Positions 1 to 64,000 of a DNA stretch of 64,000 bases are shown here, one piece after another (position 1 is the first letter of the stretch; the number at the start of each line of letters is the position of its first letter). The notes beneath the pieces were generated by a model that was given only the letters and a program-made list of their open reading frames with translations, searched no databases and had not been told where the DNA came from. The stretch is from Bugula neritina (lineage: Eukaryota > Animalia > Bryozoa): NCBI GenBank assembly GCA_964035545.1, contig OZ037765.1:25915504-25979503 (forward strand), written 5' to 3'. The position numbers and the translations under genes were made by a program.

Positions 1-152
1 TTGGTGATAATTTTATTCGTTGTTGAGTTATGACATCATTTTTATATATTGCTTCTTGAAATCAGATGGCGATAAAAACAGAATATTCATTTTATTTATA
101 ATATACTCGGTGTATCAAGTTTTATTGATGTCATGCCATATTTTATCCGTAG

Positions 153-691
153 GTGAAGAAGTGTATATGGGATGTTACTTTGATTATACAACTGTGGCTG
201 ATAGAAACTTTATTCCCAGATCCAACACCTCCACAGCCTATGACTGCATGGAGCATTGCTTCTCATTAGATGCACTATATGCATCACACAACCTCAAATG
301 TATGATCAATATTTTTCAGTTTTATTTGTGAGTTGCTCTATTATTTACATAATTTTTCAAGTGTACTGTTATTATATACCTTGTATTATTTCTGGGTGTT
401 TGAAAACGTTTAGATTTTTTTTATAATTTGAAATCTATAATTTTAATGTCATCATAAAAAGTATTATTGAATGAAAACATCTCAATATTTATTTTCAAAA
501 TTTCTCAGGCTCATAATTATTTTGAAATTGTTTTAAAATGTTTCAGTTTTACAACTTTATTTTAGTTGCTGATGATAACTGTGCCTGTGCAGACCATTTC
601 TCAGGCTATGCCAAACTAGATGATGAAGTTTGTGAATCATCAGAGCCACCCTCTGCTAACGTAGCCTTCCGCTCTGTTTACCAAGCTTGGA
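153..691 (+). CDS. WSC domain (exons 153-299, 566-691); gene continues upstream of the window
   Basis: Spliced peptide EEVYMGCYFD...YDCMEHCFS...ADDNCACADHF...DEVCE...RSVY fits the WSC pattern (Y-x-GCY, C-xxx-C, C-x-C). The first exon starts in phase 1 with no ATG. Confidence 0.75.
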
Positions 692-3600
692 GTAAGTCTG
701 TCATTACGGCTATAATTTATTGTAAAATAAGGCATCGCAGCTTGAACATGAATTTGATTTCGGCAATAATTACATAATTTAGCAATTTTGTATTTGTAAA
801 AATCTATTTTATGTCCAACTCAGACATTTTTGGCATTTATTGCTTTTTTCTCATATTGTATTTACCTTTCTTATTTTGAAATGCAGACCTGTGGACTATT
901 CAGGTTTTTAAACTAGTAATTTAGTGTGAGAATATGATGCTACCTGAAACTGCTAAAATAGTGTAACTCACAGGAACTAGTGTCACTATTCATAAACGTT
1001 TAAATGTAAATAGTTTTTGTAGTTTTGGGAGAAAATTTGAATTGATCATAAAATATTAAGGCCTTGGTGTGGTAGCTCTGCTTATGCAATATTTAGTGCG
1101 CAATTAGCATTTACAAAGATGCACTAGTTTATGGGTAGGGAAAAATTCAGTTGTTGAGTTATTGTCACTGAATTATTCAACTTTCCGTTCTATTCTGATG
1201 CATAACTCCAATGTTACAATTTATTGCTGTTTTAGGAACTTATTGCCCACCTCATGGAAATGTCAGCAACTCAGTCAACTATACTAACATACACGCTGTT
1301 CACAACTATTCCAAAATAAATACTCAGCTATTATTCTCATGTGTTGATGGATATAAATTGAATACAAACACTGGTCCAACTGTTTGTGATCCTCGGACTA
1401 GAGCATGGACACCAGCCCTTACTTGTATTGGTAATGTCATTTTTAGTCTCTTCTATCAAGTCTAACATACCACTGGCTGTCTCATGTTCAGTATGCACAC
1501 ATATTTGTTTTTATCACAATTACTCTTGAGAGTGTGTATTTTCTTGTTTTGCCTCGTCTCGAGATTTTCAACTTGTGTTATTTAACGCTGTTCAACAACC
1601 ATAACATGTTAATGATGCGCTCAAGAATTATATTATACGCAGTTAATTCTTGTGATATGTTTACAGACATTGAATGTAGCAATGTCATACCGACGACGGA
1701 GAACCTGACAGTGAGCAGTGCCAACCGAGGCTATCTAGCGACAATAAACTACACGTGTCTTACGGGTCACTACTTCTCAGACAATTCCTCTGTGCACACT
1801 AGTGTCTGTGTATCCAGTGAAGATTGGTCTATTACTGAGCCACAGATATGTTCCCGTGAGTCATCATGTAAACATTCCATACTTTTAAAGTATGTTTTTC
1901 AGAGAGAACATAGGTATACATGTTTCTGTACATCCTCACCTATAAGCCTTAGGGCCACACGGTGCGTATTTTCGCATGCGAAAATTGAAATCACAAGTAG
2001 CAAAGGTGTCCACTGCAGTGTCAGTGATGCGTGATAAATAAAGCTTTCATTTTTAAATCGCACTCGCTTTCAATAAAACGCAATTTACTGGAATGTAGCA
2101 CTAAAATTAAGAGATTGGGCTCGCTGAATAATTACCAGCCAATTATGTGAAGACGACAGAGACAATCGTACTTGCGTTGAGAATGCTGAGCGACAAGTGC
2201 GAATGTTTTCTCAACGCGTACAGTGGACACCTTTGCTACTTGTGATTTCAATTTTCGCATGCGAAAATACGCACCCTGTGGCCCTAGGCTAACCGCTCTG
2301 CCCTGTTCGGGTAGCGGGTGGCTGCCAGAGGCCTCGCTCAATTAGGCTTTTTAACCTAACTCTGTTCTGACCATTCAGAATTTCTGTCATTACCTATAGA
2401 CTAGTTTGCCATTTCTTTAGATATCCAAATCAAATTTTAGATGGTTAGAATTTTTAAACTTGAAGCTAGACTTTTTAGCTAAGTGAATGTCAGAACATGG
2501 CTCTAAATTCTGCATAGTCTTAAAGCAGCAAATATTTGAACTAACACTGCTGCCGTAATTTTGCTTAGTTAGTAAGAAATAAACAGCGACTGCTTGTAAT
2601 ACAAATAGCAAACATGTAATTCAAGGTGGCACACAGAAAGTTTTTTTTATATTTTGTAAGTTCCTGTAAATATGAAAATAGTATTGGTGGCTGCTCATTT
2701 GTTTAGTTATATTATACAACTATTTGTACATAGTTATAATTAACATCATTTCTTGATTGTCTCTCTCAGCTATAAAGTGTGATGAGCCGGAGGAGGTAGC
2801 TGGTACAGACATGAATATAGTTGGTGTACATTACCCTCTGCCAGTACACTATGACTGTGTTCTTGGATATGCAATCAATCCCGGGACAACAATCTCTGGC
2901 CGTGAACGTCAAACAATGGAGTGTCTAGAGAATGGGGAATGGAACTTTACTGCACACAGTCCGTGTCTACACAGTGAGTATCATGGCATCTGATTGGAAA
3001 TGTGTTTTGAGAAATATAGGAGGTTTTGCTATGAATAGTTATACTGAAACCAAAGTGGTTTTAGTAAATCCCTTCATCGTCTTCAGGCTAAGTTAAGACA
3101 CAGATATGTTTATTAGTTATTTAGACTACTATATGGTGTTATCACTTCTATATCCAACTATTTCAAATGTGTTACAATTTCTTCTACTTGCTATTCTTAT
3201 GTTAAATTTACTCACTGTTTTGAAATTCAGTTTCAGGAACAGTTTTACGTAATTTATGTATATATTTAATGATTATCTGTCAAAAGCAGTTAAAAAGAAA
3301 TTAAAGTACATGTTTTATTAGCTTCATACTTGGTTATATTTACCTTGCCTTTAAAACTCATGTTTTTGCATGCTAAGTGAAGTTTTCTTTGCTTTTAATA
3401 TTGCATGTATTATATATTTTAACTCTTTTAGAAAAAGTGTGTCCAGTACTGAATATTTATGAAGCTGTTGGTAACACATCTAATATAGAGTATGAGACTG
3501 TAGTAGAGTTTACATGTAACACTGGATTTCTATTAGCTCATGGTAGCACTCAAGAAGATATGATTGCAACTTGTTTACACACAGCTCAGTGGGATAAAGT

Positions 3601-6600
3601 TGTACCAGACTGCAGAGGTGAGTGTAGAAGAAGACAATTTCTATATCCATGCAGGTTGCTGCTGAAATGTCGCTGTATTGTGCTGTGTAGGGGATGTGTA
3701 TTAACATAAAATTATAACATTGAATTCTATTGTACTGAACTGTAATTTATTTGGTTTAGTGTTGTTTTTTAATGTATTTAATTGTATTATATTTTGTTGC
3801 ATTTTATTGGATTCTCTTGTAGCTGTAATGCATTCTATTATATTATGTTATATTGCATTGTATTATGTTGTAGCTGTATTATATTATATTGTAGCTGTGC
3901 AGTGCACCAACACATCTGCTACATCAGCTAATCTAACAGTAGCTGTTGGTGATTTAAGTTATCTGTCATCTATAAACTATACATGTGATGATGGTCACTA
4001 TTTCCCTGATAACTCTACATTCCATTCAAGTATTTGTGATGCTGCTGAGACCTGGACACTCACAGGAGACCAACTCTGTAGTCGTGAGTTGAATATTTTA
4101 ATTTAACTCTAATATACTAATATTTTTTATTGGGGACTGTAATGCAAATTAACCATGAACAGTTTAATTTTAAATTAATTTTCTTTTGAATCAATAAGAG
4201 TTTCTTACTTTATGTGAAACTTCTGAGTGCAAAATATTTTAAGACACTTTTTACAAAATAATATAAATAAAAAGATTTTCGCATAAGGCAGTTTTTTTAT
4301 GCGCATAAAATTGTTGACGCCAATAATATACAAGCTTATGATTTACTTAGCACTACTTTATACCATCGTAAAGCTGGATATATACTCAATATACGCGAAA
4401 GTTATGTTCTGTGTAAAAATTTATATAATTTATGTGTAAGCAAAATGTTTAAAATATGTCATTTACGCTTTTAAGCTTAGTGGGTAGTGCAGAACTCTTC
4501 TATTAGAAAATCTATTCAGATCACTACTCAAAGTTGATTGAATAAAGATTTGAAGTCTTTCAGACTTTAGCAAACCTCTTAAAGATTAGACCTTTGAGTT
4601 ATCTCCTTTTTTTCACAGCTATAAAGTGTGATGAGCCTGACGGGGTAGCTGGTACAGACATGGATATAGTTGGTGTACATTACCCTCTGCCAGTACACTA
4701 TGACTGTGTTCTTGGATATGCAATCAATCCCGGGACAACAATCTCTGGCCGTGAACGTCAAACAATGGAATGTCTAGAGAATGGAGAATGGAACTTTACT
4801 GCACACAGTCCGTGTCTACACAGTGAGTATCATGCCAACTAATTCAGCCATATTGTAAATGTTCTTGCTTACTCTGTGGAGAACTCAGCTTAGCAGTTGG
4901 GAAGACAACTTTAATAATGTCCATTAGTTTTGTTTCAGTTCAAATAAATACTTTTTTGTATGTGTACAAAAGGGCTCCCGTTATAAAATATATTAATAGA
5001 ATGTGACTCACTGCAAGATTTTTAAGGCAAAGCCTGTTTATTGCTGAAAGTTGTTTCGTCTGCTAGAGAAGCAGGTGTGACAATAACCTATAATAAGCCA
5101 ATATCAATAATCCAACAACTCAAGTAATTGCAAACAATTTCAGCATACTGTATGCATTCAAAAGAGTTATAAGATAATGATAGCACCAACAATTGTACCA
5201 TAAATAAACTGCTTTATAATAGCAGACAACTATTAGCAGATAAATAATAATAAAGGTACATCTGATCAACAGTTGGGTAATAATGAAGGCAATTATATAC
5301 ATTTGCATAATTTAAGCACTTGAAAATAATTAAATTATACTGAGAAGCTAGAAATAAGGTTTTTTTGCCACAATTTTATCTTTGACCATAGTTTTGTTCC
5401 TTGATTTATTGTCACATATTTTATAATTATAAAAGTTTAGGCAAGTTGTGTTCATGAATTTAATATATTCCATGGCTGATCCAGTATTATGACTCTTTAT
5501 ATCAGTCATTTTTGGTAAATTATCTTTGCTTAATTGTGTTCTTCTTTGGTTATACTACAAGTATTTCCTCACCTAGCATCTTACTTATAAAGTGCCTTTG
5601 CTTACTGAATTTACTTGGTGTGTTGCTAAATTCAGAATTATATGTACACCAGGGTAAATATTATCTACGATGTATAATATGTGTAATATATTATTGATCT
5701 ATGTGTATTATTTGAAATATTACATATTTTATTGTTCACCACTGCGTATTTTAGAAAAAGTGTGTCCCGTACTGAATATTTATGAAGCTGTTGGTAACAC
5801 ATCTGATATAAAGTATGAGACTGTAGTAGAGTTTACATGTAACACTGGGTTTCTATTAGCTCATGGTAGCACTCAAGAAGATATGATTGCAACTTGTTTA
5901 CACACAGCTCAGTGGGATAAAGTTGTACCAGACTGCAGAGGTGAGTGTAGGAGAAAACAATTTCTATATTCATGCAGGTTGCTATTGAAATGGGCGTCAT
6001 TCCAAAGTTACGACCCCCAGCTAGATGGCCCCAAATATTACTCTCATATATATGTGTAGATGATATTAAAATGTATTTGACTAATTTAAACTTTAAAATT
6101 GAATGAATAGAATGTAGAAAAATAGTCTAAAAAATTACATTGTATTTGGATATGGCTTCAGTAAACTGTTAGAGCAATGGCTTCAATAAGTCATAATATT
6201 ATGCATATGGTTTCAGTTATACATGTACACCTGTGCACATGAAACTGTAACTTAGAATCAAATTTCTTTAAATTTAATTTTTTAATTCCAAGTGTTTTTA
6301 CGTAAATTCGTCTAAATTGAAGTAGTCCAGCAGGAAGTCGTCTAAGTGGAATATATTGATGGTCGTCTTTCTGAACTGAAACCGCTAAAATGTTGCTGTT
6401 ATATATTGTAGCAGGATGTCTATTAACATGACATTATAACATTGAATTCTATTGTACTGAACTATAATGGCAGGTTTTGTATTAAAACATAACATCATGA
6501 CCCTGTGTTTATAATTGTTTTCAACTGTAATGTAGTTTATTTTAGTATTGTATTATGTTGCATTTTATTCGATTCTCTTTTAGTTTTGTTATTTTATATT

Positions 6601-9600
6601 ATTGTATTATTTTATGTTGTATTATCTTATATTCTAACATAATACGTATTATATTGTAACTATGTAACATTGTATTATATTATATTGTAACTATGCAACA
6701 TTGTATTATATTATATTATAGCTGTACAGTGCACCAACACATCTGCTACATCAGCTAATCTAACAGTAACTGTTGGTGATCTAAGTTATCTGTCATCTAT
6801 AAACTATACATGTGATGATGGTCACTATTTCCCTGATAACTCTACATTCCATTCAAGTATTTGTGATGCTGCTGAGACCTGGACACTCACAGGAGACCAA
6901 CTCTGCAGTCGTGAGTTAATCTGTTGGTCATTTATACTAACTTTATTCTAGTTTATTAAAAATCAGATCAGTCTATTCTTATTCCATCTCATTTATATAA
7001 CTTGTATCTGCATCTTTTACTTAATAAACCTCCACAACATGTCATACTTTTAAAAATACAAGTATAAATCGGATTTTCTTAGCTCTGTGGGTATGGAAAG
7101 TTAAGCTGAGAAAGCACTAATTTTCATAGAGTACTATCCAATGGATAAAATCACTAATGCAATTATTTCATATTAATTTGTCAACACACATTTTAATGCC
7201 AATAAGCAATATATTTAGAAGAAAAACAATTTTTTTAATTCACATTTTAAATCCTAAAGATATGTTGTATTATAGCATTGTTACTGTACAAGCTTTAAAA
7301 AGAAAAACTATAAAAAGCTTTTAGTCTCTCTGTACTACTCAACCATTAATGTGTTCTATGCACCATAAAACTTGTTTATTAAAATCCTATAAAATACAAT
7401 GTAGTGTCTCAAATACTTTGATGTCTGGAACTATTTTTTACTATTAAACAAAATTAAATTTTAAGAGATTATTTTTAAAACAGGAAATTGTTAACAATAT
7501 AATATACAATATGTAAGACTGGTATTGTTATTTATTAAGTTTTATTTTACATATATGTGTGCTTGTATTGGTACCACAAAGATTGCAATATTTTAATTCA
7601 ATTTCCATCCAGTTAATTCAATTCTCATCACAGTTTAAATTCAATTCTTGATAATGATCTCACATGATTAAAAAGATTTAGTGGCCGAAATACTTTTTAC
7701 AGCACATAACCTGGATTTAGAGATATAAACATGTTGCAATTCAATATTTACATTAAACAGCCATCCAGTGTCCTGAGCCTGCAATTCTGACAAACACTAA
7801 CAGGACTGTGGTTGGTACACACTTCTCCCATACTGTAAGCTATTTGTGTGACTTGGGCTATGCTACCTCACCGAATAATACCGCCAGTGGCCAGGAGCTC
7901 CAAGTGATGACCTGCCAATCTAATGGAAGCTGGTCTATTAAACCTCAACCTTGTCAATTCAGTAAGTTTTGCTAGAAACTTTATACCAGATAATAAACTG
8001 AAACCTTGTTGAAATCTTATCATTTAGCAGCTGCCTGCATTTGATCTCTTTTTGTGAAATAATCCAATCTTCTGTGGATTGTTGTGATTTCAAGAACTTT
8101 CTTTATGCTAATAGCATGTGATATGTTATTATAATATAATATATTTCAATTGTTTTTTAGAAAAAGTGTGTCCAGTACTGAATATTTATGAAGCTGTTGG
8201 TAACACATCTGATATAGAGTATGAGACTGTAGTAGAGTTTACATGTAACACTGGATTTCTATTAGCTCATGGTAGCACTCAAGAAGATATGATTGCAACT
8301 TGTTTACACATAGCTCAGTGGAATAAAGTTGTACCAGACTGCAGAGGTGGGTGTAGGAGAAGGGTATTGCTTTAACAATCTATGATCATATTGTATTATG
8401 CTCTGTTGTGTTTTATTGTATTACATTGCACTGCAATGCATTGAATTCTGATACAGCTACATATATTATATTATTTATGTTGTATTATATTATATTATAT
8501 TATATTATATTGTAGCTGTACAGTGCACCAACACATCTGCTACATCCGCTAATCTAACAGTAACTGTTGGTGATTTAAGTTATCTGTCATCTATAAACTA
8601 TACATGTGATGATGGTCACTATTTCCCTGATAACTCTACATTCCATTCAAGTATTTGTGATGCTGCTGAGACCTGGACACTCACAGGAGACCAACTCTGT
8701 AGTCGTGAGTAATTATTCATTTCTAAATATTTTGTAATAATGCATATGTATTCTTTAGGTATAAAATGTTTTGTAATCATATACATATTTACATGAAGCT
8801 TTGTGTTTTGTGGAAATGACAGAAGCTAGTTAGCTTGTGCTATGTTTTAACAAATATATGGCATATTCTTTGCAAATTATTATAATGCTACATTCTACAC
8901 CTTTACATTACATGCTATAGTGTTTTATCTTCCTATGGTATAGTGTGGTGTGGTGTTACATTTTTATATTGTTTCCAGCTGCCAGATGTCCTGATCCCCA
9001 GCCTGGTGTTTTGTCTAACATGACCATATTGGGGGTGTACTACAACCAGACTGTGGAGTATGAGTGTAACTACGGGTGCTCAGTCAACCCTCTCAATCAC
9101 ACAATCACTGGTGCTGAGCCTATCACTGAATTGACTATAACTTGCAAGTCAGATGGCACCTGGGACTCTGAGGCTATAGTTTGTAAATGTAAGTCATTGT
9201 TACTGCATAATATAATATTTCCAACACAGCTCTAAGCTAAATTTTGCAAGTACAAATGGTATTTATTTTAGTATCTTGATGAAGCATGTTTTTTATCAAA
9301 AATTTATAGGATTCACTAATTTTGAAAATCAACTATGTCTTGTATAGATTTTACCTTGTGCATGGTTGAAAAAATTAAAACATGAAACGTGCTAGAATTT
9401 GTTATTCGTCTCTATCAATGTAAGTATGTAGCCATGTATACATTTTCTAAAGCTTGCTTTGAAACATGTTGAATTATATCAAATATTTATAGTTGTTTTG
9501 CTACACAAGATACTAAAATCTATAATGCAAATATTAGTGTCAAACTTATGTTGGATTAAGTTATTGCTTTTTCCAAATACAAAATGTGCATTATGGCATA

Positions 9601-12600
9601 TTATGTAATTTAAACAAAAGTAATATTGACCAAGGTGGATAGAATTTCTAGCTTATCGATTTTTATTTGAAGTAAAGTCGCTCCAACATTTGTGCCATCA
9701 ATAGTTTATTCAAATGAAAGATTTCTATATTGTAAAATTTAAATGCGTTATATGATACGTTTGATTGCCCAACTTAAAAATACATTAGCTTGTATTGCTA
9801 ACGTTTGTGTAAGAGACATGTTTTGTACATTCACCAAGGAATCAATATGTTCCTGTCAAGAGCCTACTCAATATAAGAAATCCTTGGTATACTTTTAAAA
9901 AAAAGTAGTTATGATCGGGTTTGAACCATAAGCCACTAAAATGATCAAAAGGGTAAGACCATAGCCCTAACATAACAACGCTATGAACTGTAACTTTATT
10001 AAGAGTTCATTCCAAACTACACGTGTGACTTTTTCCTATGCGTTCTGATATGTATATTTTGCTGGTGCAAGTAAAGTTGTATACAAATATATTATTTAGG
10101 GGTGTAATTGAAAATTTTGATATTTTAATACACTCTTACCTGTTTACCTACTTAAAAAGTCAAAGCTAGGTGGTGAGCTCTTAAGCTATGCCACCACCTA
10201 GCCTTCTCGATTCAGGATAATGCAATGCTGAGTTAATGTCCTAAAGATTCCAAGTCTGGATGCAAACAATTTTATTCATTACACTTGAGTCTCATCATTT
10301 TTATGTTTGATGATTTAGTTTTTATAACTACATATGCAAACCTAACTTGTTCTGTTAGTTACAACCTTTTTAGTTGTCATTTGAAGCAATCGTGTTTAAT
10401 TGCGTTCACTATCATGTGTTCTTATAACAGCCAATTATGTTATATTCAGTTAACGTATGTCCTGAATTGGATGTTCTTGGAGGAGTGCCAAATACAACTC
10501 TCACCCACTTCTCAACTGCTGTATCCGTATTATGTGATGTTGGATTCAAAATGGCCAACGGTGTATCACCATCAGATATGATCTCCACTTGCCTAGCTAA
10601 TTCATCATGGTCTAATGACATTCCAGATTGTGATTGTAAGTTTATGTATTATTAAGTAACAGAGAGAGAAACAAGATAATATTAAATGATGTAATATTGT
10701 TATGTTCTCGGTATAACCCCCATGTGTACGTTGCTCTCCCGTAGGTAGGGTCAGATGAAATGTCGCATTGTCAACTGTAGAGTTAAGTCATAAATTATAC
10801 AACATTACCAGAAATGCACCTGAACACAGTAAAGTGTAAACTAATGCGTCAAAACTGTTTAACAATTATATTTCGAACAAGTTCATGTTATCATAAGTTT
10901 GTGTATTCTGTTAAATACTCTAAGCTTAGATATTCTAATAAAACATATTATATTGTTTAAATAAAGGTTTTGTTCTGATGAAACTAAAAATTAATTCTAT
11001 TCACTGTAATTACATTGGTCTAACCATCGCTGCTTTATTTATTTCTCATCTCTGAATTTTTAGTCAAGTTGTGTGCTTGTATGTATATTATTTGTTTGTA
11101 TTTTGTAGATTATCTCTGTCCAGACAATATGACAATGCCCAACTCTCAGCTATTTCTTGAAGGAAGACATTACTTAGATTGGGCTACATTTGTTTGCGAT
11201 CCGGGTTATGAGTACGCTGACGGAACTAGTGAGCAGCAGAGTCAGTGTGTGCAACATTCAGACACTGGTGTGGCGTGGCTTCCTTTTAGTCACAATGAAT
11301 GTATCCGTAAGTTAATTTGTGCATACACGCCAATCAGTTTTCATATCAATTTGTAGACTAACAAAAAAAGTTTATCTACAATGTGCAATACGCATAGTTG
11401 ATAAATTAGTATGATTTATTTAAATACACATGTGTAAGTAAAGTTTTGTTACATTAGGTGGTAAAGTTTTGTTATATTAAGTGTTAATCACATGTAACAT
11501 TTGATTATTCATTGATTTCAGGTGTGAACTGTGGTTACAACAACTTCTCGTGTGTGGATGAAATGTACGTCTACAGCTCACCATCTGGCTATGTTAACCA
11601 ATCTTCAGACCCTGCAGATTACACCTTTTTCGAAGATCAGCTGGAAGTGTTTGTTAAACCAAAATATATGCTGGTGCTGTTTATGTCCGACGGGAGTGAA
11701 GAGCATCTGACTGGGCATGGCTATCTCTCCTGTAACCACACTTCTCGGTGGAATGATGCTGTCTTCATCAACTGTTCGGGTAAGTGATTTTTCATTTTTT
11801 TTGGTTATACCTTTTACTCATTTTTGTTGAAAAACCAGAAAGCTGTAGTACCGCAGTGTATTATATAACTTCTGTCATATATAATGTATGCTATGTTTTA
11901 TCTCCATTGTCATTTGAGTATCTAGTCTTTCATACTGCGCCGTCTTTCTCTTGCATTTTTCTCTCACTTAGTTTTTGTAAAGCTAAACATTTTGCCATTT
12001 GTTATAAAGCATTAAGCTAAAAGCATGATTACTTTTAGTGTATGTTTCATATTTTGCCTACTATCTCATGCCATCATTAACATTTTCTCATCCCTCATTC
12101 GCACGACGATTGTGATTACATAGCATGTATGACTGTGTCTGTGGGTATCCTGTGTGGTGTAGTGTGCTATTACGTGGTTGTATGCTCTCTCTGGTGTCAG
12201 TGTGCGCCTCTAATACTGAAACTTGTGTCGATTAAAACTTGGATCCTGGGATAGAACTCTGTTACTACAGTGATATGAGGCAAGCTCTTGGCTAACACAG
12301 TGATGCAGGTATTTAAAGAAACTAATGCTGGCTATTGGTTATAGCTGCATACATTTTATTCTTTTATTTTATCAGTGAACTTATTTATTTTGTCAATTTT
12401 CACTTCAATTAAATATTAAGAAACTTATCAAAATAATGACATATTGATGTTTTTTTTGAACCATGGCAGTACTTTAGAAAATTAATTTAAAACTGCCAGC
12501 TATTTGCTATTTTTGGAAACAGTTAAAAGCAATTTCCTGACATGTCCTTAGAGTACTTTAACTGATCTTTAGTCCTGCTGAATGTTAAAAATGTGAGATA

Positions 12601-15600
12601 GCTTGCTCTATATCTGAATATTATAATAGACTGTTGTTCTTTTTGTGATGTAGTAATATATTGTATTCTTTTCATTGTAGAACTTTATATGTAGTATATA
12701 TATACTTAAGTTTGTATATATAGCTAAAATATGAAGTTTTTATAGTTGCATTTATAGTTATGTAGTATGCATATATTAAAATTACATTCCTGACTGGGGA
12801 TTTTCATCTTAGAAATGTTTTTAAAAATCTGGTGACAAATGTTTCTGCTACCAACATGGCTTAAGGCCTGTGATGCAGTTCGGAGTTAATTCATGACATC
12901 ATTAATGAGATATGGTGACATAGAGCACCGTGAGCATATGCCAGGCAAGCATCCTTGGATTGTTTTCAATGCTACTGCAATGCAAGTCTAATGATTGCAA
13001 ATACATATAATGGGCATAAATTTTGATAATTACAATTTTTTATTTTTCTTCTATTCAAAATTTTTTGCATATTTGCAAGGGCTTTAATTTTGAATGATGC
13101 CGGTAAGTTCAACCAGAGCAATAATAACTTTCAAGGACAGAAACATGTGGAGCTGCTATTTCTAGGTAAATTATATTATATTGCATTTGTGTAGTTCATT
13201 ATATTCAACCTGATAAATATCAGCTAATAAATTTAAATAATATAAATGTCGTACGAAATATCAGCTAATTATTGCCTGTCACTTGTCACAATTAGAATTT
13301 ATTGTTTTAATATAATATTGCTTTGTGTTACACTGCTGCACTGCATGGCTAATACTTTATACGTAACAACTGCTGCTTTATGGATAATGATGCCTTTATT
13401 TGAAGTTCGTGTTCATTTCCTTTGGACAGTTCAGGTTTGATTTGCATCAATAATGCATACTATTATAATGGATAGATGAAAACCGCTGTGCTCATTCGAG
13501 CTGTGGCAGCCTAAAGCCTCAACATTTATTATTTTTTATCTCATGCAGTTCTATCTATGATCTTCATATCAAAATGCAACTTTTTGCAGTAAGTGTATTT
13601 TAAGTTTCTGGTGAAAAGCTTTATTTTACAGCTTCTGCCTGTTTTGTATCTTAATTTGTATTTGCTTATTTTGTTATATTTTTATAGTGTGTTTACAGTT
13701 TGTGTTGCCTTTGTAATATAGAAAATTGCCTACAAATGTGCAATAATTTATGGAAATTTTTAGATTGGATTGTTAACTCTCCTGTACTATTCGACTATAC
13801 CAACAAGTGCTGCAGGTAAGACTTGATGACAATCTTGTTAATTTTTAACTTGTAAAATTTTTTCACAATTTTTGCTTAGATAGTCAGCTTGCATTTCAGA
13901 AATAATTGCCAAAATCTGAATTGAAGATATCTAGTAATAGCACAGCACATGCTTTAGTATATGTATAGTAATATTTATTGCTGTGATGGTCTCTTGTATG
14001 TGTAATTGTGCTTTTTACAGAAGTTTTATATGAAAATTCATGTAACAGAACCTACGGGATTCCTGGATATTTTACGCAGGGCGATGGCAGTGATTCAGAA
14101 TGTGTAGAATCTTGCTCAATGCAGGGTAAAAGGTAACTACTTTGTTGTTTTTAATACTATGTAAGCTGCTGTCATAATGTTGCTGTATTGCTCTACCTCA
14201 AAGCTAAGATTAAATACAAATAGAATATTTTATTATTATTTATGTGTTTTTTTTTAATTAAACTTGTACAAATTTCACATAAAAGTTTTAATAATAATAA
14301 TTTTTAAAATAGATTGATTTGTATAATTTTTAGACGTTTCAGACAGTACTCTATCTAGTCAGCAAGGCTAAAATGTTATTCTTCATATTTTTAGCCTGTC
14401 ACTTCTCTACCAAGGCTTGTTTTGTTTCTGTGGAGACTCTGTGTGTGAGGAATGTGGCGAAGGTGACTCCATCCCAACTTTGACAACCGGCCCTATTTGG
14501 CCGTGCACCAATGAGACTGCCAATAGCTATTTCCTCACAAACCAGACATATCTCGCTCCCAACTTCATGTTTGGTATGTATTCAGCAAGTTTTGGCAAAA
14601 GTCTTGCACTGTTTTTGCTTTGGTAATGTATTGTTCAATTTAATGAATTTGTTACTGCTAGTTTTTTGAATGTCTGTTAAATTATGTCAAATTTTAAAAT
14701 AACTTTATTTTGGTGTTTTGGTAATCACATATCTTGTTTTATTTGTGAATAAATTGAGTATTTATTGTAAATGATAAAGTTCATTGCTTTAACCTGTTTG
14801 ATGTTTGCCTGGTTAATTTGCTAATGACTGAAAATAGTTAGTACGTATTAGAAGTTGTACTAACAATAGAATAAATGTTGTTGAAGTATCTCAAGTGTTT
14901 ACTAGTTGTAAGTTCGAAAATGGTATTTTCAACCACCACATCTACAAATAGCACACTACCAATCGCCAACAGCTATTGTCAGACCAATTTTATTTATCCA
15001 ATTATTAATAGATTAAAGTTATGGATTTATGCCAAGATATGCACTTCTTTGTAGAAATTACTCAAGAGTCAAGGTACACAGTAAGTCTGGGATTGACTGA
15101 AAACCCGGCAGAAAATACGAATGGAATAATAGTCGAAGTATATTCATCTGATGATATGTCTAATGTTTTCTATCCTCCCAAGCTGCACATGTTTTCATTT
15201 GCATCCTTTGAGTCAACATATATCTTGCGGACTATTAATGAAGTGGAAGTAGAGATGTATGCTTACAGGTATTTACTATAATCTCCAGTGCTGAAGGTAT
15301 TTCTAGCATTACATGACTTATTCAATGACTATATTAAACAACTATGTGTATATAATATTGACTTTTGTTGTTGCAACTGTTTTTATTTTTTGGTCTGAAA
15401 TTTTTTTTAAATATTTAAATGAAAACTTAAGGCATCACTATGAGAGCTATATAAAAAAATTTGAAGTTTAAAGTCACATTTAAATTGATTTATTCTGCTG
15501 ATTGTTTTTATTGCACAGATGAAAGAATTACGTATCTTGTATATATTTGGTCAAAATTTCAATGAGCACCTGAAAATGTTTTTGCTATTAAAAATGCCAT

Positions 15601-18600
15601 CTCTGATATTCGTTTAGAGAAAATTTTATGGAGTCTCCGTATGGGGAAGTTCCCCTGCAAGGTAATCCGATGGACTGCGTCTTGTCTGGCCACTGTCAAA
15701 GAGAAACTGCCGTCGTTCCTAAGGTACTTCACAACTCAATATTCCTGAGAAAGTGTATTGCATGCTATGTAATGTCAAATGTTTATTCTTTGTCGAGAAA
15801 TTTGTTTATTGAAATGTCAGCTATACTTTTTATAGGCCTTTTTTATATGTCAAAAGTATGCAAACATAAAATGCATGTGTACTTTATTTTATTGCTAATT
15901 TTCTAATGTTATGTAACTTTTTCAGAGACACTTAGGTTTGCTGGACGCAATGAAAGTGACATGCGATGAACATGCCTGGGTGAATGAAACATTCACTTGT
16001 GAGGTAACAGTTTATGGTGAAGCTTTGACTCTGGATGTAGATTTTGGTGATGGGTTGACAGAATCTCTGCATAGTCAAGTTAACATCTTAGGTATGGGTA
16101 CTTTTACTACTTCTATATGTAGAATATAGGTGACATTTTGGTGTAGTGAAATGAATAAGATTCATAAGCGCATCAATACAAAGTGGGTGTTAGTGGAATA
16201 TTGTTGTTGAGTTATTGCAGGCACTGACTAAGCCTTTTAGCAAACTGCTGTATAGATATTGATTTTTATTTCTAACAATTTGACATAAAGTATTAAAAAT
16301 TCTATAAATTTAGTTTTACTGAAAGAAAATTATTGATTTGCCAGTACCTACGTTGGTTGATATCCTGAACTTTATTTATTTCAAGTTAACAACGTGACTA
16401 AAATTATTGCAATCCCCTATAGCAACAACCCTGTTTATTGATTTTCAACTAGAAGTTCGTTATACTAGTTTTTAATAATGGATAAGTTACATTGAGTATT
16501 GATTTTGTTTCTTTGTTCTGTATAATTTAAAATTAACTGCTTAACTTCCCTTTTATACTGTCACCTTTAGCTCTACATGTTTTTATCCAATAAAAATTAT
16601 AAGCACACCACTAAGCCTTATGTAGCATAAATCTAAACTATATCATTTACTTCGTTAAAATTTTGTAATGCATATAACTTGAATTAGATGCTATTTCTGG
16701 GTACAGAACTGTACATATCTTGTATTAGACTCAGCAGAGGTGGTGATTGGTTACACTGATACAAAGAAATACTTTAGTGATGCATCAGAGATAGACATAG
16801 CCAGAACAGAAACTGAGCATAGCTACAGATTGACCCACAGACTGATAAATGACCATGCTTACATACACTCTGTAGAATACAGCTATGCTGATGTTGGCAC
16901 ATTTGAAGTTTCTGTAAGTTTTTTTAGAAATTAATAAAAAATAATACTTCTAACTAATGCACTAAGATATCATGGGGTTTTGAAATAGAAGGAATCTTTT
17001 AAATCTGCATAAACCAAGAATAAAGTTGACATTTATAAAATGTGTAAATATTCTTTGGTTGCATGTTTAATTAGATTAAGATTTCCAACACGAACATTTT
17101 ACATCTGGTAATTCCGTCGGGCTCCCTGTTAGTTTTGTTCATGCAAAATGCAGTTTAGTGGCTGTTTTTACCCAACTTGTATTTCATTCATCAAGATTAA
17201 ATTGTACATACAGCTTAATATATAAAAAGTCATTATGTTTTTATCATCCTATATAATAGTTATTGTAGCAGTTCAGGCGTTTTTTAATTACTGCTTTACT
17301 TTTATTTTAACCTATGTGTGGTACTGACTATATGCTTTCTGATTCTCTAAATTTTCACCAAGCTGTTTAAAATTTCAAATGTTCACTTATGGATAACCTC
17401 CATAACCATTGTTCTTAATAATTTAAGTTATAAAAACTATTTTATTGAAGCCTCAATAATGCAGATGCATTAAAATGTTTTTATTCGCTAAGATCTAGGT
17501 AGTGCTATTGGTCCAACTCTAATGTTAATATAACATTAAATATGTAATTATGTTTTAAATGTTAATCATTTTTGTAGATTTTCCGGCCAGTATGTCCTGA
17601 CCAGTTTTACTGCCGCAAGTCTGTCCAGTGTGCAGCAGATAAGAAAGCGTGTGACGCCATGAATTTCAACTCACAAGCTTGTCCATCAGGATCTGTAAGT
17701 CTGGTCAATTTTAATAGTGCTGGTCAAGAATAGGCACTTAAATTTGTAAGGCATGGCCACTTTTTAAAAGTGGAGACATAAAAGCTAGAATATAACATAG
17801 GTTTTTGCAACTTTCTGAATAATTGGAAACAAGTTTTGTAAAAAAAAATAGCAAGAAAACAGCAAAGAAATCCTCACCAGCTGCATTCACAGCATAACAA
17901 TTTTAAGATATTTTAAAATTTACGTGCTTCAATCTGCATATAATATAATAGCACCATGGCATAAAATGCTTCTAAGCAAAAGCTTCTTTTGGCCCCTGAT
18001 ATAAAATAATTACAGGTTGAAAAAGCTTTGGTACAATAATTAATTTGAGGTAGAGTTTCCCACCTCTGAAATTTAGTATTTGGGTTCACCTTAACTTTGA
18101 AACTATGTGTAATATGGGAACACACTACTTTTTCAAAATTGATATTTATTACCGCAAACTTTGTGCAGAGCATGGTATCATTAAGGTTTATTGATAAATA
18201 AGTTTGAAAAAAAAGTATCATGAGAGATTTTTTTGTCGCGAAAACAATATAACAAGCTCATGTAAATAAAAAGAATAGATTTATTAAGATGTATAATAAT
18301 TTTTCTCATTCAAATTAAATCCACTCAGATGTTGCATGTTATTGTCATCAGATTTGGAGCTTAAGTCAAAGAGAGTGTGTGGAAACGACTGGTGGATCAG
18401 GCAGACTTGGTAAACCTAAATTCAAATCGATGTTAACACCAACTGTTTCCTACGAAGTGGTTCATACTCTTTCAATAGACATGTCACAATCAGGATTACC
18501 TGCCAATGTGTCTATAGTCCATAAATTGGAAGATTTTATTGAGGTTAGTATTTAGCCTAGGTACCCCCATGTTACTGATGTTACGGATGAGACAACTCTG

Positions 18601-21600
18601 TTATACTACTTGATTTATTTTTACATGTAAGCTATTATATATCGAGTTTGTTGCAGGTAACGCCAGGTGATGTAATTGCAATCGAAGTTACAGCAGGTAG
18701 TCTACTTATGGCTGAAATACCTGAGAGTCAGATGATACCTTGCATCTTTCAGCAAGTGACCACTCTCGACTGCTCACACGAACCCCTAGTAGCTGCCCAC
18801 ATGTACACAGCATCTATATTCACTGTAAGATTTGCTTTCTTCCTTTATAATATACTAGCAAGTTGTTTCAGTTTTCATAGGTATTGTTTTCCACGCTGCC
18901 TGAAAAGTCTATTCCGAAGACTGTATGTAGCATATTGAGAGAAATTACAGGCAGCAGAAAACTTATGGTGGTGTCTTACAATTGAGCATAACAAGATTCT
19001 CCTAATTTTAGGTGTCCCACACCTACTTAGAAGACTGTAAAGATTTCACCTTCCAAGTCGATGTTTCGGTTGACAGTGTTCTAACAAACACTACCACACA
19101 AACCATCAGGCCTTTGAGTCGACTTAGCAACGTCACTCTTACCAGTCCTACAGCATACAGCATCACGTCGTATCCTGGGAGAGGAATTTTCCATGATGGA
19201 CCAGCTTTGAATTCTGACGAAGAAGATGGAATGATTATTGGTAAAACACCTGAAAAATTACAGCATTGTGTTCATCAAAATGCTATAAGAGTTCTGTGTA
19301 GCGTTAATAGTTGTTGTGATTTATCTTCTATAAGGTAGAACATGTCAGACAAACTTTCAAAACAGCTGTAATAAGAAATAAAAATGAAAAACCTTCTCTA
19401 TGTTTTGCTTCAATTGTTATGAAACCTAAATAATAATTTAGACTTTTGGGTTTTTCAGTGGCTACCAATGAGTCAGCTGAAGTGTTGGTCCCGTGGCACC
19501 CTGCGTATTGCGATTCCAAGTAAGTTTATTTGTTGATAGTCAAAAGTTTCAGTGCCTTCTCTGTGCAACATTGTTATAAGCCGTATGCTGTTGCTCATTG
19601 TGGTGCTTCGTAGTAGCTAGTGTATTGTATATTAAAAAGTATTTGTATTTAGTGGTCTTGCCAATTTGAAGTACTCTAAGCTCTCATGTTTGAATTTACC
19701 ACACGTACTCAATTCATAGTTTGGTCTCAGTTTCTTTTATGTAAAGGGTGTAGGCCACTTCTGTGCTGATGGAGAAATGAATCCCAAACAATGGCTGTAT
19801 GCCGAGTTAGTTACTTACACTATTATAGAATTAGTAAGTTCAATGTTGTTACTAGATACTATTGGCTATGGGGGGATGGTGCCTCTAATGACTATGAGTT
19901 GACAAATGCTAAGAATAATTCTCATAAATACACTGAGCCAGGCACATACAACATCACATTGCTGACCGAGACAGAAGGAATAAACACAACCACCATTGTG
20001 AGTTACACTAAAGGCTTATACAGTTATAAATTATTAATAATAGTGGTTTTTAAATATTTTTTTCACATGTTCTGTGCTGAAAGTTCCAGTGCTGTCTCTA
20101 CGTTATTTTTGTTTATCAAGATGACAATAAAACTTGAAGACATGATGATGGAATGCATGTGAATATATTTTGATTTATTGATACCTGCTAGTCTTGGGGC
20201 TCTTTGGTGCCACTTTATAAAAAACAGCTGAGGTGCATTGATTTGTAGACTCTAAGGCTTTTGTTATAAAAAGCATTTTATTTTATCCTATGGAAAATTA
20301 TGGAAGCATTATTTTGGGTTTGCTGAATGTGTTTATTTAAATAATGGAAAATATTATCTTCGCAGAGGGGTGTTTTGGTAGAAACTAAAATAGCCGGTCT
20401 TTCTTTGGATGGAATGGCACCAGCCAATGTATTTGGTGAATCTACGTCATTCTCAGTTTCACTCACTGAAGGTAATGACTCTCTTACTAAATTATATGAT
20501 AAAAATTATGATAATGTGAAAAAATTGAACCAAACCTTTCTTTTAAACGTGTTGGTAGTTTTTGTATTATATTAATTGATTAAATTGAAACCTCACAACT
20601 TTTACATTATACTCTGGAAATTCACTTTACAAAAGTTACTTAATTTACACTTGATTATCTGTCTTTCATACCATTAACATTTTAGTTTATTACAGGATCT
20701 CAGGTAATGATAAGCTTTGACTCGGGGAGTGAATTTACAGACACACTTGAACACACCGGCCCATCAACTCAGATTGATTATACATACCCAGATCCAGGCT
20801 ATTATTTGATTGCCGTAACGGTTTCCAATTTTGTTAGGTGAGCTATCTGTTGAGACAAGTTGTAGATGTATTATTTTCCCTTACTATCATAATTTTATGT
20901 TAATCTTAAATTTCACTATTATAAAAAGTTAATATATCCTGACAGTTTGTGTCTCAGTTATGCAATAAGTTGCGTAACACAATAATGCTTTTATTCCGCA
21001 CGCAAGAAAATACTTGTGCTGTATGAGTGAAGGCCCAACTTTGTCTTACTGGAATATGTAATATGTTTCAGCAACCAATCACTAGAGTCATGGGTGGCAG
21101 TTGAAAAGAAGATTGAAGGTCTGGCAATAAGTTCAGATCTAATACCATACAACATGGACACACCGGGAGCTGTTGTGGTGACTTTGACTGATGGAACTCG
21201 GGTTAATTTTACGTGTGACATTGAAGGATCTCCATGTGTAGATTGGGATGTAGACTGGCAGAGTAATAGTGGTAGGTACTTGTATACAAATGGATGAATA
21301 GATATTAGATTATCTTCAACATTTTTTGATGATGTCATCTACTTACTACCTTGAAGCAGAAATGTGTCATAATTATGTTACTCATTGATTTATACAGTAT
21401 GGATCAGATTGTCACACACTTGTCATTATTGCAGCAGAATATACAAAATAATATTGTCAGTTTACTTTATTACATACTATTTATAAATCAATTTGTTGAA
21501 ACAGCCTACATGTAGTCAATAAATACTTTTTCTGCATATTCTATACTGAATTTTTACAGAACACCTGTGTTTAAAAATACACATATAACTTTTGTAAAAC

Positions 21601-24600
21601 GCTGTAAGAAGTTTCAAGTATATGTGATTTGTTCACAATAGGTTTTGTTACATTTGGCCCTGGTAACACTAATGGTCCTGGAACCTATTTGCTGACCCTC
21701 ACTGCTGTAAACATGGTCACATCCCTAGTCAGCCTCTCCTTGCCTATCGATGTGTTACGTGAAATTACTAACCCAAGCACCACAGTGATAGGAAATGGAG
21801 TGGCCGGAAATTTTCTTGTGGAACCTCTGCATACAGTAGAATTTATTGTTTCTCTTGATGAGGGTTCTCGAGTGACCCTGAAAGTAACCTGTGATGGTGG
21901 CTTTGAGGTAGGCTATCTGTATGAAGTATAACGCTTTATCTGTATTATTCATACATGTGTATAAACCATGTTCTACTCATATTAAAACACTTGTTAACTA
22001 GACAAGTTATTTGACATTTTAACTCATAAATATTTGGGGCTTTTTTGTACGACATGCAAGTTGAAAAACTGGCATTAATAAATGTATATGTTCTTACAAT
22101 TTTCATGTTTTAATATATTGGTTACTTTCAAAAAGTTACTTGTTGCTATTTTATAAATTTTTAGAATGAGGCATACGTGGAAGATATAGTCGACGGAGAT
22201 ATGACTGTTAGCATAGAATTCACCACTGATGATGTGTATGTGTGTAATGTTGCCCTCACTTCCCCCATTGGTTCAAATTTCTCCGAAGCCTATACATTTA
22301 CTGTACAATATCCCATAAAGGACGTTGATTTTGGACTGGCAGATTTCGTGACAGCAAACGATCCTGTTTATGAAGAAGTTGTGACATTAGCCTTTCCAAC
22401 ATACAGCGAGGCTTTAGCATTTATCCTAGTGAGGTCTACACAAACGAATTTACCCACCAATTGTTCGTGGTCCATCGATTTTGGTAATGGCATTATTGAG
22501 ACATCGCAGGAATTTCTCACTGAAGCAGGGGAACTTTCACCAAGCTTTACTCTCATCAAAGCGTTTACACATACTTACACTGAGGGTGGAAACTACACTA
22601 TAACGCTGACTTTGTCTAATGACATAACTGGCAACTATACCATCTCCTATGATGTGGTAGTGTATGAAGAAATATCTGGTGTCACTATTGCTAACATTTT
22701 TCATATAGATGTAAGTAAATTTAAAACATAAAACTATTTTTTTACGAAATAATTTCAAAGTGTGTTTTGGCCAAAAATTTGGATTTGCTGTTCTAAATAA
22801 AATTGCTTCATTGTAATTTTATTAAGCTTCAAACTAATCATTATAATTAAATTATTGAAGTATTGAAATCATATTTTGACTTTTATTATTTTATAATATT
22901 ATAGCCACTGGAAGCAGGTGTCACACTATGCGTGTTTTTATTAAGACTAGCATTAGAGTGCGATTAATAGCTACATAGAAACAGGCTTCATTGTGCAACA
23001 CAAAGCTCTCAAAGTTGTGGAAAGATAACTCTTAATAACAGCTCTATTTCTCATATCTCAATTAGACTAAAAGTCTTCTTGTAAAGTTCGAAAACTAAAT
23101 TTTTTGTGCTATTATGTGTGAATAAATAGAAGACCAGTTTAACTTAGGTTGTCTCCTTCAAGTAATAATGCAAAATTTTCTGTTTGTCAATGCTTTTTGT
23201 TGAAAAGAAAAGATTACATGACAATAATTATTGAGTTACAAGGATAATTATTTATCTCTATTCTAATTTTAGGAGGCTGGAAATACTTGGCCTTCATATC
23301 CAAACCAGGAAAAAAACAGCTATTCATACGTGCTGCACGAATCAATCACTGATCCACACTATCAGTACGAAGAGACTTTGTTATTTGAAGGTGCCGTCTC
23401 AAGAGGCAGTCATATGACGTGGTCGTGGAACTTTGGAAGTGGCGATGTTGTTACAGGATGTGAGTAATTTACCACTGGCTTAAAACTGTTTGATTGTGCA
23501 TGCAGTTTGTAGTTTTAGCTATAGCTGTGTTGTATCTATAAGTTCTCAATGCTGTTGAAACTCGATTCAGCAGTAGTTGGCCTAGCTTCTAGTCATCAAT
23601 ATATATATGATTTGTAAATATTAGAATTGAATCTGTTGGGTTAGCTTTGACTGTGCACTTTTGTTTTTTATTTTCAGCCGACTGCAATACTACAGAGTAT
23701 AGTTATTTTGACAAAGTAGACCCAGGAACTTATCAAGTCAATTTGACAGTATCAAACGCGAATAGCTTTGTTACTGTCTACCAGGAAATTGTGCTGCAGC
23801 GAAGTGTTAAAGACGTCCGGTTAATGACTCCACCTGAGATCACATTTGCAATAAACACCTCCGTATCCTTCATGTTACATGGCTCTGATGCCACTGATGT
23901 CTGCTATTTGATTGACTTTAAGGACCCATTAGCTGGTAAGCTCTGCTACAATGGCAACTATGTTGATCTAAATCTTTTTTCCATAATTTTATGCAGTTAG
24001 AAATAGCTTCTGAAACATCTAACCTTTGAAACATAGAAGGCTGTGAGCTAGTTGTTTATTTATTTATTTAATGAACATTATTTATTTATCAGAATTGTAA
24101 CGTTTTAACTGATTTTTTGTATTTGTAAATTTAACAAGTTAGTTGTTTATATTTATTATTATTTTTCCAGAAAAGAACTTCTATGCTCAAAGCCAGGATA
24201 ATTTGTGTTCGAAGATGTTCAGCAGCTTGTATGAGATGACAACTCCTGGTACATTTGACCCGCTGATTGATGCAGACTCTACTTCAAATATATCGATGAA
24301 GTTCATGACCCTTGGACAGTACATGATAGAGTACTACATAGTCAATGTTGTTTCATATGGTGTACTCTCCCACAAGTGAGTTTTATCTGCTTTTTTAAAA
24401 AGTTTATTTTGTGCCATAAATAATATTTTAGTTGATATATTGATATAAAAAAAATTTTAATTGGGAACGTAATTTATAACTGCATTTCATGGTCTAATCT
24501 TCATCTATTGTACAGGTTAAAATAGCAACGATCAGTTCTATGTTGACTCGTGTACAATTTTATAGAGTTGGGATCACCACTGGCCCTTGTGAATTTCCCA

Positions 24601-27600
24601 TTGTTTTTATGCCGGAGCACAATTGCACTGGGTGCAATGAGTTCTATAAGTCAGCTGCCATTAATATCAATGCTGTTGTGAAGACTGCTTGCCGAGGCAG
24701 CACAACTGGCTTCTCCTGGACATGGTATCAGGTGAGCAAGTTTAGCATGTTTTATAGTAATATTATGAAAAAACATTGCGGTGTGTATTTATTATTCATG
24801 TCGGTTTATTATAGCTTGAATATTATAAATCTGTTATTCCTGGAAACAGCAGGACTTTAATAATGATACAGCAGGCTAGTTCGCCTACTACATTCTGGTG
24901 ATTGAATCAGGGTGACCATCGTGAAGTCGTCTACTATGTAGCTCAATCTTTACAAATTTATTACATATACACTATTATTTTTCCTAATATGTGCATTGTA
25001 ACTATGCATATAACAGATTGGAAAAAAGCTGTGTGCATCATTTGTCATAAAGCAGATATTTAAAAATAATTAAGACACTTTGAAGGATTCATAAGGATTC
25101 AGAAGGATTCATAAGTCAAATTATTATGGTTTTTCTGATCTTAAAAGATTGGGCTAATCAATACTACAGTTCACAGTGTTTACATAAATATGTTTGTAGT
25201 AGATGGTTGCTTACATTACTTGAAATAAAATTTAACTTGGTATTCAAGACTCCTCATACTGCAGCTACACGTCTTTAAAATAATGTATAAACTTTGCCAT
25301 TTCTATCTACTCTAAACATTAGATCTTTGATATTTACTAATTTAAAATACTCTTGCTGCTGCTACTGCTGCTGCCTCTATTACTGCTACTACTGCTGCTG
25401 CTACTGCTACTTTTCATGACGCTAGATATTTGGTAGGTGAATGATGATGGGACGGAAACACTGCGGGATTTGGACGGCATAAAACATACATTTGCACTAA
25501 CATGGCTGCACATTGAGCCTAGAGAGCTTGATTATGGAGTCCACAGATTCCAGCTAAATGTTTCAATGGAACGAGAAGTGGGAATCTTTACGGCCAACTC
25601 ACTAGACATAATTGTTAAGCAAAGCGATTTAATTGCTCAATTCACCGAGGGACCAGTTATCAGGTACAGCCTTTCTTTCCTGTTTCAATATTTCTTCTGA
25701 GTTATTTCTAAATTTGTATTATTTTATTAATAGATAGTTTTAAATATATATGCTAGCTGTGCAAATTGTCTCTGTAGAGCAACGTAAGTATATTTTTAAA
25801 AGTATTTTTCGCATTCAGAACTATGGAATATTCTGGAATATGATGAGCTTATGCAATTCTGTGTCAGTCTAACGTTTGTATAGTATATAACCTTTCTCAT
25901 ACAGTCTGAAGCATGGGAGCTTATTGACATTGGATGCATCACCTTCCTACGATCCAGATGAAGGTGCAGATTCTTCGAGTTCAACTGGACTGAGTTTTGT
26001 ATGGTTATGTCACAGAGAGTGTGAGCAACTGCCTGAATACGACTCTGATTGGCAGGAAATCTCTCCTATGCCCGAATATTGTGCTGAGTATAAAGCAGAA
26101 CAGCCAAACAACAAGGGCTGCTTCTATAATGATACACACCTTAGCTCAGGTATACGATGCACTCAACTTTACTATAATAGTTAGGTCATGATAGCATGGT
26201 TTAGGATAGTCAAAGTAACTTTCAGATTTATTTTCACACTCCAAGCACTTGTAAATAAACAGAACCTGCATGAACGTGATGAAAAGCTGGTGTAAACTTT
26301 GCAGTAAAAGTTAGTCAGTATATTTACTGTACACATGGTTGAATTATGAAGTAGTTTAAAGTTTAGCTTTAACATATTTGGTTGTGGCTTTCATTAACAG
26401 TTAAACTCTTACTTGTCCAGAGAAATTGTTTCTACTTTTTCACTTTCTAAATTAAGGAATATTTTGGCTTTTGTCATGTAATTCATTGTTGTGTATAAAA
26501 TGTTGAAATAATTTTTTAATTACTGATTGTGAAGCAGATGTTGCAAGAGAGAATTTGTTTTTAGGGCTCTTTACTGACAGCTCTAATAGCGTAATTGATG
26601 TCTCCACTGAAGATTCTTATGAGCTTGAAGTTATATACTTCACTATACATGTAAGCAAAGGCGATAGATCTGCAACAGCTGAAGTTTTGGTCAACCTGCT
26701 GCAAGGAGATCCACCTCAGTTCCAACTTGTGTAAGTAGCAATAATGGACATATTATAATATCTGTCGAATGCATCGAGTGAAATATTTATAACATTAGCC
26801 GACCTGGTCTAGCATATAACAAAATTTTTATGTAGAATTTAGAATAATTCGATCCCAGTTGAGGTAGTTGAGTTGAAGTATTAAAAAAATAACAAACGCC
26901 TTCGCTCAAAAGAAATCTTTTAAATGCCATCATAAAATATAACTATTTCAGAAGGCTTTCCTCTCCAGTCCATAAATATGAATAACAGAGGAAGACAAGC
27001 TAACTAGTTAGTGTCACGATTATTATGTCAAATGATGGTTGGCATACATCTGCCAAAAATAACAATTCATGGTATCTTCAACATTGATGTTTCAGGCTTT
27101 TAGATTTTTAAGCTGTGTTATAAAATTGAAGACAACCACTAAATGACTGATTTAGAATCAAATATGAATATTTTAAACTTATTTTTGTCATCTTTAATTT
27201 TTTCAATTTTTTGTAACTTAAATATAATGTTTTCAATATATTTTATATTGTGTGTAACTGCATGATGAATTGCCTAATTTTTAAATTTGATTAAATTTAG
27301 ATCCTGTTGAAAATAATTTTCGTAGCTGATTCATAGAATATAACATAGGCTTATGTCACATTTTTCAATTGTTGTTGAATCAAAGTATTTGTGTATTGTC
27401 ATTCTATAGGTGTCGAATTAACTGTAAAGGCAAGACAAACACGGATTTGAAATTTTCCTTCACTTCTGTTCTCAGGAATGGTTTGCCATCTGAACATGAT
27501 TACCAGTAAGCGTATATTGTTCGATTTCTTTGTCTAATAAAGATTGCTATGTTCTGCTTTCTATTACATTTTTTATGTTTTACAGATAATAACTTGTTGC

Positions 27601-30600
27601 ATTTTTTGTAAATTTTATTCAAAAAATTTTGAGAACAAGGCAGAGACAAAATAATAACTATCAATCTGCTTTACTTTTTATGTAAAAACCAACCTTTTAT
27701 GTTTATTTACTGTAATATGTAATAGAGTCTAGACTGAATGATATTAACTTTATACTCGAAAAAGTTTGAAATATAAAATTATATAATTTGAAAGTTTTGT
27801 TTCAAGCTCTTGTTATAATACCTGTATTATAGATGGAAAGCTTACAATGCTACCAAGGGAAATATCAACTGGTCAAAGAACCCTTCACCTTTGAATGTCA
27901 AGGAGACAGATCTCGCGAACACTGGACTCAACGATCCAAACTTGGCTTTTGTCCCATTTTCTTCCCTGGCCTTAAATCCTTCCATCAAAAAAGTTGCTTT
28001 AACATTGCTTATAAAAAATCAAAGAACAAACGCTTCCGGTTAGTGAAATGTGTAATATTTTTAGCTATTCAATGTTGGGAAAAATCAAATAAGGAAATAA
28101 TGTATTGGGTGGTGAAGAGTAGAATTAATGATAGCCTATTAGTGTTGTTTACCAACGTAAAAAAATTCAATTGATTTTTGTGCTCAGAGCAATAGCATAT
28201 TATGATCAAAATTGTAATAATAAATCCAGTTTTATTAAATCTTCAAGTTCTGGTCTAAAAACAGCTTTATTATGATACAGTGAGCTATAAGCCACACTAT
28301 GTTACAACATTTAAAGCAGGCAACTCCTAATTAATTTGGAAATTTGTCAGCTATATACATACCATATAATATCATGTGCAATTTGTGTAATTAGGCAAAC
28401 AATAACAAAAAACACTTTTTGTTTTCTAATCGGTAGCCTTCCCAAATAGTTGAACGTAATAATGTGAACTATGCCAATATGTGCCGTAAAGCTCCTGACT
28501 AAGCTTCTTATAGACAGTACAAATGTGCATCATACATCTTTCAGTAAAATTCTGATTTCAGGGTGGCAAATGTTCTATGTGGAGTTTAACTCTCCGCCTA
28601 TCCCAAAGGAAAATGGCTGCAGTGTATCTCCAGCAAATGGCACAGCTGGAGTAACTGAGTTCAGTGTTTTCTGTGACGACGATGCTTTCATAGATGAAGA
28701 TAGCCCCTTCAAATATGAGTTTTTCTCGTCTTTTACTAAAACTGGTTCTCAGATTCCAATTCATGGGAAGAAAAGTAAGTATGAACCAGAATTATACTCA
28801 CATCGATGTTTATAGTTATGCAGAAAGTGCATTTCCAATATAGGGAACGTTTATATGCTTTTACCTAGTAGAGAAAAAATAAGCTTCAAATTGGAATTCC
28901 TGTAATTTTTGTAATAAAGTAAATTATCACCCTACGTCTTACTCATTGAATATTGTCTTAATCCAACTGTTGGTATATTTAAAAACTCTTTTACCAAACA
29001 AACTAAGTGAAATGGTGACAGAAATTGTCGCACTTTATTGCCAGCTGCATCTCGCCTGTGTTCAGTTCAGGGAAAATGTCTTGCCAATGTGTGTAATCTG
29101 GTTTGAGAATGGAATGAACATATATAAATATATAATTATTATGCGTATCTCTTATTTGTTTCTGTCAGGCACAAGTCTGGAAGCTTTGAATAATTTCCAA
29201 CTACCATTTGGTAAAAAAAATTCGAACTACACAGTGTTTGTGGTGGTGAGGTGTTACGACTTTTATGGCAGCTCATCAGAGCTTTTCATATCAGTAAGAG
29301 TGATCCCGGAGAATAAGCCATTAGATGGGGTGAGTTGTCCTACACACATATGTAGAGCTTTAGCTATTTATTACAGAACTAAGTGCACAAGTTTCTGTTT
29401 CTGTAAAACCTCACCCATTACAATGTTAACCAACTCCATTGTCTAAAGAGCCATTTTAACAAGTTCTAGTATCTTATATTGATATATTTATTCTAAAACC
29501 TAATGCAATCTCGCTATTTAATATGTACCCTGACACTCTTTGTGTAAAACAATAATTATAATACAACTGAAAAATCAGGTTTGCATGCTCCAAGTTTTTG
29601 TAATGAGAAATATTTAATTTATTTTGTAAAACGCGGTTTCAGCTTGTGGAAGATGTGAGCAATCAACTTGATGACATGAGTCTACTGTTAGAGAGTGGTC
29701 AGACTGATGCAGTGTTCGGTAAATTAATGCTCATCACAACAGTTGTTAATGACGTTGATGGCCGCTCACAGCTCGATAGTAAGTTAATAGTTTATAAAGC
29801 AGTATTCATTTATCAGTCACGTTGATTACTTTTTCAGTTGCCGAGTTTAAATTTCCTTTGCAAGTAATAATTAATGTAAAAAACTGTTTTTACTTTTCTT
29901 TATTGTGTTTACTTGTCACTACACAAGATAACACTATTTGGGAAAGTGTGAGTGAATACAGCTGCATATCTTACTCGCCTCAGTATAATATATGAAACAA
30001 ATAATATAAACTATATAATAAATATGAGTATTTCAACTGATGTAGGTAACCATAAGATCTCGTTTCTGTTGTGAACATAATGCTACTGAAATCTTGCAAG
30101 TCTAATTTCAAATGAATAAACTTTAATTTCCGTTGCAATGCATTCTGCTTATTTCTCTTGTTCATTTTATGCAGAAAATTCATATTGCTTAATTTTTGTT
30201 AAATGCTTTCATAAACGCTGTTACTGAAACTCTAAAATACTTTGGATTAAAATGAATTTCTATAATCATGTACTTGCTGCTTAAGATATATGTTTTGTTC
30301 ATTATTTGCTAAATAAATTGCTGGTTTTTGTAGCCATCTTCATGCGCTCTGTAGTTTTGGTCTTGTATCATTTTCCTTCAATTGTCTAGCTTTTATTAAT
30401 AAGTTGACAAAGTCTAATGGGGAGGGTGTAATATGTTCCCTATTAGACTGTTCATGTTTTTTCTGTCTAAGCTATACGTTACTGTTTATTTTTTGTAATA
30501 TATCCACTAAAGTTTTGGTCACATGCATACCAGACTTTCAGCTCATGTTGTAACTTCTTTACCTTGAAGAATCTCTTAAAGAGCTGTATGGCAACAAAAG

Positions 30601-32698
30601 TAGTAAGTTTAAATTCCTGAGGGAAGTTTTGTGAAGTTCTTCCATTTAATCAATATAGTTTGGTGATACCTGCATGTCCACTGGGATGGTAGACTTCTAG
30701 TATTACTAAGAGTGGTTAACTATAATATATGGCACCATACGTGCCCAACTTTAATTTCTCCTTATTCTTTCCTATGTTGAGGGCATGTATGTTGCCATGT
30801 ATAACAAGTTAGAAATAATAAGGCTAGTAAATAACATTTAATGATTTCACTGTTTACTTGACTATTATGATTATACTTGATTTATTCAATACCAAATATG
30901 ATTATGTAAAATGCTTTGTTTTAATAAAGTTCTCTGCACATGAGCTAATTAATGCCATTACAGTTACTATACCTAATCTATTAATACATCCTATATTAAA
31001 AAAAGTTGTTGTTTGGATAAAATATGTTTGAGATGTGCTTGTTTTAGAATCTAGATTCATTTTTGATTGTTAACACTTATAAGCAATTGAAAATGTAGAC
31101 ATGAACTTTTTCAGCTCCTACTAACCACTATTAAAACCTGTTTTGCTGTGTGTCTGCAATATGAACTCATTGTACATCACATTAATTGCTTTAGTTAGCA
31201 TTTAGCTTATATTATGCTTAAACACACCACCTGTGCCACTCACAAGTTTGTATATACTTCTTAAACTATATACTCATGTACATCTTGTCATTTTAAAAAC
31301 TATATAATAACTATTCTATATAATAACTACATATATACACTGTTTCCATGGCTTTTTCGAATGGATGAATTTGTGGTTGTGGTTTGCATGAACTTATGGT
31401 TTAGTTTGATGCAACTGTTTCCAAACATCTAATGAAACATTCATTAGAATAATAATCACAATAAAGCAAAGCTTGGAAGTGTAGTGATAGTCGTAATATC
31501 TTGAAGATGGTTTAAAACTTGAGTTATATCTACAGGTGCCGCTGATTCCAGCAATGAAGAAGCTGTCACAATCTCCCCAGAAGAACAAGAAAAACTAACA
31601 CAACAAAAACAAGAGGTAAATATTATCCTATAGTCCTTGCAATCAGATGCTTTTCTATTCACTATTTTATTAGTTTGTATTTGCAGCTGCTATGTAAATT
31701 TTATTTTGATATCATTCATGTGATTGATGTCAAATACTATATTTAGAGTTGTATAATTTATAATGATAATAAGATAATAATTAATATGAACTAAAAACGA
31801 AAAAAATAACATACCTTGTTTCAAACTCTGCTAACAGCATATTATTTTCTTTACCTTATTTTATTTGTTACATTATTCTCAATGTATTTTCTTGCTTGAT
31901 ATTTTGCCTATACTTTGCAAAACTTTAAATTATGTGTAGATAATTTAAATGATAATTTACTTCCTTTCAGAGAACCGAAAATGAAACTGGAGTGGTGTGT
32001 TGTTAGTCACTAAAGAATTATGTGACAAATTGTATTAATATTAGATTGTGCTATGTATTTCATATGGCTATGGTTTGGTACTATGCATATTAAATGTTTG
32101 CAGAAGAGTGTGTTGCTACTAATGAACTTATATGTTGTCATATTGGGTATGTTTGCTGGTGTTTATTTAGTGCCCTGCAAATAAAAGTAAGAAAAGTAGC
32201 GCTTTAAAAGTATTTTGTTAGGAATAATGTTTGCTTTAAATTTCTAACACTAAAGAGTTCTCCAGGTAAGTGAACAAGTTGTGTATGTGTGTATGTGTCT
32301 GCATGTGTATGGTTTTTGAGAATATAACACAGTGTTGACATTATTAGCTTTTTCTAACCAAAGCTTTATACAGAATTTGGTAAAAATATCTTGCATTACA
32401 TTATTATTTTTATAAATTATTTTCCATTTCAAATATTAGCTCGTAGTCTAGCATCATGCATTACTAGCATCAATTAGCAAGTTGAAATTACTCATATCAG
32501 CCATGTTGAAGGGAAACTTGTCTGGATTATCACTTGTGTGTTATATGTAGTTGAAAACTAATGGAATCAAACTGGTTGCAAACACTTTCCCTGTTTCTGG
32601 GACAGAAGATATGATCAAAGTGGCACTCCTCATTGGGGGATTCACCCAGGTGTCCGGAGAGGTATAGCTACACTATATCATGAATATTTTCTTTTTGG

Positions 32699-32771
<73 letters not shown>

Positions 32772-35700
32772 ATATATATATGTGCGTGCGAGCGTGTGTA
32801 TGTATGTATGTATGTATGTATATGTATAATGTATATATGCTTTTTGTTAGAAAGGACTGAGAATATAGATTTTTGTTATGTATAGTTTACTAAAGTTTTA
32901 CTATTTTTATATTTTGTGTGGAGTAATTAAAGTAATGATGCTATGTTATGCTCTAAAATCTAAATAAACTATTACTTTTTTGTTGACAGTTGTGAGATGA
33001 ATATTTGAAGTATTGTTCGTCTATTTTTACACTAACCATGTTGTTTATGTTATTTCAGCTAAACTTTAGTGTGTTGATAGGTGTCTGATGAGGGTTTAGT
33101 AATGTCGACCAACAAAGTAGAGGATGTGGTCAATAAACTGGCTACTGATGCTGAGAATTTAGAGTATGCTGATTTGCTAGATGTAGTTAAGAACTCTCTT
33201 CCAGTTGTAGGTATTGTGTCATTATATATAATCTATAGTTATGATATTTAGAGAAAGTATGGCCATATGCAAAATTCAGTATATTAACATGTGTATACTC
33301 AGAACACTCTTAAACAATACTAAAAAAGCTATATATTGTTACTCTCATATTTTATGAAGACTACAGAGGTGTTGATTTTATTTTTAAATTTTTTAATTAT
33401 AGTAATTGACTATACATATCGATAGTTTTGGCAGAACTTGTCCAACTGTTGGAATAGTAGTGATGATGTAATAATGGCATTGTTTTAGGAAACCTAATGG
33501 CATGTTCGAACACAATCGCTACAAAAGCTTACCAGGAAGGTGTAAGTAAACAGCTAATCCTATCTTTATTTATCTTTCAAAAACCTTGCTATACAAATTT
33601 GCTGGCATCAACAGTACTACTATCTCACAATATTCAAGGTCACGGCTTTTTTTATTTTAGTAGTCACTCGTAGTTGACAAGTTCTGCTTAGTTTGATTTT
33701 TATGTAACAGTTTTTAAATGAAATGAATAATTAATTTTAAACTAAAGGCTCAATGTATGAAAAATTAAGCACTACACTTATATTATCATATTATAGCTAA
33801 CAATATATTGAGCAATGTGCTTATATTATATTATTATGGCTCACAAAAATGTGCATACTCAGTGCTATTGCAATGCGTGTATTAGAAACATGCTTGATTC
33901 TCTTTAACTAACATTTACTTTTTAGCAAGAAGAAAATATCAGGAAAAAACGTTCTACTAGTGTTGTAAGAGATACTTTATGTTAGAAGTGTTTGTTAGAA
34001 TATTCATTTGTTTGTTTTTCTGTTTCTGTCATATAGAGAGTCTATGATTTATGAAACATGTGTTTGCTGAGTGTAGTCTAAACCTACATCTAATCTTTCA
34101 TAACTTGCCTAATAACACCAATGATAAATTAAATTCTTACCATAGAAAAGCTGTAAAATTGTATGGAATTTGTTATAATTTAAACTTAATCATGGGTTTC
34201 CTTTTTATATTTCTTTCTATTTGACTAGCATTTCTTTGTTATTCGTTTACCTTAAGATGTTGGGGTTTAGTTGAACTATTGAAACCATTTATTTTATCTA
34301 CTCAATTATTGTTTATTGCTTTATATGATTGTATTCATTTTACAGAGAGCTGCGGTAAGCATTTTTTAACTATTCAAGTTTTATATTTACGTTGGTTTTA
34401 TAGTTAATATTTTCCATTTTTTACCTTCTTCAACTTACTTTTACATCAATACTACAGATAAAGTGATTTGTGATTCCTAATTTACTGTGTATAGTATTGT
34501 GCTTCCTTCAGTACATTTTCTTCAGTTCTAAGCAATTGTAGACTGTCACTTAATTAAATTTGAATTCTTTTTTCTAATATATCATTATACTTTGCTTTGT
34601 TTGCTGTCACTTATTATTTCTACTTGATAGTATTTTAGCATATGTATTCTAGAATGAGGGCACTGGTGGATCCATGGTAATACTTGATAAAATTTCTCAA
34701 ATTCTGAGCACAACAGTCGTTGAGGGGGAAACTCCAGACCAAAAGAGTTCAGAAAAATTGTCCCTGTCAGTTTCTAAATCTGTAGGTGATCAAGTTTCAG
34801 GTAAGTGAAGTAAATGCAACTTTTGTTTTGATACTTGGGTTTAAAGCATGATCATTTTCCATAAGCTGACGAATGTTCAGCAAAACGGTCATGTGGCTTT
34901 AACCCTATTTTCAGTTTTGTTTGTGCATTTGAGTAACTTTTCATTTATATCAAGTGTACTGATTAACCTGACTGCATATTCAGATGCATGCACAATTTTT
35001 TCACTGCTGATGATAGTTTTAGCTTCAATTCAGGAGTAAATATAATTTTAAGTTGTAGCTATTTCATTGCCATTTGTTTAAAAATTTTTATCTTTGCAGA
35101 TTCTCTGGGTACGTCTGATGGTGTTTCCATGAAGCTAACGTCTGCCAGCACAGCTCTGGGCTTATCTGGTAATGATTCTGTGAATACAGTGGTAAGGATG
35201 CAAATCTTAAACATTACGCAGTACAAATAAACAATATTTAGCTATATTTTCAAAAATTAAGTATTTAACTACATTGTAACTCTGCAATCATATATAACAC
35301 TGTTTTGTAAAATGTGGTAAATATAACTGTAAATAAAACTGGTTTGATATGCTTTTCTCTTGAGTATATGTCTGATTGTCTATTTGTAGATTTCGTCTTT
35401 TACTAACCCTTTTTTTACTCCCACTGATCTGGCAAATACAACCAAATCAAATACCGTTCGCCTCTTGTTTAAAGATGAAAATGGCACTGCACTTCAACCT
35501 GGTAAGAAAATTGTTTTTTCCTGGTCTCTAACAACATGTGTCTGATGTTGTGGTATATACTTTTTACGGCTCACTTCTTTGTTGTGCAGATGCCGTGAAC
35601 TCATCATTTGCCAACAATCTCTTTATTCCAATTGCTGACCCACAGCCACCAAAGCTAGTTATTGGGACTGCAGGATCTGGGAGTTTGGGCACAATACGGA

Positions 35701-38700
35701 AGGTTAAATTACAAACTTTCTTTATCTACTATCTAGATGCCAATTGAGGAATTGTAGCTCAAGTAGATATAGCTGCTGCACAGGGTTAATAAGCATCTGC
35801 ACTAGATTTTTTATACCAATCTGACTGGGGAGTTTAATAAAACCTTGAACAATTAGACTTTTTTGTGTATTTCGGCTTGGTCGAGGTTGATCTGCATGTT
35901 TTTCCTTTCTCAGTATTAGACAAAATGTGTTTTATTTAGATCACTCTTTCTGCTGGAAAATCTCTAAGCTTACAAATTTCACCGTTCTTGGCTAAAGTAG
36001 ACAACACAGCTGCCAATACAAGCTCCAATCTATCTTCACCTACTCCTCAAACAACTACTACTCCAACAACCATTCCAGAAACAACAACCATTGCTACAGC
36101 CAATACATCCATCACACAAAACTCATCTTCTACCAATTCCCAAGGTGACTCTCTTTTTTCTTCAATTTCAATATTATATAAAAGTTTATCGGTGTCTAAT
36201 AATGTTGACAGTGTAATATAAATATAGTGGAATAATATAAAACATATAATATAAATAAATTTGGTTAAAGCATTTTATTTGATCACAACAACATAGTAAT
36301 TCTTATGTTTTGTAACTTGCAAGACGTGCCTGTTGGTGTTGATACAGGTGACTCAGAAGATGATTCTTCTATACCACTCGAAGTGTACTTGAAAATAGGC
36401 GAACAAGTTACAATCAACAATTACGATTATAAACTCACATTGCCTATGGATGGTAAGATATTTAGAATGTTTTGATTTGAGTTTTCATATGAATAATTTT
36501 GTGAAGAATTACTATCTAGAGTCCTAATTTTTTACTTATCATTGTGGAGAAAATATGTAGACGTTTAGTCTTCTTTCATTATAGAAGAAAGTTTTTAATA
36601 TCAAGCCATTGTGTTGCATTTTCGCAAACAGAGGTTGGCCTAAGTCATGTCATGTCATGTTAATTTATATGAAATTGCTAGGCTTTACTCATCGTCTTTG
36701 CTTACATGGCTGAAATATTAAATTAAAGTTGAATTGACTTGATTTGAAGCTTTGATTTGCTGCAAAAATCTGATTTTATTTCATTTAAGTTTTGTATAAC
36801 TTATAATCAAATTAATTTGCCCAGCTGAAACAATTCGAAACCATTTAAAGTTTGTCAAGTAATCACCAATTATTTCTAGTTTCATCAAACTGCTGTAATG
36901 GGTAATAAATTGCTGTTTTTTTCTTATTGTATGTCACCATTTCTAAATAATTTAAAGTTTAAGAATATTTTGAGCTTGAGTGATAAATTTATTCTTTATT
37001 CGTTTAATATTGAAGACATGTAATTTTTTATTGGTTTATGATATCTGCATGCTGCGTAGGGAGCAGCCGTGGTCTAGGGGTTAAAGCATTTGTCTAGTAA
37101 ACACGAGGTCCTGGGTTCGAGCCCGGACAAAGGTCATTGGTGATGTTAGAAAGAGCATTCAGTCATAATTGCTCCTGTGCCTCATTTAAAATAAGTCCTT
37201 AGCCCACTTTAACAAAAACTCTTTCCTTCAGTGGTTTCTCACAGGGATCGTGACTATAAACTTTCGTGAGTGATATCTGCGTGCTGCGTGTGTTTGTACA
37301 TATCCTTCTTTTAACTTTTATGACAGCTTAAATTATAAAATGTCTGCGTTGATTGTTTACAGAAGAAAACACTGCTCTGTACACTTCATATAGTGCTCAA
37401 GGCTCAACTAAAACTTATTTACCTCCAAAAATTGATATGAGTCAGCTAAAAGACAACACCTGCTTTCTGTCTGACAAGGTGTTGGCTTTGTAAGTAATGA
37501 TTTTGCTAACACAGGCTACCTAAACCTTTATTTCTATTTCAAAGTATTTCAACTTTTTTTAAGTAGAAAGTTTCTAAACTGTGTAGCTGTTCTCATCAAT
37601 TTGTTAGCATCTACCAACATTACATTTTCTCAAGTTGTAGCAATTAGGAGTAAGCTTCGCAGCATCTTCTTGTGCCGTAATTCATTTGTTATATGTGTGT
37701 GTTGCTTATAGGGATAAAACAACAGATGTTTTTGTTGCTGTTCGACATGTTGATGTTTCAAGCAACTCATCAACAAGCAACTCTTCAAGGAGCAAAAGAT
37801 CTACTGCTGACCCAGATGCTGGTGATTACATGGTGAATTACACCATGAGCATTATTTCATCACAGTGTCGCTTTTGGGACCCTAATATTAATGATTGGAG
37901 CACCGAAGGCTTAGAGGTGAGGACATGAGGAATTTGTAGACATATAGCAGATAATATTTAATGTGCTGGGAGCTTTTAGTCATGAGTCATGGTCATGAGT
38001 TCGTACCCCAGTAAGGGCCATTGGTAATGTTAGGAAGAGCATCCGCTCTTATGTCACATACAAAAATTTCTTAGCCTGCTTCGATATAAAAATACTTTTC
38101 TATCAGGGGTTTCTCACAGGAATAATGACAATTAACTTGAATGAGTTCTTTTAAGTAAATTTATATAAAATTAAAACTTTTTTTAATTTATACATTTGAA
38201 TTTTTGCTTTTTTAGAAATACTTTAAATTAGTATTATTTTACTGTTGAACATTATAAATAAGGTTGGACCACTCACAGACAGTACAACAACACATTGTAT
38301 TAGTACAATACTGTCAGTGAGTCAGAAACAGGAGCAAACAACTCTACCAGTACTTTCAACTACCACACCTGCCATTCAGTACACCAGCTCAAAGAAGTAT
38401 AATCCGTTTGGAGGTAATGTCAGAGTTCAAAGCTTTTTAACACTTCTAATTAGCCCTCTTTCTACTTACTAAATACTCACTTAAAATACTCTCTAGCACA
38501 CACTCACATTATTCATGTCATGTTAAATCTACTGCGATTGGTAGTTAATGAGAATTTTGCAATTTGAAAACTGAACATGCAAAACCAATAAATATATGTT
38601 AGTCATTAACTTTTTCATCTCGCCATGTAATTGCTTTGTGTACAGATAATATTGAATAATGGCTAAAATAATGGGAATAAGAGTAATTCTTACACGAACT

Positions 38701-41700
38701 CATGCTGTAGCCTTTTAAAAATTTATCAATGTATGCCCAAGAATATCTAAACTTTAATTGTTTTTTTGTTATTTTATTTTTGTAGTTACACGTACAGTAC
38801 ATGCAAGGGTTCTTTTTTTGTTGAAATAGGTGTAATATGAGCTTAGATTTATAAACAATGTTTGTTATTGATGCTGAACATTAAGATTGCTAGATTTAGT
38901 ACCACATGATTTAATTATCAAACAAGTTTAACTATGGTAATAATCATATTGTAGTATTTTTCTAGTGTACTGGCGTGTTTGTTGAACTAAAAGAATAATT
39001 TGTTTTGGTAATTTAAAGAGTAATATTTGAGTGTATTTTATAGGTATAAGCTTTAGTGCCAGCTTTGAGAATCCTTTCAATGCATTTGATCCTTTGGACA
39101 CATCCGGGTGGTCAAACCTGAGCGAAAATCCTCTCATATTTTCTGTGATGATTTCCCTCTGGAGTCTCTATTTGTGTTGTCTGATATGGGCTCGCAGGTG
39201 GGATTTGAAAGACGAAGTTATGGTGAGTGAATTTGTATTGCGTTCAATGTATCACTGATTTTCTACCTCTTAGCACTACAACCAATAACTTTAGAAATTT
39301 TGGCTAACATTAGATTCATCAATATTTCAATTCAAATTTTGACTATAGTCAAAACATTTTGTAAAATCACAATTTTCTCAGACAAGCATTTTAGTGAGTT
39401 TCATTGTTACTAAGTAATTGATTTTTAAAGATGATTTCTATAATTATAATATATAAATGCTTCTCCACATTTCTTATTATTAGGCGGGTGCTTCACCGTT
39501 GCTTGACAATGACCCCAGTGACTCCTACTTGTATGAACTGACCGTGTTTACTAGCAGCAAAAGAGGGGCCGGAACAACCGCCAAGGTAACCTGACTAAAC
39601 CTAAATTAATCACAGTCTGGTACTTATACATTTAACAAAAATTGTTTGCAGGCTTGTAAAAATGTATTAAATATCTAATCATTTTAATTGTTTTTAGACC
39701 TGATTTTATCACAATTTAGTTGTTAGTATTTTTAGTCATTCTTGTTTGAAACTTAGTTTTGAATTTAGACCTACATATGATAATTTTCAATTCGAAATGT
39801 TATCAAGTAGTAAAATAGAGTAAAGCCACCAGGTCGACTTATAATTAAGTCGCTATTAAATGTACTTGAAACACCTGTCACAGGTGTCCATGATCTTTGC
39901 TGGACTGGATGAGGAGACTGCACCAAGACTTATATTTGATGACAAGAGGCCTGTGTTGCAATCTGGTGGTATCGATTCTTTTCTCATGTCTGTTCCCAGA
40001 CATCTTGGCCCACTTAACCACATCAGGTACACTGACCATATATTGGTTAAAAAATACTCTTCTACATGTTGAGTTAAAGAAAAATGCATAAAATTGTTAT
40101 CACTATTATACAGCAAATACCTAATTTAAATTAATTTCTAGTGGTTCATGTAATCATAGTTTATCAATAGCTGTTGCGTATTATCTTTGTTGGTAGCACG
40201 TTTATGTAGAGATAAGTCTATATTGTTAATTAAAAACTTTTGATTTCTGCAATGTTGATATTTTGGCGCCATAAGTTACAAAATCTTCAACTAGGTAATC
40301 TTCTATATATCAGTAAATTCCTGTGACGTAAACAAAACTCTGCACTTATTTGGTAGAGTTTGGCATGACAACTCCGGTAAGAACCCAAGCTGGCACTTTG
40401 CATACATGTGTGTAGTGGATCTGATAACAAAAGATAAATACTACTTTGTGTGTGACAGCTGGTTGTCTGTGGGAGACGGAGATGGAGCCGTATGTATATT
40501 AAATGTTACATTTATATCATCTTGTGGTTTACTCCAACACTCATATTCAATGCCAATAAAAATATTTAATAAATATATGTTTTGCTCCTTTTTATCTCTT
40601 TTCAACAAAATATTCATGAATTTATGTTTTGAACACAGACCAGTAGCATACAAAACTCCAAGTTGCATATAATAGTATACTTTCATATTTTAAAACACTA
40701 AGCAGGCGTCTCTCATCAAGCATTTTGGCCAGCAAATTTTATTTCATTTATTTCATTTATAATTTGATTGTCTCTATGCCAAAAACCTGTACAAATTTAA
40801 CCTTATTTTGGAATCTAGTGTTTTGGATATTTTTTATAGTGACTATATATTTTTATGTCAGCACAGTATTATCTCGTTGCTTGCTAGATCGACAGGATGG
40901 TGCCGATTGCCACACATGAAGACCTTACAAACTTCTCCCATCTGTTCTGGACCAAAGCCAGAAAGGATCTCACGGACAGCCATATTTGGTTCTCAGTGTT
41001 TGGCCGTCCTCCTAAGAGTGTGTTCACCAGAGTGCAGAGAGTAACGTGCTGTCTCACTCTCCTCTTCTGTGGAATGTGTGCCAATATTCTGCTCTACAAA
41101 GAAGGTCTCGCTTCTTCCGGATCTGTGAACAGTTTTAAGGTTGATACTTAGCTTTTGGTAGATTCATTTATTAGATGCATAAGCAAAAAGTTAGCAGCGC
41201 TATGTTTTTTTAAAAAATACCTAAATGACCTACTTAGCAATAATTTTATATTAGGGAAAAACTTCATATTAACTGATTCTGGCCTACACAACTTTTTGCA
41301 TGTTGCAAAGATACATTGTACAAAGTTTGGAGACAAAAAAACCTGAAACAGGCATCAAGAAGGTATCATCAACCCTAAACAATGCAGTTATGGAGTACAT
41401 TTGCTCTTTTTTATTTTCTGATGCTCATGTTTTTATGCTAGGTGAGTTGGTCACTTTCAAGCTTTATATAATCAGAACTAGGTTCCTGCAAACCTTTAAA
41501 ACTGCTGTAAGGGATTTTTTGTTGCTTTGAAATTAAAAGTCTATCTAAATTGAAATCAATTGAATCACATTTTTTCATTTGTAGATTGGACCTATTTCAT
41601 TGACGTTGGATGAGATTAAAACCGGCATACTCGGCTCATTGCTTGTGTTTCCTATCAACCTGATAATTGTCTACATCTTCAGAAACTCCAAACACCGACA

Positions 41701-44700
41701 GAGTGCGGTTGTGAGAGGACTGAAGAAGCGGTCTGCAGACTACAAGAAGAATGAAGGTTTCGATGAAATGGCTTCAGCTAATAATGCAAAGTCAACCACT
41801 AGTATGGACAAAGAAGGCCAGGCAAAGAAAAAGAGTAAATGTAGCTTGAATGGGTGAGTCTGGCGATAAGAGAATGACAGTGAATTAATTTTTTATTTTA
41901 TTTCGCATCTATATCGTATGCTAAAATTGTATTTGATAGTTTCATGTTGAATTTGTTTGTAGATTTCTGTTTCCGTGGTGGTTTCAAGGCATTGCATATT
42001 TCCTTTGTTTGGCTTGCAACGGCATATCATTTTGGATAACAGTTCAAATGGGCTTCAGTTTCGGAGCTGACAAAGCGGAACGCTGGATGATCTCATTTGT
42101 TACCTCATTTATTGAGTCCCTGCTTCTGTCACAGCCAATAAAGGTCTGAAAATTCATTAATATATTAATAACATGTATCTATTCCTTTTCCATTTTGTAA
42201 CAAACATTATTCAACTGGAACTTATATTAATTTTTCTTATTGAATATTTTAGGTTGTGCTGTTTGCCATGTTCTATGCATTGGTCATAAAGTCCCCCACA
42301 ATAGAAGATGAGCTGGACAATGATCCTGGGCTACTGCAAGGGGAAGAATACTTGCACAACCGTAATGCTTCATACAATGCAGAATACATCCAGCTTCAGA
42401 AGTCATTGGCTAGATATAAAGTGCTGCCGGTTCCTCCACAGCCAGAGTACATTGCTGCTGCTAAAAAGAAAAAGTATGTTTTACTGGAAACTTTGTGTAT
42501 TCCTTTTTGACTGGACAAAATTGAACATGAGTTGTAAACTTTGTAAAAGTCCTACAATGAAATGCTATTAAAAAGTAGCCTTCGCTGTATAAAGTTGCAC
42601 AATGGTAAGGGTTTATATACAGACTATTGCCTTGCCCCTCCTCTGTAAGGTAGTTTAGGGCTTACTGAGGCAGAGAAGCAATTATGACCAGATGTACTTC
42701 CGTTCATCATAAATGACCCTGTTGGAATTTACACCCACGTCCTTATTTCATGTTGGGTTAGTGCTTCAACCAGGGCACTCTAAAGTCTACTACAAGAGCT
42801 TTGCAATAATTTAGGGGTCTTTTAAACAAATACACCGGTATCTGTATTTGAAGTAAAGTAGTTTATACTGAAGTGTGCCACACTGGTTGTAATGACATTC
42901 ATTATTGGTTATTTTTTTAAATAGCAAAATGATAGTCAATAATAGCTTTTTAAATGCTGTTTTTTACATAATTTATATACTGATAAGTATTACTTTAAAG
43001 CTAGATGTATGTATGAGTATAATACAGTTTACAATAAACTGGACTACACTTTTGGATATAAAACCCAATTGGGCATTCACTCAATTTTTTGTTAAAAAAT
43101 GTATTATAATGCAATGGGTGTTTAATTTAACTGTTGCAAGAAGGCAACTTGTGAAAGATGGTTTAAGTTTCACTGATATTTAACCAGTAAGTTACAAACA
43201 TTACGACTTTTTTTCTGTTGCTTATTTTTAGATTGTGCTCTAAATAGGTTTTAACTTTAAATGCTGTTTATATTTTGACAGGCAAAAGGAAGATGAAATG
43301 CAGGGTGTTCTACGGGAAATTTTGGCATACATTATTTTCTTGTACTTGCTCTATGCTGTCAGCTATGGGAGTAAGGAGAGCATCACCTGGCGGATGTATA
43401 GAAACCAACAAAATGCCTTAGAGTTTGGACTCCATGAACCATATGGGCCAATGAAAGAGGGGCCTGGGTACACCTTCAACAAACCTCTTCCCATGTCTTT
43501 GGTGAGTGAGTTTCAAAATCTTATGCTATAATATTCTCACAGTGGCCACAAATCTAGTTAGAAATAAATTGTGTTGTTTACAAGATTTCATTTTACGCAA
43601 TATAGTGGTGGAAGAATAAGATTCAATTAATTTAACATTGTATGTTAAAGATTTTTGGCTTCTTGAACTTCGATGATGTGTTTTATGATACAAAGCCTTC
43701 TCTATTCTTATTCCATTTCTGTGAGTAAAATTATGTGTTGCCAGCTTTTTCTATCCAACTTCTGTTTTTTCTTTGACAGGTGGGAAGTTTAGAGTCTTTC
43801 TGGACTTGGTGCGAAACTAATTACATACCTTTCATGTACTCTAGTGTGGACTATGGTGGTCATGATTTACCTGCAAGTTCCACTATGGATGGCATCAACT
43901 ACTTAGTGGGCACAACCCGACTTCGGCAAGTCAGGGTCAATAAAGGTACTGGAGCTAACAGAAATGTTCAAAATAATTTGATTGTAGTTCTAAAAAAGTT
44001 TTTCAGATAAATGGTAGCAGGTTTACATGGTGTATTTATTTATGTTGAGATAAATTATAATGCCCTTGCTACTTTGTTAATTATTAAGACTGAATAACTA
44101 AAACTCTAATTTATTCAATCATTATATTGTACAAAAAGAGTTGTTAATAAAAATATTAGTGCAATGAAAGTAAAAATGTCTTGAGCATTAAAACATAATT
44201 ATATTATCTTTTGCTTGTTATGTTAAAACTATAACTGCACAGTTATATTTTGGTAGTAAGTTTTGCTTTATTTTAGTTTCATTATTGATGTTTTGTAATT
44301 GCAATATTGAAGTAGTATCATTGTTAGTCAATACCATCTTTACCAAAGTATTGGAGCGACAGCATCGAGTTGATTCTAATATGTTCCCTAGCACAATCTT
44401 TATACTAATAGCTGGGAAATTATTTTATCATAAAATACATGTATATCACATGTCTTTTTGGGGTGCAGGTTGAATCGCTGGTTGTTGAAGACTTTGAGCA
44501 GGTGCCTTTTATAAAGCACCTGTTGAGACACCCAGACTTGCATCTACCGTATACATTTGTCACTAAAGAATATTTCTCATAGAATTTGTTTTTTTAACAT
44601 ATAACTTTGGTAATGCTACTGTACATTTACTATTTAGTTTACAAATGAAAGAATGAACAATTGCACACATTATAATTTTAAGCAAGACATTTTTATGCAA

Positions 44701-47700
44701 TTAATTATGTTGATAGTTTTGTTTCACTAACTATTGTGCTGCTTTGTTTTAGTGAGATGCCCAGCAGTGGTATATAAGTATGAGAAACACTGTGCTAAAG
44801 CCATGTCGGCATACAATGCAGATAGAGGGGAGTATGGTTTGAAATGGACAAAGGCTAAAGGTCAGTATTAACTTTGCTATCCACTACATCTATAATATAA
44901 CATTGTAATTCAACCTGCAAAAAAATTGTTTTGTTGCAGTACTTTAATTTTTTATGTGTTTCCAACTTTGATCATATTTATTGACATAGTATATGTCTTT
45001 ATGTATTTGATGTCTTAGTTGTTCTGCTCCAAACTTTAGCCAACAGTTATAATATGCAATCATGGCGGCCACGTTCAGCAAATGTAAATTCTGAATGTCC
45101 GATTGAATTTATCTTGAGTAATGCTATTAGGGAGATCCATCAAGTTATGATTAGCAGTATTGTTTAATTTTAGCTATTAAACTGGTATTATTCACTTTAT
45201 TTAAATTTAGGAATATACACTGATTTATTGCACATAAAACTTTTGAAAAATATGTCAAATGCTGATATAAATAGGGCTTATAGCCTAATGTTTATTGTTG
45301 AAATTATTGTTGAGCTTATATTAATTTGATTTAGATGGTGAAGAAGCTGAGGATGGTTTCAAATACCAGAATGCTACAGCACTGGAAGGATTACCAACAA
45401 GGGGCCTTGCTGGGTACTATGAAGGTGGTGGCTATGCATACACACTGGGTCGTTCTCAAGCGTCTGCCTTCAAGAGTATTAGTCACCTGAAAGAAAACGA
45501 TTGGATAGACGAACACACGAGAGCTATTTTTGTTGAGTTTACAATATTCAACAACCAGCTTAACCTCTTTACGTCATCTTTCATCATGTTTGAAATGATG
45601 CCTACTGGAGGTATGAGGTTGTACATAAAAGCCAGTGCATTGCATACTATGGCCCACTCTTTACAATACAAGGACAACCATTTTCATGAAACTTTAGTAG
45701 TTTATAATTTGAGTAATTTTATATAAGGAAATTGTTTAATCAATATACATTCACAAAAATGCATTTAATATTGAATTTATAGTAAAATTTTTGAGTTCAA
45801 ACAATATTTTGACATAATATTTATGCCATGAATAGGTGAACATAACTCCTGGTTTGCGACTGTTGTTATTATTTAATACTGCTATTTATTATTAATGTCA
45901 ATGCAAAGGCAAAGACGTAATTTGATTGATAATGCAGTTCTAAATAAATATAGTTGGTTATGTTCAAATGCCTTCCTAAATGTAGAGTATATTTATTGTA
46001 GTATGTTTGGACATTGACGAGTTTAGCACAGGAAATAATTATTCCTAGCTAGATCTGAATCGGTATAACTGAATTACGCATTAACAATGTGTTGATGTAA
46101 CATACTGAAAAAAATATATATAACCAATTTATGTATAATATAAGTAGTTAAAATGTCTAAATATGATGCTTCAACTACTCAATGCTGAAGCATCAAGTAA
46201 ATAAAATGCAATTATCAGAATGCATTTTTAATACATCAGTGTCAAGTGTTTATTGTGCAGGCCATGTGCATGTGTGTATTTACATGTATATGTAGCATTA
46301 GTTTGTTAAATACAGAATTGATTTGTTTTTTAGCTCTTTATCCCAAATTCAAGGTTCTTCCATTTCGCCTGGAACGATATCGGGGGAACAATGCTTTGAT
46401 GACTTTACTATCTGAACTTGGAATGATTGCTTACACAATTTTCTTTTTCGTTAAAGAAATAAAACTTCTGAAAAAGCAAAAGAAGGAATATTTCAAGGTA
46501 CAGATGTGCTGATATCATATTTCAAGGTCACACATTCAAAGTACTTCTTCATAATCCTTAGCAACTGCTTGTGGGAAATAAATTATTACATTGAACATTG
46601 ATGTTTATGGGATGTTGTGTGTTGACTGGTTTTAAAGCTTCATGAAGTTGCATTGCTCATGTAAAGCTTATATTTTTCTCTAAAATTATGCTTTTATATA
46701 TTAAAAGATATTCTTTCATGTTTTAGGATTTCTGGAATGTGGTAGAGTTCCTAATGCTGTTGATGATGCTGGCCGCCATAGCAATGATTTTCTACAGATT
46801 CTATCTGCTAGTGGAAACATCTGCCCGGAAGCAAGCAGTTAAAGAAGACCGGCAAAAATATGTCAGCTTCGATTATGCAGCCTTGTTTGAAGAGGTAAAG
46901 ATGTTTTCAGTAGATTTTATGACAATTTTGTTTGTTCAACTAATATTTAGTAACTCACTGATCATATTTTGTATACACCACTTGCGTGCTGTTGGTATGA
47001 AAACTATCTCTAGTTGCAGTATCAATACATTAACAAGGAATTCGCATGACTGCAGTTTGAAAAGTTTCGTGCACTTTTTCTTGACAATAATTGTCAGAAT
47101 TGGCATGATCAGCTCGCATACATTAAAAGTCAAAACTGCACAAAATTGCACATAAATATTATTGAACCAACTTCTAATTTGCGTAGTTTAAAAAAAAATT
47201 AAAGAAAAATGCCTAGCTTTATTATTGCAAATACAAGTGCGCTATTCTTTTCATCTAAAGTTTCATGATGATGACTTTATTTTTAAAGTTTTAAAGTTTT
47301 TTTTAAAGTTTAAAGCCTTTGAAGTAGTTGAATATTAGTTGCTATTTTTACTGAAGCTTTGTTCTTTATGTTTTAGTCATATCTGTTCTTGCTGGCATTC
47401 ATCTCATTCGTGGCAACTGTCAAGTTTCTAAAGCTGCTTCGTTTCAACAAGAAGATGAATGTACTTGGACACACACTGCTCTACATTGCCAGACCATTTG
47501 TATCATTCATGTTCACAATGCTGATGGTGTTTGTCGCGTACTCCCACATGGCATTCCTCGTCTTCAACACCCTCCTGCTCAGTTTCAGCTCCTTCACCTC
47601 ATCAATGAGCACTCTCTTCACACTGATGCTTAGTAAGTACATTTAACACTTTGCATTCTTACATTTTCTATTTTTAACATATTTTACTCTTAATTTTAAT

Positions 47701-48618
47701 AGTTTTTTGTAGCAAGTTGAAATAAATGTTTTTCGTATATTTTAGACAAGTTTGATTATAAGAGCATGGAACGAGCCAACCCTCTGTTTGCCCCATTCAT
47801 CTTCTTGACATTCACAGTTGTGATGGGATTCATGCTGATCAACTTCATGCTGTCGCTGATTATTGAGGGGTTCACTAGTGTCAATGCTGACCTTGAAGGT
47901 ACACACGTGTGTTTAATGTGTAGAGAGCAACTTTAAATTCATTGCTACACACCTATTTTATTTTTCTATAAAAAGCTTAGCAGACAGGTTATCATCACTG
48001 CTCATTTAACATTGGATTACATTTTCTTTTTTTATAGGAAAGCCAAATAAATATGAGATTGTTGATTTTGTCATTGGCAAGTTTAAAGCTGTCCTGGGCT
48101 TTGGAAGTGACACTATGCCTGCTGTGAGAGACAAAAAGGAAGATTTCATAGAAGGTCTGCATAGAATAATAATTGCATGTCGTAGTTGAAATTCACTTTT
48201 TTTTTTTCCTATGTTTCAGCTGTGTTGCCATGCCTCAACTAGCTGCAGTGTTATTGTGCCATAGAGCATTGTCCACAACCTATTTTTGTTTGAATTATAT
48301 TCTTCATTTTAGACTAAATATTATGCAAACAACCAAACAATTTTTCTGCAAAAACGAAGTGCGCCACAACAGTGTCGCTTTTATTATTTCAACTGTATGT
48401 ATAAAGTAAAGGCTGCATTTGTTCAACACAATGTATTGTTCATCTTGATAATTGTAGACTCTCAGAAAGAGTTGGATATGAAGTTCGGGGAGTTTAGTGA
48501 ACGAGTATTTGGGATGTTCTTACAAGATGTTGAGGACATCAAGGATATGAAGGCTGCTGAAAATCTAATCAACCGAGAGCGAAAGCAAAGACAAAGAAAG
48601 AAAATTCTTTACAGTTAA
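153..48618 (+). CDS. PKD1: Polycystin-1 family (PKD1/REJ-like) multi-exon locus, 5'-partial; the Sushi-array part (153-11779) may be a long isoform or a separate upstream gene
   Basis: Phase-consistent GT-AG exons encode WSC, Sushi x15, WSC, PKD repeats, REJ, GPS, PLAT and a polycystin channel domain, ending in TAA at 48616-48618. The symbol denotes family or closest architecture; orthology was not tested. Confidence 0.85.
1236..11779 (+). CDS. Array of 15 Sushi/CCP domains, one per phase-1 exon
   Basis: Exons 1236-1430, 1667-1855, 2770-2973, 3432-3617, 3895-4083, 4619-4822, 5755-5940, 6722-6910, 7761-7961, 8161-8346, 8516-8704, 8979-9188, 10450-10635, 11109-11306, 11522-11779. Each shows C...[YF]xC.xG[YF]...C...W...C; the last is divergent. 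All are symmetrical phase 1-1. Confidence 0.9.
1952..2284. mobile_element. MITE (non-autonomous DNA transposon), 333 bp, 64-bp terminal inverted repeats, TA on both flanks
   Basis: 1952-2015 (GGGCCACACGGTGCGTATTTTCGCATGCGAAAATTG...CCACTG) is the reverse complement of 2221-2284 with one mismatch. TA at 1950-1951 and 2285-2286. No transposase. Confidence 0.9.
5993..6383. mobile_element. Non-autonomous TIR element with imperfect 23-bp TIRs and a degenerate 9-bp TSD
   Basis: Absent from the paralogous intron after exon 3432-3617 (empty site GCTGAAATG). Flanks are ATTGAAATG and GCTAAAATG. Ends are GGCGTCATTCCAAAGTTACGACC and, reverse-complemented, GGTTTCAGTTCAGAAAGACGACC (15/23). Confidence 0.7.
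11844..12269 (+). mobile_element. Possible solo LTR remnant
   Basis: Begins TGTAGTA and ends TACTACA (TG..CA inverted ends). ATTAAA at 12231 lies about 35 nt before the end. No target-site duplication is visible. Confidence 0.3.
13574..13815 (+). CDS. Internal start codon and signal peptide exons (13574-13588 + 13764-13815)
   Basis: AAAATGCAACTTTTTGCA|GTAAGT spliced to TAG|ATTGGA...GCAG|GTAAG gives MQLFAIGLLTLLYYSTIPTSAA-E, a hydrophobic core with a small-residue cleavage site, in frame with exon 14021. Confidence 0.7.
14021..14573 (+). CDS. Second WSC-like domain (exons 14021-14132, 14395-14573)
   Basis: SECVESCSMQGKSLSLLYQGLFCFCGD matches WSC C-xxx-C...G..C-x-CG. Confidence 0.7.
15055..24375 (+). 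CDS. PKD (Ig-like) repeats plus PKD1-type Cys-rich module
   Basis: Exons 15055-15268, 15618-15723, 15926-16091, 16729-16913, 17578-17694, 18351-18543, 18657-18824, 19012-19240, 19459-19519, 19856-19997, 20366-20471, 20696-20837, 21072-21271, 21642-21907, 22165-22710, 23273-23459, 23678-23935, 24171-24375. Motifs include DVDFGDG, YWLWGDG, HKYTEPGTYNITL, WSIDFGNG, HTYTEGGNYTITL, WSWNFGSG and PGTYQVNLTVSN. Confidence 0.85.
24566..29329 (+). CDS. REJ (receptor for egg jelly) domain
   Basis: Exons 24566-24731, 25437-25662, 25904-26149, 26565-26730, 27410-27505, 27833-28038, 28562-28774, 29169-29329. Hallmarks are TLDASPSYDPD, LSFVWLC, CRINC, NSPP...GCSVSPANG...TEFSVFC, LPFG and VRCYDFYGS. Confidence 0.85.
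25354..25410. repeat. Imperfect (GCT/ACT)n microsatellite just upstream of the acceptor at 25436
   Basis: TGCTGCTGCTACTGCTGCTGCC...TACTGCTACTACTGCTGCTGCTACTGCTAC. Confidence 0.8.
29643..39222 (+). CDS. GAIN-type region with degenerate GPS motif and first transmembrane helix
   Basis: Exons 29643-29778, 31536-31615, 32551-32661, 33081-33210, 33489-33541, 33926-33964, 34346-34354, 34653-34800, 35100-35191, 35390-35501, 35590-35702, 35940-36144, 36348-36452, 37363-37489, 37712-37916, 38263-38413, 39044-39222. GPS reads QCRFWD...WSTEGLEVGPLT...THC. TM1 reads NPLIFSVMISLWSLYLCCLIWARRWD. Confidence 0.8.
32704..32830. repeat. (TA)n followed by (TG)/(TATG)n microsatellite
   Basis: About 75 bp of TA repeat, then TGTGCG/TATG repeats, in an intron. 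Confidence 0.95.
37058..37270 (+). mobile_element. tRNA-derived SINE with 19-bp target-site duplication
   Basis: A-box TGGTCTAGGGG, B-box GGTTCGAGCCC and a tRNA-like head with a CTAGTAA loop, followed by about 140 bp of non-tRNA body. TSD TGATATCTGC[A/G]TGCTGCGT at 37039-37057 and 37271-37289. Confidence 0.85.
37940..38146 (+). mobile_element. Older, diverged copy of the same SINE family
   Basis: Shares the B-box (GAGTTCGTACCC), CATTGGT.ATGTTAG.AAGAGCAT, CTTAGCC and GGTTTCTCACAGG blocks, in order, with 37058-37270. Start is approximate. Confidence 0.75.
39484..40489 (+). CDS. PLAT/LH2 domain of polycystin-1 type
   Basis: Exons 39484-39585, 39884-40026, 40357-40489: YLYELTVFTSSKRGAGTTAKV...GGIDSFLMSVPRHLGPLNHIRVWHDNSGKNPSW...YYFVCDSWLSVGDGDG. 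Confidence 0.95.
40888..48618 (+). CDS. TM2-5, polycystin (TOP) domain, PKD channel domain (TM6-11) and C-tail
   Basis: Exons 40888-41139, 41585-41853, 41963-42143, 42253-42473, 43282-43501, 43780-43945, 44753-44860, 45335-45610, 46334-46497, 46727-46894, 47377-47632, 47746-47898, 48038-48154, 48458-48618. Motifs HIWFSVFGRP..SVFTRVQRVTCC, GTTRLRQVRV, YEGGGY, LKENDWIDEHTRAIFVEF, KFLKLLRFN. Confidence 0.95.
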
Positions 48619-50834
48619 ACATTTCCTAATAATATTGGAGGTTTATGAAAAGCTGCAGCATGTTTTGTATTCAGTGCTAAGTTCAAATTGGCACAAATAA
48701 TTTTTTCACTGTCGGTATTTTTTCAATCTTTGCTTCAAAAACATAAGCTTTTATTTTTACACACTGGTTTTCTTGTTTATTTAATACACAAGTAATATTT
48801 GTATTAGAACCTAATGCCTTTAAGTATCTTCGCTCAATATTTGTATTAACTTTTTAATATTATTACATAATATTTTTCAACTGGAGAAAAAAAATATTTT
48901 CTTACATATTTATTATCAGCTGACGCTCCTTTTTTTGGGAAGGTGATTTTATATTATATTTATATTTTTAAAAATAAATGTTGTAATCTTGCAGATTTTT
49001 ATGTGTTGCTTAATATATCGCACAGGAACTTTAGGAATAAAGGCAACATATTTTATATGAAGCATTTACTAATAACTGTCATAAAGTTTGAGCATATAAT
49101 ATCACCTCATACAGTTTGGATGCCAAATAGTAAACGCATGACTTGTATATATAACATGCTATTGCTTCAAAGATCAGTATTCAAACTTTGAAACTTATTA
49201 AATGCAGAATTTACTTTTCTGTTTTCGGCATAACTTTTATAGTCAATATTGCGATCTCTAATCCATTCAGTGTGAATGCTTTAGAATATCAGAAAATGCC
49301 TTGCATTTGAAAAAATGTTGCTTCTTCAGTAAATATAATGAATTTACCACTTTTTCCAAGACAGGATAACTCCACTAGGTCTATTTACACTGTAATAATA
49401 TTGTGCTTGGATTTAGTTATACCTTAGCTGAATGAGACAATGCAAAGTTTAAAGAAATACATCCAGCCACAATTACTTTGTTGTGAAAATTAAAGCTTTC
49501 CGTGTTGAGTAACATTATTCCATGGTGTCAACAAAAGCTGCCTCAACTATACAATGTAACTATTTGTAGATATTTTGTAGTTTTTCGAGACTATTTTTAC
49601 CCCATTTAAGTGTTTTTTTTGTTACCTTAAGTATTTTTTTGTAGTTTGTTTCCACTTTTTTTGTCAATATCGGTCAAGATGAAGTCAAAACATTGCAGAA
49701 GGCAAAACAGTTGGAGCAGGTTTTTAGCAGTTATTTACTGCACACGGAGATACCTTAGCACACATATAATTTATAAAGACTTTTCAGTTTTGAATAAAAT
49801 ATACTAGAAATTTCAGGAACAAGTATTTCTAATATAGGCCTAAAGAGCACTTATGTTACAGAGCTAGACTTTTTCTGTTTAGAATATCAGAAAAAAAACT
49901 AAAGGTGTAGGTGGGATAACTTCAAACTCTTGTGAGGTCCATGTGATGTACACTCATAAGTTTTCCTGACTAAACAGCTGGTATCGGCCACTCAATTTGT
50001 GCAAAATATTTGTCATCATTAGATAACTTCCTAATCATAGTAATTAATATTGTGGTTATATCAGGTTTGAATCAAACAAGTATCTAATCTACTCAATGAT
50101 ACCATATTCTTACAGTAGAAGATTATTTTAAGATTCCGGTTTTGAAATTAATTTCATAAATTGCATATATGATTAGACTGAATTAGAATCTATATTTTGC
50201 TACATATTAGTTATTAGCCATTTGTTTTTTTTCTTTTGTAATACACTCAGAAATATTGCAAGGAGATAATTTGCTACCATGACCATATTATTTCAAGCTT
50301 ACCTAAATCTGAGTCATAAAGCTATTAATGGTTAAAACAAACATCTTGCAAATATATTTTTGGTATGCATAATTGCAGCCAAAACAAAGGCTGCACATAG
50401 TAAATGTCATTTTGTTGTTATAAATAATATTTTGCTGTGAGAAAAATGAAAGCCTGGTATAGCATTGATGACAACCTGTTTGATCCACAACTTGCTCGAG
50501 TTAGGCATGCGCCTACCACACTGCGTCTGCTGCACAAATGTCGCTATACAGCAGAGCCGTGGAAGGCTATTGGTCATACTGCGAGTATAGCAACTTTATG
50601 CTCTCAACTACCAGTAGTTGTTGCCTCTTTTGGTTTAAAGCAAGTGAGTTTATTAACAACTTGAAAAAGCTTTGATAAAATTTTGTTTTTGTTTTAAATA
50701 GAATTTGTAAAAACAATGTAAAGTTTTACGCGGGTAAACACTAAATTTTTTTCTAGAAAAATAATATGCTTTTGCCATTTGTTTACATGAAGTTATAAAA
50801 AGACAAATTGAACGCGTGCTCTTTATCCGTGCGC

Positions 50835-50880
50835 TGATTGGTTAAGGCCTATATTAGACGATGGCTATATAGTATATACA
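50835..50880 (+). promoter_or_regulatory. Candidate FHOD core promoter (reverse CCAAT box plus TATA-like element)
   Basis: CTGATTGGTT at about 50834-50843 and TATATA at 50866 in a locally CpG-richer patch, followed by a possible donor AG|GTAAAA near 50974. Motif-only evidence. Confidence 0.3.
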
Positions 50881-53214
50881 CAACTCGCAGCATTATCATT
50901 GGTGGTTATTTCAAATAGTGAAAGCCAACGCTTACAGAAAACTTTAATGTGTATAACTAAAAGGCAATTTTTAGGTAAAAATTACCAGTAAAGTCTGTGG
51001 TGACTGGTATTCACTTTCGGTTTGGGTCTTACAGTCGTGGTAATAGTGGTGCTCTCTACTTTAACTTTACTTCGTTATCTACTTCTAGTTCTAGTACTAG
51101 TTGTAGTAATCATTAGACTTAGTTGAAGTTAAGTTGAACTTGAAGTACTACTACTGTCTACTACTACCAGCAGTAGTGCAGTAGACGTAGTTGACTACGT
51201 CTACTCACTACTCAGTCATAGTCATACTGATACTGATAATCATAATAATAATGATCATTAAAGTTATAATAAAAATAGTTTATACTTGATGAGTTGAAAT
51301 TAATTATATTTATTATACAATTACTATTACTATTAGAATTACAATATTACTATTAGTATTACTATTAGTATTAATTAATTATTATTTATTATATAAAGAT
51401 CTACAACGAGTTTAATATTGTGTTTTATGAATTGAAAATATTGAAAATAACATTAAAAGATTGTCATAGAAATTACAGTAGGCGATGAACATTTAGTTTC
51501 ACGTAGTGATACTGATAGGGATACTGATTGTGAGTGTGATAGCCATAGTCATAGTGATACTGATAGTAATACTAATAGTATTACTATTAGTAATGCTAAT
51601 ACTCATACTGATGTAGTTGTACCGTAGTCTTGCACTTATATGTACACTTACAGTTACTCATTCTCAGTTACACTTACTGTTCCTGTTAGAAACAATATTA
51701 TTATTATACTATTATACTAACTATTACTTATTCTTATATTTATACTCAATCTTCTAAATACAGTCAATCATAATCATTATGGTTATCATGAATATCATGA
51801 GCATGATATTCATATTGTAGTATTTATATAATTATTATTCATTATTTGAACTTAATGGTACACTTCTAAAAATTAAATATACATGGTTGTAATAATAGTG
51901 CTAGGTTGTAATACTAGTTTAGTAATCTAAATCTAGTGTGGGCTGTGAAGCTATGGCTATATGAAAGATTAAAATAATAAAACTAGTGAGACTATGTATT
52001 ATGGGAATAATGGGTACAGCTTTGAAATTGTGATAGTTGTCGTGGTTAAGTTTAACATGTAATAAGATTGTAATAATTGATACTCAATCTCATACAACAA
52101 AGCTGACTATCTCTTTAAAGTCTTTGCTCTGTAACAACCTCTGGTGAATAGGGTTTTTAGAAAGCAAGGAACTGTGTTTTTCACTATGCTGTCAACATAG
52201 TTTAAGGTCTCTCAATGTAGGTAGCACAGGAGCAATGACTCTGCCGAGATAAATTCTATGCTGTAGAATTGCAACAATAAGACCAAGCTCTACTTTTTTT
52301 ATATTTAAGTTTTTGTAAATCCTGAAATGAAAGATAAACCACAGCAATTTGATTTTTTCCAGCTGTTTCTCTCATGAATTATTTTTGAGTTCCTAATTAA
52401 GGGAATTGATAATAAACTTAGTTGTGCAGTCAGAAGTTGAAGTTATTTGAAGCTTAATTAAGTTTAGTCAAATTCCACGAATGCTAAAATCAAAAAGTTG
52501 TGTAAAGCCCTTGCTTGTAATTGATAAACTGGTTATATGAATATTATTGCTGTTGACGTTCCTATATTTTCAGTATCGCCTTTAATTTGACTTACAACTA
52601 TATCAGTATAATCTGTCTTTGGCTAAACTTCCATTTCAACTGTTGATTTGCCTAACATGTCACTTTATAAAAAGAGTTTTATGCTATATATTTATTAACT
52701 TTTCATTATGATTCAGATAAGCTCTTTTATCTCCTGAAAAACTGTTCTTGAGTATATTTAAAAAAAAACTGTGCTTTAAATTTATGTTGCTAGAACAAGG
52801 CTGCTAAATCCTCACCACTTTAGTCTTCATTCATGTGTTTAAAATTTGACATTTGATGTTGCTTACTAATTTTAAAAAAAATTTCTTTTTTGTGAGTAAT
52901 AGCTGATAACTACATAGATAACTGGTGTTGTACCTTGTTCTTTGACTTCCAGTGGTTATATTGTGGTTATAATCTAACAAAAAGTATTGAAGATGTGTTC
53001 TGAATTTGATATTACTGCTATCATAGTTTTGTAATGTTTATTATAAAATTGGATCAACTAACTCCATGAGTCCATGTGTTCTGTTTTAGGTATGTTTATT
53101 GCAACCATGGAGATACACTGATTGTTATTCTGGTGCTGAGTCTACATTATCTGCAGTCCTATAGGATCTATATCCGAACTAGTCACACAGCCTGCAGACT
53201 AAACCGGCTTCAAA

Positions 53215-56200
53215 ATGTCAACATTTGTAGCCAGAGTTCAGTACTTGGATGACACTGATCCATTTGCGAGTACTAACTATCCTGAGCCATCAAGACCGCC
53301 AACCTTCACCTTTTTGACAAACGTTCACCTGGTTAATCAGCTTTCCGGGATTCATAAAATCCTTGAACCACCACATAAGGCAAGTACATAGATTTACTAC
53401 TGAAGGAAGACTTGCCTGTCACTAATGTAGCACCCTAGGAAGTTTCATAGTCTACCGCCTGTAGAGTTAGCATCAACTATACTATGTGTAGTGTAGCTGT
53501 CCTATTCTTTTACATTGAGCATGCCCTTAGTTAATACAGCATTTCAGTAGTAAATTAGGAAACTTGAAGAAATCTGATATAAGCAAAGCATGAACTCCTA
53601 TACACAGTTGAAATTCTTTGGTGTAAAATGAATAGGTATGGAAATGAATATCATTAGGTGAAGTTAATTTGCCAATTAATGGGTTGACTGGTTTATTATT
53701 CTAGTGATTGATTTTGTTGTGCTGTATTCATGTTGTATGCCTCCAACTTACTTAGTATAAACATTCCGTGTCTTAAAAGTAAAAAGTGTGTGCTAGTTAC
53801 TAGGAAGCCAATTCTGATAAAGGTTATTAATTCAAGTTGTCTGTATAGCTTGGTTCTAATCCAACAACACCTCCCAATTACTAATTAATTAATTTTATTA
53901 CTACTGCCTGCTTGTTTCCTTCCCTTTCCAACCTGCTTTACATAATATGTAATGTTCAATTTACATAATATATTACCAGCTCACCACTGGATTAGTTCCA
54001 GACTTCTAGACTCATTTCCTGTCAGCTGCAAGGAGATTATAAACACTTATAATTACTAATGACTGACTTATTTCTGACTATACAATTAGAAATAAGGAAT
54101 ATTTTTATAAGAATAGAGGCTCAGAGCTAATGAATCTTTGTTTGAGGATTATTGCCAAGTATTTAGTGACCGGGAGAGTGAGAGATTAAAATTAGTTGGT
54201 GTAAGGTTCAATAATTAAAATAACCTTTGACCAACCAGTGGGTATTATCAAAGTCTAAAAGTTACAAGATGGTAGCGAATTTTCTAGGCAAATTTTGTCA
54301 AATATCCAGAGTTGAAGAGTTGAAGGTCTTTGTAGGTATTTAGCTAATTGTGTGATGTTTGTTTCTGTAGTTGGAGGACTGCGCTCTGCAGCTCTACAAA
54401 TATAACTCCAATGGACAGGCAGACTATGGGATATATTTAGACTTGGAGTCAACCTTAGATGACCAATGGGAGGAGCTGGAGGGGTTCTCAGAACAGTGCG
54501 TAGTATGCCAGCAGTTGGCACTGTTACTATTTGTAGTTGTAAGCTAGATCTTGTTATATACAAGTTAATGGAAAGGTACCTGTTGAGTGAATCAATGCAG
54601 CATTGTCGCAATGCAGTAGCAAGTGTGAAAGTTATGTACATCTTGCTATGTTAAAGTATAGATTAAGCTTTTCCTCTTTCACTTCCACCTCACGACACAA
54701 TGAATGGGAGTTCGAAGATACTTAAACAATAGGCATGCATCAGGCTTTAATCAAATATGTCTGCCAGTTCATATAACTCAACTAATGTGCTTATTACTTC
54801 TTTCAATTATCTACTAACCAATTAACAAGTTTTTTCTCGCATTTAGATTTAAAGCTGAGATTATTGTCTAAACTCTAAAGGGATGGTAGAAGTAGTGAGG
54901 ATTACAAAATTGTTATTTTGTTGCCTGAATCAGTTAGTAACTAGGATTATGTAGTTACTGTTGGTTGCTGAAGTTTATTCATACAATATATTAGTAGGAA
55001 ACCTCTAGTTGCTGAACCTATAGAGTGTTGACTTATTTTATATTAAAGTTTATATTAATTCACCAGAAAGTAGAAAATTATATATTATTTAGCTTTGACT
55101 ACTGTGCTACTACATCTACTCATTATTCAAAGTACAGAAAGTGAAAATGTTCCATATATATTTATATATCTTGTCCCTTCTGCCAATGACTTTGCAAAAG
55201 TTGCCGGTTTTGAATTGCAGGCGAAAGAACACAGTTATATTGAGGACACAACTTTCAGTCAGAGTGCACGCTGTCATAGGTTTGCTATATTACAGTATAT
55301 TTTATTACTGGGATAAGTGAGGGGATTGTTCTTTAGTTGAAAGGTAATGCTGGGGATTAAAAGTTGCCTTGAAATAATCAAGTAAAGCTAAGTATATGCC
55401 ATTTATACCAATAAATGCTCTGGAGACTGAGAGTTTCTCTAATAGCTCAGTACAAGTCTTTGAAGGCTGCAGTACTCCCCCATACATGTCTATAAGATTC
55501 CTAGGCCACAGGCTCTTCCCACCTGAGGGATTGTTTGGTTATCTACCTGCTGTGTTTATGTAATGCTCTGTAATCAACTATAATAATCTCCCCTGAGAGG
55601 TGCTGAGAAGCAATCCCTGACTTATATGAATGTAATTCAGGGAATAACAATATTCTTATACCTTTGAAATTTATTATCAGCAGCCAAGTAATGGCTTCAC
55701 TCAGCCAGTTTTAGTAATTCATCATTAGCCTTTGCTAATCATCTAATTAGTGTTTCTTGGCTGCTGCTACTAATTATAGCTCACTACTAGTAGTAGCAAA
55801 CTCTGTTATTGGTAGCCCAGATTTCTAAAAGTGTAAAAAAATGCATTAAAAGTAATATCCAGGTTGACTATTATTGCCCTTTGGTTTTAGAGAAATTATT
55901 AAACTCGGAGGGAAGAGAATTGAGAAGAGCTCTGTTTTCACTCAAGCAAATATTTCAGGTTGGTATCAGGGGAGATGATCCTTCTATCTCAGTTTATAGA
56001 CAGTTCCAGTATGTAGTGATGATGCATACTTCTGTTTAGTACTGTTTTGATTGGTTTAGAATGTTCAGGATTATGAGCTTTTAGATGTTAAACATAGAAC
56101 TTGTCTAAATATAGGACTTATTTAAACATAGAACTTTATGCTAGCTAGCCCAAACTGTTGCTGCAAAGAAGCAAACTAAAATTTGATAATAGCAAAATTC

Positions 56201-59200
56201 ACTTTTCACAGCAACATAAGTGGCCCAGGAGAGTAATTATATAGAACTCAATAAGAACAATAGTTTGTGTTGCTGCTTCGAATTATTCATAAAAGTTCTC
56301 AGATGAAACCAAAATGGTAAATTTTGTCATAGCTGCACCATAATTATTATGTTTTAAATTTATTACGTTGTTTATGTTGTTTAAGTTAGTATCACAGAGC
56401 ATTCCAGATATTTCAGTATAGCTTATCAGTACTGGAATAGTTTTACAACAGTGGTTATCTTAGCTGCTGTGTTATTCATAAGAGAAACAATAACAGCTCA
56501 GCAAATAACAATATGTTTGAGTAATTTGAGTCAATAACTTATTCATTTGCTGAATACACCCTTTCATGTTATAGTCATTAGTGTTGTTTAGAAGTCTGAT
56601 TCTATTGTGTACAGAGTTGATCTAATTTCTAATTATGTTTGTTTTGAGCCTGTAACTGGAGCAATGCATATGAAGGCTGACTAACATATGCTGTTGCTGT
56701 ATTGTAGGATGACAAAGACCTGGTACATGAGTTTGTATGTAGTGATGGCCTGGATTGTCTCATCAAAGTTGGCACTGAAGCAGACCAGAACCATCAGAAC
56801 TACATTCTCAGAGGTTCAAATCTTACAGTTGAACAACATTCATAATAGTCTGAGTCTAGGCCTTTACACTCTAACTATAATACCATCATGTGATGGGGGG
56901 GGGGGGGGGTGTTAGCAGGCTTGTCTGTATACTCAGGCTATGCTGATGTGTTAGATTCTTAGACTAGAGTCACGTTTATAGATGCTGTCAGCATTTTAGT
57001 TTCACCAAAATTTCACAGGTAGTATCAGTGTTTGAACAAAAAACTGATAAATTACTGTAATTCAGTGTCAGCTTTAAGTAAAACTGTAAACCCAGTAGAT
57101 ATTCATTAATTAGCAGCAGTGAAGAGAAATTCCGATAGTCTGAAGTTTCATGCCAATTTCAGTTGGCAGTGCTATTTAAATTTTTATGAAAACTTTAATT
57201 CTTTTGCCAAAATTTTTTTCACTAAAAAATAGGCTGTCTCATTTCCGAAAGGCCTGTCTGGAATGTGGACTATAATTGATGACAGTTTTCATTATCAGTA
57301 TTTTCTGCGCTTGCCTAGAACTTATACTTGGAGTCAGTAATTGTGAAAGTTAATAATAAAGTTGCACTTTCGTGAATCATTAGTAGATATCATTCCCTAC
57401 ATGCTGATACAAGTTTATGACGTGCATCCTTACTTCAAGTCTGATGTACAATTCTGACGTGTCAGTTATTTGGTAATAACTGCACCATTCATGGATTTGT
57501 CGTCACTGAACTGCTTACTCATCTCCACATGCCTTGTATTTCCTGAATTATATAGCAATGACATTTTCAGTGAGACAGAATTGGGCACTAGAAATGGGAA
57601 AACATCACATATTATAGTTATGCCTATACATTTTTCAAGCATAGCCCAAGCCCCAATATGTCTGTGTTTTAGCCTTGGGCCAAGTGATGTTATATGTTGA
57701 TGGCATGAACGGAGTAATAGAGCATTGCCAGACGGTGCAATGGCTGTACAACTTGGTTTCATCACGAGTAAGTTGACTTTCTTCCCGTCATTAGATGGAG
57801 TTGTGTGCTTGTAATCTGTGCTGTAGCCACCTTATCAAGTCTTCTTAAATACACACTGGGTAATACTGCATGGAGGTGATATTGAATTAGAAACATAATA
57901 TATCATACTAAACAGATTTGATGCTAGTATGTATACTTACAGCAGATTAATGTTATGCTCCTATTTGCCTTCTACTACTAGTTATTATATTGTTAGTGAT
58001 AAGCAGCTGGTTTCCCCATAGTCATTAACCTCTGGAGTATACTGCATTCATTGCAACTGCATAATAATATACTGCAGTAGCCCCCCTGGGTTACATACAT
58101 AGTTTACTTGCTGAATGGGATATACTCATACGATATACTCGTAACTACTGCACCAGAACCTTGCTCCTGCAGCCACCATGTTGCTGTCCCGCCATCAGCT
58201 AATGAGATACTCATGTTTAAGTTACAGATGGTTGTTAAGGTGTGATGCTAATTTATAACAACAACAAGAAATATGGTGTTATAAAACCTGCAGTTGTATT
58301 CCAGTTTGTGCCAACCAACATGATCAACAAGCAAGGCAGGAAAGCCTTTCCCTTTTTTCTCACATAATTAATGCTGTAAAGTGGCAATCTTGTAACTTTA
58401 TTTCAACTCATCCTTGAATGTGTAGAAAACTGAGCATTTATCAAGTCTCAGTTGGTAGAGAGATTGCCAGGATAGTTGGCCTACACTATAAGCAAGTCAC
58501 TATAAGCAAGTGATCCAACTCTTGACTTTAATGTTTTATGTCTTCATTTTGATAAATGTACTTAATACGTGCTCATTAGAGCGTTTAATGACCTAGGTTA
58601 TTATTCAGATGAGATGTATGCCAACCTAGTGCAAATAGCTCATGCTCTGTATTCTATATAATTAATATACTCAAACCACCACCCTGAGGTACTCCTCTGA
58701 AGTATTGACAATAGTCAGTTAAAAAGCCGGCTATTTGAGAAGCTGAGATCTTGGTATTTTGTCTATTGTAGTACCGGCTGGTGGTCAAGACAGCACTAAA
58801 GCTCTTGTTGGTATTTGTGGAGTACACTGAGAAAAATAGTCATCGGCTGTATGAAGCAGTGCAAGCTGTAGACTATGATAAAGGTATTGTAAAGAGTAGC
58901 AGTGACACTGTTAATAACTATACCCACTATACCCACTGTACCCACTATATCCACTGTACCCACTATATCCACTGTACCCACTATATCCACTGTACCCACT
59001 GTATCCACTGTACCCACTATATCCACTGTACCCACTATATCCACTGTACCCACTGTATCCACTGTACCCACTATATCCACTGTACCCACTATATCCACTG
59101 TACCCACTGTATCCACTGTACCCACTATATCCACTGTACCCACTATATCCACTGTACCCACTGTATCCACTGTACCCACTATATCCACTGTACCCACTAT

Positions 59201-62200
59201 ATCCACTGTACCCACTATATCCACTGTACCCACTATATCCACTGTACCCACTATATCCACTGTACCCACTGTATCCACTGTACCCACTATATCCACTGTA
59301 CCCACTATATCCACTGTACCCACTATATCCACTGTACCCACTATATCCACTGTACCCACTATATCCACTGTACCCACTGTATCCACTGTACCCACTATAT
59401 CCACTGTACCCACTGTATCCACTGTACCCACTGTATCCACTGTACCCACTATATCCACTGTACCCACTATATCCACTGTACCCACTATATCCACTGTACC
59501 CACTGTATCCACTGTATCCACTGTATCCACTGTACCCACTGTATCCACTGTACCCACTATATCCACTGTACCCACTATATCCACTGTATGATGGACATTG
59601 ACTCATGTGTTACTACATTCAGCACTTCATTCTGTTAAAATGTAAAGTGTTTACAGTTATCCGCTGATATGGACACAAGTAGAGTCTTGCCAAAGACTTA
59701 TTTGCATCAAATGATATCCACCTGCACCTATAATAACTACCCTAACATTTGTACTTGAACACTTGAGGGCTTGTAGAGAGTATACCGCACTGGCAATAGG
59801 ATTTTGCAACTCTACTGTATATATGTTGTAAAACTAAATATTTTAGGCTTACTTTATTTGCTTGCCCTTTTAATTATCAATATGATTGTGTAATACTAGG
59901 TTACACGTAGTTAGTCTGTATATCAACTCTGTAAAGCATACTCATACACAAAGCCCTCTGATATCATCTTTCACGTCTTATTATACTCTCCATTAAACTA
60001 CACTTGAAGAATAACAGGCACTATTTACATTGTGTACTAAACCTTGCAATATAACATAGAAGGATTACTTAACATATTAGCCAACTCTGTTCCTTAGCAT
60101 GCTTTTGCTGATTGCAAGAGTTGGCTAGTAAATGTTCTTTTAGCAGAGCTGCTATTGTCTCAGTCTCCATCAACACCAACTAGTTGCTAATTACATATGC
60201 TAATATGTCTTCATCTAATAATTAATCCCTTACTTGCACTCCTGTTATTTCTGTAGAACTATCCTGCAGTTCAAAAACACATTTAATAATGTTTAAAGTG
60301 TAAACTAGTGGCTTCTATTAATTGTTAAATGTGGTTAAATATATTTTGTTTATGTTCCCGCAATTTTACTGCAAATTTGAAGCTTCTAGTGTACCTACCT
60401 TATCATCAAATTACAGCTGCCTCCTGATTACGTGACTATAAGTCCCTTAATATAGCTGGTCACCATTAGTTGGCTAGTTAACCGAAACACTGCTCATAAA
60501 TTTAGGGGTGAAATGCTGGGATTTATGTTCAACTACAAATATTCTTATTCTCGTTAATGTTTGTATTTCATACATGCAGCATTCAGTCCACAGACTATAA
60601 AAGTATTGACTTAGAGAGACATCATATATGTTAGTGCAGCTCAAACTGTAGTATGTATGTGTTTTATGACTTGCAGTTATTTTCATCTCATTTTAGGTGT
60701 AACTCCTTTCAGATCTATAGTTGAAATACTGAATGAGAAAGAAGGGGGCGACTCCGAACTGTGCTTGTTTTCAATGACCCTTATCAATAAGGTTAATATA
60801 AACTCGAGGCTATTCAATACTTTTTCTGCATCAACTTTGTCTCACCAGATATTTGTGGTCAAGTTTGTCAAATCTGTTTTTCATATATTTGGTTCACTTT
60901 ATCTATTTCTCAATTTGCATGTATTTGATGTGAACATTTCTGTTTAAGATTTATCTGGGCATTAGTAAGGTTTCACCAAACTCAATGTTTAGTTGACTAT
61001 TTTTTGGTTTTAATTGTCAATCACTTGCATACTGTGGGGTGAATACTGTGCGAAGCCTCTTACTTCTGGCCAATTCCTTATAGATTTCAAGTCCTAAACA
61101 ACAGGTGTTTAAAGCACCAGTCTTGTTAAACTCCTAAGCTTAGGTTTAAGTGCTGAAAAAAAATTCTTGCTTCTTTTTTTTGGGGAATTTTTGCTGGAAT
61201 TCTGTGCACATTACACAGAACTTGAATTTAAAAGCTCAAATTAACTAGGAGCCCATCATTGCTATTGACTGACTTCTCACAGGTGTTGAGTGGCATCACC
61301 GACCAAGACACATTCTATGACATCACTGACTACCTGGAAGAGCAAGGCATGGAGGCCATTGTCCAGAGACATATCTCTAAGAGTTCAGCTGATCTAGACC
61401 TCGTGTCTCAAATCAACCTCTACGAAGCTGCACTGAAAGCAGAGGATGGAGATGTAGTTGGTGTGTCAACTGACATCAGGTATAATGCTTGTGCTTGTAG
61501 CTGTGAAAACCTGTTTTCAATCATTATATATGAAGAATTTTTTGCTGAATATTCTCTGTGTCTACATGCTCTCAAGATTTTTTACCCTGGTAATATAGAA
61601 AGCATAGAAATTTTGAAAAATTAATATTTTAAATTTTTTAACAGACTCCCAAAACGCGCAGACTTTGTGAAGTGTTATGGATTTGCAACAGATAACAATT
61701 ATTATTTATAAAAATACGCTGATGTATTAATAATAAGATCAATAACATACAATTAATAGTAATATTTTAGAGCAGTCTATTACTATTGGTTTGATGGAGA
61801 TGGGACAAAAGTAAACAATGAAATAATCAAACTGGCATTGCTGTGAAGCAGAATTGGACCAAAAAATATTTTTAGCTTTTTCTTTTCTATTTTTATATTG
61901 TAAGCGCTAAGGAATGGGAATTTGTTAAGCTTAGTTATTTCAACATTCCATATGGAATATCTCATTTAATCACCAACTTTGCTGGTTAACAGCTTTGGCA
62001 ATGTCTGTAGGAAAGCTCCTAGACTGAAGAGCGAAGGAGACAACAGAAAAAGCAGACGAGCACAAGGCGTTCAAGATGTCAGTGGTTCACCTCGTGCCCA
62101 GAGGAAAGGTTTACCAGCCAATCAGGTTGAGCCTGACAAAGAGCTGTCCAGCAGACGAGATAGATTGGGGTTTGAGAGTCCTCATGAATCCAGCCCCTCC

Positions 62201-64000
62201 CCTGATAACACTCTTTCATATTTGGAGAAGAGGAGAGCAGAAAGAGCGTAAGTACTGAGAGTCATTCATGGACAGCCCATGCCTATTTTCTTTCCATATT
62301 TGAAGAAAAACAGTAAAATAAATGAGTGATTTGATTAACTCAGAAATTTCAAATGTTATTGTTCCTCATTGAGCCACATCTTATGTTGATCTGAAGATTA
62401 AGGATGCTCAATATAACAGTGTGCTGTTTAACTTCACTCATTTATACAGTGCAAGAAAAGAAAGGGAAGCAGAAGAAAGCTCTAAGTCAAGGTCAGGTAG
62501 AGCTTATGGCTCTAGAAAACAAGCAACTAATATGGTCATTGAAAATGGTACAGCTTCTCCTGATCATTCCAAGCCCATGACTCTATGTAAGAACTCTGTG
62601 TTTACTATGGTATTATAATGTGTTCACTTTGTCAAAACTGGGGTAAGAAAGGTGATGAACTGATTTGGCTATTGGTTTGTAAAGTTTGTTTCTCTATGCT
62701 CTGCTATTATGATTTGCTGCAATATGATACCTGAAGATTGGTAAATGTTTACAGCATATGATCAGAAGCATGTCCAGGATGATGAGAATGCTGTATTAAT
62801 AGGTTTGTTTTAAGACTAACTGCACGAGTTTGCTTTATATTGACAGCGTTTTCAATAACTCATAAGTTTGGGTGATTTGTTTTAAATGTCAAATTATTTT
62901 CTGGTTTATGTGGTTGTCTTCTCTTACTCAACTGTTGTGTCCCAACAGCTTATATGTCTACTCACCAATTCCTTGAAGAGATGACAAATAATCTTTTCTT
63001 AGATAAACTGCTGCAGAATGTGAGTTTCATGTGCTTACTGCGCCTGCTTGCTTAATGTTCTTAAAGAAACATTACGTTCATATGAATTACCTTGCAGTAT
63101 AGGAAGCATACCCACAAAATAAGCATGTGGTTAATATTTGAATATCTTTTCATATTAACTTTATTCCAGCATATCGCGATAGTCGGCGTCATAGGCAGAA
63201 CTCTTTAATCCATGAACAAGAAAGGGTGGCTGGATCACCAGCACCTTCTCTACCCGCTTCCCCTGCTATAATTAACCCCCCTATTGCTAGTCGTTACGCA
63301 CCAGCTAAAGCTGATGCATTTTTACAACAGCCTTCACATAGTTCTTATGATCATAGACTTCATGCCGCTAGAAGTGATACTCATGTTGCATGCAATGGTG
63401 GTAGGTGCTTTTTTTGCTATTTCACTTTCTATGTGTAAGGTTTAACCCTTTTACACTGTTGACTATACTTTATGTTTTTAGAATATTAAGCTTCAATTTT
63501 ATATTTGGTTGAACTGCATGTTTGTTTGTGAATTTCTATAACTAGCGGGTTTTGGTAGTTGCTTTTTAAAACTACTTTTTTTATTAAATTGACAGATAGG
63601 GGCTTAACTTTTTACATTTTCTGACCTCAATTCCATCTACTTACCAAAGAAATATTGCTTACAAACGTTATAATAAGAAGCCCTAAAATATGTTTTAGAT
63701 GAAAGAAATTTGTTGAAAAAGTCAGATGGTGGTGAAGCAGGGTAAGTATTAAGTGGATAAAATAGACATCTGTTTATAAATTAAGTAATTGATGAATAAA
63801 ATTACATATCTAGCTCAATTATAGGTCTTATTGACTATATTTCTGTAGCAACAGAGACTCTGGTTATGGTTCATGGAGAAGTGACAGGAGTGATAAGCTA
63901 TCCGCCCCTGGTGTCATGTCTAATAATAGAAGGTGGATGCTGTATAGGATGACCAAACAGTCAGCAGATGAAATGCAGAATCTGCCTCAGGCTATCAGCA
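53215..64000 (+). CDS. FHOD3: FH1/FH2 domain-containing formin FHOD1/3 (Fhos) homolog, N-terminal GBD/FH3 region, 3'-partial
   Basis: Exons 53215-53379 ([29 protein letters not shown]...PHK, GC donor), 54371-54495, 55221-55279 ([12 protein letters not shown]), 55891-55958 ([16 protein letters not shown]), 56708-56813 ([10 protein letters not shown]...[10 protein letters not shown]), 57673-57767 ([16 protein letters not shown]), 58772-58883 ([19 protein letters not shown]), 60697-60791, 61283-61479 ([18 protein letters not shown]), 62011-62247, 62450-62586, 63170-63400, 63699-63741, 63849-64000. These are signature FHOD motifs. Confidence 0.95.
56895..56909. repeat. Poly-G run (15 nt) in an FHOD intron
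   Basis: Direct observation. Confidence 0.9.
58917..59588. repeat. Minisatellite, 9-bp unit (A[C/T]CCACT[A/G]T) with 18-bp higher-order period, about 670 bp, intronic in FHOD
   Basis: Tandem ACCCACTATATCCACTGT variants starting about 33 nt after the donor at 58884. It explains the four overlapping repetitive ORFs in the track. Confidence 0.97.

Follow-up and report, generated by a model that had tools for sequence, protein, structure and literature searches.

This locus raises the question of how a polycystin-1-like gene of Bugula neritina begins: with a signal peptide of its own, or as the continuation of a Sushi array that lies just upstream on the same strand. Both are contained in the window analyzed here, a stretch of 64,000 nucleotides from chromosome 1 (assembly tzBugNeri2.1). 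The original prediction was of an unusual modular receptor arrangement at a single locus, with a separate Sushi-encoding neighbour offered as the alternative. That alternative is judged the better reading. A start with its own signal peptide is upheld for the polycystin, but the fused architecture is not, as an ordinary boundary fits better; judging from the sequence, the region around 13.5 kb most likely separates two adjacent + strand genes.

Three Bugula lineages were compared, namely that of the window, a 2020 draft assembly (L004), and the Logan/JGI contigs L011/L012, with a divergence among them of about 11–13%. In a DNA sequencing run, the only run found to contain this region, one contig spans 10400–15400 with zero differences from the window. 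Sequence features, their conservation, and domain content were established directly from these data, and the features are listed in Table 1.

Table 1. Features of the window at and around the boundary between the Sushi array and the polycystin-1-like gene.
Feature	Position	Strand	Remarks
15 Sushi/CCP exons	1236–11779	+	All phase 1-1; 3′ part of upstream mosaic gene
Last CCP-like exon	11522–11779	+	258 nt, 4 Cys and Trp, no Pfam match
Consensus donor GTAAGT containing in-frame stop TGA (11785–11787)	11780–11787	+	Direct reading
Hydrophobic ORF in phase with 11779	12124–12254	+	Judged no conserved coding exon
Conserved non-coding block	13254–13360	+	TAATTA and two TGTCAC motifs; 96–98% identity vs. 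~89% background
Invariant block, 117 nt, read as putative core promoter	13426–13542	+	Octamer, TATA-like box, Inr
Polycystin exon 1	13574–13588	+	ATG and 4 codons (MQLFA), AAAATG context, donor GTAAGT
Polycystin exon 2	13764–13815	+	Rest of predicted signal peptide: hydrophobic core, ...TSAA cleavage motif; ends in phase 1
Polycystin exon 3	14021–14132	+	First half of WSC-like domain, phase 1 start; tblastn of P0151, exon mapping
Polycystin exon 4	14395–14573	+	Second half of WSC-like domain, CFCGD motif
Remaining polycystin-1-like gene	15055–48615 (3′ limit approximate)	+	Pfam on exon ORFs, P0151 mapping

The downstream gene is a member of the polycystin-1 (PKD1/REJ) family, having PKD repeats and REJ together with PLAT and a polycystin/channel end. 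Beyond exon 4, Pfam places PKD repeats at 19770–20159 and 22165–22728, REJ at 25891–26181 and 28468–28812, PLAT at 40295–40669, Polycystin_dom at 45325–45723, and PKD_channel at 47377–47643; this part of the gene also has the channel transmembrane segments. The short form alone already displays the canonical module order of polycystin-1. The assignment of exons 3 and 4 as WSC-like is looser. Neither of the window’s “WSC” segments matches Pfam exon by exon, nor do exons 3 and 4 as spliced in the public orthologue (E ≤ 10); their nearest named Atlas clusters are WSC (score 0.84–0.85), a weak language-model lead only. The intron between these two exons is placed where most Bugula WSC exons are split. 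The WSC-like exon used as a query retrieved nothing from the protein collection, and the exon at 22165–22728 retrieved no annotated protein of this assembly and otherwise mostly prokaryotic PKD-domain proteins. An ENA metagenome contig (L005/L006/L009) carries a farther orthologue of about 35–38% identity that does not represent a paralogue from the Bugula neritina genome; this contig stops before the WSC and signal-peptide exons are reached. Two loci from the metagenome scan, with 59% GC, were set aside as spurious.

Two small exons with their splice sites, and a phase-1 acceptor at 14021, had been predicted ahead of the WSC-like domain, and direct reading confirms them all. The acceptor and donor of exon 2 are TTTTTAG and GTAAGA, and the acceptor of exon 3 is TTTACAG. 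When spliced, exons 1 and 2 encode a signal-like peptide of 22 residues whose frame is continuous with that of polycystin. Its hydrophobic core begins at residue 3 and crosses the exon 1/2 junction, with a best 10-residue Kyte–Doolittle mean of 2.7, in keeping with the roughly 7–15 hydrophobic residues sought right after a start codon. The predicted cleavage site, T-S-A-A before E, is identical in the other lineages and places small, uncharged residues where they are looked for, S at −3 and A at −1. There is no positive charge in the n-region, with no K or R among the first five residues and a net charge of 0; a positively charged n-region is common in signal peptides and is not obligatory.

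All three Bugula lineages retain the ATG, the two donors, the acceptor, and the reading frame. Exon 1 has a single synonymous change, with GTAAGT or GTGAGT as its donor, while exon 2 has two synonymous and two non-synonymous substitutions, too few altogether to show purifying selection, and also the only indel of the mini-exons, which is of 3 nt and in frame. When both strands of the window were scanned (128 kb) under criteria chosen post hoc, the two-exon signal-peptide-like combination occurred only here. The proposed signal-peptide-like start in frame with polycystin is borne out by the conservation in three lineages, by the use of exon 2 in a public gene model, and by the promoter-like invariant block upstream. 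As a real translation start with a predicted signal peptide, the mini-exons are therefore well supported. Translation would begin at the ATG at 13574, and the mini-exons would provide a cleavable signal peptide, cut as predicted after SAA and before E. The mature protein would then present the WSC-like domain from 14021, followed by PKD repeats, REJ, PLAT, and the channel domain.

The block immediately upstream of the ATG exon is the longest exact run among 23,030 aligned bases. It contains a perfect octamer, ATTTGCAT, at 13440–13447, a TATA-like TATAAT at 13464–13469, and an Inr, TCATTC, at 13492–13497, with its A at 13494, 80 nt ahead of the ATG. The pair was sought as a TATA-like box lying 28–33 nt upstream of the A+1 of an Inr (TCAKTY), and this one has that geometry. 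By itself, such a pair is expected by chance about 3.5 times per strand and is not rarer than expected here. The promoter reading carries weight because the pair sits in the invariant block, just before the ATG. We infer that transcription would most likely start near 13494, at the Inr, which lies 30 nt 3′ of the TATA-like box. The second conserved block, 13254–13360, is a likely promoter-proximal regulatory element, to judge from its motifs and identity. Rfam gave no match in 11700–14100 or in the whole window.

The gene has a counterpart in the public record. KAF6020745.1, “PKD1 [Bugula neritina]” (P0151), from the draft GCA_010799875.2, is the orthologue in a sibling lineage, and its locus is collinear with the window at about 87–89% nucleotide identity. 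The model was predicted by AUGUSTUS with the help of transcriptome hints and is not itself a cDNA (PMC7576161). Its signal-peptide exon 2 and WSC-like exons 3 and 4 are those of the window, the Sushi array does not form part of it, and it ends after 1194 residues, with REJ and PLAT placed in a second model. The conserved ATG exon at 13574 is not used. Instead, P0151 has a first exon of 15 nt (MSICE, with a GC donor) that is not conserved, the window having GTG for its ATG and L011 a 9-nt deletion. As that exon lacks an ATG in the window and is deleted in L011, the exon at 13574–13588 is taken as the conserved exon 1. With residues 1–230 of P0151 as the query, neither spliced transcript fragments nor other species were found in the protein collection. 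For annotation, the gain is that the Bugula polycystin-1-like gene, which the public model splits in two, would receive its correct first coding exon.

What, then, is the Sushi array? Pfam Sushi matches several of its 15 exons, and the array is collinear with that of the other Bugula lineage. It is only the 3′ third of a mosaic gene of the C-type-lectin/WSC/Sushi kind that exceeds 35 kb; Lectin_C and WSC exons of this gene run on for more than 30 kb upstream of the window. The start of this gene was sought and not found. The 15 Sushi exons of the “WSC plus 15-Sushi” extension first described are real, but the extension itself is far larger, given the lectin and WSC exons upstream. Elsewhere in the genome, at least 149 WSC exon matches lie in large arrays, WSC and Sushi occur together on chromosome 2, none of these lies beside the other REJ loci, and the lectin/WSC/Sushi gene type recurs at loci without polycystins. 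Our proposal is a separate upstream gene for a very large secreted protein assembled from mucin-like, C-type-lectin, and WSC modules and 15 Sushi modules, with the polycystin start lying 1.8 kb downstream of that gene. We infer, as the probable state of affairs, two separate transcription units, the polycystin-1-like gene having its own promoter.

The upstream gene may end in either of two ways. The last CCP-like exon is single copy in the genome, with about 96% identity between lineages. Its 4-Cys/Trp spacing and its 1-1 phase fit Sushi; an AF2 single-sequence model (pLDDT 45) is unusable, and the exon as a query found only the sibling-lineage genomic ORF in the protein collection. The donor at 11780 is invariant across lineages, within an exact run from 11692 to 11792. 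The segment 11780–11787 may be either a used 5′ splice site or a read-through end, and the upstream gene would accordingly end in ...NCSGK at the stop at 11785–11787 or in a terminal exon, short and unconserved, that lies upstream of about 13.1 kb. It had been remarked that no transmembrane segment or clear terminal coding exon is visible for the Sushi array, and indeed no conserved in-frame terminal exon was found in 11795–13560. With no such exon found and a perfect donor at 11780, 14021 is still a compatible acceptor for the upstream gene.

A variant of the two-gene explanation, in which a short 3′ exon further downstream, and not read-through, terminates the upstream gene, is tenable although unlikely. 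As candidates for such an exon we considered the hydrophobic 12124 ORF, an anchor of the tail or GPI type, and tails behind the acceptors 11972, 12376, 12654, and 12813. It would be unusual for a perfect 5′ splice site to stay unused within a 3′ UTR, given U1 binding, and several AG acceptors with pyrimidine tracts, leading to tails of 7–43 residues, are kept in both lineages. However, none of the candidate tails is conserved as protein, the tail at 12813 differing at three of its seven residues. The ORF from 12124 is hydrophobic in all three lineages, but as a transmembrane or terminal exon it was rejected: its acceptor, at 12123, is weak, with a purine-rich tract, it has a 4-nt indel and lineage-specific stops, four of its five substitutions are non-synonymous, and it has no paralogue. 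In a different account there is one gene with two promoters, a distal one giving a giant lectin/WSC/Sushi-stalked polycystin by a join of 11779 to 14021 that skips the mini-exons, and a proximal one at about 13.49 kb from which the short form, separate signal peptide included, is made. The Sushi exon does join 14021 directly in frame (G+AA=Glu), as had been noted, 11780 is a perfect donor that does not vary between lineages, and no conserved terminal exon was found for the Sushi array. Moreover, the ectodomains of the PKD1 family vary and often have C-type lectin and WSC modules (PMC1934368), and in one earlier case separate polycystin models had to be merged (PMC8846589).

Nevertheless, an in-frame join from 11779 to 14021 is to be expected because all 15 Sushi exons are phase 1-1; the compatibility is a class property of such exons. 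Exon 2, despite its strong splice sites, would have to be skipped, since a Sushi-initiated transcript that includes it or the ATG exon runs into a premature stop, as a check of the joined reading frames showed. The fused protein would also be longer by more than 3,000 residues and would have two WSC-like domains. Mosaics of the WSC/lectin/Sushi type are present at many loci that have no REJ. We regard the two-promoter gene as improbable. Slightly less credit still is given to its specific product, a polycystin-1 channel subunit whose stalk would exceed 3,000 residues and combine mucin-like, C-type-lectin, WSC, and Sushi modules. This product would be translated from a transcript with the 11779–14021 join, started at a distal promoter lying over 35 kb upstream, and would exist besides the proximal short form. 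If true, the fused form would be an unusual route to a lectin-type ligand-binding stalk on a polycystin; nothing found here points to it. The claim that one locus yields both a short polycystin and a long Sushi-stalked form therefore finds no support, in view of the phase class, the stop caused by exon 2, and the larger, separate gene type upstream. That there is a single long gene only, with the mini-exons as chance look-alikes and the invariant block as an intronic enhancer, is very hard to credit. The mini-exons are short, and their substitution pattern is statistically indistinguishable from neutral. Against this, no second such combination turned up in the 128 kb scanned, all three lineages retain the ATG, three splice sites, and the frame, the indel being in frame, the orthologue model uses exon 2, and the TATA/Inr geometry lies 80 nt upstream of the ATG.

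The invariant block, as a putative promoter, offers a concrete starting point for building reporter constructs in a phylum where regulatory data are few. The locus is also a warning against fusing the polycystin with its lectin/WSC/Sushi neighbour, from which a spurious new domain architecture would result. Nagy et al. 2011 pointed out that adjacent same-strand genes with extracellular modules can fuse on paper to give chimeric architectures (PMC3927609); this is a caution from the literature and not a test of fusion transcripts in Bugula.

The polycystin 1 of Nematostella vectensis (OK338071) is an invertebrate relative that, like the Bugula protein, has WSC (WSC-like in Bugula), PKD, REJ, and PLAT, and is without LRR, C-type lectin, and LDL-A (PMC8846589). 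Two adjacent polycystin gene models of Nematostella were proved by RT-PCR to be one gene (PMC8846589); in contrast to those merged models, the upstream neighbour in Bugula is a different type of protein. Regulatory motifs are present around the Nematostella TSS (PMC8846589), whereas the POU-IV consensus is missing from the Bugula conserved block, which has only the generic octamer. No Sushi module has been reported in vertebrate polycystin-1 (PKD1) or in the sea-urchin SpREJ6/7/10 (PMC1934368). Differing from these proteins, the Bugula gene has no LRR cap that could be found, and its WSC-like domain is too diverged for Pfam. What it has in common with them is a large type I ectodomain and the same series of elements: signal sequence (predicted in Bugula), WSC (WSC-like in Bugula), PKD repeats, REJ, PLAT, and an 11-TM/channel-like end (PMC1934368).

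The polycystin gene very probably starts at two mini-exons that encode a signal peptide, and their coordinates, donors and acceptors, together with the acceptor ahead of 14021, were all borne out on direct reading of the sequence (GC about 33% over the window). The segment 10400–15400 is contained with zero differences in one 16.7-kb contig of a DNA run, and the assembly is therefore sound at this place. Spliced, the mini-exons give a 22-residue signal-like peptide with the C-terminus ...TSAA, followed by Glu. The window was scanned on both strands for two-exon signal-peptide starts. The criteria were an ATG exon followed by another exon ending in phase 1, splice signals of similar quality, a hydrophobic core, and small residues at both −3 and −1. 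The mini-exons were the only match, a result that serves as a control and carries no formal probability, the scan criteria having been chosen after the case was known.

Features of the boundary region and of the polycystin gene (window positions)
Feature	Position	Strand	Details
Last CCP-like exon	11522-11779	+	then GTAAGT, in-frame TGA 11785-11787
Second conserved block	13254-13360		TAATTA and two TGTCAC motifs
Octamer (perfect, POU)	13440-13447		ATTTGCAT; inside invariant block
TATAAT	13464		inside invariant block 13426-13542
TCATTC	13492		A at 13494, exactly 30 nt after TATA
Polycystin exon 1	13574-13588	+	ATG at 13574, AAAATG context, donor GTAAGT
Polycystin exon 2	13764-13815	+	acceptor TTTTTAG, donor GTAAGA, phase-1 end
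Exon 3 start	14021	+	preceded by acceptor TTTACAG
Pfam PKD	19770-20159, 22165-22728		exon ORFs
Pfam REJ	25891-26181, 28468-28812		exon ORFs
Pfam PLAT	40295-40669		exon ORF
Pfam Polycystin_dom	45325-45723		exon ORF
Pfam PKD_channel	47377-47643		exon ORF

A representative search led to KAF6020745.1, ‘PKD1 [Bugula neritina]’ (P0151), a model in the 2020 draft assembly. The contig that carries it, L004, runs collinear with the window, and the identity of 89.5% across 23,030 aligned bases, introns included, marks it as a sibling lineage within the species complex. The Logan and JGI contigs L011 and L012 are a third lineage, about 4–8% from L004. The ATG exon is kept in all three lineages with one synonymous change and a donor of GTAAGT or GTGAGT; exon 2 varies between lineages by one Leu codon, inserted or lost in frame, and by substitutions, two of them synonymous and two conservative. 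Selection cannot be proved from such small counts, although every critical site is kept. P0151 shares exons 2 and 3 with the originally predicted model and differs in exon 1, a 15-nt exon with a GC donor at 12930–12944. As a conserved start this exon was rejected: its ATG is GTG in the window, and in L011 9 nt are deleted at this place. P0151, an AUGUSTUS prediction with transcriptome hints (PMC7576161), is supportive but is no cDNA. The public annotation of VXIV02003147.1 (GCA_010799875.2; L004:10001-32214) splits the polycystin gene into models of 1194 aa (PKD) and 1746 aa (REJ, PLAT), and leaves the Sushi array, in the 10 kb upstream of them, without a gene call.

By its domains, the gene downstream of 14021 is polycystin-1-like. 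Between the window and L004, its exons have a pS of 0.136 and a pN of 0.036; silent sites have diverged about as far as introns, and the protein is under purifying selection. The predicted WSC label of the 14021 exon fared less well, as exons 14021–14132 and 14395–14573 gave no Pfam match, either singly or in the public orthologue after splicing; a language-model look-up gives a weak lead to WSC clusters, and the intron between them sits where most WSC exons of the genome are split. A 37-kb animal contig in metagenome assemblies, L005/L006 (ENA ERZ4903308 NODE_97; also ERZ23487988 ‘BRYA16-1’), probably from another bryozoan, carries a collinear polycystin-1 orthologue at about 35–38% identity and breaks off immediately ahead of the WSC and signal-peptide exons. 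Matches of a metagenome scan were dismissed as spurious. In a polycystin intron, 103 nt (16432–16534) are identical between the two Bugula lineages, ranking fourth by length among exact runs in 23 kb; the segment has no Rfam match, and the public model does not need it as an exon. Further along the + strand, 53200–64000 holds an FHOD-type formin gene, whose N-terminal exons resemble FHOD1/3 (Pfam FH3_FHOD1-3 at 61232–61621, 26.0 bits, just below the 27.4-bit cut-off); in or next to it, at 58900–59600, is a long hexanucleotide-type tandem repeat whose six frames are all open (YSG, TVP and HYI-type runs).

Upstream, the predicted 15 Sushi exons (1236–11779) were confirmed by exon boundaries and, for several of them, by Pfam Sushi; all are in phase 1-1. 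The extent of the predicted “WSC + 15 Sushi” extension was too small: C-type-lectin exons alternating with WSC exons, plus a Thr-rich mucin-like ORF, continue on the same strand for at least 30 kb upstream of the window, so a very large mosaic gene is present, of which the extension makes up just the 3′ third. The ORF, 268 codons with a long Thr/Pro-rich run, lies ahead of the lectin/WSC exons on the + strand of the upstream stretch L016 (7347–8150; G000:C1:25892850-25893653) and may be the 5′ part of this gene; neither a start codon nor a signal peptide could be found for it. WSC exons are massively expanded genome-wide: Pfam matches number at least 149 and form large arrays on several chromosomes, with dense tandem arrays at C4:23.06–23.08 Mb, C5:3.6–3.83 Mb and C3:15.15–15.9 Mb. 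In most of these exons the split falls at one and the same profile position, about 37/38. WSC and Sushi exons occur together on chromosome 2 (3.66–3.82 Mb), and none of the four other REJ loci adjoins a WSC array; lectin/WSC/Sushi mosaics therefore form a distinct gene type in this genome.

Two separate genes, with variants that disagree only over the upstream gene's 3′ end, are the best reading and a probable one. The original prediction had one locus giving long and short forms, the long one joining 11779 directly to 14021. Exons joined by script confirm that this join is in frame, but it carries no weight because 15 of 15 Sushi exons end in phase 1. The signal-peptide exon also has the phase-1 end usual for extracellular modules. 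When exon 2, or the ATG exon via the AG at 13548, is included, a Sushi-initiated transcript hits stops, so to be productive a long form would have to leave out an exon whose splice sites are good. Fusion would also add more than 3,000 residues to the protein. Searches exon by exon or with P0151 found no spliced fragments in the protein collection. In favour of a long form, the 11780 donor has a perfect sequence that does not vary between lineages, and no conserved in-frame terminal exon was found within 11795–13560, which leaves the upstream gene without a demonstrated 3′ end; a hydrophobic ORF from 12124 was rejected as terminal exon (weak acceptor, 4-nt indel, mostly non-synonymous changes). 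There is also a precedent in Nematostella, where two polycystin models were shown to be one gene (PMC8846589). On balance, a functional long form is unlikely. The locus is an ordinary gene boundary, and the predicted start, though very probably a real translation start, is most simply the polycystin gene's normal rather than “internal” one, a useful annotation correction.

Across the entire window/L004 alignment, no exact match is longer than the 117-nt block at 13426–13542, which ends 31 nt before the ATG. Its TATA–Inr pair is of a kind expected by chance about 3.5 times per strand, and takes its weight from lying within the most conserved block, with the ATG 80 nt further on. An ATGCAT lies 5 nt downstream of the octamer. 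Neither promoter-like block matches an Rfam family, and the two are most naturally read as a putative core promoter with proximal regulatory sites. The Bugula invariant block lacks the POU-IV consensus, in contrast to the polycystin 1 promoter of Nematostella, where that consensus is known.
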